From: a virus
Strand: one strand, 5' to 3'
Length of the DNA stretch: 37,172 nt
IMG/VR virus record: IMGVR_UViG_3300001832_000005
The notes under the pieces are model-generated. The model was not told the DNA's origin. It worked only from the letters and a program-made list of their open reading frames with translations, and did no database searches. Numbering within the stretch: position 1 is the stretch's first letter; every line of letters starts with the position of its first letter. Positions 1 through 37,172 of the stretch are shown piece after piece. The position numbers and the translations under genes are program-made.

Positions 1-21
1 CTGGAACAGGTAGAGTCGGGT
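1..21. repeat. 21-nt terminal overlap identical to 37152..37172; circular closure of the contig
   Basis: CTGGAACAGGTAGAGTCGGGT is read at both window ends, and an ORF continues in frame across the junction. Confidence 0.9.
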
Positions 22-360
22 CTGGGAGCTTCGGAATCTTCTGCTGAAGAAGAAAAATCATCTTCAAAGGAGGAAGGGTTAGAAGTAACACCAGAGACAA
101 TACCGACAAACCTGCCAACCACCAAAGAAATTTTATCAAGTGAAGAACCTGTAGCTACATTTAATATACCTTTTTTTGGGGAAATGCCTATACCTGCCCC
201 AGAGGTTATAGCATCAAGTGTAATAGCAGCAGGTACAGCAAGCGTTGTCAGCGTAGCAGGAGGTATTGCTATGCAGAGTGTCTTAGCTTTTATCAAGAAA
301 ACATTTAAAAAGATGTTTACTAAGGTTCTTAAGAAAGAGATTGCAGATAGAAATAAATAA
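1..360 (+). CDS. 3' part of wrap-around ORF (5' part at 37044..37172): Pro/Ser/Glu-rich protein with a C-terminal transmembrane anchor
   Basis: Frame 1 is open from nt 1 to TAA at 358-360. Hydrophobic stretch VIASSVIAAGTASVVSVAGGIAMQSVLAFI is followed by a Lys-rich tail KKTFKKMFTKVLKK. It sits after the fibre genes, where T7 has holin 17.5. Confidence 0.55.
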   Translation: MEQVESGLGASESSAEEEKSSSKEEGLEVTPETIPTNLPTTKEILSSEEPVATFNIPFFGEMPIPAPEVIASSVIAAGTASVVSVAGGIAMQSVLAFIKKTFKKMFTKVLKKEIADRNK

Positions 361-410
361 GATATACTGAAATTCAGGCGAGTGTACCTGCTTGATCTCT
401 CTTAAATATT

Positions 411-499
411 GTGGGAACTTTCTTTAAGATGAACTCAAGAATCCGTCAATGCCCTTGCAGTGGTCAACGGATTTATGAAACGAACACAAGTGGGAACTT
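411..499. repeat. Two copies of GTGGGAACTT (411-420, 490-499) flanking a hairpin
   Basis: Exact 10-mer read twice, 79 nt apart, in the gap between convergent genes. The extended similarity is GTGGGAACTTTCTTTAA vs GTGGGAACTTGTTTAAT. Confidence 0.6.
439..474. terminator. Hairpin in the convergent intergenic gap; possible bidirectional terminator
   Basis: GAATCCGT (439-446) pairs with ACGGATTT (467-474), 7 bp plus a G-T pair, with a 20-nt loop and only a short T run. Weak as an intrinsic terminator. Confidence 0.3.
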
Positions 500-506
500 G
501 TTTAAT
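497..506. repeat. Left copy of 10-bp direct repeat CTTGTTTAAT bracketing the minus-strand cassette
   Basis: Exact match to 1637-1646; lies 21 nt beyond the stop of the last cassette gene. Confidence 0.7.
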
Positions 507-527
507 TCGTAACTCCTCTACAGAGCG

Positions 528-1061
528 TTACTCGCCTTTAAATTTTTCGGGATTAGCTTTAACATAACTTCGTATATTAATGACATCACTACAGATGTAT
601 GCGTATTTAGAAGCAGGGTTTATCATATAGCCACTTGCGTGAAGCTGCTGACATTTCAAAATACGAACGAGGTGTTTATCATGCACTTGCTTGTCTAGTT
701 CTTCTTTGGCTAGGTCTAGCTTTACTTTTGCTAATTCGTTACAAGTTTGATTATCTCCCAGAGGTATCATAAAACTCATCTGTACTCCCCAACCTTCGTT
801 TATAGAATATGTTTCTTCGCCTTGTGCATCATTTCCTGTATAAAAAGGAGTTACAGCCAAAGTAGGTTGACTACAAACTAAGTTTCCAAACTGCTGTTTA
901 CCTGTCATTCCATTATTAATATTCATATTCTGGTTAATAATACTAGAATTACCAACCGCATTTGGTTGAGCCTGTACGTTTGTATCGCCTTCGGCTCTTG
1001 CTTTATTACTGACTAAAGACAGACAAAGAAGTGATAACGCTAGTAGTCGTAATCGCATCAT
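528..1061 (-). CDS. Exported protein of unknown function (177 aa) with a cleavable-type signal peptide
   Basis: N-terminus MMRLRLLALSLLCLSLVSNKARA/EGD, an Asn/Gln-rich segment, 5 Cys in the mature part, and a Lys/Glu helical segment (NELAKVKLDLAKEELDKQ). No family recognised. Confidence 0.7.
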   Translation of the reverse strand: MMRLRLLALSLLCLSLVSNKARAEGDTNVQAQPNAVGNSSIINQNMNINNGMTGKQQFGNLVCSQPTLAVTPFYTGNDAQGEETYSINEGWGVQMSFMIPLGDNQTCNELAKVKLDLAKEELDKQVHDKHLVRILKCQQLHASGYMINPASKYAYICSDVINIRSYVKANPEKFKGE

Positions 1062-1371
1062 TCTGTGTAATTTGTTCTATTTTATCTCCTGCTGATCTTG
1101 TGGTTACTTGTAATGACCAATCAGCAGTAGCAGTATTGGGAGTAAAAATTGCATCTGAATGTGTTATACCACCAGATGAAGCACTTGTAACAGAAATATT
1201 TGATGCTTCCCAACTGGACAGGGCAGACCCATATTTCTCAGTAACGATAGATCGTGTAATAGTCTGAGTAGTATTTTCTGTGCGGTTGCTAGAGCCAGTA
1301 GTCCACGTTGGTACTCCGTTTGCGTAGCAAGGAGCAACTAAAAATAAACCTAGTAGTAATAGTTTTTTCAT
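1006..1371 (-). CDS. Exported Ser/Thr-rich protein of unknown function (121 aa)
   Basis: N-terminus MKKLLLLGLFLVAPCYA/NG (signal peptide; VAPC is only a poor lipobox). ATGA overlap with the upstream gene and 56-nt overlap with the downstream gene. Confidence 0.65.
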   Translation of the reverse strand: MKKLLLLGLFLVAPCYANGVPTWTTGSSNRTENTTQTITRSIVTEKYGSALSSWEASNISVTSASSGGITHSDAIFTPNTATADWSLQVTTRSAGDKIEQITQNDAITTTSVITSLSVFSQ

Positions 1372-1622
1372 TTGATACCTACCTTGTTTTTACTATTATC
1401 CACTATTTTAGGAGAATTGCCATTTTTCTTTTGACCAACAGAAATTCCATAAGAACCTAGCACACCACTTACTAGACCTGCGGTAAATGCTCCGTCAATC
1501 CTTACCTTACCCATATACCCTAAAGTCATCATTGATAAACTCCAACTTAAAATTAGAAATCGGACAGCGTGACCAAACAGATCGCCCCAATCAAAACCTT
1601 CTTTTTCTTCTTTTTCTTCCAT
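1368..1622 (-). CDS. Small two-TM membrane protein with class II holin-like architecture (84 aa)
   Basis: Acidic N-terminus MEEKEEKEGFD, two hydrophobic helices (AVRFLILSWSLSMMTLGYMG and GAFTAGLVSGVLGSYGISVG), and a Lys-rich C-tail. Confidence 0.6.
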   Translation of the reverse strand: MEEKEEKEGFDWGDLFGHAVRFLILSWSLSMMTLGYMGKVRIDGAFTAGLVSGVLGSYGISVGQKKNGNSPKIVDNSKNKVGIK

Positions 1623-1636
1623 GAAAAGTTAAGACT

Positions 1637-1646
1637 CTTGTTTAAT
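1637..1646. repeat. Right copy of 10-bp direct repeat CTTGTTTAAT bracketing the minus-strand cassette
   Basis: Exact match to 497-506; lies 14 nt beyond the start codon of the first cassette gene. Confidence 0.7.
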
Positions 1647-1672
1647 ACTACCAAGTTAGCTATGTTTGGAAA
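1645..1672 (-). promoter_or_regulatory. Candidate sigma70-type promoter for the minus-strand cassette
   Basis: The minus strand reads TTTCCA, 16 nt, TGgTAGTAT (extended -10), about 25 nt upstream of the ATG at 1622. Judged by eye only. Confidence 0.35.
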
Positions 1673-1854
1673 GTAACACAATAGTTATTATGCTAAAAAT
1701 CTTAAAACCAATACTACTAAAATTCTTTACCACTACTGCTGTAAAGAGATTAGTAGTCGATTTGCTTAGAGCAATCTGCAAACAAACTACCAACACGTTA
1801 GATGATCGTGCTGTGGATATGTTGGAGCAACAACTATTCCCAAAACTGAACTGA
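1666..1854 (+). CDS. Hypothetical small protein (TTG start at 1666, or ATG at 1690)
   Basis: ORF track entry. No SD and no family recognised. Diverges from the minus-strand cassette. Confidence 0.5.
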   Translation: MESNTIVIMLKILKPILLKFFTTTAVKRLVVDLLRAICKQTTNTLDDRAVDMLEQQLFPKLN

Positions 1855-1855
1855 T

Positions 1856-2164
1856 ATGAACAATAGAGAATTTTTCAATGTTCTTATTGGTAATCCTCCT
1901 CCAGAAGTAGAGCTAGAAATAGAAATAAAATGCAGGGAGGTTAAAGAACTACCAGACTTTGTTATTAAAGACTATTGTTGTGACCTTGTAAAACAGATAA
2001 GACTACAAGATATGTTACTTATGGCATCACTTATAAAGATTTCTGAAGCAGAAACTAGGAATTATCATCTTGAAAGAGAGCTAAAACAATATAGAAAGAT
2101 ACAAAAACAAGGATTACTAGGTAAAGTTAGGTATGTATTGTTTGGCAATAGAGCTAAAAAGTGA
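1856..2164 (+). CDS. Hypothetical protein with a coiled-coil C-terminal half (102 aa)
   Basis: ORF packed 1 nt after the previous stop. Confidence 0.55.
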   Translation: MNNREFFNVLIGNPPPEVELEIEIKCREVKELPDFVIKDYCCDLVKQIRLQDMLLMASLIKISEAETRNYHLERELKQYRKIQKQGLLGKVRYVLFGNRAKK

Positions 2165-2191
2165 TTATATTAAACAAAAAAGCTAGTAATT

Positions 2192-2413
2192 ATGGATAGA
2201 AATTTAAAATTACTAAAGACCATACATTATGAGTTGGCTAAACATATACTTGATCTGATAAAAAGTGGCGAAGCAAAGGCAGGAGACTTAAACGTAGCTA
2301 GACAATTTTTAAAAGATAATGGTATCGAGTGTATTCCTGTAGAAAATAACCCAATAGAAGACCTTATGACCAATTTACCAGACCTAGAGACTATCCCTCC
2401 TAGCGAATTATAA
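2192..2413 (+). CDS. Probable terminase small subunit (T7 gp18 position)
   Basis: 73-aa ORF abutting the large terminase gene. The call rests on synteny and size. Confidence 0.5.
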   Translation: MDRNLKLLKTIHYELAKHILDLIKSGEAKAGDLNVARQFLKDNGIECIPVENNPIEDLMTNLPDLETIPPSEL

Positions 2414-4135
2414 TTGCAAGAACTACCAGAAAAGCTACTTGACTTTAGATATTTCTTAATCGTTACTTGGAGACATCTAAACCTACCAGACCCTACACCT
2501 GTTCAGCTAGATATAGCAGAATATCTACAACATGGGGCTAGAAGAAAGATCATACAGGGGTTTCGTGGGGTAGGTAAGAGTTGGATTACCAGTACTTATG
2601 TTGTTTGGCGATTAAGAATAGACCCACAACTAAAGTTTCTTGTGGTATCCGCTAGTAAAGACAGGGCTGATAACTTTACTACCTTTACTATGCGTCTTAT
2701 AAACGAGATGCCTATACTAGCTCCACTAATCCCCAGAGATGACCAGAGAAACAGTAAGGTAAGTTTTGATGTAAGACCTGCCAGTGCCGATCATGCACCC
2801 TCTTGTTCCTCTAAAGGGGTCTTATCGCAGCTTGCAGGGAGTCGTGCTGATGAAGTCATAGCAGATGATTGCGAAGTACCTAACAACAGCTTTACGCAGC
2901 CTATGAGAGACAAACTAGGCGAAGCTGTAAAAGAATTTGAAGCGATATTAAAACCAAACGGAAAGATTACCTTCCTTGGTACACCACAAGTAGAAAATAG
3001 TTTGTACCTAACACTAGAAGAACGTGGCTATGAAACACGAATATGGACAGCTAGGTACCCAAACCATAAAAACAACTATGGAGATCGCCTTGCTCCTCGT
3101 ATTGCAAAGAACTTATCAGAAGGAATTGCAGAACCAAAAGACCCTGTTGACCCTATAAGGTTCTCAGCCATTGATCTAATGGAGCGTGAAGCGTCTTATG
3201 GGCGATCAGGGTTCAATCTACAGTTCATGCTCGATACGACCCTTTCAGACCAAGATAGATACCCCTTAAAAATTAACGACCTAATAATTATGTCGGTCAA
3301 TAAAGAATACGCACCTGAAAAAGTTATATGGTCTAACTCTCCTGAGTATGTAATTACTGATTTACCCTGCGTTGGATTCAATGGAGACAGGTATCATAGA
3401 CCTGCACAGGAGTTCGGAGACTACATTGAATACACTGGCAGCGTAATGTTCGTTGACCCCTCTGGTACAGGAAAAGATCAGACAGCTATATCCTGTGTAA
3501 AGATGCTAAATGGTAACTTATTCGTTACAGAGTGCTTCGGTTTGTCGGGAGGTTACTCCGATAGAGTCCTAGAACGCATAGCTAGAACCGCAAAAGTCAA
3601 TAAAATCAACACGATAATCGTAGAACAGAACTTTGGTGGTGGTATGTTTTCACAATTACTAAAACCTTTTCTAATGACTTACCACCCTTGCGAAGTAAAA
3701 GACGTGCGAAATACCAAAACTAAAGAATTACGCATAATCGACACTTTAGAACCTGTAATGAACTCTCATAGACTTATTATTGACCGCAAAGTTATAGATA
3801 ATGACTTTAGATCAAACCCTGATGAGACTCCTGAAAGAAGACTTAAACTACAACTTGCCTATCAACTTAGTCGTATCTCTAGGAACAAAGGTTCGCTAGT
3901 TCATGATGACCTTTGTGACTCACTTGCAGGTGCAGTTGCCTATTGGACAGACTATATGGCTCAAACTGAAGACATGAATATCGCTAAAAGACATGATGAA
4001 TTACTTAATACACACCTAGAAAACTGGGGTGCTTTAGTAAATAACACAATATCTCAATCCGCTATGGGTATGACTCCTACTCAGATAAGAAATTCTAATG
4101 TACCTAATGATGGTTTCATAAGCGGAGCTTATTAG
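2414..4135 (+). CDS. terL: Terminase large subunit (T7 gp19-like)
   Basis: Walker A-like FRGVGKSWITS, and D-rich nuclease motifs (VIADDCE, MFVDPSGTGKDQTA). Apparent TTG start directly after the upstream TAA. Confidence 0.92.
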   Translation: MQELPEKLLDFRYFLIVTWRHLNLPDPTPVQLDIAEYLQHGARRKIIQGFRGVGKSWITSTYVVWRLRIDPQLKFLVVSASKDRADNFTTFTMRLINEMPILAPLIPRDDQRNSKVSFDVRPASADHAPSCSSKGVLSQLAGSRADEVIADDCEVPNNSFTQPMRDKLGEAVKEFEAILKPNGKITFLGTPQVENSLYLTLEERGYETRIWTARYPNHKNNYGDRLAPRIAKNLSEGIAEPKDPVDPIRFSAIDLMEREASYGRSGFNLQFMLDTTLSDQDRYPLKINDLIIMSVNKEYAPEKVIWSNSPEYVITDLPCVGFNGDRYHRPAQEFGDYIEYTGSVMFVDPSGTGKDQTAISCVKMLNGNLFVTECFGLSGGYSDRVLERIARTAKVNKINTIIVEQNFGGGMFSQLLKPFLMTYHPCEVKDVRNTKTKELRIIDTLEPVMNSHRLIIDRKVIDNDFRSNPDETPERRLKLQLAYQLSRISRNKGSLVHDDLCDSLAGAVAYWTDYMAQTEDMNIAKRHDELLNTHLENWGALVNNTISQSAMGMTPTQIRNSNVPNDGFISGAY

Positions 4136-4153
4136 GTTGCACTATAGGAGATT
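4130..4153 (+). promoter_or_regulatory. Phage single-subunit RNAP promoter candidate (SP6/K11/T7-like), +1 at G4147
   Basis: TATTAGGTTGCACTATAGGAG matches the remembered SP6 promoter ATTTAGGTGACACTATAGAAG at 16 of 21 positions. The CACTATAGG core is identical to T7. It overlaps the terL stop codon. Confidence 0.65.
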
Positions 4154-4256
4154 CCTCCGTATGGGTTGAGGTAGTTGTCTGATCGCAGCTACCTCGTACA
4201 CACTAAGATTACACTAGGATTATCTGAGTGGCGTCTATCCATCTCGTACAAAGATT
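4140..4256 (+). repeat. Cluster of short direct repeats and a hairpin in the presumed genome-end region
   Basis: CACTATAGGAGATT (4140), CACTAAGATT (4201) and CACTAGGATT (4212). CTCGTACA at 4193 and 4243. Hairpin GAGGTAG/CTACCTC at 4168-4195. Confidence 0.7.
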
Positions 4257-4456
4257 TTCCTGTGTGATCTTATCCAGAAAAAATTTTGGCAAAAAAATCT
4301 GAAGCCCTTACACTTCTCTCGGAAGTGCGATCTCCCCGTCTTGATTTTTTTATTTTCTTTGAGATTCTTCGATATTTGACATTTAATAAGTCAAAACCAC
4401 TGCTATGACTACAGTTTCAGAATATTACTACTATTCTTGAGGCTCTTCTGGTCAAA

Positions 4457-4616
4457 ATTTTTTATATATGCTTTTGTTTTTTCTTTTAATCGGTATGGGG
4501 TCAGGGATAAAAAATATAAATCAAAGAGAATAAAAAATATATATATAGGGATTCAAAAAGAAAAGAAAAAAAGAAACTAAAAGAAACAAAAAAGAAACTC
4601 AATAAAAAACTAAAAG
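4457..4616. repeat. AT-rich dyad with phased A-tract repeats; origin-like region
   Basis: T-rich arm 4457-4488, GC island CGGTATGGGGTCAGGG, (TA)5 at 4538-4547, a polypurine tract, and AAGAAAC at 4571, 4581 and 4592 (10-11 nt phasing). Confidence 0.45.
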
Positions 4617-4632
4617 TTGGTTATCAGGTAAA

Positions 4633-4656
4633 CAATGTTACAGAATGTAAACATTG
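4633..4656. promoter_or_regulatory. Inverted repeat CAATGTT-N10-AACATTG upstream of the early promoter; possible operator
   Basis: Perfect 7-bp arms read directly. Confidence 0.3.
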
Positions 4657-4716
4657 AATTTAATTAGTGATAGCAAAGGGAGTCAAAGAAAAAGGGAAAT
4701 AAATTAGCTGAGTTAG

Positions 4717-4746
4717 TTGACATACTGTATGCAGTAGGTTTATTGT
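4717..4746 (+). promoter_or_regulatory. Candidate host sigma70-type early promoter
   Basis: TTGACA (4717-4722), 18 nt, TATTGT (4741-4746), about 55 nt upstream of the first early gene. Confidence 0.45.
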
Positions 4747-4801
4747 AAAGCTATCAGGTTCAATACTTGATTTGCTTTAACCAATTTAAACAACCAAAAC
4801 C

Positions 4802-5761
4802 ATGACTATTTCAAAACCAAGAGTAAAAGTTGAAGAGGAAATTCTTAATGACTTCATGAGAATCCTAGAGGAGAACAAAGATTCTAGGAATCCTTGGTCT
4901 AAACCTTGGACTCCTAGCTCTTCGGAGGGTCACATTAATTTCCTTACTGGTAACAAATATCAGGGCATGAATGTAATTATTCTTGAGATGTATCAATTCT
5001 CAAAAGGTTATGAACTACCTTGTTGGATAGGCTACCAACAGGCAAAAAAAGAGTTCAACTGCGTGCCTAGAAAAGGCTCAAAAGCTGCTCGCATAGTACG
5101 TCCTAATCCTATCAAGATTGATGCTAAAGATGACAACGGCAACCCTATTCTTGACAAAGAGGGCAACCCAGAATTTTTCATGAAAATGACATTCAAGGGT
5201 GCCACTGTTTTCAATATCGCTGACCTAGTAGGTCTTGATGATAAAGCTCAAGAAAAGCTAGACCAAAAAATTGCAAGCTTCAAAACTAAATGTGTTGAAA
5301 ATGCAAGGCCACTTGCTGAAAGATGCAAAGCTGCTCATGATCGCTTGATGATCTTTAAAGATGAGCTAGAGGGCGGTCTAAATCATGGCTCAGATTCAGC
5401 CTACTACAGGCACGATCTTGACTCAGTGACCATGCCAAATAGGGAAGACTTCAAGAATGATGAAGCTTATCTTTCAACACTGGCTCATGAGTTTGCTCAT
5501 GCTACAGGTCATAAGGATAGATTGAATCGTAAGTGGTTAAACAACTACGCTCAATACAGGCCTCAAGAAGAGTTGGTTGCAGAATTCTCAAGCGTGCTTT
5601 TAGCTAATCGCTTACAGATCACTTGCGATACTCAAAACCACGCTTCATACCTTGGCGGTTGGGCTTCAAGAATCAAGGATTCAAAGAACCCTGCTCAAGA
5701 GTTATTCAAGGTCTTTGCATACGCTTCCAAGGCTGCTAATACAGTACTAGGAGAAGCTTAA
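4802..5761 (+). CDS. ArdC-like protein: N-terminal ssDNA-binding-type domain plus C-terminal HExxH zincin domain
   Basis: NPWSKPW...YQGMNVIILE matches the ArdC N-domain pattern. LAHEFAHATGHKDRLNR and EELVAEFSSVLL match the metallopeptidase domain pattern. Confidence 0.75.
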   Translation: MTISKPRVKVEEEILNDFMRILEENKDSRNPWSKPWTPSSSEGHINFLTGNKYQGMNVIILEMYQFSKGYELPCWIGYQQAKKEFNCVPRKGSKAARIVRPNPIKIDAKDDNGNPILDKEGNPEFFMKMTFKGATVFNIADLVGLDDKAQEKLDQKIASFKTKCVENARPLAERCKAAHDRLMIFKDELEGGLNHGSDSAYYRHDLDSVTMPNREDFKNDEAYLSTLAHEFAHATGHKDRLNRKWLNNYAQYRPQEELVAEFSSVLLANRLQITCDTQNHASYLGGWASRIKDSKNPAQELFKVFAYASKAANTVLGEA

Positions 5762-5776
5762 TCCAAGACGATTTCT

Positions 5777-5798
5777 AGGAGGGATTGACCTCCCTCCT
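5777..5798 (+). promoter_or_regulatory. Intercistronic RNA hairpin (8-bp perfect stem)
   Basis: AGGAGGGA ttgacc TCCCTCCT, with no U-tract after it. Confidence 0.5.
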
Positions 5799-5859
5799 TG
5801 AAGTCCTCTAACCAAGAACTTCACAATCAAAAAACTTTAACCAAAAGGAGATTAAAAAA

Positions 5860-6054
5860 ATGGGATTCAATCCTACAATGTTCGATCATCAAAGAGCTTT
5901 CGCAATAGCTCTTTCAACCAACAACAAAGTTGGTCAAATGATGAGATCAGGGCAAGAGATTATGTTTCAATACGGAACAGATACCGAGCTTTGTTTTAAA
6001 AATGCTTTGACTAGAAAAAGCTACTTCTTAAACTACCAAGGGCAGGAGGTCTAA
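5860..6054 (+). CDS. Hypothetical early protein (64 aa)
   Basis: ORF with SD AAGGAG 9 nt upstream. Confidence 0.6.
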   Translation: MGFNPTMFDHQRAFAIALSTNNKVGQMMRSGQEIMFQYGTDTELCFKNALTRKSYFLNYQGQEV

Positions 6055-6057
6055 ACA

Positions 6058-6186
6058 ATGCAAAGAGTAGAAATTATTAATTATGATCGCTTATCAAAAA
6101 GCGACCCACTTTTCCTTAAAGCTATTGAACAAATCAAAAGCCTAGGAATACATGATTCACAACTAAAACAAAAGGAGGTTAAGTAA
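6058..6186 (+). CDS. Hypothetical early protein (42 aa; not in ORF track)
   Basis: ATG at 6058 preceded by GGAGG. It ends in TAA directly before the ATG at 6187 and fills an otherwise unexplained gap. Confidence 0.5.
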   Translation: MQRVEIINYDRLSKSDPLFLKAIEQIKSLGIHDSQLKQKEVK

Positions 6187-6615
6187 ATGAAAGCAGGACA
6201 CTATCTCAAGTGGGCTGAAAAGTCTTTCAAGATTCTTGATAAGTTTCACTCAAGAATGTATGAACTATGGGAAGCTTCAGATGAGACTCAACACTTTGAT
6301 GATGACCTTAACTGTAGGCATCATGATCTTGAAAGAGCTTTAGATGATGACAACTATGACCGCCAAGGTTATGACCGCAACGGATACTTCTTGCAATTAC
6401 AAAGGCAAGATGAATCAATCCAAGGCTGTAATGATCGGGTCAAATATTATCTTGATGAGATTAAAAATCTTAAAGATAAAATCAAGAGAACCAAGGAGAA
6501 AAAAGAGAATCTTAAAACCGCAAGGGAGAAGATGATCTTAGACTTTGATATGGACTACAAGACCATAGAGAAGAGACTCTCCGAGGAGTATCCAGACTTC
6601 TTTCCAGTTGACTAA
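6187..6615 (+). CDS. Hypothetical early protein, acidic with a coiled-coil C-terminus (142 aa)
   Basis: ORF with SD AAGGAGG. Confidence 0.65.
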   Translation: MKAGHYLKWAEKSFKILDKFHSRMYELWEASDETQHFDDDLNCRHHDLERALDDDNYDRQGYDRNGYFLQLQRQDESIQGCNDRVKYYLDEIKNLKDKIKRTKEKKENLKTAREKMILDFDMDYKTIEKRLSEEYPDFFPVD

Positions 6616-6628
6616 TTGAAGCACGCTT

Positions 6629-6648
6629 GCAAGCTCTTCGGAGCTTGC
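6629..6648 (+). promoter_or_regulatory. Intercistronic hairpin with a UUCG tetraloop
   Basis: GCAAGCTC TTCG GAGCTTGC, followed by a second 6-bp hairpin GAGTGA/TCACTC (6651-6670). Confidence 0.55.
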
Positions 6649-6705
6649 CTGAGTGACTCATTACTCACTCACATTTAAACCTTAAACGATAGGAGATTAA
6701 GTACT

Positions 6706-7068
6706 ATGTACTATGGAAGAAAAGGGAACTCAGTTCCATTCTTGAATCCAACTGTATGGTTGGGTCACAAGTCAGACAAGATTCCCAAAGATGACAAGAC
6801 GTTTTATTTCTACCCTTGCATCAAAGTTCATCAAGCTTTAACAAGTAAAAGATGGACAGCTACCTTTGTTAACTATGGGGCTGACAACATAGTTAGTAAA
6901 AAGAAAAATGATGAGTCCTTATCTGAGTTTGAAAATGCTAAACTTGTTTGCTATCAGTTGATGGCTAGACAGACCAAGCATAAGAACAAGAGGGGTCTAA
7001 TCATAGGGGCAGGATACGATTATGACTATTGGTATTTCATAATTGACAGCCTAACAACAACGGATTGA
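6706..7068 (+). CDS. Hypothetical early protein (120 aa)
   Basis: ORF with SD TAGGAG. Confidence 0.65.
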   Translation: MYYGRKGNSVPFLNPTVWLGHKSDKIPKDDKTFYFYPCIKVHQALTSKRWTATFVNYGADNIVSKKKNDESLSEFENAKLVCYQLMARQTKHKNKRGLIIGAGYDYDYWYFIIDSLTTTD

Positions 7069-7084
7069 CAACTTCAATTCATTC

Positions 7085-7113
7085 GGGCATACTGTATTCA
7101 GGTATGCCCTTTT
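7085..7113 (+). terminator. Intrinsic terminator-like hairpin
   Basis: GGGCATAC tgtattcag GTATGCCC followed by TTTT. Confidence 0.6.
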
Positions 7114-7152
7114 CATACCCACCAACCAACCAAAACACAGGAGGTAAATCTA

Positions 7153-7359
7153 ATGGTTGACACATATCCACATAACTGGCTATCTCAAGAAGAGCCAAGG
7201 GATTACAAAAAAGACATCACACAAATTGATGATGGTCTTATTGGTATTCAGATTACCAAAGAAAATGCTAAAGACATTTCAAAAATCTGGGAAGCTCTCA
7301 AGTCTGTACCCGCCCCAAAGAAAGGGGAAGTATGGAAGCACAGAGGAGAGATGTCATGA
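7153..7359 (+). CDS. Hypothetical early protein (68 aa)
   Basis: SD AGGAGG. Preferred over the overlapping 7157..7390 frame because the next gene start overlaps its stop. Confidence 0.55.
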   Translation: MVDTYPHNWLSQEEPRDYKKDITQIDDGLIGIQITKENAKDISKIWEALKSVPAPKKGEVWKHRGEMS

Positions 7360-7487
7360 ACAATTCTTTGATGGAAGAGAGCTTTCATGATTGGCTCGAT
7401 CAATGCCCTAACAACTGGGTTCGTTTAGCTGCTGATGATGACTCATCAACCTATAAATTTTATAGGGAAGATCAGGAGGAAGACTAA
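7356..7487 (+). CDS. Hypothetical early protein (43 aa; not in ORF track)
   Basis: ATG overlaps the previous stop (ATGTCATGA), SD GAGGAG, and the ORF ends in a TAATG overlap with the next gene. Confidence 0.45.
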   Translation: MNNSLMEESFHDWLDQCPNNWVRLAADDDSSTYKFYREDQEED

Positions 7488-7711
7488 TGAGCATAAGTCA
7501 AATCGAAGTAGCTGTTGAGTTTCTCAAAGAGCGTGGTTGGGAGTTTCGACCCGCCCAAAAAATCGAAGGTGTCTTTAAACCTCTGGGTAAATATGATGCC
7601 AAGAATCCTGCTCAAGATGACTTCAGTGTTTATGACAACAACACTTTAAAATCTTTTGCATATTTGATTTCTAAAGCAGAGTCTCAAGGTAAAACTTGGA
7701 GGTATGTTTAA
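7487..7711 (+). CDS. Hypothetical early protein (74 aa)
   Basis: SD AGGAGG and a TAATG junction. Confidence 0.6.
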   Translation: MSISQIEVAVEFLKERGWEFRPAQKIEGVFKPLGKYDAKNPAQDDFSVYDNNTLKSFAYLISKAESQGKTWRYV

Positions 7712-7905
7712 TGCTTAGATCAAAGCACGCAATCTTTATGGAGCTTGATTGTATTCTCCATAGGGCTGCACAACTTACCGATAGAAACTTTACTATCATC
7801 TTGCCCTCTGATGAGGAGGGCAACCTCTTACTTGATGAGTCTATTGAACACTACAAGAAAGAGATTATTAAAACTATTAACCAAATCAAAACGGAGGAAC
7901 TTTAA
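7711..7905 (+). CDS. Hypothetical early protein (64 aa; start refined from track ORF 7696)
   Basis: ATG at 7711 overlaps the previous TAA; SD GGAGG lies 9 nt upstream. Confidence 0.55.
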   Translation: MLRSKHAIFMELDCILHRAAQLTDRNFTIILPSDEEGNLLLDESIEHYKKEIIKTINQIKTEEL

Positions 7906-7906
7906 A

Positions 7907-8224
7907 ATGCACAAGTCTGAAACAGTACACGTCTTTCCTGAAGATCATTTTGAATCTTTAGAATTTGTATGTCATGAAGATGGAATCTTTGATGACAGAT
8001 CAATAGGATACATTTCGGCAACTGACATAGCAGGAGATGAGGTTCATCTCCCTAACGTCAAGAGTCCTGCTGTAGTTAAATTCTTTGCTGACTTTATAGA
8101 GCTTGACAATGTGTTAAGAGAGAAGGACAAAGGGAATGTAGCAACCAAAGAAACCATGAATTACCTAAGAAAAATTCATAAGAAGATTGATGGTTGGATA
8201 CAGCAAGAGAAGGAGGACAAGTAA
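7907..8224 (+). CDS. Hypothetical acidic early protein (105 aa; start refined from track ORF 7745)
   Basis: ATG at 7907 preceded by CGGAGG. The upstream part of the track ORF overlaps the previous gene. Confidence 0.6.
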   Translation: MHKSETVHVFPEDHFESLEFVCHEDGIFDDRSIGYISATDIAGDEVHLPNVKSPAVVKFFADFIELDNVLREKDKGNVATKETMNYLRKIHKKIDGWIQQEKEDK

Positions 8225-8227
8225 CCT

Positions 8228-8455
8228 ATGGCTGTTTGTCCTAACAAAGAGTGTCGCAGTACTAATACAAAGTATTTAGATACAAGACACAGACAGGAAA
8301 GCAGAGCAACAAAGAAGCCCTATACCTACAGGTCTAGGGTTTGTTTGTCTTGTGGTCAACGCTTTGCTACCAGAGAATATTCTATTCAAGACCTGATCGA
8401 CTTCGGCAAGAAGGGATACATGGAGATGATTGACGACCTAATTAAAAACAACTAA
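8228..8455 (+). CDS. C4 zinc-ribbon protein, NrdR/Ogr-Delta-like N-terminal fold (75 aa)
   Basis: CPNKEC...(28 aa)...CLSCGQRFATREY resembles the NrdR zinc-ribbon pattern CPxC..D(S/T)R...RRRxCxxCxxRFTTxE. No ATP-cone domain. Confidence 0.55.
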   Translation: MAVCPNKECRSTNTKYLDTRHRQESRATKKPYTYRSRVCLSCGQRFATREYSIQDLIDFGKKGYMEMIDDLIKNN

Positions 8456-8468
8456 CCAAAAGGAGACA

Positions 8469-9308
8469 ATGAAAAACAAAGTACCAACACTCAAGGAAGC
8501 TGCTTTCATAACCTACAAAAGGAGAAAGAACGGAGAGAAATCGGCTGATGATTTTCTCGTCAGCATGAAGCATAATATCCAAGCTCTTGGGAACATACCT
8601 GTAAACAAAATAACTACAAGTATGATTAGCAAGATGAATGACTACAACAAAGCAAGACCCAACTGCAACGAGGTAGTTAATAAAAAGATGGGGCATCTCA
8701 AGTTAGTACTTGATGATTGCAAAGATGATGGACACTTAACAATGCCTGAGTTTCCCAAGCCATTGAAGGTAAAGAAGAATAAGAAAGTTCATTACCTTAC
8801 AAATGAAATGGAGATTGAGCTATTGGATAAGGTCACAGAGCTAGGACATGATGAACATAGAGATGTATTCAAGTGCTTGATTGATCTAGGTTGCAGGTGC
8901 ATGGAGCTACTCACTCTTGAGAAAAGATTTATTGACTTTGAAAAGAATCAAATTACATTTCAAGAAAGGAAAAACGGAAGGCCAAACACTGTACCAATGA
9001 GTAACAAAGTAAGAGATATTATCAAGCCATACTATGACAAGTGCAATACGTTGGACTATGTATTCGACCATAATTATTATTGGGCTGAGAGTGTGTTCAA
9101 GAAGGTCAAGAAAGAACTAGGTTATGAGCAACACAAGTGGTACAGGATACATCTGTTTAGAGATACAGCAGGGTCAAGATTAGTACAACGTGGAGTACAT
9201 CTCTTGATAGTCAGAGATTGGTTAGGTCATGAAGATGTAAAGATGACAGAGAAGTATGCTCATCTTGCCCCTAACTCTATGCACTCAGTTGTGGAGGTCT
9301 TGAACTAA
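8469..9308 (+). CDS. int: Tyrosine recombinase / phage integrase (279 aa)
   Basis: Catalytic-type motifs: GCRCMELLTL (Arg), HLFRDTA (HxxR), WLGHEDVKMTEKYAHL (His and Tyr). Confidence 0.9.
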   Translation: MKNKVPTLKEAAFITYKRRKNGEKSADDFLVSMKHNIQALGNIPVNKITTSMISKMNDYNKARPNCNEVVNKKMGHLKLVLDDCKDDGHLTMPEFPKPLKVKKNKKVHYLTNEMEIELLDKVTELGHDEHRDVFKCLIDLGCRCMELLTLEKRFIDFEKNQITFQERKNGRPNTVPMSNKVRDIIKPYYDKCNTLDYVFDHNYYWAESVFKKVKKELGYEQHKWYRIHLFRDTAGSRLVQRGVHLLIVRDWLGHEDVKMTEKYAHLAPNSMHSVVEVLN

Positions 9309-9514
9309 TGAAGTTTACCGATAGCCAAATCTTTTTTATCAATGACTCGATAAGAAAAGAGTTAAATGAACAAGAAATATTTTTAAAATATTTAACTGAT
9401 CTAGCACAAAAAGAAAATGATTTAGTAAAGAAAAATAAGATCAATAAATCTGTTGAATTGTGTGTGCAAAAGATACAAGAACTTGAAGCGTTGAGAGGTT
9501 TACTTCATGAGTGA
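9308..9514 (+). CDS. Hypothetical coiled-coil protein (68 aa)
   Basis: TAATG junction with int, SD GGAGG, and an 8-nt overlap with the RNAP gene. Confidence 0.55.
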   Translation: MKFTDSQIFFINDSIRKELNEQEIFLKYLTDLAQKENDLVKKNKINKSVELCVQKIQELEALRGLLHE

Positions 9515-11909
9515 ACCAAGCAAGAAACAACTAGAGCTAGAGCAAAGTATTTTTAGCATCTCAGGGTATAACAAGATCAGTAAAAATAATAAACTCAGGG
9601 AGCAGGGAAGGGAGTCTGAAACATACTATGCTCGCAACATGATTGAAGCAGGGCTAGAGGAATTAACAAAGCAGACTCAGAACTATATATATAAATCCTT
9701 GAGTGGACAAGTAGGAGTCAAATCGTTAGCTGCTATATACCTAAATCAATTCCCTGATATTGACGTGGTTTCTTTTATAACTTTCAAGGTCATCATAGAC
9801 AACGTATCGCTAGGCAAAGTAACAACACAGGTAGCTATCAATATAGGTCAGATGTTGGAAGACGAAATGCGATACACAATCTTTGAAGAGCAAGACCCTA
9901 AACATTTCAAAGCAATCCAACATCATACCAGAGATACAAACCACCAAGGTTATAAAAAGAATATGGTCAGATCACACATGAGTAAGAAGGGCATAGAGTT
10001 CAAGACTTGGAGTAAAGAAAATAAATTAAAAATTGGTATGGTTCTGATTGACTTAGTTGTTAATCATATTGGAATGATAAAGCTTATAAACAAAAGGGTT
10101 GGCAAGACTACTACTTCATGCGTGGTCTTCACTGATGTAGCCGACAAGTGGATAAGAAAGAACAGAGCCAACCGCATAGCTGCTTATCCTTTGTATCTTC
10201 CTTGCTTCGATAAGCCCAAACAATATACAACTTTATTTGACGGAGGTTATTACACAGAGAGACTCAGGACTTCAGCTATCAAGACAACTAATCAAGAGAC
10301 ATTAAAAAAGTTACAAGAAGAAAACTTAACAGTATGTCTAAAGGCTCTAAACCTTGCGTCAAGTACTGCGTGGGGGGTAAATAAATTTGTGTTTGATATT
10401 CTTGTATATTGTTGGGAAGAAAGAATAGAAGTAGGTGGGTTGATTGATAGAGAGCCACTTGAATTACCAGTAAAGCCTGAAGGTTTTGGAGAAGATAAAG
10501 AGGTAACAAAACAATGGAGTTACCACGCAGGTTTAATTCATGATACAAACCACGCTAACAAAGTAAAGAGATTCCAAATACTTTCAATGATAGATACAGC
10601 AAAAAGTTATCTTGGGGAAAAATTTTTTCACGTTTATCAAATGGATTTTACTTCAAGACTTTATCCTGTTACCGCACACTTCCACCCACAGGGAACTGAT
10701 ATTGCCAGAGCCTTGCATCACTTCTATGAGGGTGCTGTTATCAAGACTAAGAAAGATGCTGATTGGTTGGCGATAGCAGGAGCTAATGCTTTTGGTTATA
10801 ACAAGTTGAGCTATGATGAAAGGCTAGAGTGGGCATACATAGAAGGGCAAGACTTTGCTGAACAGGTAGCACTCAACCCACTGGACAACATAGATATATG
10901 GGGTCAGGCAAAAGACCCTTGGCAATTCCTAGCTTGGTGTAGAGAGTGGTATGAATTTTGTCAGGTAGGATTGAAGGGAGAATATGTCTCACGTTTCTGT
11001 TGTTGTCTTGATGGTACTAACAATGGATACCAACATATTGCAGGGTTGATTTCATCTGAAGTACTAGCAAAGAAAGTTAATTTACAGAGAGCAAGTAAGC
11101 CACAGGATTTGTATAAAGATGTTCTAGTTAGAGTCATAGAAATACTTGACACAGATACAACAACGCAAGGCAAGAACTGGAATAAGATTTCAAAGCTGTT
11201 GACTAGAAAGTTTATAAAGAAACCAGTGCTGATGATTCCTTATAACTCAACGACCTTTGGCATAGCCAACTACATAGAAAAATATTTTGTCGCAAAAAAT
11301 ATTTCAATGGCAAAAAATTTTAAGAATAACTTTTACCTTGCTTCAGTAATCGAACAGGCTGTAAAAGATATATGTCCTGAAAGCTATCAAGTTTTAAATT
11401 ACTTGTCGAGGATAGCTCTATGTTTTAACAAAGAGAACAAGACTATCTCATGGCATACCCCCTCTGGGTTTCTAGTACAGCAGAAGTACTATACAAACCA
11501 GACTAAAAGAATCAAGACCAAGCTCAGTAATCAAACAGTTTACCTGAGTCTTGCCGAGCCTGACGAGAAGCTAGTCAATAAGAGAAAACAACTGCAAGGT
11601 TTCCCAAGTAATTATATACATTCCTTTGACGCTGCTCATCTACAGTTAAGCTTGGTTGAAGCAAGCAAGATGGATTTAAAACAGTTCTGTATTATTCATG
11701 ATTGCTTTGGTAGTCCTGCTGCTGAACTTGATAGGCTGATTGAATGTGTAAAGCAGACATTCTTCTACATATATAGTGATAATAATTTAGATAACTTACA
11801 TCATCAAGCAGCAGATCAATTAAGTAATACCAAGGGATTACCAACTGCACTACTGATGGGGGAGTTTGATATTACAGATGTGTTGACAGCACCATATATA
11901 TTTACATAG
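9507..11909 (+). CDS. T7-like single-subunit DNA-dependent RNA polymerase (800 aa)
   Basis: LDGTNNGYQH (motif A), KKPVLMIPYNSTTFG (cf. T7 KRSVMTLAYGS) and IIHDCFGS (motif C, cf. T7 HDSFG). Confidence 0.95.
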   Translation: MSEPSKKQLELEQSIFSISGYNKISKNNKLREQGRESETYYARNMIEAGLEELTKQTQNYIYKSLSGQVGVKSLAAIYLNQFPDIDVVSFITFKVIIDNVSLGKVTTQVAINIGQMLEDEMRYTIFEEQDPKHFKAIQHHTRDTNHQGYKKNMVRSHMSKKGIEFKTWSKENKLKIGMVLIDLVVNHIGMIKLINKRVGKTTTSCVVFTDVADKWIRKNRANRIAAYPLYLPCFDKPKQYTTLFDGGYYTERLRTSAIKTTNQETLKKLQEENLTVCLKALNLASSTAWGVNKFVFDILVYCWEERIEVGGLIDREPLELPVKPEGFGEDKEVTKQWSYHAGLIHDTNHANKVKRFQILSMIDTAKSYLGEKFFHVYQMDFTSRLYPVTAHFHPQGTDIARALHHFYEGAVIKTKKDADWLAIAGANAFGYNKLSYDERLEWAYIEGQDFAEQVALNPLDNIDIWGQAKDPWQFLAWCREWYEFCQVGLKGEYVSRFCCCLDGTNNGYQHIAGLISSEVLAKKVNLQRASKPQDLYKDVLVRVIEILDTDTTTQGKNWNKISKLLTRKFIKKPVLMIPYNSTTFGIANYIEKYFVAKNISMAKNFKNNFYLASVIEQAVKDICPESYQVLNYLSRIALCFNKENKTISWHTPSGFLVQQKYYTNQTKRIKTKLSNQTVYLSLAEPDEKLVNKRKQLQGFPSNYIHSFDAAHLQLSLVEASKMDLKQFCIIHDCFGSPAAELDRLIECVKQTFFYIYSDNNLDNLHHQAADQLSNTKGLPTALLMGEFDITDVLTAPYIFT

Positions 11910-11977
11910 CAAGAGATCAAGGTACAATTAGGGAACGTCTTTTTAAAGACGAATCACAAGAACAATCCAAGGTAAAC

Positions 11978-12646
11978 ATGGAATCAATTAAATCGGAGCA
12001 GATTAAAATAGTCACTCCTGTAGGAACACGCTTTCGTTATTCCTATCTCGTTACACCTGATGAATACATGGGTGTTGAGAAGTGGAAGACAGAAGCTATG
12101 ATACCTGTCGGCACAATCGTCAAGGTAAAAGAAGATGGCAAAGAAGTAGAACATGAAGCTACTCAATACATAGCCAACCAGTTAGAGAACTTACTTGAAG
12201 GTTGGAAGTCACAGTTAAAAGCTGCCTACCCAACTAGAACATTCACTCTTACAAAGAACAAGAACACAGGAAAGCCTACTTTTCCTTGGTCGTTTGAAGA
12301 AGACTATTTAATCCTGAAGCTTAAGAAAAATGTCAAAGGATTAAAAGGCAACAACCAACCGATACAACTGTTTAAGCATGACCCTGCTTCAGGACAAAAC
12401 TTATTGATGAGTGAAGCCGAAAGACAAACTATGAATAAGATTAGTCCAGAGACTACAGGCCAAGCAGCTATGCTTGCTTCTGGTTATGACGCACAGGGTA
12501 ATGGTGTTGGTATCAAACTATTCCCCATATCTTTTTGCTTCAGGGATATAGTTCCTTGGACAGGAGGAGGAGCAGATGATTTTGATACAACAGAACCATC
12601 AAGCTATGAAGAGAAAACTCCGACCGCAACCGCAGCAGACTTCTAA
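11978..12646 (+). CDS. T7 gp2.5-like ssDNA-binding protein (222 aa)
   Basis: N-terminus VGTRFRYSYLVTPDE (cf. gp2.5 AEPYAYIAKPD) and an acidic C-tail ending ...AADF with terminal Phe. Sits at the gp2.5 position. Confidence 0.8.
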   Translation: MESIKSEQIKIVTPVGTRFRYSYLVTPDEYMGVEKWKTEAMIPVGTIVKVKEDGKEVEHEATQYIANQLENLLEGWKSQLKAAYPTRTFTLTKNKNTGKPTFPWSFEEDYLILKLKKNVKGLKGNNQPIQLFKHDPASGQNLLMSEAERQTMNKISPETTGQAAMLASGYDAQGNGVGIKLFPISFCFRDIVPWTGGGADDFDTTEPSSYEEKTPTATAADF

Positions 12647-12995
12647 GTACAAGAGTAAATTTGAAAGTCAATTTGCTGACGACCTAAAAAAAAAGAAACT
12701 TATCTTTACCTATGAAACACTCAGCATTGACTATGAAATTACTTGCACCTATCGGCCTGACTTTATCCTCAACAATTTTATTGTTGAAACGAAGGGCTAC
12801 TTTTCCAAAGAAGATAGACGAAAGCATCTTGCGATTAAGGAGAAACGACCCGACCTAGATATAAGGTTCTGTTTTCAAAACAGCAAGACCAAACTATCCA
12901 AGGCCAAGAACTCTATCTCGTATGCCGATTGGTGTACGAGACATGGGTTTCAATACTGCGACAAATTTATTCCAGAAGATTGGTATGACAAGTAA
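12606..12995 (+). CDS. T7 endonuclease I (gp3-like Holliday-junction resolvase)
   Basis: YRPDFILNNFIVETKGYFSKEDRRKHLAIKEKRPDLDIRFCF closely parallels T7 gp3. Start is ATG 12606 (or 12576), overlapping the SSB gene end. Confidence 0.93.
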   Translation: MKRKLRPQPQQTSKYKSKFESQFADDLKKKKLIFTYETLSIDYEITCTYRPDFILNNFIVETKGYFSKEDRRKHLAIKEKRPDLDIRFCFQNSKTKLSKAKNSISYADWCTRHGFQYCDKFIPEDWYDK

Positions 12996-13161
12996 CCACA
13001 TAGATGATCGCAAGAATCAGATAAGCCACCGCATTTCTGATTTAATTTTTTTGCTAAATCAACTTGAAAAAAATAATCCATTTACTTATCCCAATGGAAC
13101 TACACATCATTTTGAATATCGACTAGCTCAGTACCAACACGTTAAATATCCAGATGCCTAA
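12985..13161 (+). CDS. Hypothetical small protein (58 aa; start refined from 12922)
   Basis: First ATG that does not deeply overlap the endonuclease gene. Confidence 0.4.
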   Translation: MTSNHIDDRKNQISHRISDLIFLLNQLEKNNPFTYPNGTTHHFEYRLAQYQHVKYPDA

Positions 13162-14785
13162 CTCAAGCTACAAAGTTAAAGAGGTTTGCCCTGAGTGTGG
13201 CAAGAAAAACTGTGCGGTCTTTAGTGATGGACATAAGCATTGTTTCACTATGGATTGCGGATACACTTACTACCCAAACAAGAAAAATTTATCGTCTGCT
13301 TACTCAAAGAAAATGATAGACAAAGTGACACCACTATTTAAAACAAGTCCAAAGCTATTGAAGGTAACACCTATAGCATTATCGAAACGTGGAATCACTA
13401 AAGAGACTTGCGAACTATTTGGATATGGACAGGCTGAATACAAAGGTATGCCTGTTCAAGTAGCTACATATAAAGATCAAAAGGGTAATGATGTAGCACA
13501 GCATATTAGATTCCCTGATAAGAAGTTTGCTTGGATAGGAGATATAAAAGAAGTACAGCTATGGGGTCAACATCTATGGCGTCAGCATGGCGGTAATGGT
13601 TCTGTCTTTGTAACTGTTTGCGAAGGAGAGATTGATTGCATGAGTGCTAGTCAGATACAGGGTAATAAGTTTCCCTGTGTATCTATTCCGTCAGGTGTAC
13701 AATCAGCAGCCAAGTATCTAGCAGCTAACTACAAATGGTTAGATACTTATTGTCGTATAGTTCTATGCTTTGATAATGATGAAGCAGGTAGGAAAGCAGC
13801 AGAGAAATGCTTGGAGGTTTTACCCAAGGGCAAAGTAGCAATAGCAAAGCTTGATCGTAATGACGTGAACGATCATCTGGTATTGAATGAAGGAGAGATA
13901 GTAAGACAAAAGTTATGGAAGGCTCGACCAGTAAGACCTGATAGTTTAATTAATGGAGCAGACGCATGGGATTTGTTTATTAAAGAAACAAGTAAACCAA
14001 TATCAGACTTTCCATTTCCAAAACTAAATGACTTTACAAGAGGTTTGTTTCCTAGCCAACTGTTCACAGTTGCTAGTGGAAGTGGAGCAGGTAAGTCCAC
14101 GATATGCAGAGAACTTGCATACCATTTCTTAACCAAGAATTTAAAGCTTGGTTACATAGGATTAGAAGAATCAGTACAAAGAACTTTACAGGGATTGGTT
14201 GGTATTGATATGAATGTACCGCTACACCTCGAAGATGATATTGACCCTGATGAAGTCAAGAGTTCATTTGATAAGCTGACATCTTCTCGTAACCTATATT
14301 TATATAATCACTTTGGTAGTCTTGACCCTGATGTATTGCTTGAGCAGATCAGATACTTAGCAACTGTTGATGGGGTTCAGATAGTAATACTAGATCATAT
14401 AACTATAGTTACTTCAGGTCTTGAATTAGAGAATGAAAGACGTGCTATTGATGTGACAATGACTAAGCTTAGAAGTCTATGCGAATCAACTGGCATAGCT
14501 TTGATACTTGTTAGTCATCTACGCAGACCGCAAGGACAATCACATGAGTCGGGCAGGGAGATTGATACTTCAGATTTGAAGGGGAGTTCTGGACTACTCC
14601 AACTTTCTGATGTTGTATTAGGTGCATCAAGGAATCAGGTAGGCGAAGCTAGTGAAAGACAAAGACTACAGTTAAAGATACTTAAGTCAAGACATACAGG
14701 TATGACAGGAGAAGTAGATAAGTTATTGTATGACCAAAAGACAGGCAGGTTAATAGTTTATGAAAACACATTCGGAGATTTATGA
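13154..14785 (+). CDS. T7 gp4-like primase-helicase
   Basis: Zn finger CPECGKKNC...HCFTMDCG; TOPRIM CEGEIDCMS and FDNDEAGRKAA; Walker A GSGAGKST; ILDHIT. Confidence 0.95.
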   Translation: MPNSSYKVKEVCPECGKKNCAVFSDGHKHCFTMDCGYTYYPNKKNLSSAYSKKMIDKVTPLFKTSPKLLKVTPIALSKRGITKETCELFGYGQAEYKGMPVQVATYKDQKGNDVAQHIRFPDKKFAWIGDIKEVQLWGQHLWRQHGGNGSVFVTVCEGEIDCMSASQIQGNKFPCVSIPSGVQSAAKYLAANYKWLDTYCRIVLCFDNDEAGRKAAEKCLEVLPKGKVAIAKLDRNDVNDHLVLNEGEIVRQKLWKARPVRPDSLINGADAWDLFIKETSKPISDFPFPKLNDFTRGLFPSQLFTVASGSGAGKSTICRELAYHFLTKNLKLGYIGLEESVQRTLQGLVGIDMNVPLHLEDDIDPDEVKSSFDKLTSSRNLYLYNHFGSLDPDVLLEQIRYLATVDGVQIVILDHITIVTSGLELENERRAIDVTMTKLRSLCESTGIALILVSHLRRPQGQSHESGREIDTSDLKGSSGLLQLSDVVLGASRNQVGEASERQRLQLKILKSRHTGMTGEVDKLLYDQKTGRLIVYENTFGDL

Positions 14786-15531
14786 CTTTACTTATTGATG
14801 CAGATTGGCTAGTCTTCTCTTCCTGTTGTGCAGGAGAAGTAGAGATACAATGGGATTCTTGGAATCATACCTTGCACTCCAATGCAAAGGATTGTTTAGC
14901 TATTGTTGAATCAAGACTAGAAGTATATAAGACAATAGCCAAAGCACAGCAAGAGAAAGTAAAGCATGATGTTGTCATGTGTTTTTCTGAGTACCCAACA
15001 TTTAGGCATGACATATTTCCTGAATATAAAATCCACAGGATAGGAAAAAGAAAACCACTAGCTATGAAACATACTATTGAATTACTTAAACAAGACTATG
15101 AATGTGTATCGTATCCCAACTTAGAAGGAGATGACGTACTCGGATTACTAGCCACTAATGGTAAGTATGAGAATCCAGTTATAGTTTCAGTTGATAAAGA
15201 CATGAGAACTATACCCTGCTTACTCATAAGCACTGAAGCAGTAGAACATATTACAGAGAAGAAAGCTATGCGACACTGGTTTGAAATGGCTATAGCGGGA
15301 GATGCCACAGACGGAATCATAGGAGTCAAGGGATTGGGTATGGTAACTGCAAGCAAGTTACTTGCCGATATTCCTGACACACAAGATGCACTATGGTCTA
15401 AAGTTGCAGAGACATATACAAAGAAGGGCTACTCGTTAGCTGATGCCATACTCAATGCAAGGCTTACAAGAATACTTAGAGAAGGAGATTATAACTACAG
15501 TACTGGCGAAGTAAAACTTTGGAATCCATAA
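14782..15531 (+). CDS. T7 gp6-like 5'-3' exonuclease
   Basis: DADWLVF, LEGDDVLG, VSVDKDMRTIP, GDATDGIIGVKGLG and a C-terminus ...KLWNP parallel T7 gp6. ATGA overlap with the helicase gene. Confidence 0.95.
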   Translation: MTLLIDADWLVFSSCCAGEVEIQWDSWNHTLHSNAKDCLAIVESRLEVYKTIAKAQQEKVKHDVVMCFSEYPTFRHDIFPEYKIHRIGKRKPLAMKHTIELLKQDYECVSYPNLEGDDVLGLLATNGKYENPVIVSVDKDMRTIPCLLISTEAVEHITEKKAMRHWFEMAIAGDATDGIIGVKGLGMVTASKLLADIPDTQDALWSKVAETYTKKGYSLADAILNARLTRILREGDYNYSTGEVKLWNP

Positions 15532-15584
15532 AAAAAACTCTAGGAAAAACGACAGGAGAGGTCAAAAACCTAGAGCTTTTTTTT
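15531..15584. terminator. Terminator-like structure at the replication/structural module boundary
   Basis: A7-CTCTAGG ... CCTAGAG-C-T8 (A-run and T-run flank the stem, so it looks bidirectional). A second hairpin CAATGGG/CCCATTG lies at 15592-15613. Confidence 0.55.
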
Positions 15585-15672
15585 GCTTTACCAATGGGAA
15601 ACCACCCCCATTGATTAAATTGTAGCATGAAATCTATACAAAACTATTTATATTTTCAGATTAAGAGTTACT

Positions 15673-15894
15673 ATGATAATAGTTTCAATCTTATTCTTGG
15701 CAGTTAAGTTACCACAAATTACTGATGACTTGATACAAGGACTAGATGAGGTCTTTCCTAACCGCCAACCTGAACTGTCATTTTCTGATAAGGAGGTTTG
15801 GTATCGGGCAGGGCAAAGGTTTGTTGTTGATTACTTAATCGACCAACAAAAGAGACAACGTGAAACTATGTTAACTGAACAAGTTTTAGATTAG
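15673..15894 (+). CDS. Hypothetical protein with a hydrophobic N-terminus (73 aa)
   Basis: ORF track entry; first ORF of the late block. Confidence 0.5.
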   Translation: MIIVSILFLAVKLPQITDDLIQGLDEVFPNRQPELSFSDKEVWYRAGQRFVVDYLIDQQKRQRETMLTEQVLD

Positions 15895-15898
15895 TACT

Positions 15899-16195
15899 AT
15901 GTGTTTCGGCTCTAAACCTAAAGCACCTGAAAAACCCAAGAAAGCTGAGTTTACAGATGCACCTCCTGTAGTTACAGGTAAACAGGAAGATGTTGAAAAT
16001 CCATTTGATACTAAGAAAATTACAGATCAGTTGAAACTTAGAAGGAAGAAGAAAGAGAAAGGTATTAAGATCAAAAAAGGCGACCCTGATTTATCAAACG
16101 TCAGGATAGCAGGTCTTAATCCTGAAACTGATACTAGAAAAAAATCTGGTACAGGTAGTATGTCTTCTCCCTATAACACGAAATCTATTTATTAA
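15899..16195 (+). CDS. Hypothetical basic protein starting MCFG (98 aa)
   Basis: Lys-rich; shares the VVTG(K/Q)Q motif with the next ORF. Confidence 0.55.
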   Translation: MCFGSKPKAPEKPKKAEFTDAPPVVTGKQEDVENPFDTKKITDQLKLRRKKKEKGIKIKKGDPDLSNVRIAGLNPETDTRKKSGTGSMSSPYNTKSIY

Positions 16196-16200
16196 AAACT

Positions 16201-16449
16201 ATGTGCGTTTTCTCAGCCCCACCACCTCCCCCACCACTACCAGACCCAGAGCCTACAGCACCTAAAGGCGAAAAGACAGCAGAACAAGTTGTTACTGGAC
16301 AGCAAAGAACTACAGTTAAAAAGAAAGGTCAGAAGATGGGTAGAACTGCTGCAAGAGATGCAGGTAGAAAAGGTACAGCATCATTAAGAATACCTTTACT
16401 AGGTAAAAAAGAGACTACCAGAAGCGGTAACTTAAACACACCTATCTAA
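16201..16449 (+). CDS. Hypothetical basic, Pro-rich protein starting MCVF (82 aa)
   Basis: PPPPPPLPDPEP tract; apparent paralogue of 15899..16195. Confidence 0.55.
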   Translation: MCVFSAPPPPPPLPDPEPTAPKGEKTAEQVVTGQQRTTVKKKGQKMGRTAARDAGRKGTASLRIPLLGKKETTRSGNLNTPI

Positions 16450-16455
16450 AACAAT

Positions 16456-18063
16456 ATGGAATATGAATCTCCTGTAGGTACAGCAGCGTCACTGTATGAA
16501 CAGTATGCTACTGAACGATCTTCTTATCTTAGAGAAGGGCAGGAGTCTAGTAAATATACACTGCCATATTTGATACCTGAAACCGCAGCAGGTAGTGGTT
16601 CAAGAAGGACTAAAATCAAAACAAACTATCAAGGGATTGGAGCAGCAGGTACTAATAGTCTTGCTGCAAAACTCTTGACAGGTTTGTTTCCTACAAACGT
16701 ACCATTTTTTAAATTAGTTTTAGACAAAATAAAAATAGCTCAAGAAGAAGCAGGAGCAGAAGCGATAACAGAAATAGATAAGGCTTTGCGTAAGGTAGAA
16801 AATGCTTTGATGAGAGAGATTGAAGTTTCTACAGATAGAGTTGCTATGTTTGAAGCTTTAAAACATTTAGTAGTTGGTGGAAATGTTTTACTGTATTTAA
16901 CTGAAGAAGGATTACAAGTATATCCTTTAGAAAAATATGTTTGTAAACGTGATGCTACTGGTAATACTATAGAAATTATTATCAAAGAAACTATAAGTGC
17001 TAAAGCTTTACCTCCTGCTTTTCTTGAAAACATAAAACAGAAAGCAGAGTACACAGAAAAAACACTTGAAGAAGAATTAGATATTTACACACACGTCAAA
17101 AGAGATGGAGATTATTTTAATTATCATCAAGAATGTAAAAACGAAATCATACCAAACACAGAAGGTAGAGCAAAGAAAGATGTATCTCCTTTTATAAATC
17201 TCAGATTTACTCGACTTAGTGGAGAAAGCTACGGAAGAGGATATGTTGAAGAGTACCGAGGAGATTTAATTTCTCTTGAAGGATTGATGAAAGCAATAAT
17301 TGAAAATGCTGCTGCGTCTGCCCGAACAGTTTTTCTTGTAAATCCAAATGGCACAACCAGAGCTAGTACCCTAGCTAAAGCACCTAACGGAGCCATAAGA
17401 GAAGGTAATGCACAAGACATATCAGTTATGCAGGTAGGTAAAGGACAAGACTTACAGGTTTCTTTTCAAGCGATACAAAGAATAGAACAAAGATTACAAT
17501 ACGCTTTCCTTATGGCTAAAGCAGTACAACGTGACGCTGAAAGGGTTACAAGCACAGAGCTAAAGATATTAACACAGGAATTAGAATCAACACTTGGAGG
17601 AATCTACTCTATTTTAAGTTCAGAACTACAGTTACCTTACCTAAGAAGACGTATGCACCTACTTGTTAAGTCAGGTAGAGTTCCCAAGCTACCTGACGAC
17701 ATAGTTGGCATCTCAATAGTTACAGGATTACAAGGTCTTGGTAGAGGACAAGACAAAGAAAAGCTACTTGAGTTTATTACAGTGATGGCACAGGCTTTAG
17801 GGGCTGATGTCATGAGACAATACGTTAATCTTGACGAAGCTATCAAGCGTCTAGCTACCAGTATTGGCATTGAAACTGAGAATTTGGTAAAATCAGAAGA
17901 AGAAATCGCTGCTGAACAACAACAAATGCAACAACAAGAACTTATTAGAAGTCTTGGAAGTGCTGCTGTAGGTTCTCCGTTACTTGACCCCAAGAAACAA
18001 GCTGAAGCAGGATTAATTAATCAAGAGGTAACTGCAAATGCCAACCAAGAAGGCCAAATCTAG
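16456..18063 (+). CDS. Portal (head-tail connector) protein, T7 gp8-like
   Basis: FEALKHLVVGGNVLLYL, GESYGRGYVEEYRGDLISLEGL and ELESTLGGIYSILSSELQLPYLRR parallel T7 gp8. Confidence 0.96.
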   Translation: MEYESPVGTAASLYEQYATERSSYLREGQESSKYTLPYLIPETAAGSGSRRTKIKTNYQGIGAAGTNSLAAKLLTGLFPTNVPFFKLVLDKIKIAQEEAGAEAITEIDKALRKVENALMREIEVSTDRVAMFEALKHLVVGGNVLLYLTEEGLQVYPLEKYVCKRDATGNTIEIIIKETISAKALPPAFLENIKQKAEYTEKTLEEELDIYTHVKRDGDYFNYHQECKNEIIPNTEGRAKKDVSPFINLRFTRLSGESYGRGYVEEYRGDLISLEGLMKAIIENAAASARTVFLVNPNGTTRASTLAKAPNGAIREGNAQDISVMQVGKGQDLQVSFQAIQRIEQRLQYAFLMAKAVQRDAERVTSTELKILTQELESTLGGIYSILSSELQLPYLRRRMHLLVKSGRVPKLPDDIVGISIVTGLQGLGRGQDKEKLLEFITVMAQALGADVMRQYVNLDEAIKRLATSIGIETENLVKSEEEIAAEQQQMQQQELIRSLGSAAVGSPLLDPKKQAEAGLINQEVTANANQEGQI

Positions 18064-18205
18064 TAAACCTAGAGATGAAAATGGGAGATATACTGCTCCT
18101 AAAAAAGCTGTAGTAAGTAGGCTTGGAGCAACAGAAGAAACTCCTATGCCTGAGAAGTCAGGAGACAAACTTACTAGACATGGTTCAACTATCCACTATA
18201 GTTAA
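18038..18205 (+). CDS. Small basic ORF (55 aa; not in ORF track)
   Basis: ATG at 18038 overlaps the portal gene 3' end. It fills the 18064-18219 gap. Lys/Arg-rich (MPTKKAKSSKPRDENGRYTAPKK...). Confidence 0.35.
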   Translation: MPTKKAKSSKPRDENGRYTAPKKAVVSRLGATEETPMPEKSGDKLTRHGSTIHYS

Positions 18206-18219
18206 AGCAAAAAACTACT

Positions 18220-19002
18220 ATGACATCATCACAAGTACAATCTTTTGAAACACCTCCTATGTCAGCAGACGACATAGAAAGTCTTAGAGATGAATCAGGT
18301 CTTATTGCAGGTAAATTTAAAACTGCTGCTGATATGGTAAACAGCTATAAAGAACTAGAAGGTAAGCTAGGAGCAGTAGAAGGAACTCAAACTGAGCAAC
18401 CAACTGAAGAAGCAGAAGCAGAAACACCTGATAGTGAGTGGAATCCTAGTGAAATTTATGGAGATGGCCTTGCTTCCGTATTAGAAGAAGTTGGAATAGA
18501 TACTCAAGAAATAACAAAAGTCTTTGAAGATACAGGAAACATAAGAGAAGATGATTATACAAAACTTGCTGAAGCAGGTTTTTCTAAACAAATCATTGAT
18601 ACTTATTTACAAGGTCTAAGAGGTGGAGCAGCAGTTGCAGATGAGATACAACAATCTCAATTAGAAGATATACAGAATGTTGTAGGTGGAGAAGACGGAT
18701 ATAACGAGCTTAGAGAGTGGACACAAAATAATGTTCCTGATGAAACACTAGCAGCATTTGACAAAATATTAGATACTCAAGACCCCACTATGATTAAGAT
18801 TGCAGTTCAGGGTTTTGCTGCACAGATGAGGGCTGCTGAAGGATTTGAACCAACACTTATAAATGGTAGAAGTCCACAGGCAATAACTCCGTTTAAGACA
18901 CAAGCAGAAATTAAAACTGCTATGGGCGACCCTAGATACGGAAAAGATGAAGCATATACCCTAAGTGTTTATAAGCGTATGGAAAATACTGAAGTAGTCT
19001 AA
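18220..19002 (+). CDS. Scaffolding protein (T7 gp9 position)
   Basis: Highly acidic 260-aa protein between the portal and capsid genes. Confidence 0.8.
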   Translation: MTSSQVQSFETPPMSADDIESLRDESGLIAGKFKTAADMVNSYKELEGKLGAVEGTQTEQPTEEAEAETPDSEWNPSEIYGDGLASVLEEVGIDTQEITKVFEDTGNIREDDYTKLAEAGFSKQIIDTYLQGLRGGAAVADEIQQSQLEDIQNVVGGEDGYNELREWTQNNVPDETLAAFDKILDTQDPTMIKIAVQGFAAQMRAAEGFEPTLINGRSPQAITPFKTQAEIKTAMGDPRYGKDEAYTLSVYKRMENTEVV

Positions 19003-19148
19003 TGGCTAACAAACCAACTAAACCAGAACTTTATGCAAGAATCAAAGCTAAAGTTAAAGCAAGAGTCAAGAAGTGGCCTTCTGCTTATGCAAGTGGTCAA
19101 GTTGTTAGAGAATATAAAGCAGCAGGTGGAGGATACACCAAAGCCTAA
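19002..19148 (+). CDS. Small basic protein (48 aa; not in ORF track)
   Basis: TAATG junction with the scaffold gene; sequence MANKPTKPELYARIKAKVKARVKKWPSAYASGQVVREYKAAGGGYTKA. Confidence 0.5.
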   Translation: MANKPTKPELYARIKAKVKARVKKWPSAYASGQVVREYKAAGGGYTKA

Positions 19149-19387
19149 TGAGTCTTGATAGATGGTTTAAAGAGAAATGGGTTGATGTCAAAACAGGCAA
19201 GAAGTGTGGCAGGAAAAAAGGAGATGGGCGACCTTATCCTGCTTGCAGACCTTCAAAAAGAGTAAGTAGTAAGACACCAAAGACTACAAAAGAAATGTCT
19301 AATAGAGAAAAACTTAAATTTAAAAAATCAAAAACTAGCGGTAAAAGAATAAATTACAATCATAAAAGACGACAAAGAACTGCATAG
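19148..19387 (+). CDS. Small, very basic protein (79 aa)
   Basis: TAATG junction; LDRWFKEKWVDV...CGR...YPACRPSKRVSSKTPKT. Confidence 0.6.
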   Translation: MSLDRWFKEKWVDVKTGKKCGRKKGDGRPYPACRPSKRVSSKTPKTTKEMSNREKLKFKKSKTSGKRINYNHKRRQRTA

Positions 19388-19423
19388 CTGTTATATTTTA
19401 TATAAGCTACTAATCCGTAGTTC

Positions 19424-19690
19424 ATGTCTCCACGCAGAAAATCTTTATCTCTTAGAAAATCTGACAAGAATCCAACAGGAGGATTATCGGAAAGTGGGAG
19501 AAGAAGAATCAACGCTGCTACAGGTTCTAAGTTGCAACGACCTGTCACTAAAAAAAGTGGACTTTCAAAACGTGAAAAAGGTAGAAGAAAATCTTTTTGT
19601 GCAAGAATGAAAGGTGTCAAAGGAGCTATGAAAGACAGTAAAGGTAGGCCAACTAGAAAGGCTCTTGCACTTCGCAAGTGGCGTTGCTAG
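19424..19690 (+). CDS. Small, very basic protein (88 aa)
   Basis: NPTGGLSESGRRRINAATGSKL...RRKSFCARMKG...GRPTRKALALRKWRC. Confidence 0.6.
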   Translation: MSPRRKSLSLRKSDKNPTGGLSESGRRRINAATGSKLQRPVTKKSGLSKREKGRRKSFCARMKGVKGAMKDSKGRPTRKALALRKWRC

Positions 19691-19801
19691 TTTCTGAACT
19701 TTCATCTACACATCAAAGTGCCTGATACGTCAGATAACGCTTTTGAGAAAAGATAGTAAGACAGAGTAAGTACAAATTAATTCTCAACAACAGACAAACA
19801 G

Positions 19802-20788
19802 ATGGCTAACGCAACTGTATCTCGTCTGGGCTTGAAGAACGCAGCAGGTACAAACTTTGACGAGTTATTTCTCAAGGTATTTTCTGGCGAGGTGCTAACA
19901 GCATTTGGTCAAAACAATATTTTTGATGACAAATTACACACTGTTCGTTCTATAGCTTCAGGCAAATCGGCAAGCTTCCCAACTTTAGGAACCGCTACTG
20001 CTGCCTATCATACGATCGGAGAACCCCTAGTCGGGGCGAACCAAATCAAAGCTAGTGAGGTTTTGATTTCTATTGACGATATGTTAATAGCACAGGCGGT
20101 AGTCGCAAAATTAGATGAATTGAAGAATCACTATGATGTGAGGTCAATTTATTCTGCCGAGCTTGGAAAGGCACTTGCTAAAACATACGATCAAAACGTA
20201 GCGAAGGTAATCGCTAATGCTTCAAGAGCTAGTACTGTACTAACAGGTGGTAATGGTGGACTTGTTCTAACACTGCCTACTGGTAATACAACTTCAGCCA
20301 ACGTCACAGGAGATGAACTGGTTGCAGCTATATATGATATAGCTCAAGAGTTTGACGCTCGTGACATTCCTCCTACAGATAGATTCTGTGTGTTACCACC
20401 TGCTGAATACTATAAAATTCCTGAGTCAGCGACTAGGATTATAGATACTGACTTTAACCCACAGGGTAATGGTTCAGTAGCAGCAGGTCGTGTATCAATG
20501 GTTGCAGGTATCCCTGTAATGATGAGCAACAACGTACCTCAATCTAACGTGGCTTCTAATCCTTCAGGTGCTAATAACGCTTACAACGGAGATGATAGCA
20601 AGACGCTAGGGTTGGTATTCCATAAGTCAGCAGTTGGAACTGTAAAATTACAGGACATGACAACTGAAATCTCAGGTGCGGACTATGGTATTATGTATCA
20701 ATCAACACTACTTGTTGCGAAGTACGCACTTGGTCATGGAATCCTAAGACCAGAGTGTGCAGCAACAATCAAATTGTCTGCTACATAA
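19802..20788 (+). CDS. Major capsid protein, T7 gp10-like
   Basis: LFLKVFSGEVLTAF, VRSIASGKSASFPTLG, HYDVRSIYSAELG, HKSAVGTVKLQD and AKYALGHGILRPE parallel T7 gp10A. Confidence 0.97.
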   Translation: MANATVSRLGLKNAAGTNFDELFLKVFSGEVLTAFGQNNIFDDKLHTVRSIASGKSASFPTLGTATAAYHTIGEPLVGANQIKASEVLISIDDMLIAQAVVAKLDELKNHYDVRSIYSAELGKALAKTYDQNVAKVIANASRASTVLTGGNGGLVLTLPTGNTTSANVTGDELVAAIYDIAQEFDARDIPPTDRFCVLPPAEYYKIPESATRIIDTDFNPQGNGSVAAGRVSMVAGIPVMMSNNVPQSNVASNPSGANNAYNGDDSKTLGLVFHKSAVGTVKLQDMTTEISGADYGIMYQSTLLVAKYALGHGILRPECAATIKLSAT

Positions 20789-20809
20789 TCTACCTAAATT
20801 CCTAAAATG

Positions 20810-20840
20810 GGGTATTCTATTATTAGATACCCTTTTTTTT
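20810..20840 (+). terminator. Intrinsic terminator immediately after the capsid gene (T7 Tphi position)
   Basis: GGGTAT tctattattag ATACCC followed by T8. Confidence 0.7.
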
Positions 20841-20972
20841 ATGCCCGCAGGTAAGGGAACGTATGGTTCTAAGGTTGGAAGACCTAAATCTAAAAAGAAA
20901 AAAACAGACGACAAAAAAAAGTCTGCTCTTAAAAACAAACTCATGGCATTAAAAATGTCAAAAAAAAAGTAA
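20841..20972 (+). CDS. Possible Lys-rich mini-ORF (43 aa)
   Basis: ATG directly after the T8 run; MPAGKGTYGSKVGRPKSKKKKTDDKKKSALKNK... It consists largely of A-runs, so it may be non-coding. Confidence 0.3.
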   Translation: MPAGKGTYGSKVGRPKSKKKKTDDKKKSALKNKLMALKMSKKK

Positions 20973-20978
20973 AGAAAA

Positions 20979-21587
20979 ATGGCTGTAGCTGCAAGCACTG
21001 AATTGGAATGTGTAAACATTATGCTCGCTGCGATAGGCGAAGCACCAATAAATAAATTAACAGGGCTGCTTCCTGTAGATGCAAGAACTGCACAATCAAC
21101 TTTGCTTGAAGTTAATAAAGAAGTCCAATCTGAAGGTTGGTCATTTAATCAAGAATTTAATGTTGTGCTAACTAGAGATAGTAAAAATGAAATTACTATT
21201 GCAAATAATATTTTAAAAATAGATACTAATATTTTTGACCACCCGACTATTGATGTAGTTCAAAGAGGTCTTAAATTATATGATCGAAAAAATAATACTT
21301 TTAAATTTGATAATGATTTAACTTGTCATGTTACTTACTTTAGAGATTTTGTAGAACTGCCTGAACCTGCTAGACGTTATATGAATATAAAAGCTGCAAG
21401 AATATTTGTAGATAGATTAATTGGAGATGATGGTTTAAGAACTTATACAGGGCAAGATGAAGCTAGAGCTAGAGCAATATTAATGGAAACAGATTTATCA
21501 AACGCAGATCATAATGTTCTTACAGGCGACCCTAACTTAAATAATGCTATTGATACCTTTACCCCTGCTGATGTACTTAATAGATAA
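20979..21587 (+). CDS. Tail tubular protein A (T7 gp11-like)
   Basis: ECVNIMLAAIGEAPINKL, QSEGWSFNQE, ELPEPARRYMNIKAARIF and DEARARAILME parallel T7 gp11. Confidence 0.93.
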   Translation: MAVAASTELECVNIMLAAIGEAPINKLTGLLPVDARTAQSTLLEVNKEVQSEGWSFNQEFNVVLTRDSKNEITIANNILKIDTNIFDHPTIDVVQRGLKLYDRKNNTFKFDNDLTCHVTYFRDFVELPEPARRYMNIKAARIFVDRLIGDDGLRTYTGQDEARARAILMETDLSNADHNVLTGDPNLNNAIDTFTPADVLNR

Positions 21588-21589
21588 TT

Positions 21590-24043
21590 ATGGGAATTGT
21601 ATCAAGAGCTATTCCAACTTTATTGAGGGGAGTTTCACAAGCTTCTGACTCATCTAAGCAAGCAGACCACGCAGACATACAAGACAATGCAGATAGTAAC
21701 CCTGTAGTTGGTCTTATAAAAAGATCAGGCATACAACACGTTACTAATTTAAGTACTCAAAGCCTAGGAAATGTTCATATTCAAACTATTAATAGAGATG
21801 TAAATGAGCAGTATGTAGCCATTTTCAGTAATGGAAGTGTAAAAGTTTATGACCTACAGGGTAATGAAAAAACTGTAGAAACACCTGACGGAACTACATA
21901 CTTAAATACATCTAATCCAAGAAGTGAAATTAAAACAGTTACGATTGCTGACTTCACTTTTGTTGTTAATACCAGTGTGGCTACTGCTATGGACTCTACC
22001 TTGTCAGGAGGTACAGGAACTAAAGCAATTATATTCGTAGAACAAGTCTCAAATAATACTATCTATACTGTCACAGTAGATGGGGTAACTGTCACAGATG
22101 ACACTACTAATGACTCGACTCTTAGTACTTCAGGAGTAGCTAATGATTTAGCTAATGGCCTAGCAAGTGGCCTTACTGGATTTGATGTTACAAGAAATGG
22201 AAGTGTTATATATATAAGAAAAACAGATGGTAGTAATTTTTCTATAGATGGAAGTGACACTCAAGGTAATACACAGCTATCTATTGTAAAAGATTCAGTG
22301 CAAAGATTTACAGACCTGCCTACTGTTTCTCCTGATGGTTACGTTGTTGAAGTAAAAGGAGATGACAATACAAATTTTGATAATTACTATGTAAAATTCG
22401 TCACTAACAATGGAGGAACTTTTGAAGAAGGACAATGGGAAGAGACAGTACAAGCAGGAATACCTTTTAAATTTGATTACTCCACTATGCCCCACGTTCT
22501 AATTAGACAGGCTGATGGTAATTTTAGATTTGCAAGAGTAGATGGAGATACTTATACTTTAAATGGAACGGATTATACTTTACCTGTTTGGGGGGAACGC
22601 ACTTCAGGAGATCAAATATCTGCTCCTGACCCTTCGTTTATTGGTCGTAATATAAGCAACGTATTTTTCTTTAGAAACAGATTAGGCTTTCTGGCAGATG
22701 ACAACGTGATTCTGTCTAACGTGTCAGACTTCTTTAACTTTTTTCCTGACACTGTTCTAACTATTGTTGACTCCCACCCTATAGACGTTGCAGCTTCACA
22801 CACAAAAGTTGCTATCTTAAAACACGCTGTAACTATGGGAGAGCAGTTGATTTTATTCTCAGAACAAACGCAGTTTATACTATCTAGTTCAGCAGACAAC
22901 TTAACACCATTAACAGCTAACGTACTTGTAGCAACTGAGTTCGAGTCTTCAGATGATGCACCGCCTGTAGGTTCTGGTTCTTCTATTTATTTTCTTACAA
23001 AAAAAGGAGACTTTGCAGGTATCAGAGAATATATAACTCAAACAGATGTAACTCTAAAAGATGCTAGTAACATAACTATTCATGTACCAAGGCTGATACC
23101 AAGCAGTATATTTAAACTTGCTGTATCTAATAACCAAGATATTTTAGTTTGTTTAGGAACTGATAACCCAAATAAATTATTTATTAATAGATGGTTATTT
23201 GGAACACAAGGACAGAAAGTTTTAAACAGTTGGTTTACTTTTACTATTAATCCAAACAGAAGAATAAAAAATGTAGATTTTATAGGTACTGATTTATTTT
23301 TAGTTATAGAAGAAGATACTAATGTAACCCTAGAAAAACTACCTTTTGAGTCTGACTATAAAGAAGAAAACGCTACGTTTGAATATCATTTAGATCATAA
23401 AGTTACTGAAGCTAGTAACAATGTTTCAGTTGCATTTAACACAACAACTAAGAAAACTATATTTACTGTGCCTTATAGATTAAGAGGAGAGATGAATGTA
23501 GTAGGAAGATATATAGCATCAAATGAAACCAGTACGTTTGTTGATCTTAACGGAACTACTCAAACATTAAAAGCAGGAACAATAATAAAAACTACAAACC
23601 AAACAGATGGAACAACGTCAACTATAGAAGCAAACGGAGACTATAGAAATGCGAAAGTAATTATTGGAGAACCTTTTGAAATGCACTACAGGTTTAGTAA
23701 ACAAAGAATTACTGAATCGCCAACACAAAGTTCTGCTGAGATTATTAGTTCAAGGTTACAACTACATCATTTTTATATTAAGTTTGAAGAGACAGGGTTT
23801 TTTAAAGTAGAAGTAACACCTGAGTATAGAGACACAAGTGTACATAAATTTAGTGGTCGTTTACTGGGTGCTGCTTCTTCTGCTATTGGTCAAATTAATT
23901 TAGCTACAGGTACATTTAGAGTTCCGATAATGAGTAGAGCAGACAGAGTAGATATAGATGTAAAGAATAATACTTTCCTCCCCACATTGTTAGCCAGTGC
24001 AGAATTTGAAGCTATGTTCAATATGAGAAGTAGGCGAATGTAG
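21590..24043 (+). CDS. Tail tubular protein B (T7 gp12-like)
   Basis: 817-aa ORF directly after the gp11-like gene; size and synteny fit. Confidence 0.85.
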   Translation: MGIVSRAIPTLLRGVSQASDSSKQADHADIQDNADSNPVVGLIKRSGIQHVTNLSTQSLGNVHIQTINRDVNEQYVAIFSNGSVKVYDLQGNEKTVETPDGTTYLNTSNPRSEIKTVTIADFTFVVNTSVATAMDSTLSGGTGTKAIIFVEQVSNNTIYTVTVDGVTVTDDTTNDSTLSTSGVANDLANGLASGLTGFDVTRNGSVIYIRKTDGSNFSIDGSDTQGNTQLSIVKDSVQRFTDLPTVSPDGYVVEVKGDDNTNFDNYYVKFVTNNGGTFEEGQWEETVQAGIPFKFDYSTMPHVLIRQADGNFRFARVDGDTYTLNGTDYTLPVWGERTSGDQISAPDPSFIGRNISNVFFFRNRLGFLADDNVILSNVSDFFNFFPDTVLTIVDSHPIDVAASHTKVAILKHAVTMGEQLILFSEQTQFILSSSADNLTPLTANVLVATEFESSDDAPPVGSGSSIYFLTKKGDFAGIREYITQTDVTLKDASNITIHVPRLIPSSIFKLAVSNNQDILVCLGTDNPNKLFINRWLFGTQGQKVLNSWFTFTINPNRRIKNVDFIGTDLFLVIEEDTNVTLEKLPFESDYKEENATFEYHLDHKVTEASNNVSVAFNTTTKKTIFTVPYRLRGEMNVVGRYIASNETSTFVDLNGTTQTLKAGTIIKTTNQTDGTTSTIEANGDYRNAKVIIGEPFEMHYRFSKQRITESPTQSSAEIISSRLQLHHFYIKFEETGFFKVEVTPEYRDTSVHKFSGRLLGAASSAIGQINLATGTFRVPIMSRADRVDIDVKNNTFLPTLLASAEFEAMFNMRSRRM

Positions 24044-24044
24044 T

Positions 24045-24497
24045 ATGGGTCATTTAAGAAAATGTACCCTCAAAGACTTGCACTATGTAAGCGATAACAT
24101 GAGAGAGATTGATAAACTAGAAGCTCTCTATCAAGCAGACCAAGACCCTGAAACTGCATTAAAAGTTTCATACTTAGCTAGTAAAGAAGTAATGGCAATC
24201 TGTGGAGATGAAGATAACCCTATTGGTATTTGTGGTGTAACTCCTAATGGCTGTATCTATATGGTTTCTACTGAAGAGCTATTTAATAATAAAAAATACA
24301 GAATACAATTAATTAGAAAAGGTAGAATATGGGTTGATGAGTTAATGAAATCATATACAATTCTATATAATGTTGTATATGCAGAAAACGTAGCAGCTAT
24401 GAAGTGGTTAGAAAGTTTAGGATTTAAATTTATCGAGTATCATGAAGAATATGGTGTACATAAAAAACCTTTTTATCAATTCATGAGGATAGCCTAA
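24045..24497 (+). CDS. T7 gp13-like internal virion protein (GNAT-like fold family)
   Basis: MREIDKLEA...ICGV...YNVVYAENVAAMKWLESLGFKF matches the gp13-family pattern as remembered; synteny fits. Confidence 0.65.
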   Translation: MGHLRKCTLKDLHYVSDNMREIDKLEALYQADQDPETALKVSYLASKEVMAICGDEDNPIGICGVTPNGCIYMVSTEELFNNKKYRIQLIRKGRIWVDELMKSYTILYNVVYAENVAAMKWLESLGFKFIEYHEEYGVHKKPFYQFMRIA

Positions 24498-25120
24498 TGT
24501 GTTTTGTAGCAGGAGCTTTAGGATTAACTGGATTGGCAGGTAATCTGTTCAATGCTTCCTTGGCGTTAAGTGCAGTAACAGGAGTAATGGGAGCAGCAGC
24601 CAAGAATGAACAGGCAAGACAGACAGCATCTTACGCATATCAAGCTGCTGAAGCTACTGCCATATCTGCTGATAATGCTATGACAAGACAGCAAGAAGCG
24701 ACAAACGCTAAACTTTCAGATGACAGAAAAGCTACTGCACAAGCAAAATTAGAAAAAGATATAGAAAGAAAAAGAGCAGTTGGCAAGATTTATGCAACAG
24801 AAGGGAGGTCAGGCAGATTAGCTACGCTCCTGACAATAGACGCTGAAAGAAATTCTGCAAGAATGAAAGAAGTTTTGACACAAGAATTAGAATCTGCTGA
24901 AGAGCAATACTTTAGAGATGTAGAACAAATAGTCGCAAATAGAGATAGTCGAAGAAATCAAGCTACAGATATTGCTAATAGAGGATATATGCAAGCACAG
25001 CAAATGTATCAATCTCCTCTATCGGTTATTGCTAATGTAGCATCAACAGGATTAGGAGCTTTCACAGCTATTGCTCCACATGAAGCAGCTATAAATTCTC
25101 TTGGTACTAAGAAAGGTTAA
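24497..25120 (+). CDS. Internal virion protein, gp14 position (207 aa)
   Basis: Gly/Ala-rich hydrophobic N-terminus MCFVAGALGLTGLAGNLF...; synteny fits. Confidence 0.6.
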   Translation: MCFVAGALGLTGLAGNLFNASLALSAVTGVMGAAAKNEQARQTASYAYQAAEATAISADNAMTRQQEATNAKLSDDRKATAQAKLEKDIERKRAVGKIYATEGRSGRLATLLTIDAERNSARMKEVLTQELESAEEQYFRDVEQIVANRDSRRNQATDIANRGYMQAQQMYQSPLSVIANVASTGLGAFTAIAPHEAAINSLGTKKG

Positions 25121-25122
25121 TT

Positions 25123-28122
25123 ATGGTTTACAGATCAAAAGTACAAAGAACAGACCCCTTTGTTAATCAAAGTACTATTGGTGCTGTTAATCTAAATAGT
25201 CCTGTTGCTCAAGTTGCACAAGCTTTGGCAACTATAGAACCTAATCTGCAAAAAGTAATAGTTAACAAAATAAAAGAAATAAAACGAGATGAGACAGTAG
25301 AGGGATTTCAAAAAGGACAGCGAGCAGGAAGTAATTATATGGCACAATCAGAACTCCTATATCCAAAAGAAACTGAGTTAGATGAAACTACAGGACAGAT
25401 AGCTAATAAATTGGCTGCTTTAACAAAGGCAGGTAATGAAGAAGAATCAAGAATGTTAAGAGCAAATAACCCTTGGTTTAAACACGCTTTTTATTCTGGT
25501 AAATCAAAATCGTTAGCAAAAGGTTTAAGTAAAGAGTGGGTAGAAGATATTAAAAGAGTTCAAATGGTTGACCCTCAGGATAACAAACTAAAATCAATGG
25601 CTGCTTTTCCTTTTAGTAGTCCACAAGTTCAGGGATATATAGCAGGAAAAAGAAATGCAAGAGTTGAACAACTTGATATGCCTGAATACTATGTCAAAAA
25701 ATACTTTTTACCTGAATTAGAAAATGGTATTAATAGTTTTCAAGAAGAACATACAAAATTAAGAACAGATTTAAAATTAGATAATTTTGAAAAACTTAAC
25801 AGGATAGGTTTAGAAACAATAGTCAGCGAATATCTATTACAAGATAAAGGTAAAGGTAGGGAGTATATAAAAAGTGAATTAAAAATTTGGACAGATGAGT
25901 TAAGAAAATACTATGTCGGTAAAGACTTTACTAAAGAAATGGGAGTTCATACAGACTATTTAATGGATAGAGCTATTGCTATAGCTAGTCAAAAAAGTGC
26001 AGGAGAAGCTAGGTTTCAAGATGCAAGAGATTTTATACAAGACTTTGCTAGTTTATTTCCAAGCTACTCACTAGGTAAAAAGAAAGTAATAGGTGCTGAT
26101 GGTGTAGAAAAAACAGTAGTTGCAGCTAATCCTCGTAACTCTTTAAAAAATTCAAAAAACTTTTTAGATAAATTAAATACAACTTTAAAAACAATAGACA
26201 CCTTAGAAAGCAGACATTATGATTTTCAAGACAAAATTCAACCTAAGTTAGATATAGAAGAAGCTGAAAAAATTATATTAGAAGATGATGGGAAAATGTC
26301 TGAAGAGAAAAGAGAAGCAAATCAAGACAGAATAAACGAGCTTATTGCTACTGACCCAAAAGTTGCTAAATGGGTTAAAGATAATCAATATGTTTTATCT
26401 GAAAATAATAAAGAACGTCAAATTTATTATCAGCAAAAAATTACTTTTGGAGAGATAAGAGATAAAAAATATGGTATGACAATTATAAATGATATATGGA
26501 ATAAGAGTTTGAAAACACCTGCTGATTTAGAATTTAGAGAAAATATGATTAATGCTTTAAAAGATGATGTAAAAAATGCAAATCAAGTTGCAATAAAAGC
26601 AGCAGGAGACACAGTATCGCAGCTAAATAAAATTTACCAAAACAAAAAAGATATTACTCCTAATATGCAAGATCAAATAGAAGACATACAGTTTTCAATA
26701 CCAAATAGATATTTACAGTATTGGAAAACTCCTTCTATTGATACAGGACAGGTTGATGAAAATGGTAAGCCAATACTTAGAACACCAAATGATGATGAAT
26801 TTAAAGACTTTGTAAATCAAGTACAAGAACAATCTATTAACAAAATTCGAGCAATTAGAGATGTTTCAGCAGGAGAAGGTAATCAGACTTTTAACCAGAA
26901 TCGTACTATTGACCAATTTAATCAAGATATTTTAGAGGATAACAGAGTAAGAGCTAGGTCTTTAATTTTTACTGCACAGACTTTAAAAGTAGAAGCACCA
27001 TTTATAGATGGAGTACAAGAAAGACCAACCTTAGAAGATGTGGCTGAACAGTTTTCTTATGGAGAACCAATAAGTGCTGATGGAATTATTGCTTCTTTTA
27101 ATGATGCTGAAGGTAACTTTGATACGACTCAGAAAGATAGTATTAGACAGTTTTTTAGATTTGTAAGGGTTACTGATAACCAAATCAAACAATATGGATT
27201 AGTCGAAAAAGGAGCTTTATCTAATGAAAGGCTAACAGAATATAGAAAAAACACTAATGTAGATAGAGGAGGAGTAATAATAGAAGGACAAAGTGGTCAA
27301 GTAGATGATGGAACAGTAGGGGAAGGTTCTGAAAATGTTGATAATTCACAAGTTTCAGATGAGACACAAGATGAGAAATCTAGTAATACTGGGGAAAAGA
27401 AAGAAGGCATAAAAAACATAAATGACATGGAAGGTGTTATTGACCCTAAAGAAATTAGGAAGAGTGGTCTTGACCAAAACAACTTAGGAAATATTGCTAA
27501 TAATTTTATTAATGCCATAACTGGTACTCAATCAGCACAAGCAGGAGAATTTCAAAAGCCAGTAATGAATCCTGAAGTTTTAAAACTTATTGAAGATGAA
27601 GACAAAGTATTATCAGCAAAAGATATAGGTATTAAAGATGAGAAAGAAGAACCTAACGGAGCAAGAAGGCAAGAACATAATTTCGTAATTTTCTATAATT
27701 TAGCTAAAAAATACGGACATAAGTTCCCTGAACTAACAGCAGCACAGGCTATGCACGAAACTTCAAATGGTGCATCTCCTTCAGGAAAAAATAATTACTT
27801 AGGATTTGAAGCAAACAGAGTACAGATTGAAAGGGGAGAATCATCTCTGCTTGATACTGAGCAAGATTTTGGAAAAGGTTTAGAGAAAACTAAAGAAGAC
27901 TTTGTAGATTTTAAAGATATAAGAGATCAATTTATACAATACAAAAAAGAGTGGAATGACCCATTCTCAGACAGAAAAGGTATTGTAAGTGTAGATACAC
28001 CAGAAGAAGCTTTAGATTTAATTCTTAGCCGACCTGATGATATGTATGCTACAGATAAGGACTACAAACAAAAAGTTCTTAATATCCTAAAAGACGCTAA
28101 AAGAAACCCTGCATTATTTTAA
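25123..28122 (+). CDS. Internal core protein, gp15 position, with a C-terminal glucosaminidase (GH73/FlgJ-like) domain
   Basis: Size and synteny fit. The C-terminus has AAQAMHETSNGASPSGKNNYLGFEA ... FVDFKDIRDQFIQY ... YATDKDYKQKVLNIL. Confidence 0.7.
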   Translation: MVYRSKVQRTDPFVNQSTIGAVNLNSPVAQVAQALATIEPNLQKVIVNKIKEIKRDETVEGFQKGQRAGSNYMAQSELLYPKETELDETTGQIANKLAALTKAGNEEESRMLRANNPWFKHAFYSGKSKSLAKGLSKEWVEDIKRVQMVDPQDNKLKSMAAFPFSSPQVQGYIAGKRNARVEQLDMPEYYVKKYFLPELENGINSFQEEHTKLRTDLKLDNFEKLNRIGLETIVSEYLLQDKGKGREYIKSELKIWTDELRKYYVGKDFTKEMGVHTDYLMDRAIAIASQKSAGEARFQDARDFIQDFASLFPSYSLGKKKVIGADGVEKTVVAANPRNSLKNSKNFLDKLNTTLKTIDTLESRHYDFQDKIQPKLDIEEAEKIILEDDGKMSEEKREANQDRINELIATDPKVAKWVKDNQYVLSENNKERQIYYQQKITFGEIRDKKYGMTIINDIWNKSLKTPADLEFRENMINALKDDVKNANQVAIKAAGDTVSQLNKIYQNKKDITPNMQDQIEDIQFSIPNRYLQYWKTPSIDTGQVDENGKPILRTPNDDEFKDFVNQVQEQSINKIRAIRDVSAGEGNQTFNQNRTIDQFNQDILEDNRVRARSLIFTAQTLKVEAPFIDGVQERPTLEDVAEQFSYGEPISADGIIASFNDAEGNFDTTQKDSIRQFFRFVRVTDNQIKQYGLVEKGALSNERLTEYRKNTNVDRGGVIIEGQSGQVDDGTVGEGSENVDNSQVSDETQDEKSSNTGEKKEGIKNINDMEGVIDPKEIRKSGLDQNNLGNIANNFINAITGTQSAQAGEFQKPVMNPEVLKLIEDEDKVLSAKDIGIKDEKEEPNGARRQEHNFVIFYNLAKKYGHKFPELTAAQAMHETSNGASPSGKNNYLGFEANRVQIERGESSLLDTEQDFGKGLEKTKEDFVDFKDIRDQFIQYKKEWNDPFSDRKGIVSVDTPEEALDLILSRPDDMYATDKDYKQKVLNILKDAKRNPALF

Positions 28123-28125
28123 AAG

Positions 28126-31100
28126 ATGACAAGCACACCTATGAATGAAAACAACACAATGCAGACAGAGCTTGATGCTGCTGAAGGTGTAAAAGCTGTA
28201 GAAGAAACTAAAGAACAGATTAAAGAAGAAACTGCTCCAAAACTAAAGCCCAAACCAGTACCAAATCAAAACGAATTAACAGAAACAACAAATGCAGAAA
28301 TAGTCCAAGACCAAAAAGTTAAAGAAGAAGCAAAAAATATTTTTGGTGTTTCTGATACTAAATTACTTACAGAAGAACAAAAATATCTTGATGGATTGCA
28401 AAAAGGTTTAGATAAAGAAATAGAAGAATATAAAGCAAAAGAAGGAGATAATTTTGACAAAGCAGAATTTCAAAAGTTTTTAGATGGAAAACATAAAACT
28501 ATTACAACAAAAATAAGAAATGGAATAGTTAATGGAAATATTGAAAACATAAATAATATATATAAGTTAGGAGATGATATAGTCGATTATCTTCTTGGAG
28601 ATATTTACGACTCATCAAGACCTGCTGATTTTGAACTAATACCTCTAAAAAAACCTTTAAGTGAAAGGTCTAAATTTAGTCAAATTATAGGAGGATTTGA
28701 AGAAACAGAAGAAGATAGAAATGATACAGTATATGGAATATCAAAAGGATTAGCACAATACATATTACCTGCTTTTAAAACTCAAGGGCTTTTAAAAAAT
28801 GTTGGAGTTAAAAAATTTAGAGGTGGTCTGACAGGGGTTGGTGTAGGGGCTATTGCTGTTGACCCTTATGAAGATAAATTATTAGGTTGGTTATCAGAAA
28901 GAACTGACATAGCACCATTAATTAGAGATGTGCTAGGTAATGCAACAGAAGTAGATGAAGACGGAAATTTAAAACCTGCTGAAGAAAGATTAAAAGCAAG
29001 ACTATATTCTGTAGCAAATGATTTTATTACAGGAGAAATTTTGCTACCTGTTAGTATGAGAGCTACAGGAGCAGGAGTAAAAGAAATAAATAAACTTGCT
29101 AAGAAGACAGGTATAGACAAAGCAACAGCCAAGGTAATTTTTGGAATTAGAGATATTACAAAAGATAGTGCAGGAAAAGTAGGTAATGAAATGGTCGATT
29201 TCTTTATGAATCAAATTTACAACTTAAGAAATAAAGGAGGAGAAGAATTAAATAGATTAAAGGCAAATCTAAAAGCCATTATTCATAGAAGCGGTACAGA
29301 TATAGAAGAGCAAGTCTATGATTCTCAACAACAAAATTTGATGGAGAATCTTAATTTATATATGAAAAATATAAAAAACCACCCATTATTACAGAAATAT
29401 TATATGGGTGGAGATGGAGAATCTTTAAGTGCAGTTCCTTTAAGAGGTAAAAAGATAACAAGAACTTTAAATGCTAGAGATTTATCTAGGTATTTTAAAG
29501 GTAAAAATGGCAAAAATTTTGCAGACAAAGAAGCAATAGTTGATTTTATTATGGCTAGAGGTGCAGCTTTGAAAGCTTCAGTAAAGCCTAACAGTAGAAC
29601 ATGGAAGGCTATGCAAGCAAAGGCAAGAACTCAATTACCTTTAGATACTGTAAATGTATTAACTGATTTTATAGATCAATATGGTAAAGGTGGAGACTTT
29701 GATTTGGAAGCTTCTATTATTGCATTGAACGATATTGTTAATGAAACTGCAATAGTTTTACAAGATTTAACGCAAAGTATGGACGATCAGTTAAGACTTA
29801 AAAGAGCAGGAAAAATGGATACAGTTTATTATGACAGATTAAAAAAAGATTTTGCTTTTAGTTTAAAATTTTTTGATTCTATCTTAGGTATTAAACGACA
29901 AACTATTGCCCCTGTATCAAGAGCTTTAAGCTTATCAAACGTAACTTCAGGAAAGCTTACAAAAAAAGGATTAAGTAATTTAAAAAACCTAAGAGAAGAT
30001 GAAATCATATCAGAAAACATACAAAGAAAAGCAAGAATAAAAAATGCAGAAGATATGGTTAATCCTAATGACCCTCTAGGAGAATTTGATATTGAAGATA
30101 TTATAAAGTTGGCAGATAGCGGAGATACAAAAGCGTTACAGCAAACAATTAGAAGACTTAACATGGCAGCTACAAATCCAAAAGCTTTGAAAGCAATCAT
30201 GGCTGCACAAAAAGGTAATGGAGTTATAAAAATAAGTAATCATTTATTTATTAATTCAATTCTTTCAAGCCCAATTACACATCAAGTTAATATTCTTTCT
30301 ACTGGTATAAATACATTTATGCGACCTACTGCAAAATTTGTAGGTGCTGAAAGAAAAGAAGAAAGAATAAGAGCTTTAAAAGAACTACAGTACTTGATGT
30401 CAACTTCTTTTGAATCCATGAAGATGGGTGTTGTTGCTTTCAGAGCAAATAGAAATATTGTTGATGCAAGTGCATCATTATTAGATGGTCAATCTGCACA
30501 GCAGTTAATGATGGAAGGGTGGACAGGTACAAGAGGAGCTTTAGGTAGAGCCTTTATGAACGGATACGGATTACCTAGCAGATTTCTTATGGCAGAAGAT
30601 GAAGTATTTAAGCAGATAAATTTTAGAGCATTTGTTAGGACTGAGATTTGGGAAAGAACACATAGAGCTATGGAAAGAGGTACACGCAAATTTGCTACTC
30701 GCACAGACTATAACAAGTACGTTAATAATCAATTCAATAGTATTATGGACGTAATTAATAGAGAATCAGTAGAAGGAAAATTATCAAAAAGAAATTTAGA
30801 ATTATTAGATAGAGCTAGAAAATATGCAGCAGAAGCAACATTTACAGAAGATTTAAAAGAAGGTTCTTTTTCTGAAGCATTTACTAATTTAGTAAACGAA
30901 TATCCTTTAGCAAGACAAATAGTTCCTTTTATTAGAACTCCTATAAACATCACAAAACAAGCTTTTAACGCAAGTCCACTTGCTCTACTTGTTGAAATGC
31001 AAGACACAAGAGTAGGAAAACTTACAGGTATGTCGTGGGCTAGTAAAAATGTTTTAAGAAAAGCAAGTTGGTTAGATCAACATTATGCAGACCTGACTTC

Positions 31101-32553
31101 TAAAGACAAAGGTGTAAGAGCTTTAGCTAGAGGAAGAACTAGAATAGGCTCGTCAGTTTTTGCAGGTTCAATATATTTATCTCATCAAGCAAATGACCCT
31201 GAAGCTCCTGTAGCAATTACAGGAGGTTTCCCTAAGAGTTTGGCAAAAAGAGAAATACTGGTTAACCAAGGCTTTCAACCATATTCAATTAGATTACTTG
31301 CAACAGAGGAAGACATAAAAAAATATGGTAGAAAAGGAGAAGCTTATGAAGTTGTTATGGGAGAAAACGATCAAGTTAAGTATGTAAGAGGAGCAGATGG
31401 AAAAATTAAATATAAATATTGGAGTTATAAAAGATTAGAACCTTATGCAAGTTTTCTTTCTGTAGCTGCTGACTTTACAAGAATTACAGGTTATATGGGA
31501 GAAGAACAGTTATTAGAAAAAGAAGCTATACAACAAGTGGTTCAAGCTGCTGTATATGACTCAACTATAGATAAAACTTTCTTAGATGGTATTGCTGAGT
31601 TATTCCAATTAGTAGAACGACCTTATCAATTAAATGCTTTCTTAGCAAGAAGAGTTGCACAAACAGTTATTCCTTTTTCAGGAGCTATGAAGTTTGTTAA
31701 AAATGCAAAGAATAGCTATGGAGAATATGGCGATATTGCTATGAATAAGCGTGTCGCTAAAGGTCAATATGAAGGAGATATAAACCCTTTAATATTTGCA
31801 CAAAGAGTTTTAAACGAAGCAGCAGGAACAACCCCTTTTGGAGATGCAAACGCAATACCTTATCAGAATCATATAACTGGTAAGTACACTATTAAACCAA
31901 CAGGCTTTGGAAAAGATGAAATGAATATCTTTTTTGATGGTCACGCAACAGAAACAGTTTCAGTAAATGACCCTGTAATGACAATATTAATGGAAACTGG
32001 CAGAGAGTTTGCAAGACCTGATATGACGATTTACCCTAAAAGTTCAACTAACCCTAAAGCTTTATTTACAGATGACACAGAATATAAAGATTTAGTTTAT
32101 TCAACAGCTACTTATACAAAGGGTTCTTTACAAAAAACTATGTATCAAACTATGGAAGATTGGATAAATAATAACCAAGAAGTAATTAATAGAATGAGAA
32201 TGAAGCCAGACGATTTAAGATGGGATAATTTAACTCCAAAGTTAAGAAAAAAATATGCAAGACTTTTTCAAGTTACTGATTTAAGTAAAGAGGATTTTGA
32301 TAAAGCTACAAGAGTTGAATTAATTTATATGGCAAGAGAAGAAGTCGGAGATGCTATGGCAGAAATTCATGAAGAATATAAAAGAGATGCTAAAAAGTTT
32401 TGGATAGAAAATAACTTTAGAAAAATGAGTCCAGAAAAATATAATGATTTTAATAATAGAAGAAGAAAAAATAGTAAATTATATGACACACTTGTATCGG
32501 ATAGTAGAATTGATATATTAGAAGACTTTGCTTCTCTTAATCTACTTGGCTAA
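28126..32553 (+). CDS. Large internal core/ejection protein, gp16 position (1475 aa)
   Basis: Size and synteny fit. No lytic transglycosylase motif seen. Confidence 0.7.
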   Translation: MTSTPMNENNTMQTELDAAEGVKAVEETKEQIKEETAPKLKPKPVPNQNELTETTNAEIVQDQKVKEEAKNIFGVSDTKLLTEEQKYLDGLQKGLDKEIEEYKAKEGDNFDKAEFQKFLDGKHKTITTKIRNGIVNGNIENINNIYKLGDDIVDYLLGDIYDSSRPADFELIPLKKPLSERSKFSQIIGGFEETEEDRNDTVYGISKGLAQYILPAFKTQGLLKNVGVKKFRGGLTGVGVGAIAVDPYEDKLLGWLSERTDIAPLIRDVLGNATEVDEDGNLKPAEERLKARLYSVANDFITGEILLPVSMRATGAGVKEINKLAKKTGIDKATAKVIFGIRDITKDSAGKVGNEMVDFFMNQIYNLRNKGGEELNRLKANLKAIIHRSGTDIEEQVYDSQQQNLMENLNLYMKNIKNHPLLQKYYMGGDGESLSAVPLRGKKITRTLNARDLSRYFKGKNGKNFADKEAIVDFIMARGAALKASVKPNSRTWKAMQAKARTQLPLDTVNVLTDFIDQYGKGGDFDLEASIIALNDIVNETAIVLQDLTQSMDDQLRLKRAGKMDTVYYDRLKKDFAFSLKFFDSILGIKRQTIAPVSRALSLSNVTSGKLTKKGLSNLKNLREDEIISENIQRKARIKNAEDMVNPNDPLGEFDIEDIIKLADSGDTKALQQTIRRLNMAATNPKALKAIMAAQKGNGVIKISNHLFINSILSSPITHQVNILSTGINTFMRPTAKFVGAERKEERIRALKELQYLMSTSFESMKMGVVAFRANRNIVDASASLLDGQSAQQLMMEGWTGTRGALGRAFMNGYGLPSRFLMAEDEVFKQINFRAFVRTEIWERTHRAMERGTRKFATRTDYNKYVNNQFNSIMDVINRESVEGKLSKRNLELLDRARKYAAEATFTEDLKEGSFSEAFTNLVNEYPLARQIVPFIRTPINITKQAFNASPLALLVEMQDTRVGKLTGMSWASKNVLRKASWLDQHYADLTSKDKGVRALARGRTRIGSSVFAGSIYLSHQANDPEAPVAITGGFPKSLAKREILVNQGFQPYSIRLLATEEDIKKYGRKGEAYEVVMGENDQVKYVRGADGKIKYKYWSYKRLEPYASFLSVAADFTRITGYMGEEQLLEKEAIQQVVQAAVYDSTIDKTFLDGIAELFQLVERPYQLNAFLARRVAQTVIPFSGAMKFVKNAKNSYGEYGDIAMNKRVAKGQYEGDINPLIFAQRVLNEAAGTTPFGDANAIPYQNHITGKYTIKPTGFGKDEMNIFFDGHATETVSVNDPVMTILMETGREFARPDMTIYPKSSTNPKALFTDDTEYKDLVYSTATYTKGSLQKTMYQTMEDWINNNQEVINRMRMKPDDLRWDNLTPKLRKKYARLFQVTDLSKEDFDKATRVELIYMAREEVGDAMAEIHEEYKRDAKKFWIENNFRKMSPEKYNDFNNRRRKNSKLYDTLVSDSRIDILEDFASLNLLG

Positions 32554-32555
32554 CT

Positions 32556-33503
32556 ATGGCTGTCAACAACACCAACACGTTTACTAATCACACAGGAAAC
32601 GGAACTGAAGTTAATTTTGCTATTAGCTTTTCATACATATCCATTCTAGGAATAACTGTAACAATAGATGAAGTAATCAAAACTATTGATACTGACTATA
32701 CAATTACAGGTCAACAATTAACTTTTGTTACTGCTCCTGCAAATGGTGTTGCGATTAAGTTTCAAAGAAATACTGATATTAGTTTGCCAGTTGTTGACTT
32801 TCAAGATGGTTCAGTTCTTACAGAGCTTGATCTTGATACAGGATTAAGACAGGTATTGTTTGCACAGCAAGAAAATGCAGATGACGCAGCAGCAGGAATT
32901 GTACCAGACGGAGAACATCTAACAGCTAACGGAAAAAGAATAGGTGGTGTAGAAAGCCCTGTCAGTGACACAGATGTTGCAAACAAAGCGTACACAGATT
33001 TATTTTTAAAGAGAGATGGCTCGTTACCTTTAACAGGAGAGGTTAATTCAGGCGGTAATAAAATAACAAACTTAGGAGATGCAACAAATGCAAATGACGC
33101 TGTTACAAAAGGGCAACTAGACGCAGGTATTGGAAATGCTCAATCTGCTGTTAATACATCAACTACCAAAGCACAAGAAGCATCTGACTCCGCAGATGAC
33201 GCACAAGGCTTTGCAAATGAAGCAAAAGGTTATAGAGATGAAGCTAATGTTGCAAAAGGTATTGCTCAAAATTTAGCTAGAGTTTCAGTATTTTTAGGTT
33301 TTAAACGTGAAGATGATGGAATGTTAGTAATGGAATATAGCACCGCAGCAGATCAATTATCCCCACAAAAGGTTTACAAAACAGAAGATTATTACCAAAA
33401 TGGGGCAAGTCATGCTTTCTTCTTAGGAGAAGATATACTAAACTCAAATGGTATTCCTGCTATTAGTTTTGATTACACTGGCACCCTTATCCTTGACATT
33501 TAA
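32556..33503 (+). CDS. Tail fibre/adaptor with a T7 gp17-like N-terminal tail-attachment domain (315 aa)
   Basis: FTNHTGNGTEVNFAISFSY..., DFQDGSVLTELDLD and NGKRIGGVESPVSDTDVANKAYTD parallel the T7 gp17 N-domain. Confidence 0.88.
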   Translation: MAVNNTNTFTNHTGNGTEVNFAISFSYISILGITVTIDEVIKTIDTDYTITGQQLTFVTAPANGVAIKFQRNTDISLPVVDFQDGSVLTELDLDTGLRQVLFAQQENADDAAAGIVPDGEHLTANGKRIGGVESPVSDTDVANKAYTDLFLKRDGSLPLTGEVNSGGNKITNLGDATNANDAVTKGQLDAGIGNAQSAVNTSTTKAQEASDSADDAQGFANEAKGYRDEANVAKGIAQNLARVSVFLGFKREDDGMLVMEYSTAADQLSPQKVYKTEDYYQNGASHAFFLGEDILNSNGIPAISFDYTGTLILDI

Positions 33504-33505
33504 TT

Positions 33506-36500
33506 ATGGCACAAATTGATTTAGGCAAACTTAAGTTTAACTTCATGGGGGAGTGGAACAATAGCACTGCCTACAAAAAAGATGACGTAGTTTATTACGA
33601 AGGTTCAACTTATGTTTATAGGTCAGATGTAAACGCAAACGCAGGAACACCACCTCAAAATACACATCTTGGCAGTGTTTGTGATTTGATGGCACTGGGT
33701 ATTAATTATAGAGGAGCTTGGCAAAGTGGAACTAATTACTACAAAGGAGATTTAGTTGATTGGCAAAATGCAAAATATTTATTTATAGGTACTGGAAATA
33801 ATAACGTAAATACTTTTAGTCCTACCGCAGCAGGTTATACAAGTCTTTGGTCAGTGTTTATTCCTGCCAACCCTGCTGATGTTTTAACAACAAGTGGCGA
33901 CTTGTTAATGAGAGAGAATGACGGAGTAGCAAATGTAAGATTGCCAGTAGGTAAGAAAGGACAATCTATAACAGTAATAGAAAAACCAGACCAAGATATA
34001 CCAAACGATAAAAACTTTGACTATGCTCCTTTTACTGGTAATGGAGATGCCCTTGGTTCTGGTATGGTTAGGTGGTTACTAGGAGATGAGAGAGAAACTT
34101 ATGAATCAATTACTTATACAGTTACAGTGGCAACAGGTGCTAGTAATACAAATCAGTTTCACATGAGTGGAGGTAGTCTTTCTGGAACTGTTGAAAGACC
34201 TACACTAGATATAAAGATTGGGTCACAATATATCTTTGATGTTAGTGACGCTAGTAATACAGGTCATGTTTTAGCTTTTAGACACTGGACAGGTAGTTCT
34301 TATCCAGAAGTTGCTGTTGAAGCTGAGATGGGTATAACAAGATCAGGAACAGCAGGTCAGGCAGGAGCAACAATAACTTGGGTTCCTACACCTGCTTCTC
34401 AATATGTTTTAAGATATTTCTGCTCTGTTCACTCAAGTATGAGTGATGGTATTTTTGCTACTAACTTTACTAGAGGACAGCAATTCCCTAAGATTTACAG
34501 ATCGCCAACACAAACTACTGCTGTCAAACTTTCAAAAGGAAAAACTTATTCATTTACGTTTCCTGCGAACCAAAGAACTTACTCAATAAAAGATACTGCT
34601 GACTCAAACTATAACCCAACTCTTACAGGTGGTCGTTATGAAAAAGGAGTCAGCCCAACCTCTGTTACTAATGGAGGAACTATAAGTTTTACTGTTCCTG
34701 ATGATGCACCACAAACATTAAGTTTAGAAGATCAAAACGGAGGAGGAGATGCTCTGACTTTCAGTATTAAAGATAGAGCTTTTGTTCCTTCTTATGGAGG
34801 TGGAGATTTTAGTGAAAAAAGTGTTCTTAGTTCTGTAAAAGAAAACTATCAACAAAACACAGCAGGAATACTTCAATTTAATAATTTCATTAACCAAGCA
34901 GGTAATACATATACAGAATCAATAAAAGCTTTACCTGATTATTTGAAGAAGGTAGGTCGAGGGTATGTGTATGGTTGTAACTCTGGAATGTATAGACAGG
35001 GTGGATATATAGGAAAGAGAGAAACTCATTTATGGGGTAACTTTTACCATGATGGTAACGATTATGTATATGGTGGTGGTGTTGGATTAGATGGAAACAA
35101 CGCAACTAATGGTAGTAGATGGCACCCAAACAAAGGAAGTAAGGTACAAGGCTACAAGCTAAGACAGGCACTAGCAGGTAATCCTGACTATGCTCATCTT
35201 CTTACAGATTTGCTTGGTAATAATTGCGATATGTTAGATGATAGCGGAAACATAGTTCATAGATTTCCTAAAGTTTTATCAGTTCATGGTAATAGAGCTA
35301 TCAAATATCATTTATGTGAAAATGGTATGGTCTGGTTTAGTGGATATAACGGATATGGATTAATGGGAGATGGAGGAACTAGAGATAGAAACGAAGTGCA
35401 AGCACCTATGAAATGGTATGACGAAAGTACATCTGAATTAAAAGGCACTAACTATCCAAAAATTAAACAGCTAGTAACTACTCATGGTCATACTATGGAC
35501 ACTAATAGTACTGATTATGGTTCAACTTACGCAGTAGATATAAACGGATTTTTATACAGTTGGGGTTACAACGGATATGGACAGTTAGGAGATGGAACTA
35601 ATAACGGAAATAACTACGCAAAGAGAGTACCCGCTAGTGTATTTAATAATGAGAAAGTATTATATGTAACTTGTAGTGGCTATAGATATACACACGTTAT
35701 GGTTATTACTGAATCAGGTAAGTGTTGGGCAACAGGTTATGGAGATCAAGGTCAACTAGGATTAAATAACACATCTAGTAGAAATGAGTTTGCTGAAGTA
35801 ACAGCAGTTAGCGGTTCTCCTTTAAATGGCAAGAAAATAATTCACATAATAATGAACCAAGATGCTGACGCAGAAGGTAGAACATGGTGGTTAACAGACG
35901 AAGGTAAGGTTTATTACGCAGGTTACTTTAGAGATTACGGACAGCAAACAGGTGTGTATGACTCTAGCGGTTCGGGAACTAATGGTATGCCTAGAATACT
36001 TACTAACTCAAGTACTCTATGGAATAGTGATGACCAAAAAGTTATTTATATGGTTTGTACTAATGTCAGATATTCAACTTTATGGTTTATAACAGATGGC
36101 GGTTCTACTGGTATGGAACAGAAAATATACTCAACAGCATCTAATTACTATGGAGTACAAGGAACTAATAATTCTCCTAATAGCCATACTAACTCTCCAT
36201 CTTTAGGTGGTTGGTTTGGTGGAGAAATATTGTTCTCTGACTTTGGAGACTTTGAAGATGGTGGAGATAACAGCAGACCGAATGAAGCTATAGGTAACTG
36301 GTCTAGTTTCCAAGATGGTGGTAGTAATGAAAAGAAAATGAAGATAGGTAAAATAATTGAGATTATTCCTAGAGGTACACCTGAGAATACATATAACTCT
36401 GTTGTCGTAATGGACGAGTTCGGTTCATTATTCTTTGCAGGTTATTGGAACTACACACCAAGTAGATCAAATGAAAATGATGGACAGCATTATTTAATAT

Positions 36501-36733
36501 ATCAAAATCACTGGGTTCCTTATTTTATTCACTGGCCTGACCAACCTTCACAATGTATGGAAAATGGATTCTGTCATCTTGGATATGGTACAGAAAATGG
36601 TTGGTTCTGGTTAAGTAGATTTGGAGATGTATATACAGGTGGAGATAATTCTTGGTATCAGCAATCAGATTACAATAGTAGTGGATATGATTGCGGATTC
36701 CCAAGTTGGACTACACTAGATACAAACGGATAA
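33506..36733 (+). CDS. Receptor-binding tail fibre (1075 aa): CBM5/12-like repeats, cupredoxin-like domain, RCC1-like propeller
   Basis: Position is after the adaptor gene. Domain motifs are listed in the findings. Confidence 0.75.
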   Translation: MAQIDLGKLKFNFMGEWNNSTAYKKDDVVYYEGSTYVYRSDVNANAGTPPQNTHLGSVCDLMALGINYRGAWQSGTNYYKGDLVDWQNAKYLFIGTGNNNVNTFSPTAAGYTSLWSVFIPANPADVLTTSGDLLMRENDGVANVRLPVGKKGQSITVIEKPDQDIPNDKNFDYAPFTGNGDALGSGMVRWLLGDERETYESITYTVTVATGASNTNQFHMSGGSLSGTVERPTLDIKIGSQYIFDVSDASNTGHVLAFRHWTGSSYPEVAVEAEMGITRSGTAGQAGATITWVPTPASQYVLRYFCSVHSSMSDGIFATNFTRGQQFPKIYRSPTQTTAVKLSKGKTYSFTFPANQRTYSIKDTADSNYNPTLTGGRYEKGVSPTSVTNGGTISFTVPDDAPQTLSLEDQNGGGDALTFSIKDRAFVPSYGGGDFSEKSVLSSVKENYQQNTAGILQFNNFINQAGNTYTESIKALPDYLKKVGRGYVYGCNSGMYRQGGYIGKRETHLWGNFYHDGNDYVYGGGVGLDGNNATNGSRWHPNKGSKVQGYKLRQALAGNPDYAHLLTDLLGNNCDMLDDSGNIVHRFPKVLSVHGNRAIKYHLCENGMVWFSGYNGYGLMGDGGTRDRNEVQAPMKWYDESTSELKGTNYPKIKQLVTTHGHTMDTNSTDYGSTYAVDINGFLYSWGYNGYGQLGDGTNNGNNYAKRVPASVFNNEKVLYVTCSGYRYTHVMVITESGKCWATGYGDQGQLGLNNTSSRNEFAEVTAVSGSPLNGKKIIHIIMNQDADAEGRTWWLTDEGKVYYAGYFRDYGQQTGVYDSSGSGTNGMPRILTNSSTLWNSDDQKVIYMVCTNVRYSTLWFITDGGSTGMEQKIYSTASNYYGVQGTNNSPNSHTNSPSLGGWFGGEILFSDFGDFEDGGDNSRPNEAIGNWSSFQDGGSNEKKMKIGKIIEIIPRGTPENTYNSVVVMDEFGSLFFAGYWNYTPSRSNENDGQHYLIYQNHWVPYFIHWPDQPSQCMENGFCHLGYGTENGWFWLSRFGDVYTGGDNSWYQQSDYNSSGYDCGFPSWTTLDTNG

Positions 36734-36737
36734 ACTT

Positions 36738-37043
36738 ATGGACGAATTTAAAACTTTTTCTGAAGTCAAATCACTTTATACTAAGTGGTATAAACACGAA
36801 CTAACAGGCAAAACTGCTTCTAACGGAGTGGGTATGATGGAAAAAGTAGCTGATAAAGCTAAAGATAAGCACTGGCTAAAGCTACTTGACCCATTTAAAA
36901 ACGATACAACAGAACTAAAGTATGGAATAGTTGTAGCGGAAGCAAACTTTGACCCTACTAACTGGGTTAATGATTCTGTTACTCTTACTGAAATGACTAC
37001 AGACGAACAAACAGCAGCGAAGAAGTTAGTTAACTGGGATTAA
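36738..37043 (+). CDS. Hypothetical protein (101 aa)
   Basis: ORF track entry, packed 4 nt after the fibre gene. Confidence 0.55.
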   Translation: MDEFKTFSEVKSLYTKWYKHELTGKTASNGVGMMEKVADKAKDKHWLKLLDPFKNDTTELKYGIVVAEANFDPTNWVNDSVTLTEMTTDEQTAAKKLVNWD

Positions 37044-37172
37044 TTGGATTATCCACAAATTGATATACCAGAAAGTTTAGTACCGCCTAAAACAATTTTT
37101 TATCCACCTGTGGCAGACGTTCCATATTTAGACCCTCTACTTCTTCCAAGTCTGGAACAGGTAGAGTCGGGT
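37044..37172 (+). CDS. 5' part of the wrap-around ORF continuing at 1..360 (about 155 aa after removing the 21-nt overlap)
   Basis: The frame is open from TTG at 37044 (GTG at 37110 is an alternative start) to the window end. It is in frame with 1..360 through the shared 21-mer. Confidence 0.5.
   Translation, partial: MDYPQIDIPESLVPPKTIFYPPVADVPYLDPLLLPSLEQVESG
37152..37172. repeat. 21-nt terminal overlap identical to 1..21
   Basis: Exact identity read directly. Confidence 0.9.

Follow-up and report, generated by a model that had tools for sequence, protein, structure and literature searches.

In T7, the late lysis genes 17.5, 18.5 and 18.7 encode a small membrane protein, the holin, and two further envelope proteins, the i- and o-spanin, the coding region of one spanin beginning within that of the other; the i-spanin (18.5) has a membrane anchor, and gene 3.5 supplies an amidase. 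Overlapped two-component spanins, such as P2 lysB/lysC and those of T5, are arranged so that the downstream gene starts out of frame in the 3′ end of the upstream one; both products are extracytoplasmic and carry conserved periplasmic cysteines, and the downstream start is often miscalled. Other small phage proteins act on the envelope to other ends. T4 Imm, which spans the membrane with two helices in about 83 aa, and T4 Sp, a small exported protein of the periplasm, are encoded by early, unlinked single genes confined to T-even phages; imm maps near gene 43, and exclusion genes in general are usually lineage-specific, fast-evolving and encode single proteins. Llp of T5 is likewise exported. 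Phage morons, in turn, have their own sigma70-type promoter, a hairpin-containing end region and an independent orientation, and they recur in unrelated phages of one host, sporadically and in connection with lysogeny. Here we describe a trio of cyanophage genes, B, C and D, that shares traits with all of these systems and sequence similarity with none of the T7 lysis genes, from which it also differs in being inverted and in having a host-type promoter of its own.

The trio lies in IMGVR_UViG_3300001832_000005, a circularly permuted whole genome of 37,172 bp whose two ends share a 21-nt overlap (hereafter the window, all of which was analyzed). The genome is that of a T7-like Prochlorococcus podovirus of the MPP-C clade, with P-SCSP2 as its nearest relative, and the size, circular overlap, similarity and gene order of the window, the last being the same in the P-SCSP genomes, place it in the P-SCSP1/P-SCSP2 lineage of that clade; the locus is 78.9% identical to P-SCSP2 in nucleotide sequence over 98% of its length, and TerL is 86% identical. 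A sequence-only reading of this genome had reported three tightly coupled genes on the minus strand, and all three open reading frames are where it placed them: B at 1368-1622 (84 aa), C at 1006-1371 (121 aa) and D at 528-1061 (177 aa). The stop codon of B overlaps the start codon of C in an ATGA at 1368-1371 (TCAT on the plus strand), and D begins within the 3′ end of C, the last 56 nt of which (1006-1061) also encode the D signal peptide in another frame. The trio is indeed the sole minus-strand exception, as every other minus-strand ORF of at least 80 aa is nested in a longer plus-strand ORF, and its position between the tail fibre and terminase genes is, as had been proposed, the slot of 17.5/18.5/18.7 in T7. 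When compared with P-SCSP2 and P-SCSP1h, B shows a dN/dS of 0.10-0.25, C one of 0.12-0.17 and D one of 0.08-0.12; this purifying selection establishes all three as real, constrained genes.

The sequence-only reading recognized no family for any of the products, but B is a member of Pfam DUF6450, and C appears to be distantly related to DUF6322. When the trio and its neighbors A, orf54 and E were scanned against Pfam, NCBIfam, PHROGs and PADLOC, the scans returned function-less families at most (DUF6450 and several PHROGs). Pfam, NCBIfam, PHROG and PDB-sequence searches with the trio detected neither a muralytic family (glycosidase, amidase, peptidase or transglycosylase) nor homology to holins, endolysins, spanins or any further family of lysis proteins, and no functional study turned up in the literature on DUF6450, on the genes PSSP7_042-045 or on holins and spanins of cyanophages.

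The suggestion that the trio is envelope-targeted is borne out by two hydrophobic segments in B and by hydrophobic N-terminal signal peptides, with an invariant Ala at the predicted -1 position, in C and D. B resembles class II holins and pinholins such as phage 21 S68 in its length, two hydrophobic segments, short loop and Lys-rich C-terminus, and its second helix is Gly/Ala/Ser-rich with GxxxG-type spacing. The charge pattern fits class II topology (N-terminus acidic, net -5; C-terminus net +5), but the two segments, residues 19-37 and the Gly-rich 44-63, are weakly hydrophobic in the window copy (KD about 1.3). They are stronger in homologs (KD 1.8 and 1.5 in P-SSP7), and the GenBank note for PSSP7_043 records 2 transmembrane regions by TMHMM. 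Unlike S68, B shows no homology to the class and has no SAR or other endolysin partner. The match to DUF6450 (PF20048) exceeds the gathering threshold (29.8 bits, cutoff 25; E = 5.3e-7) and is the only one in Pfam at E <= 1, a search that returned no Imm_superinfect; the P-HM1 homolog (T4-GC 218) matches DUF6450 at E = 5e-33. Besides B, the window genome encodes two further small hydrophobic proteins.

C is predicted to lose a signal peptide of 17 residues by cleavage between CYA and NGVP. Its family keeps A17 (-1) invariant and a conserved mature N-terminus (VP.FT.G); the mature part is Ser/Thr-rich, predicted to be beta-rich, and closes with a conserved C-terminus, ...SLSVFSQ. C belongs to phrog_650, and its myovirus equivalents, T4-GC 236, are DUF6322 (PF19847) proteins. 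Window C itself does not match the DUF6322 HMM even at E <= 10; it aligns with the S-H38 and S-ShM2 homologs (BLASTP 5e-4 and 1e-5), a set that matches DUF6322 at E = 1e-15, as does P-HM1 at 9e-38, and close relatives of C have a precomputed PF19847 match. D (phrog_1755/848; its counterpart is T4-GC 235 or “gp165”) has a predicted signal peptide of residues 1-23, cleaved between ARA and EGDTN. A23 (-1) is invariant, the mature N-terminus EGDTN is conserved, and every homolog has an AxA signal-peptidase I site followed by E. Beyond an Asn/Gln-rich linker, the protein has four conserved cysteines, of which C63, C137 and C157 are invariant and C107 is present in 94% of the family; Cys, Gly, Pro and hydrophobic residues make up most of the invariant positions. 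Two alternative views of the C/D junction were rejected. That ribosomes shift frame in C in a programmed way to read D is unlikely, as D, which has its own ATG in MPP-C, is in the +1 frame there but in the +2 frame in P-SSP7 and P-RSP2, and the 294-aa “gp165” of NATL1A-7 is not a C-D fusion: its N-terminal 115 residues are gene C read out of frame.

Could C, D and X, a C paralog of myo- and siphoviruses, instead be virion or assembly proteins with hydrophobic N-termini that are not export signals? Their genes are mostly late and have structural genes as neighbors (that of the tail fibre in podoviruses, gp9 in S-SSM7), as this explanation would have it. Against it, the signal peptides are canonical, with the -1 Ala and the mature N-terminus retained in families that are otherwise 25-40% identical, the conserved cysteines fit an oxidizing compartment, and the cryo-EM paper on P-SCSP1u nowhere mentions gp36, gp37 or gp38 in its text. 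We regard a virion role as very improbable.

As putative exported proteins, C and D have the gene architecture of overlapped spanins, D starting inside C and having family-conserved cysteines, but not their protein architecture. C has a cleavable signal peptide where T7 18.5 has a membrane anchor, and a Ser/Thr-rich body in which strands and no helices are predicted, in place of an N-terminal TM and coiled coil. D, with about 150 mature residues, conserved cysteines and no lipobox, is much larger than the 18.7 o-spanin and has no lipoprotein signal: the Cys in its signal peptide is not conserved, being absent in NATL1A-7 and in a non-canonical context in other homologs. No conserved catalytic motif is found in the C or D family, and the module holds no counterpart of the T7 gene 3.5 amidase.

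Structure prediction adds one lead. The AF2 model of C, built from a shallow alignment, is unusable (pLDDT 39.8); that of D, at modest confidence (pLDDT 62.7, pTM 0.33), predicts a long beta-hairpin at 67-98 with a second strand of strongly amphipathic character, followed by a helix of 40 residues at 104-143. The invariant E89 would fall on the hydrophobic face of the amphipathic strand, an awkward position if that strand faces lipid. A membrane-length amphipathic hairpin joined to a long helix is reminiscent of the TolC repeat, and TolC, OprJ, OprM, CmeC and VceC top the Foldseek list for the D model; the matches are, however, not significant (E >= 0.16, TM 0.2-0.3), nothing in the PDB doing better than E = 0.16 and TMq 0.26, and each D chain would have one hairpin. 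We treat the TolC-family resemblance as a lead only. Sequence-profile searches of the PDB with C and D gave nothing below E = 0.17, and all named BFVD matches to the D model with E <= 0.001 are uncharacterized cyanophage or marine-phage proteins.

The cassette had been taken as peculiar to this genome, which it is not: the same trio, in the same orientation, is present in 17 P-SCSP1 isolates, in P-HS2 and in T4-like cyanomyoviruses. As judged from gene content and order, B-C-D is the core operon of an envelope module that also comprises A and orf54, with X added in myo- and siphoviruses; as judged from homolog searches, this module is exclusive to marine Prochlorococcus and Synechococcus phages and nearly universal there, in podo-, myo- and siphoviruses. 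D is found in 464 phage records, all of them picocyanophages. Among about 185,000 species genomes it turns up at just 12 loci, each in a marine MAG scrap or a single-cell assembly and none in an isolate cyanobacterial genome. A D-profile search run exhaustively over representatives gave 477 clusters, and C and D have at least 8000 metagenomic relatives each, those of D without a Pfam domain. Across the three morphotypes the usual layout is a central regulatory element from which orf54 reads one way and B-(X)-C-D the other, with A convergent on D. This layout is kept in MPP-C, P-RSP2, P-HS2, MED4-117 and eight large phages, and B, C and D follow the element in that order in 51 of 51 contigs. 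In P-SSP7-type phages B-C-D is reversed and lies within the structural/packaging block, with tail-fibre genes on one side and terminase genes on the other; the C/D overlap is about 112 nt in P-SSP7 and P-RSP2. Myovirus B is located in a hyperplastic region between regA and gp43. X bears the name “OMP1”.

The central element (1620-1681, minus strand) is the most conserved piece of the locus, far above the flanking genes. The promoter candidate proposed earlier, TTTCCA-16-TGgTAGTAT, is present at 1672-1645 and proves to be part of it: a -35-like TTTCCA (1672-1667), a 16-nt spacer and an extended -10 (TGgTAGTAT, 1653-1645) precede a conserved leader of about 22 nt that runs down to the B ATG (1622-1620). 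Compared with the siphovirus P-HS2, the intergenic region 1623-1689 is 86.6% identical, B coding sequence 42% and orf54 codons 8-55 56%; a nucleotide match of about 80% to siphoviruses spans 1609-1752, that is, the promoter region and the start of orf54. Exact 29-base matches to the element occur in at least 119 IMG/VR contigs, and the element stands 21-22 nt ahead of a B-family ATG in 77 of 80 contigs from IMG/VR whose B proteins are 30-99% identical. It is single-copy within the window, and none of the repeated phage-promoter-like motifs there includes it. No RNA structure is predicted for it (z = -0.31), an Rfam scan of the window gave no match, and a sigma70/terminator consensus scan showed no enrichment and left the candidate, at 8/12, below threshold and unflagged. 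Because P-HS2, a lytic phage with no T7-like RNAP, keeps about 87% of the element and 42% of B, a promoter for the host polymerase is indicated, and the element is most simply read as one of sigma70 type. Cyanopodoviruses probably do not shut off host RNA polymerase, since P-SSP7 lacks T7 gene 2.

A host-type promoter could serve a moron for lysogenic conversion that is active in the integrated prophage, one of two functions suggested for the cassette, and the window has an integrase gene at 8469-9308 (the ORF at 4802-5761 encodes an ArdC-like/zincin protein). In a structural sense this proposal stands: the trio looks like an autonomous unit read by the host polymerase and, as morons do, combines a conserved sigma70-type promoter, a hairpin-containing end region and independent orientation with occurrence in unrelated phages of one host. 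The lysogeny role falls away. The 17 P-SCSP1 isolates with the trio have no homolog of the window integrase by tblastn, which removes the supposed tie between the two; the module is found in the lytic P-HS2 and in hundreds of strictly lytic T4-like cyanomyoviruses; and it is near-universal and constrained in one ecological group of lytic phages, unlike the sporadic, lysogeny-linked morons. The absence of D from isolate cyanobacterial genomes also speaks against lysogeny, and prophages are not seen in Prochlorococcus genomes (PMC7852597). Nor does antisense orientation imply a lysogeny function, since the terminase genes of P-SCSP1, which are essential, are on the minus strand as well. We find a role in lysogens barely credible.

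The other suggested function, an inverted lysis module, is favored because the homologs are mostly late. In the P-HM2 transcriptome, the homologs of B (PHM2_191), A (PHM2_194) and X are late and that of C is late in light; the D homolog is in the middle class, not late, and the genes neighboring the module are also middle (PMC5082946, S2 Table). Two further observations bear on timing: NATAAATA is found 23-44 nt upstream of the operon in four of eight myoviruses, against about 0.01 expected, and the trio of P-SSP7-type phages is embedded in the structural/packaging block. The picocyanophage setting leaves room for such a module. Pfam, NCBIfam and PHROG scans found no holin, stand-alone endolysin or spanin in the window genome, in agreement with the sequence-only reading, which had missed a single muralytic domain, the glucosaminidase that ends a 999-aa internal virion protein. 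T7 genes 3.5, 17.5 and 18.5 are missing from P-SSP7, whose ORFs at the corresponding positions have been suggested as their replacements (Sullivan et al. 2005, PMC1079782). Of 91 “spanin-less” phages, 20 are picocyanophages that carry the module, and Kongari et al. (2018, PMC6139136) raise the question of a different way across the outer membrane; P-SCSP1u lyses its host culture completely. The charge and hydropathy of B, the D model with its amphipathic strand, and tight translational coupling with gene overlap, as in overlapped spanin pairs, also support a lytic role. Opposed to it are the lack of a hydrolase in the module and, in KBS-P-1A, S-TIP37, P-SSP7 and P-HS2, of any lysis enzyme beside it, the dissimilarity of C and D to spanins, the modest confidence of the D model and the awkward E89, the middle-class D homolog, the weak hydrophobicity of B and the two other small hydrophobic proteins of the genome; as searches for enzymatic or spanin homology gave none, the lytic role is an inference. 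On balance, we consider it quite possible, if short of probable, that the trio is a non-canonical lysis module in which a holin-like B acts with exported C and D on the cell wall or outer membrane.

We posit that host RNA polymerase would transcribe the operon from the sigma70-type element. B would enter the inner membrane as a holin-like, two-helix protein with both termini inside, and C and D would be exported via Sec and lose their signal peptides. D would become disulfide-bonded and could associate with the outer membrane or the cell wall through its predicted amphipathic beta-hairpin and long helix. Late in infection, B would permeabilize the inner membrane, C and D would replace the missing spanin or endolysin function, and the envelope would be breached jointly. 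A bolder version, which we hold to be rather doubtful, makes B, C and D, with A and X, an unrecognized envelope-spanning lysis machine of picocyanobacterial phages: B would be coupled to Sec-exported non-lipoproteins, a D oligomer would insert a beta-hairpin/helix assembly into the outer membrane, and the machine would replace spanins and endolysin, either directly or via host autolysins or the virion glucosaminidase, with the hyper-conserved promoter as a timing signal for the host polymerase that unrelated cyanophages have in common and exchange.

The same envelope proteins could act in other ways. In superinfection exclusion or receptor masking, which we judge unlikely, B, similar to T4 Imm in size and topology, together with exported C and D would alter the infected envelope and (i) block DNA entry by later phages or (ii) keep progeny from being lost to cell debris. 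Small envelope-targeted proteins with a host-type promoter, as in typical morons, would suit this role, the exported C and D recall Llp and Sp, the location of myovirus B between regA and gp43 recalls that of imm, and late expression is compatible with protecting progeny. No trio protein, however, matches Imm_superinfect in Pfam or any entry in PADLOC. Four to six coupled genes under strong purifying selection, common to podo-, myo- and siphoviruses with presumably differing receptors and injection machinery, and with most of the P-HM2 genes late rather than early, contrast with the early, unlinked, T-even-only imm and sp. Alternatively, and with a still smaller likelihood in our view, the module could remodel the envelope late in infection or set lysis timing with no lytic role of its own, as an antiholin-like or membrane-stabilizing complex that preserves the envelope through the long latent period or as a periplasmic complex that recruits host autolysins. 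The lack of a catalytic motif in C and D, the gene coupling suggestive of a multi-protein complex and the variable lysis times of P-SCSP2 (PMC9860041) would all be accommodated; nothing argues positively for this alternative, and it would leave these phages with no identified holin or outer-membrane disruptor. The lysis reading, by comparison, bears on a major route of carbon release for Prochlorococcus and Synechococcus, which are among the most abundant marine phototrophs: most picocyanophages have no identified holin or spanin and no endolysin that stands alone, and the module is the best available candidate for host lysis. What had appeared to be a single odd cassette is now a defined, testable module of five or six genes, which are short and belong to phages that can now be engineered, and the abundance of C and D makes it a potential metatranscriptome marker of late-stage cyanophage infection.

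The genes on either side have homologs beside the module elsewhere. A is a plus-strand gene convergent on D: its 5′ part (37044-37172) opens with a TTG that directly follows the stop codon of the gene before it and continues over the junction into 22-360, within the 3′ part at 1-360, so that the frame is unbroken across the 21-nt end overlap. The whole protein, 155 aa, has an acidic, Pro-rich N-terminal region and, toward its C-terminus, one hydrophobic segment rich in Ala, Ser, Val and Gly, beyond which it ends in an amphipathic, Lys-rich tail. It belongs to phrog_9426; its homologs are PSCSP2_00035, PSCSP1h_00032, PRRG_00019 and, more weakly, P-HS2_00007, and its counterparts are SSP7_042 and, in myoviruses, T4-GC 234. 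Of 41 viral contigs, 39 have A and D convergent. The intergenic region between the two (361-527) contains a hairpin at about 441-474 (minus-strand fold, z = -2.72), with a copy of the 10-nt direct repeat GTGGGAACTT on each side (411-420 and 490-499), and may act as a two-way terminator; the consensus scan of this region returned a weak plus-strand terminator-like site at 374-395 alone.

On the other side, orf54 (1690-1854, plus strand) encodes a 54-aa protein with a Lys-rich hydrophobic N-terminus (MLKILKPILLKFF...) and is divergent from B. It is constrained as well, with pN 0.10 and pS 0.96 against P-SCSP1h. Its homologs (phrog_2738) adjoin the module in P-SCSP2 (unannotated, 98% identical in amino acids), P-SCSP1h, P-HS2, P-RSP2, NATL1A-7 and P-SSP7, and they diverge from B in nearly all of 80 contigs. 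Gene E (1856-2164, plus strand; 102 aa) has no Pfam or PHROG match and is linked to the module tentatively: it is 51% identical to PSCSP2_00039, with a dN/dS of 0.20, matches P-HS2_00012 weakly by BLASTP (E = 0.003), and ends, like that protein in the same position, in ...VRYVLFG.

The antisense trio is real. At 37,172 bp, the window represents a complete T7-like genome in circularly permuted form, with 21 nt common to both ends, and it is most closely related to two podoviruses of Prochlorococcus MED4 from the MPP-C clade, P-SCSP2 and P-SCSP1. The three minus-strand ORFs reported from sequence alone match exactly: B (84 aa, 1368-1622), C (121 aa, 1006-1371) and D (177 aa, 528-1061) are joined by an ATGA overlap at 1368-1371 and a 56-nt C/D overlap, and the trio is the sole minus-strand exception, every other minus-strand ORF of at least 80 aa being nested in a longer plus-strand gene. 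The B-C-D locus is 78.9% identical in nucleotides to that of P-SCSP2 (TerL, 86%), and dN/dS values of 0.08-0.25 against P-SCSP2 and P-SCSP1h indicate strong purifying selection on all three genes.

By tblastn, B, C and D were each found only in marine Prochlorococcus and Synechococcus phages; a myovirus D query matched 464 phage records, all from picocyanophages or marine single-cell viruses, and C and D have at least 8000 metagenomic relatives each. A search of ~185,000 species genomes recovered D from just 12 entries, all short contigs of marine MAGs or single-cell assemblies, so the gene belongs to phages and not to their hosts. The trio is part of a larger pan-cyanophage module. Local comparisons link to it gene A, which spans the circular junction (37044-37172 plus 22-360) and encodes an acidic, Pro-rich protein with a hydrophobic segment at its C-terminal end and a Lys-rich tail, and the 54-aa orf54 (1690-1854, plus strand; phrog_2738), which adjoins the module in all lineages examined. 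orf54 is annotated in P-SCSP1h, lacks annotation in P-HS2 and in P-SCSP2 (98% aa identity), and has a pN of 0.10 versus a pS of 0.96; the N-terminus of its product, Lys-rich and hydrophobic, resembles the tail of protein A. Myoviruses and siphoviruses add X, a paralog of C, and the T4-like cyanophage clusters are GC 218 (B), GC 234 (A), GC 235 (D), GC 236 (C) and GC 237 (X). Two records, S-RSM2 AJ628768 (L150, 697-1191) and S-CAM1 (L147, 1438-1932), label X an "OMP1 protein"; no Pfam match was found for it. The convergent A/D intergenic region of the window holds a hairpin (~441-474) bracketed by a 10-nt direct repeat, GTGGGAACTT, at 411-420 and 490-499.

The layout orf54< >B-(X)-C-D <A recurs in MPP-C and in the siphoviruses P-HS2 and MED4-117, P-RSP2 departs from it only in the position of orf54, and X-C-D> <A is convergent in eight large cyanophages, S-SKS1 included. 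The MPP-B/MPP-A phages P-SSP7, NATL1A-7, KBS-P-1A and S-TIP37 read in a single direction, A>B>C>D>orf54>, and a clean in-place inversion of B-C-D is what separates the two states. Given these layouts, and terminase genes that themselves lie on the minus strand in P-SCSP1 (P-SCSP1h, L008 6087-8140), an antisense orientation is normal for the module and uninformative about lysogeny. The sequence-only reading had offered, as one option, a moron acting in the lysogen, in keeping with an integrase; the integrase is at 8469-9308, not at 4802-5761, a plus-strand ORF directly after the terminase gene whose anti-restriction product (phrog_7245) combines ArdC-N with a zincin metallopeptidase. That option is contradicted and now most improbable: the module occurs in lytic phages generally and in P-SCSP1 isolates, in which tblastn detects no homolog of the window integrase, host genomes lack the module, no prophages are known in Prochlorococcus (PMC7852597), and the minus-strand genes of P-SCSP1 include the essential terminase. 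The window TerL (2192-4135, plus strand), 86% identical in P-SCSP2, shares more identity, like that of P-SCSP2, with the TerL of Roseobacter phages (57-59%) than with P-SCSP1 TerL (51%); the difference between the MPP-C sublineages looks like module replacement plus inversion.

The protein families offer no functional assignment: B belongs to Pfam DUF6450, C is a remote DUF6322 relative (a link made through its myovirus homologs), and D, without a Pfam family, matches phrog_1755/848. In B, two hydrophobic segments, the second Gly/Ala/Ser-rich, separate an acidic N-terminus (net -5) from a Lys-rich tail (net +5), a layout similar to that of class II holins/pinholins and also to that of T4 Imm. 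The signal peptide of C has Ala at -1 without exception; the mature protein begins with a conserved N-terminus, continues as a body rich in Ser and Thr, and ends in ...SLSVFSQ, which hardly varies. The predicted cleavage site of D falls just before a conserved EGDTN, and its cysteines are conserved family-wide. The D model, of modest confidence, shows a long beta-hairpin plus a 40-residue helix, and in the second hairpin strand (85-101) hydrophobic residues alternate with polar ones throughout the family. A Foldseek search of the model against the PDB returned nothing significant, with TolC-family channels heading the list (best E = 0.16); an association with the outer membrane is only a lead. 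In all lineages the D signal peptide is encoded within the 3' end of C, in a frame that varies by clade, and database entries for D often have the wrong start. Over-extended calls ("gp165", ~290-305 aa), frequent in metagenomic data, run through gene C in another frame, which is open across ~115 codons, and others start too late and lose the signal peptide; examples are NATL1A-7 (L005, 3620-4504), P-SSP7 (L002, ~4878-5489), P-RSP2 (L003) and S-H38 (L007, 3438-3893). In P-SSP7 and P-RSP2, the only plausible start is a GTG, conserved between them, that lies 112 nt within gene C; NATL1A-7 has no ATG, GTG or TTG near the D signal peptide.

The promoter proposed earlier for the trio, TTTCCA-16-TGgTAGTAT (1672-1645, minus strand), scores 8/12 against the E. 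coli consensus and was not flagged by a consensus scan, but it lies within the best-conserved stretch of the locus: intergenic 1623-1689 is 86.6% identical to P-HS2, against 42% for the B coding region and 56% for orf54 codons 8-55. This ~60-nt element occurs once in the window. A 29-base pattern drawn from it is matched exactly by at least 119 IMG/VR contigs and stands 21-22 nt before a B-family ATG in 77 of 80 matching contigs, whose B proteins are between ~30% and 99% identical; conservation is still at least 90% at leader positions outside the pattern. B-(X)-C-D follows on the same strand in all 51 contigs with enough downstream sequence, and A points towards it in 39 of 41. No RNA structure was detected in the element (z = -0.31). 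P-HS2, a lytic siphovirus of MED4 (PMC7852597) in which no T7-type RNA polymerase was found, has module genes alone in common with the window. On the simplest reading, the element would be a promoter read by host RNA polymerase. Since P-SSP7 lacks T7 gene 2, the host polymerase inhibitor (PMC1079782), such a promoter could stay active late in infection.

Timing classes come from the transcriptome of the myovirus P-HM2 on MED4 (PMC5082946, S2 Table), with the locus tags of module homologs verified. The homologs of B (PHM2_191), A (PHM2_194) and X (PHM2_197) are late in light and dark, that of C (PHM2_196) is late in light and middle in dark, and that of D (PHM2_195) is middle in both; PHM2_190 and the hli genes on either side also class as middle (PMC5082946). 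The T4 late-promoter core NATAAATA lies 23-44 nt before the X-C-D operon in four of eight myoviruses (~0.01 expected by chance). It is missing before X-C-D in Syn33 (L145, upstream of 1462) and P-HM1 (L144, upstream of 1344), which carry there fragments identical to the podovirus/siphovirus element, TAGTATTAGACAA and AGTCTTAAgTTTT, respectively, so that parts of its -10/leader region are common even to T4-like phages. The right end of a T7-like genome is the last to enter the cell, and in P-SSP7-type phages the trio sits within the structural/packaging block, between tail-fibre and terminase genes.

These phages are known to lyse their hosts, and they have no gene recognised as coding for a holin, a spanin or a stand-alone endolysin: P-SSP7 lacks T7 genes 3.5, 17.5 and 18.5, for which same-position ORFs were suggested as replacements (Sullivan et al. 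2005, PMC1079782), and 20 picocyanophages, including P-SSP7, P-SSM2, P-SSM7, S-ShM2 and P-HM1/2, are listed as spanin-less (Kongari et al. 2018, PMC6139136). The module is the sole set of envelope-targeted proteins in the window genome, near-universal in picocyanophages, mostly late (P-HM2 homologs) and tightly coupled. Together with the lack of known lysis genes, these features lead us to favor, tentatively, a non-canonical lysis module. No peptidoglycan hydrolase was identified among its proteins, and spanin-defining signals, sought in them, were not found. Superinfection exclusion or receptor masking would also act at the envelope, but the module's breadth across phages, the strong constraint on its genes, their coupling and their late timing render it unlikely. 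Envelope remodelling without a lytic role, or lysis timing, is a rather doubtful alternative, and a role in the virion or its assembly is improbable for proteins with conserved, canonical signal peptides.

The genome's reported lack of lysis genes held for stand-alone endolysin, holin and spanin families among the 20 plus-strand proteins scanned but not for muralytic domains as such: the 999-aa internal virion (gp15-like) protein (25123-28122, plus strand) ends in a PF01832 glucosaminidase (residues 857-992), the sole peptidoglycan-degrading domain found in the window genome. Its role is presumably in entry, although a further one in lysis is conceivable. A 73-aa plus-strand ORF (15673-15894; phrog_4970) with an N-terminal hydrophobic segment is a further small membrane-protein candidate, worth including in any holin search for this phage. 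In the tail-fibre region, a 315-aa protein with the T7 tail-fibre N-terminal domain precedes a 1075-aa protein (33506-36733, plus strand) that contains RCC1-like beta-propeller repeats and matches CBM5/12 weakly at its N-terminus.

Follow-up and report, generated by a model that had tools for sequence, protein, structure and literature searches.

The closest described relatives of the locus studied here are the phages of MPP-C, a clade known from 18 isolates with genomes of 37.3 to 37.9 kb that carry no DNA polymerase gene and no auxiliary metabolic genes and that show a longer latent period (Cai et al. 2022, ISME J, PMC9860041). A 2025 survey found the subgroups AG-1.2, 1.3, 1.4, and AG-11 to be polymerase-less (PMC12361551). 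A family A DNA polymerase is a core gene of the classical Autographiviridae, and polymerase-less members have been a known exception since 2022 (PMC12361551). Polymerase-less T7-like phages account for about half of the surface-ocean cyanopodovirus reads (Cai et al. 2022, PMC9860041), and surveys that use the DNA polymerase gene as a marker miss them. Genomes below 40 kb tend to be polymerase-less (Kazlauskas et al. 2016, as cited in PMC9860041). To account for replication in MPP-C, Cai et al. (PMC9860041) offer hypotheses involving host Pol I and host Pol III and, as a third, a divergent polymerase encoded by the phage. The phages of MPP-B and MPP-A (P-SSP7, Syn5) and T7 share with the locus described below the module order of RNA polymerase (RNAP), single-stranded DNA-binding protein (SSB), endonuclease I, primase-helicase, and, further on, exonuclease, as well as the structural module, but in them a gene for a family A DNA polymerase and one to three small ORFs lie between the primase-helicase gene (gp4) and the exonuclease gene (gp6).

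In this study, we analyzed a stretch of viral DNA of 37,172 nucleotides (IMG/VR record IMGVR_UViG_3300001832_000005), referred to here as the window. Because its ends share an exact overlap of 21 bp, we read the assembly as circularly closed, with a length of 37,151 bp once the overlap is removed; this is a small genome, marginally under the size range published for MPP-C. We put at roughly 0.88 the probability that the window is the genome of a member of MPP-C, a clade of T7-like Prochlorococcus podoviruses, whose ancestor cleanly lost its family A DNA polymerase and whose members use a host enzyme instead. As judged by sequence comparison, its closest cultured relative is P-SCSP2, which was the best match in the phage collection (73% nucleotide identity across 86% of positions 11000 to 17000) and is syntenic with the window. 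Pairwise identities place the core genes with the P-SCSP phages and not with MPP-A/B: identity to P-SCSP2, P-SCSP1a, and the MPP-B phage P-SSP7 is 85, 51, and 36% for the helicase, 86, 51, and 45% for TerL, and 82, 47, and 30% for the MCP, respectively. For the RNA polymerase, identity is 64% to P-SCSP2 and only 24% to P-SCSP1a.

The architecture of the window is T7-like: the class II replication genes lie behind RNAP and ahead of the class III structural genes, and nearly all genes are on one strand. In its gene order, its RNAP, its size of about 37 kb, its lack of a DNA polymerase and of auxiliary metabolic genes, and its helicase gene abutting the exonuclease gene, it resembles the MPP-C isolates P-SCSP2 and P-SCSP1a-u (PMC9860041; subgroups AG-1.3 and 1.4 in PMC12361551), and by the criterion of the core polymerase gene it falls outside the classical Autographiviridae. 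Whereas MPP-A/B phages have auxiliary genes, RNR and psbA among them, the window yielded no auxiliary metabolic gene (psbA, hli, mazG, rnr, talC, or thyX) in Pfam scans of all ORFs of at least 60 aa. It has an integrase and an ArdC-like gene in common with P-SCSP2, and an inverted three-gene membrane/secreted cassette in common with MPP-C phages. A tRNA scan of the window found no tRNA-like attP, an Rfam scan of the window found no RNA family, and a promoter scan of the gap at 4136 to 4801 gave no more sites than shuffled sequence. The relatives were isolated on MED4, which suggests a high-light Prochlorococcus as the host. The replication module comprises the following features:

9507..11909, plus strand: T7-type single-subunit RNA polymerase, 800 aa (Pfam RNA_pol, 3e-84, and RPOL_N; phrog_414, 7e-189)
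11978..12646, plus strand: SSB with a gp2.5 fold and a disordered C-terminal tail (phrog_112, 6.5e-5; AF2 model and Foldseek)
12606..12995, plus strand: endonuclease I, a T7 gp3-type Holliday junction resolvase (Pfam PF05367, 3e-37; tblastn with P-SSP7 gp3, 2e-23)
12922..13161, plus strand: small ORF of 79 aa between endonuclease I and helicase (no Pfam or PHROG match)
13154..14785, plus strand: full-length gp4-type primase-helicase (Pfam Helic-prim_T7_N, Toprim_2, and DnaB_C)
14782..14785, plus strand: ATGA overlap of the helicase stop and the exonuclease start (read directly from the sequence)
14782..15531, plus strand: gp6/FEN-type 5'-3' exonuclease, 249 aa (Pfam 5_3_exonuc_N, PF02739, 1.6e-14, and 5_3_exonuc, PF01367; phrog_107, 2.5e-48; tblastn with P-SSP7 gp6, 8e-41)

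Matches to Pfam, PHROG, PDB, and structures bear out the coordinates and gene calls that the initial annotation gave for 11978 to 15531. The endonuclease I ORF is open from 12576; its start is probably at 12606, within the last part of the SSB gene. The 79-aa ORF is only partially conserved in P-SCSP2.

The helicase and exonuclease genes meet at the site where the DNA polymerase gene, not found in the window, sits in T7 and the MPP-A/B phages. The initial annotation took this for a native junction in a closed genome, and direct reading of the sequence confirms that within the ATGA the TGA stops the helicase and the ATG starts the exonuclease. A metagenomic circle that closes through an overlap of 21 bp is the product of one assembler, and on this general point one might suppose that a polymerase gene between helicase and exonuclease was lost in assembly or is missing from a defective subpopulation. 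Comparison with the nearest relatives does not support such an error: they show the same polymerase-less junction. Among 81 related loci, comprising independent contigs from many samples and P-SCSP2, the exonuclease gene directly follows the helicase gene in 79, and the remaining two contigs simply end just past the helicase. The gap between the aligned ends of the two genes is 0 to 12 nt in 78 of the 81 loci and 88 nt in one more. The isolates P-SCSP2 and P-SCSP1a, which are plaque-purified lytic phages from a group with genomes of 37.3 to 37.9 kb, have the helicase adjoining the exonuclease likewise, and the annotation of P-SCSP1a gives the two genes a 4-bp overlap, with stop and start overlapping as they do in the window. 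The size of the window genome also fits the clade. The recurrence of the junction in contigs and isolates, together with the terminal overlap, upholds a native junction in a closed genome, and assembly error or a deletion variant is refuted for practical purposes.

The polymerase gene was not found elsewhere in the window either, as the initial annotation had stated. Pfam profile searches of the large ORFs and of all other stop-to-stop ORFs of at least 60 aa in six frames, at a threshold of E <= 0.1, recovered no family of DNA polymerases, primase-polymerases, or RTs. When the P-SSP7 DNA polymerase, with both its exonuclease and its polymerase part, was the tblastn query, the best matches in the window had E values of about 1 to 2, as expected by chance, and P-SCSP2 gave only chance matches and no remnants; as a positive control, the same query recovered T7 gp5 at 4e-56. 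No polymerase was found within 6 kb on either side of the helicase in the 81 related loci.

Profile methods are blind to a polymerase of a wholly new fold, and the third hypothesis of Cai et al. (PMC9860041) would have a highly divergent or novel-fold enzyme hidden among the unannotated proteins of the phage and replacing the host enzyme, for example in the N-terminal parts of the ejected gp15- and gp16-position proteins or in a small early protein. Several ORFs are indeed unannotated, and these two large proteins are annotated only in part. In the gp15-position protein (999 aa), annotation is confined to a C-terminal glucosaminidase, leaving the N-terminal 850 aa; the gp16-position protein (1475 aa) has an internal-virion-protein match (phrog_6651) to residues 656 to 1194 only, leaving about 650 aa; and a PDB sequence search with both returned nothing relevant. 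However, an essential replicase should be conserved, and none of the unannotated ORFs common to the window, P-SCSP2, and P-SCSP1a is longer than 177 aa, a point against a cryptic polymerase. Moreover, the longer conserved unknowns (177-aa and 121-aa minus-strand ORFs and a 62-aa ORF at 1666 to 1854) occur also in P-SSP7, which carries a polymerase, and conservation across the clade is lowest for the large virion proteins. Given also the six frames free of polymerase families, we consider it highly improbable that the phage encodes an unrecognized polymerase of its own.

A native junction, a closed genome, and no detectable polymerase together make borrowing of a host polymerase the best reading, in line with the initial annotation and with the published conclusions and hypotheses for the clade (PMC9860041). 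We propose that a family A polymerase gene between gp4 and gp6 was lost ancestrally and cleanly, which would explain why the primase-helicase gene abuts the exonuclease gene. The phage retains its own RNA polymerase, a gp2.5-fold SSB, endonuclease I, a complete primase-helicase, and a FEN-type exonuclease. The helicase-primase would unwind and prime phage DNA, the SSB would coat the single strands, and a host DNA polymerase would carry out the synthesis; endonuclease I and the exonuclease may, like their T7 counterparts, have further roles in the recycling of host DNA and the resolution of concatemers.

Phages that open the fork and prime with their own proteins and borrow host Pol III include λ, SPP1, P22, and P4, and λ, SPP1, and P22 have their own helicase and no polymerase. 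These phages differ from the window in lying outside the T7-like group, in lacking a phage RNAP, and in using other helicase families or loaders. By extension to MPP-C, we infer that synthesis at the fork most likely falls to the Pol III holoenzyme, while primers would be processed by Pol I together with the phage exonuclease, and we would give this proposal about even odds. The primers made by T7-type primases are very short and may be unsuitable for clamp loading by Pol III. In addition, a scan of the phage replication proteins for beta-clamp-binding motifs found no credible motif, the sole matches lying inside buried helicase core motifs, and this weakens the case for Pol III.

The chief alternative assigns the main replicative role to host Pol I, the cell's own homologue of T7 gp5, with a phage or host factor lending it processivity. 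RNAP transcripts prime origins of the T7 type, and in ColE1-type replication RNA-primed origins are extended by Pol I. The conserved Asp-Phe tail of the SSB, which in T7 docks to the family A polymerase, would also suit such an enzyme. On the other hand, Pol I has low processivity and is without the thioredoxin-binding loop of gp5, and the MPP-C helicase has no Asp-Phe tail, an element through which the T7 helicase contacts its family A polymerase and which polymerase-bearing cyanopodoviruses also have. Thus, Pol I as the main replicase seems to us possible and rather doubtful, even though the lost polymerase is of the same family as Pol I and Cai et al. (PMC9860041) list Pol I first.

The absent gene could also be supplied by a co-infecting polymerase-encoding phage if the window were a satellite or helper-dependent element. 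Nothing beyond the absence itself speaks for such dependence. The structural, packaging, and lysis gene set of the window is complete (Pfam, PHROG), and close relatives have been plaque-purified, grow alone on Prochlorococcus MED4, and have had their latent periods measured. Helper dependence is therefore contradicted by the isolates, and we give it a negligible chance.

The primase-helicase aligns with residues 16 to 542 of the 566 of T7 gp4 (PDB 6n7i, 2e-93), and Pfam and the PDB alignment show a zinc-binding domain, a Toprim primase, and a RecA-type hexameric helicase in a single chain, with a CxxC...CxxC motif visible at the N terminus. It differs from its counterparts at the C terminus. 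The gp4 proteins of T7, P-SSP7, P-RSP2, and Syn5 all end in Asp-Phe, whereas the window protein ends in ...YENTFGDL, without the acidic Asp-Phe tail, and a terminal Phe is found in none of 82 clade helicases. In T7, the acidic, Phe-ended gp4 tail docks the phage DNA polymerase. Within the cyanopodoviruses, loss of the helicase tail thus appears to track loss of the polymerase. As a signature of polymerase loss, the missing tail is broken by the pelagiphage HTVC011P, which has a polymerase and a helicase without the Asp-Phe tail, so we keep it as a weak correlation only.

The SSB had initially been called a clear homologue of T7 gp2.5. By structure, the assignment stands: the AF2 model (pLDDT 75.9) has T7 gp2.5 (1je5) as its top Foldseek match in the PDB (E = 5e-6, probability 1.0, TM 0.49 to 0.62), and the predicted fold is thus a gp2.5-type OB fold. 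By sequence, the homology is not clear, as the match to phrog_112 is weak (6.5e-5), phmmer found no match among PDB sequences, and hhalign comparisons were not significant with T7 gp2.5 (E = 0.27) or with P-SSP7 gp2.5. The C terminus reads ...TPTATAADF, with the tail ending in ...SYEEKTPTATAADF, and residues 197 to 222 are disordered in the AF2 model (pLDDT <50). The tail has the terminal Phe and is far less acidic than that of T7 gp2.5, which in T7 serves also in helicase binding and in autoregulation of single-stranded DNA binding. Too much weight was initially placed on retention of this tail. All 68 clade homologues end in ADF, and a C-terminal Asp-Phe is found in all of the T7-like SSBs compared (T7, P-SSP7, P-RSP2, Syn5, and HTVC011P); we therefore regard the tail as a family trait and have dropped it as a special clue.

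The absence of a polymerase is correct yet already known, as a property of a published and globally abundant lineage, and what the initial annotation called unusual had been described as MPP-C (PMC9860041) and as AG-1.2, 1.3, and 1.4 (PMC12361551). On the question of which polymerase replicates MPP-C phages, the window gives no new handle, since the lineage and its gene loss have been published, as have the candidate mechanisms. The additions made here are small and narrow the hypotheses slightly, namely, the conservation argument against a cryptic polymerase, the loss of the helicase Asp-Phe tail along with the polymerase within cyanopodoviruses, and the clade-wide invariance of the SSB ADF terminus.

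Compared with the cultured isolates, the window has internal virion and fibre genes that are unrelated at the sequence level to those of the MPP-C isolates. Nucleotide identity to P-SCSP2 is only about 73%, and on this basis the window represents a species- or genus-level lineage apart from the cultured isolates. IMG/VR already holds a contig (L004) that is 95.7% identical to the window over 12.5 kb.

The window (37,172 bases, 36% GC) begins and ends with an exact 21-bp direct repeat (1-21 and 37152-37172) and is thus a circularly closed assembly with a unique length of 37,151 bp. The repeat is the assembler's circularization overlap. Because T7-like phages have linear physical genomes that end in terminal repeats, the "circle" reflects assembly, not topology. 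ORF listing and profile searches gave a T7-like gene map, and the closed genome, module coordinates, and gene identities of the initial annotation were all right.

Gene map of the window
Within 528-1622, minus strand: 177-aa protein with signal peptide (phrog_1755)
Within 528-1622, minus strand: 121-aa lipoprotein-like protein, start MKKLLLLGLFLVAPC (phrog_650)
Within 528-1622, minus strand: 84-aa membrane protein (DUF6450)
2192-2413: TerS
2414-4135: TerL
4136-4801: non-coding gap of 670 bp
4802-5761: ArdC-like protein, followed by small early ORFs
8469-9308: integrase
9507-11909: RNA polymerase
11978-12646: SSB
12576/12606-12995: endonuclease I
Between endonuclease I and primase-helicase: 79-aa ORF
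13154-14785: primase-helicase
14782-15531: exonuclease
Between exonuclease and portal: three small ORFs
16456-18063: portal
After portal: scaffold, capsid, tail tube, nozzle
After nozzle: internal proteins at the gp13, gp14, gp15, and gp16 positions, then fibers

In the phage collection, Prochlorococcus phage P-SCSP2 (OM416780) matches best, with 73% identity over 86% of 11000-17000 and a syntenic genome with a different start point; second is an uncultured Mediterranean fosmid, and phages of the P-SCSP1 series match more distantly. Identities to P-SCSP2, P-SCSP1a, and the polymerase-bearing MPP-B phage P-SSP7 are 85%, 51%, and 36% for the helicase, 86%, 51%, and 45% for TerL, and 82%, 47%, and 30% for MCP. 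Cai et al. (2022; PMC9860041) described the P-SCSP phages as the MPP-C clade, represented by 18 isolates plaque-purified on Prochlorococcus MED4 with genomes of 37.3-37.9 kb that lack DNA pol and auxiliary metabolic genes; the clade accounts for about half of the cyanopodovirus reads from surface oceans.

The helicase and exonuclease genes are directly joined, the TGA stop of the former overlapping the ATG start of the latter as ATGA at 14782-14785. In contrast, the two genes are separated in P-SSP7, Syn5, HTVC011P, and T7 by the polymerase gene along with one or several small ORFs. A helicase search of IMG/VR gave at least 582 relatives, and 80 retrieved loci plus P-SCSP2 were compared. The exonuclease lies immediately 3' of the helicase in 79 of these 81 loci, with 0-12 nt between aligned ends in 78 and 88 nt in the other; the remaining two loci are on contigs that stop just beyond the helicase. 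No family A polymerase match was found within 6 kb on either side of the helicase in any locus. Cultured P-SCSP2 (helicase 5757-7373, exonuclease 7376-8119) and P-SCSP1a (4552-6171 and 6168-6911, a 4-bp overlap as in the window) have the identical arrangement, which together with the 79 loci rules out an assembly artifact and bears out the native junction proposed earlier.

The 19 largest plus-strand ORFs, the 177-aa minus-strand ORF, and all other stop-to-stop ORFs of at least 60 aa in six frames were scanned with Pfam, and at E <= 0.1 none matched a family of DNA polymerases, primase-polymerases, or reverse transcriptases. With the exonuclease and polymerase parts of the P-SSP7 DNA polymerase as tblastn queries, nothing scored better than E of about 1-2 in the window or 0.1-0.6 in P-SCSP2; as a positive control, these queries reached T7 gp5 at 6e-28 and 4e-56. 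The gene has left no remnant, in agreement with the absence first annotated. Cai et al. also raised, as a third hypothesis, a very divergent phage-encoded polymerase, for which a new fold is conceivable. A replicase that is essential would be expected in conserved form throughout the clade, and the lack of any large conserved unknown argues against this: in the conservation table, unannotated ORFs common to the window, P-SCSP2, and P-SCSP1a reach 177 aa at most, and conserved unknowns of 58-88 aa are too small for replicative polymerases. The 177-aa and 121-aa minus-strand proteins also occur in P-SSP7. Least conserved of all are the genes for the large unannotated proteins in the gp15 and gp16 positions, neither of which had a relevant PDB sequence match; the one of 1475 aa matches a family of internal virion proteins.

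The helicase aligns with T7 gp4 (PDB 6n7i) over residues 16-542 of 566 (2e-93), spanning the zinc-binding, primase, and helicase domains. The SSB matched phrog_112 weakly (6.5e-5), had no sequence match in PDB, and aligned with T7 gp2.5 at E = 0.27 (hhalign). Modeled by AlphaFold2 from 15 clade sequences (pLDDT 75.9, disordered tail), the protein had T7 gp2.5 (1je5) as its top Foldseek PDB match (E = 5e-6, probability 1.0, TM 0.49-0.62), followed by gp2.5-type SSBs (DUF2815, Enc34), and matched many viral SSBs in BFVD. The modeled structure identifies it as a remote gp2.5-fold SSB, for which sequence evidence alone is weak. An ...ADF end preceded by a conserved SYEE motif is present in all 68 complete SSB homologues of the retrieved loci, and Asp-Phe also ends the SSBs of T7, P-SSP7, P-RSP2, Syn5, and HTVC011P. 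Since it is a family trait, its retention does not single out a polymerase partner; the terminus initially annotated is real but was given too much weight.

The T7 gp4 Asp-Phe tail docks gp5, and gp4 of P-SSP7, P-RSP2, and Syn5 shares this C-terminus. A terminal Phe is absent from all 82 clade helicases, whose chains stop 3-8 residues past a conserved GRLxVYE motif. Within cyanopodoviruses, helicase tail loss tracks polymerase loss. The correlation is not general, because the pelagiphage HTVC011P has a polymerase yet a short helicase end (...SSFDE).

Judged by homology, the phage would have its own means of opening the fork and priming it (gp4 type), coating ssDNA (gp2.5 fold), processing primers and host DNA (FEN exonuclease), resolving junctions (endonuclease I), and transcribing its genes; it brings no polymerase. 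A host polymerase would then make the phage DNA. The host Pol III holoenzyme serves phages that encode a helicase and lack a polymerase, and on this precedent we favor Pol III at the fork, with a probability of roughly 50%. Pol I is poorly processive and the less likely candidate for main replicase. A motif scan of the replication proteins found no clamp-binding motif or other recruitment signal, and a literature search found no report testing which host polymerase copies MPP-C DNA. The longer latent period reported for MPP-C (PMC9860041) fits host-enzyme dependence and does not separate Pol III from Pol I. The initial host-polymerase inference was reasonable, and it is already in the literature (PMC9860041). 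Although the observation was correct, its supposed novelty fails: MPP-C is published, a 2025 survey lists marine Autographiviridae subgroups AG-1.2, 1.3, 1.4, and AG-11 as polymerase-less (PMC12361551), and IMG/VR contig IMGVR_UViG_3300020424_000001 is 95.7% identical to the window in nucleotides over 12.5 kb, so essentially this genome is public.

Cai et al. (PMC9860041) reported no recognizable endonuclease in P-SCSP2. An intact unannotated 139-aa ORF at 5209-5628, 91% identical to the window's endonuclease I (12606-12995) and overlapping the SSB gene by 74 nt, makes this look like a gene-calling omission, with no difference in gene content.

The gap after TerL is AT-rich and contains poly-A and poly-T stretches as well as a single sigma-70-like site (4717-4746), a number no higher than in shuffled sequence. 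The ArdC-like protein beyond it combines ArdC-N and zincin-metallopeptidase domains (PF08401 + PF18818; phrog_7245, "anti-restriction"); P-SCSP2 has an orthologue (gene 42, annotated hypothetical, 61% identical) and P-SCSP1a has none. Should the gap hold the physical end of the genome, this gene would enter the cell first, analogous to T7 gp0.3 Ocr. The tyrosine integrase is 52% identical in P-SCSP2 and absent from P-SCSP1a, and an ARAGORN scan of the window for tRNAs or a tRNA-like attP was negative. The three-gene minus-strand cassette is the only departure from a one-strand gene layout. P-SCSP2 and P-SCSP1a likewise carry it on the minus strand, at 74-89% identity. Because P-SSP7 has homologues of two of its genes on the plus strand (38442-39184), the cassette is in inverted orientation in MPP-C; a role in lysis or as an envelope module is possible.

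The RNA polymerase shares 64% identity with its P-SCSP2 counterpart and only 24% with that of P-SCSP1a, about equal to P-SSP7 (26%). For the helicase, the P-SCSP2 and P-SCSP1a values are 85% and 51%. The RNAP lineage therefore differs sharply inside MPP-C, which suggests module exchange or very uneven rates. At 24497-36733, the gp14-, gp15-, and gp16-position internal virion proteins and an RCC1-repeat fiber protein (1075 aa) scarcely resemble, or do not detectably resemble, the proteins at the corresponding positions of P-SCSP2 and P-SCSP1a, whereas flanking genes are 60-85% identical; GC falls to about 31% between positions 25 and 30 kb. This is a hypervariable host-interaction region.

What the first reader, a model, noticed from the sequence alone, without database searches (positions are those of the whole stretch)
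34105..34460. Cupredoxin-like domain with a full type-1 copper ligand set embedded in the tail fibre
Residues about 200-318 of the 1075-aa fibre read like a plastocyanin/amicyanin-type blue copper domain. The stretch PTLDIKIGSQYIFDVSDASNTGHVLAF parallels the plastocyanin segment ending in the first His ligand (...GEKIVFKNNAGFPHNIVF). The stretch GATITWVPTPASQYVLRYFCSVHSSMSDG gives the Y-x-C-x2-H-x2-M spacing seen in amicyanin (YHCTPHPFM). The candidate ligands are His254 (34265), Cys306 (34421), His309 (34430) and Met312 (34439). A second beta-sandwich-like segment follows without the ligands. Cupredoxin folds used purely as scaffolds normally lose these residues, so retention of all four suggests real metal binding in an extracellular receptor-binding protein. 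I am not aware that this has been described for phage fibres.
Basis: partly seen in the sequence, partly recalled or inferred. Interest (0 to 1): 0.72.

Follow-up and report, generated by a model that had tools for sequence, protein, structure and literature searches.

The report
Copper-site cupredoxin module in phage fibre
The tail-fibre protein of this marine cyanophage carries a small domain related to blue-copper proteins such as plastocyanin, with its four metal-binding residues strictly conserved, and the same module recurs in fibres of many ocean phages, so these virus particles probably carry a bound metal, likely copper.

Summary
Residues 200-322 of the 1075-aa ORF (33506-36733, +) form a discrete beta-sandwich domain, and His254, Cys306, His309 and Met312 sit at the stated coordinates. 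The motif alone is only borderline unusual: 5.5% of shuffled proteomes contain C..H..M. The supporting evidence is stronger.

- All 31 orthologous fibres examined (down to 42% identity) keep all four residues.
- The domain belongs to a large family, with 1014 representative proteins at E<=1e-3. Its members are marine phage fibre and virion proteins, often with the domain in tandem.
- Family copies either keep His-Cys-His together or lose all three.
- Copies that keep the set contain exactly one Cys.
- The ligand columns are among the most strongly co-varying pairs.
- Homology to cupredoxins holds transitively. The phage family matches a marine Flavobacteriaceae 'plastocyanin' domain (hhalign 98%, E 2e-13), which matches plastocyanin, pseudoazurin and amicyanin in PDB (E 8e-6 to 2e-4).
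- The AlphaFold model (pLDDT 94) puts the four residues at the cupredoxin ligand positions.

Direct Pfam and PDB-fold matches are weak. Ligand distances could not be measured, and metal binding is untested. No paper describing this was found. Verdict: a divergent cupredoxin with an intact type-1-style site used as a virion module, which is a new variant of a known kind.

The parts
32556..33503 (+). 315-aa gene carrying the T7 gp17-type N-terminal tail-fibre adaptor domain plus a YadA-stalk-like segment. It is the probable attachment partner of the 1075-aa protein.
   Evidence: Pfam PF03906 Phage_T7_tail E 1.2e-27, aa 6-151; YadA_stalk E 7.7e-5.
33506..36733 (+). 1075-aa distal fibre / receptor-binding protein (end coordinate includes the stop codon).
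   Evidence: ORF listing. It lies after the gp16-like gene in a T7-like structural module. PHROG tail-fibre hits phrog_9851 and phrog_30742.
33536..33976 (+). N-terminal region (aa 11-157) with CBM5/12-like repeats, shared with cyanomyophage tail fibres.
   Evidence: phrog_9851 E 5e-20; CBM_5_12 E 0.0035, below the curated cut-off; tblastn to the S-CAM1 tail fibre.
34103..34471 (+). Cupredoxin-like domain (aa 200-322), the subject of the finding.
   Evidence: AF2 model pLDDT 94.1, pTM 0.88. 1014 representative homologues. hhalign to the A2 'plastocyanin' family 98%, E 2.3e-13. A2 matches PDB plastocyanin, pseudoazurin and amicyanin at E 8e-6 to 2e-4.
34235..34258 (+). F-D-V-S-D-A-S-N motif (aa 244-251) directly upstream of the first His. 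It is the most conserved stretch of the family and has no counterpart in classical cupredoxins.
   Evidence: Column frequencies F 97%, D 76%, S 76%, D 77%, S/T 97%, N 79%. Conserved in both HCH and non-HCH copies.
34265..34267 (+). His254 codon, candidate N-terminal His ligand.
   Evidence: (invariant).
34421..34423 (+). Cys306 codon, candidate thiolate ligand and the only Cys in the domain.
34430..34432 (+). His309 codon, candidate C-terminal His ligand.
34439..34441 (+). Met312 codon, candidate axial ligand.
34493..34798 (+). Second beta-sandwich (aa ~330-431), a degenerate copy of the same domain that lacks the ligands.
   Evidence: The family HMM hits aa 339-415 in the window and its orthologues, with R/D/G at the ligand columns. 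phrog_677 E 0.016. pLDDT 73-85 in the otherwise poor full-length model.
35315..35935 (+). Core of the RCC1-like beta-propeller region (aa 604-810), the probable receptor-binding head. The propeller probably extends beyond these limits.
   Evidence: Pfam WD40_RLD E 1.8e-23; RCC1 E 3.4e-12, above the curated cut-off.

Best explanation
Residues 200-322 of the fibre protein are a divergent member of the cupredoxin (blue-copper) fold family. The domain has kept a working type-1-style metal site made of His254, Cys306, His309 and Met312, with the short amicyanin-type C-x2-H-x2-M loop. The bound ion is most likely copper, with zinc as the main alternative. It ties the loop before strand 5 to the last loop of the sandwich and caps the only cysteine. 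This makes a compact, rigid, oxidation-resistant module in the shaft between the N-terminal CBM-like repeats and the C-terminal RCC1-like propeller head. The module is a portable building block of marine phage virion proteins. It occurs singly or in tandem arrays of up to 26 copies, as a spacer or adhesion unit in the way Ig-like repeats are used elsewhere. The second sandwich in this protein is a copy that has lost the site. Shown here: the homology, the ligand conservation and co-variation, the ligand positions in the model's secondary structure, and the distribution. Inferred: that a metal is bound, which metal it is, and that its role is structural rather than redox.
For: The ligands are invariant in 14 full-length orthologues and 17 IMG/VR orthologues.

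Family-wide co-variation:
- Among 319 domain instances, 150 have H-C-H-M, and the rest lose H, C and H together (YESM, NSNM, QSSM and others).
- By MI-APC, C306-H309 is the strongest pair, and H254-H309 and H254-C306 rank 5 and 9 of 4560 long-range pairs.
- HCH copies have exactly one Cys in 163 of 164 cases, and non-HCH copies have none in 104 of 115.
- Pro follows His1 in 85% of HCH copies against 18% of the others.

Homology to cupredoxins:
- The phage profile matches the A2 family at 98%, E 2.3e-13, over 91 columns with the bridging sequence removed.
- A2 matches plastocyanin 7zqe_M at E 8e-6, pseudoazurin 3tu6 at 2e-5 and amicyanin at 4e-5, and all of the top 60 hits are cupredoxins.
- 19 of the 27 weak PDB hits of the phage profile are cupredoxins with the ligands in register.
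- PF00127 is the Pfam family matched by most members, 6 of 36.

Structure: the model has pLDDT 94.1. His254 comes just before strand 57-61, Cys306 ends strand 102-107, and His309 and Met312 lie in the loop before the last strand. The highest TM-scores in PDB are to the cupredoxin domain of Hyphomicrobium nitrite reductase (0.54-0.56).

Module use:
- Tandem copies occur in giant phage fibre proteins.
- 102 phage isolates carry the domain, all marine, in genes annotated as tail fibre, baseplate or virion structural protein.
- The site is intact in fibres of Pelagibacter phage Mosig, Methylophilales phage Melnitz, S-TIM5, S-MbCM7 and P-SCSP2.
Against: - The window domain has no direct Pfam, NCBIfam or PDB-sequence hit.
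- Direct profile comparison with classical cupredoxins is weak (probability 13-82%).
- Foldseek against PDB gives no E<1e-3, and Ig V-domains are mixed with cupredoxins among the top hits.
- The Asn that follows the first His in classical cupredoxins is Val here and Pro in most of the family.
- Virion proteins fold in the cytoplasm. Classical cupredoxins are loaded with copper after export, and those expressed in the cytoplasm often pick up Zn (established knowledge), so copper occupancy is uncertain.
- Met312 is also kept in 78% of copies that lack the other three ligands, so it may be partly a core residue.
- The share of HCHM copies is estimated from the 150 best hits to an HCHM query and is probably biased upward.
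Confidence: 0.6

Rival explanations
1. The site is real but binds zinc (or another cytoplasmically available ion) as a purely structural clamp, and the virion never carries copper.
For: The conservation and co-variation evidence is the same as for the best explanation. Virion proteins fold in the cytoplasm, where free Cu is negligible, and type-1 sites are known to accept Zn in recombinant cytoplasmic expression (established knowledge). The classical second-sphere Asn after His1 is missing.
Against: His2-Cys-Met with a C-x2-H-x2/3-M loop is the type-1 copper signature. Structural Zn sites rarely use Met, yet Met is 91% conserved in HCH copies. The nearest relatives with solved structures are all copper proteins.
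Confidence: 0.2
2. The copper is functional rather than structural. The fibre uses a redox-active or metal-presenting site at the host surface, for example as a trigger that senses the redox state near the cell, or as bait recognised by a host metal-uptake receptor. This would be a copper analogue of the 'Ferrojan Horse' idea for iron in tail fibres.
For: The ligand set is intact and strictly conserved in proteins that contact the host. The family is restricted to marine phages, which live where trace metals are scarce. The Ferrojan Horse hypothesis exists for iron (bioRxiv 10.1101/674382 abstract).
Against: - The domain lies in the shaft, not at the distal end, which is an RCC1-like propeller.
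- It is used in long tandem arrays in which about half the copies have lost the site.
- It also occurs in a head-module protein.
- Its hosts are unrelated (cyanobacteria, SAR11, OM43).
- No redox partner is evident.
Confidence: 0.1
3. There is no metal. The four residues are kept for packing or hydrogen bonding in a beta-sandwich scaffold, and the likeness to a type-1 site is a relic of ancestry.
For: Met312 stays conserved in copies without the other ligands. The fold search is ambiguous between Ig-like and cupredoxin. The domain is clearly viable without the site, since about 40-50% of copies lack it.
Against: - Loss of His, Cys and His is all-or-none, and their co-variation ranks at the top.
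- A lone unpaired Cys is invariant in a protein exposed to oxic seawater, and Cys is absent from copies that lack the His pair.
- The four residues are invariant at 42% overall identity.
Confidence: 0.08
4. It is a chance motif in an Ig-like domain, with no relationship to cupredoxins.
For: The motif alone appears in 5.5% of shuffled proteomes. There is no direct Pfam hit. Antibody V-domains are among the top Foldseek hits.
Against: The transitive full-length profile homology is significant at both steps. A giant phage fibre (P0019) carries phage-type copies next to a copy that passes the PF00127 gathering score. The weak PDB hits are enriched for cupredoxins, 19 of 27.
Confidence: 0.02

Closest known systems
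Amicyanin, plastocyanin and pseudoazurin (single-domain type-1 blue copper proteins; Pfam PF00127)
   Same: A beta-sandwich of about 100 aa. The first His follows a 'G-x-x-h-x-F ... G-(x)-H' hairpin. An aromatic-aromatic-Cys ends the penultimate strand. The loop is C-x2-H-x2-M as in amicyanin, or x3 in many family members, followed by G-x-h-x-h as the last strand.
   Different: - There is no significant direct sequence match.
- Pro or Val follows His1 instead of Asn.
- An extra conserved F-D-x-S-D-x-S-N motif and a G-T-x-G-x-x-G-A motif are present.
- It is not a free, exported electron carrier but a module inside cytoplasmically assembled virion proteins, often in tandem, and many copies lack the site.
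C-terminal 'plastocyanin' domain of DUF285/LRR surface proteins of marine Flavobacteriaceae (alignment A2; named 'plastocyanin' by JGI)
   Same: Clear homologue over the whole domain (hhalign 98%, E 2.3e-13) with the same H ... C-x2-H-x2-M set. It is likewise an appendage of a large extracellular protein in marine organisms.
   Different: It is cellular rather than viral. It lacks the FDxSDxSN motif (it has 'VNASGHPF'). It is closer to classical cupredoxins (PDB E 8e-6; PF00127 E about 0.003).
N-terminal cupredoxin domain of three-domain nitrite reductase from Hyphomicrobium denitrificans (2dv6, 6tfo)
   Same: Best structural superposition in PDB (TMq 0.54-0.56, Foldseek probability 1.00). It is a cupredoxin used as an appended domain.
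   Different: E-values are only 0.01-0.02 and identity is 11-14%. There the domain feeds electrons to an enzyme, and no enzyme partner exists in the fibre.
Ig-like / beta-sandwich decoration and spacer domains of phage virions (Hoc-type, BIg, FN3)
   Same: The usage pattern matches: a small beta-sandwich inserted singly or in tandem in fibres, baseplate and head proteins and exchanged among phages. Ig V-domains appear among the fold hits.
   Different: Those domains carry no metal-ligand set. Here a type-1 set is conserved and co-varies. Pfam Ig/FN3 models match at most 1 of 36 members, against 6 for Copper-bind.
Metal sites in phage fibres (the His-coordinated Fe of T4 gp37, which underlies the 'Ferrojan Horse' hypothesis)
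   Same: A metal is bound by conserved residues of a tail-fibre protein, with possible relevance to marine trace-metal pools (details of gp37 from established knowledge).
   Different: In gp37 the ions lie on the trimer axis and are bound by His from three chains. Here the site would lie within one monomeric cupredoxin domain and use Cys and Met.

Membership tests
Cupredoxin / type-1 blue copper proteins (PF00127 Copper-bind; Pfam cupredoxin clan) | Significant sequence-profile match to the family | tested here: inconclusive
   The window domain has no Pfam hit at E<=1. 6 of 36 family members hit PF00127 below the curated cut-off, best E 4e-4. The transitive link is significant: phage family to A2 at E 2.3e-13, and A2 to PDB cupredoxins at E 8e-6. 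A neighbouring domain in phage fibre P0019 passes the PF00127 gathering score, 24.2 against 21.2 bits.
Cupredoxin / type-1 blue copper proteins | Ligand set His ... Cys-x(2-4)-His-x(2-4)-Met, with the first His about 40-55 residues upstream | tested here: met
   H254, C306, H309 and M312 are present, and the spacing C-x2-H-x2-M is that of amicyanin. They are invariant in 31 orthologues. In the family, the spacing is x2 in 90 HCH copies and x3 in 64.
Cupredoxin / type-1 blue copper proteins | Greek-key beta-sandwich with Cys at the end of the penultimate strand, His and Met in the last loop, and the first His at the start of the central strand | tested here: inconclusive
   In the pLDDT-94 model the order of secondary-structure elements and the ligand positions fit. 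The best PDB TM-scores are to cupredoxin domains (0.54-0.56), and 21 of the top 50 hits are cupredoxin-fold proteins. However, no hit reaches E<1e-3 and Ig domains are interleaved. Strand pairing could not be inspected.
Cupredoxin / type-1 blue copper proteins | The four ligand side chains converge within bonding distance of one point | not testable with these tools
   Model coordinates are not returned. The only indirect evidence is the strong co-variation of the ligand columns and their alignment to ligands of solved structures.
Cupredoxin / type-1 blue copper proteins | Conserved Asn directly after the first His (second-sphere hydrogen bond) | tested here: not met
   The residue is Val255 in the window and Pro in 85% of HCH copies. 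This is not universal in the family, since rusticyanin has Ser (own knowledge), so it weakens but does not exclude membership.
Cupredoxin / type-1 blue copper proteins | Binds Cu, with a band near 600 nm, small A-parallel in EPR and a high reduction potential | not testable with these tools
   This needs protein chemistry.
T7-type tail fibre (gp17) | N-terminal adaptor/nozzle-binding domain (PF03906) | tested here: not met
   The domain is absent from the 1075-aa ORF and present on the separate upstream 315-aa gene 32556-33503, E 1.2e-27. The 1075-aa protein is therefore a distal or second fibre component, not a complete gp17 homologue.
Ig-like phage decoration domains | Match to Ig, FN3 or BIg profiles, or Ig topology | tested here: inconclusive
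   Only single members hit fn3 or Ig models at E 0.04-0.12. Ig V-domains appear among the Foldseek hits with lower TM-scores (0.36-0.45) than cupredoxins.
Pfam PF25489 At5g54830-like domain | Score above the gathering threshold | tested here: not met
   There is no hit for the window domain. 3 of 36 members hit weakly. One distant relative, P0176, passes at 28.2 against 27 bits.

The most novel reading that the evidence does not exclude
Marine phage virions carry stoichiometric copper in cupredoxin modules of their fibres, and the copper is used. In one version the module is a redox- or metal-dependent switch for adsorption or ejection. In another it is bait for host envelope proteins that handle copper or cupredoxins, a copper counterpart of the Ferrojan Horse idea. 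Because the module is common in cyanophages, pelagiphages and OM43 phages, virions would then also be an unrecognised class of strong organic copper ligands in seawater.
Probability: 0.1. Interest if true: 0.85.

Novelty: new variant of a known kind. Interest (0 to 1): 0.66.

Why it matters
Cupredoxins are textbook soluble electron carriers of the periplasm and thylakoid lumen. Finding a divergent branch with an intact type-1 ligand set as a standard building block of virion fibres is unexpected for three reasons:
- The particles are assembled in the cytoplasm and released into oxic, copper-poor seawater.
- The module occurs in more than 1000 protein clusters and more than 100 cultured marine phages, including phages of Prochlorococcus, Synechococcus, SAR11 and OM43.
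- It is not captured by Pfam, NCBIfam or PHROG annotation.

If metal binding is confirmed, this would be the first metallo-cupredoxin in a virus particle. It would give a handle on fibre stability and host recognition in the most abundant ocean phages, and it would add phages to the discussion of trace-metal (Cu) speciation. It is directly testable, because cultured systems carry the intact site: P-SCSP2 on MED4, Mosig on HTCC1062, Melnitz on H5P1 and S-TIM5 on WH8102.

Tried and rejected
- Direct Pfam, NCBIfam and PDB-sequence searches with the window domain gave no cupredoxin hit.
- The word-indexed protein search with the single domain found only one near-identical fragment.
- Foldseek against PDB was ambiguous between Ig-like and cupredoxin, with no E<1e-3.
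- Direct hhalign of the phage profile against single classical cupredoxins, or a 4-sequence cupredoxin alignment, gave probabilities of only 5-82% and in one case a 2-residue shift at the first His.
- The search for related loci with alignment A1 failed because no stretch was conserved enough.
With 7 sequences it gave pLDDT 46.7, which is unusable for domain arrangement.
- An exact look-up of the window protein in public assemblies found it not on record.
- The idea that the domain derives from the host or phage petE (plastocyanin auxiliary gene) was rejected. Similarity to plastocyanin is too remote, and the module also occurs in phages of non-photosynthetic SAR11 and OM43.
- The idea that the A2 domain is the Bacteroidetes T9SS C-terminal sorting domain was rejected, because it matches no such Pfam model and does match cupredoxin.
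- Eight literature searches (cupredoxin, plastocyanin-like or copper-binding combined with phage, tail fiber, cyanophage or RBP) found nothing relevant. The MPP-C genome and cryo-EM papers do not resolve or mention the distal fibre.
Full report
**Context.** The window is a T7-like marine podovirus. It encodes an RNA polymerase, primase-helicase, portal, Gp10A-like capsid protein, tail tube, nozzle, terminase and an integrase, but no DNA polymerase. GC content is 36%. Its closest cultured relative is Prochlorococcus phage P-SCSP2, with 65% portal identity and the same gene order. P-SCSP2 belongs to the MPP-C cyanopodoviruses that lack a DNA polymerase gene (PMC9860041). After the large internal-core gene (28126-32553) comes a 315-aa gene (32556-33503) that carries the T7 gp17 N-terminal adaptor domain (PF03906, E 1e-27). 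The 1075-aa ORF 33506-36733, which holds the finding, follows it. This ORF has no adaptor domain of its own, so calling it a 'fibre' is an inference. The inference rests on its position, on PHROG tail-fibre hits (phrog_9851 E 5e-20; phrog_30742) and on its layout:
- CBM5/12-like repeats (aa 11-157);
- the candidate domain (aa 200-322);
- a second sandwich (aa ~330-431);
- an RCC1-like beta-propeller (Pfam hits aa 604-810).

**The observation.** C..H..M occurs once in the 10,409 aa of the window's ORFs. As a bare motif it is only borderline, because 5.5% of shuffled proteomes contain one. The case therefore depends on homologues.

**Homologues and ligand conservation.** An exhaustive phmmer search with aa 190-330 found 1014 representative proteins at E<=1e-3, with 43 at E<=1e-10. 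Many are giant proteins with the domain in tandem, up to 26 copies by HMM.
- Four full-length orthologues at 41-65% identity, one 367-aa N-terminal relative (P0009, 43%) and 17 IMG/VR orthologues (56-97% identity in the domain) all keep H-C-H-M.
- In a 14-sequence full-length alignment the four residues are invariant while mean column identity is 66%.
- Among 319 domain instances, 150 have all four residues. Most of the rest have lost His, Cys and His together, giving patterns such as Y-E-S-M, N-S-N-M and Q-S-S-M.
- By MI with APC correction, C306-H309 is the strongest pair. H254-H309 and H254-C306 rank 5th and 9th of 4560 pairs separated by at least 4 residues.
- Copies with the His-Cys-His triad contain exactly one cysteine in 163 of 164 cases. 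Copies without it contain none in 104 of 115 cases.
- Pro follows the first His in 85% of intact copies against 18% of degenerate ones.

An invariant, unpaired cysteine in a protein that works in oxic seawater, gained and lost together with two histidines, is what a metal site predicts. A packing role does not predict it. One caveat applies: the intact fraction comes from the 150 best hits to an intact query and is probably an overestimate.

**Is it a cupredoxin?** Direct evidence is weak.
- The window domain has no Pfam, NCBIfam or PDB-sequence hit.
- A profile of 36 family members finds no PDB chain below E 0.1. Even so, 19 of its 27 hits at E<10 are plastocyanins, pseudoazurin, nitrite reductases or multicopper oxidases, with the His and the Cys-His-Met in register.
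- PF00127 is the Pfam family hit by the most members, 6 of 36, with best E 4e-4.

The decisive link is transitive. The profile retrieves a family of C-terminal domains of DUF285/LRR surface proteins from marine Flavobacteriaceae (alignment A2), which JGI labels 'plastocyanin'. After the one bridging sequence was removed from the phage alignment, hhalign between the two families gave 98% probability and E 2.3e-13 over 91 columns. The A2 profile in turn hits plastocyanin (7zqe_M, E 8e-6), pseudoazurin (2e-5) and amicyanin (4e-5 to 2e-4). Every one of its 60 listed hits is a cupredoxin. A 3263-aa phage fibre protein, P0019, sits between tail-collar genes and two 2OG-Fe(II) oxygenases. It contains phage-type copies next to a copy that passes the PF00127 gathering score.

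**Structure.** AlphaFold2 on aa 200-322 with the 36-sequence alignment gave pLDDT 94.1 and pTM 0.88. The order of elements matches a cupredoxin:
- a hairpin 'P-T-L-x-I-x-x-G-x-x-Y-x-F', then a short turn;
- His254 two residues before the next strand (256-260);
- a short helix, then two strands;
- a strand ending in Tyr-Phe-Cys306;
- His309 and Met312 in the following loop, then a last strand.

Foldseek against PDB gave no hit below E 1e-3. The best TM-scores (0.54-0.56) are to the N-terminal cupredoxin domain of Hyphomicrobium nitrite reductase, and 21 of the top 50 hits are cupredoxin-fold proteins (CotA, factor V/VIII, pseudoazurin with an amicyanin loop, rusticyanin). Antibody V-domains are interleaved among them. 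Foldseek against BFVD gave 43 hits at E<1e-3, nearly all cyanophage tail-fibre, baseplate or virion structural proteins. Model coordinates are not returned, so I could not measure the distances between ligands. This remains the main computational gap. A full-length model from 7 sequences had pLDDT 46.7 and was not used.

**Distribution.** tblastn with a near-consensus domain against 50,697 phage records found 102 records, all marine: Synechococcus 51, 'Cyanophage' 19, Prochlorococcus 19, Pelagibacter 4, Methylophilales 4, and others uncultured. There were none among the thousands of enterobacterial, Pseudomonas or Klebsiella phages. The matched genes are annotated as tail fiber, baseplate wedge tail fiber connector or virion structural protein. 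Intact sites are present in the following:
- the Pelagibacter phage Mosig fibre;
- the Methylophilales phage Melnitz fibre;
- S-TIM5 and S-MbCM7 virion proteins;
- P-SCSP2 gene 33, a 437-aa 'hypothetical protein'.

A 180-aa one-domain protein lies in the head module of a marine siphophage. The second sandwich of the window protein is a degenerate copy of the same domain.

**Mechanism.** The best-supported reading is a metal-clamped cupredoxin module. The ion cross-links the loop before strand 5 to the C-terminal loop, protects the sole thiol and rigidifies a spacer or adhesion unit in the fibre shaft. Established knowledge that metal greatly stabilises azurin and plastocyanin supports this role. 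Tandem use, frequent loss of the site, occurrence in head proteins and unrelated hosts all argue for a structural role over a redox or receptor-mimic one. Copper is the natural candidate for a His2-Cys-Met site, but virions assemble in the cytoplasm, so Zn occupancy is a serious alternative. My estimates are:

| Claim | Probability |
|---|---|
| Cupredoxin homology | about 0.9 |
| A metal is bound | about 0.75 |
| The metal is copper in native virions | about 0.5 |
| The role is mainly structural | about 0.6 |

**Novelty.** No paper linking cupredoxins to phage fibres was found. The cryo-EM study of the related phage P-SCSP1u did not resolve the distal fibre (PMC10575957). Automatic JGI names ('plastocyanin') exist for a few relatives. 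The fold and site type are known. The viral structural context, the divergent subfamily with its own FDxSDxSN motif, and the marine restriction are new. I therefore classify it as a new variant of a known kind, with interest about 0.66.

Noticed in passing
window 1-37172 (integrase 8469-9308; RNAP 9507-11909): The window is nearly a whole genome of an MPP-C-type cyanopodovirus. It has no DNA polymerase, carries an integrase, has 36% GC and is syntenic with Prochlorococcus phage P-SCSP2 (65% portal identity).
   Followed up: partly
window 4802-5761 (+): A 319-aa protein combines an ArdC N-terminal domain with a zincin-like metallopeptidase (MPTase-PolyVal). This is an anti-restriction-type protein in the early region of the phage.
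   Followed up: no
window 32556-33503 and 33506-36733: The fibre is split. The T7 gp17 adaptor domain plus a YadA-stalk-like segment is on a 315-aa gene, and the 1075-aa protein with the binding domains is a separate ORF in another frame, 2 nt downstream. P-SCSP2 instead has a 1103-aa gene followed by a 437-aa gene that starts with the cupredoxin-like domain.
   Followed up: partly
window 34235-34258 (aa 244-251, F-D-V-S-D-A-S-N): This is the most conserved stretch of the family, in copies both with and without the metal ligands, and it lies directly before His254. It has no counterpart in classical cupredoxins. It may be a second (Ca-type?) site or an obligatory turn, and it is unexplained.
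   Followed up: partly
window 35315-35935 and beyond (aa ~600-860): An RCC1-like beta-propeller forms the C-terminal half of the fibre. Its nearest phage matches are RCC1-domain proteins of Clostridioides phages. It is probably the receptor-binding head.
   Followed up: no
L068 and L069, 10001-19792 (P0019, 3263 aa): A giant phage fibre protein mixes 7-8 phage-type copies, one canonical PF00127 cupredoxin copy and four YHYH domains. It is flanked by tail-collar genes, a tail assembly chaperone and two 2OG-Fe(II) oxygenase genes.
   Followed up: partly
L002 8001-8543 (P0162, 180 aa): A single-domain protein with an intact H-C-H-M set lies in the head-morphogenesis module of a marine siphophage, between a Gp77-like gene and the prohead protease. 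The module is therefore not confined to tails.
   Followed up: no
L029-L065 (marine Flavobacteriaceae/Bacteroidetes MAGs, Marivirga): The closest cellular relatives form the extreme C-terminus of DUF285/BspA-like LRR surface proteins, which is a cupredoxin-like domain on bacterial surface adhesins. The direction of exchange between phage and cell is unknown.
   Followed up: partly
P0176 (191 aa, metagenomic): A relative with an intact H-C-H-M set (E 1e-13 to the family profile) passes the gathering score of Pfam PF25489 'At5g54830-like domain'. This suggests that the plant-named family is also a cupredoxin-like domain.
   Followed up: no
window 36738-37043 (+): A 101-aa ORF directly after the fibre gene has no Pfam or PHROG match. 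Its position suggests a fibre assembly or accessory protein.
   Followed up: no
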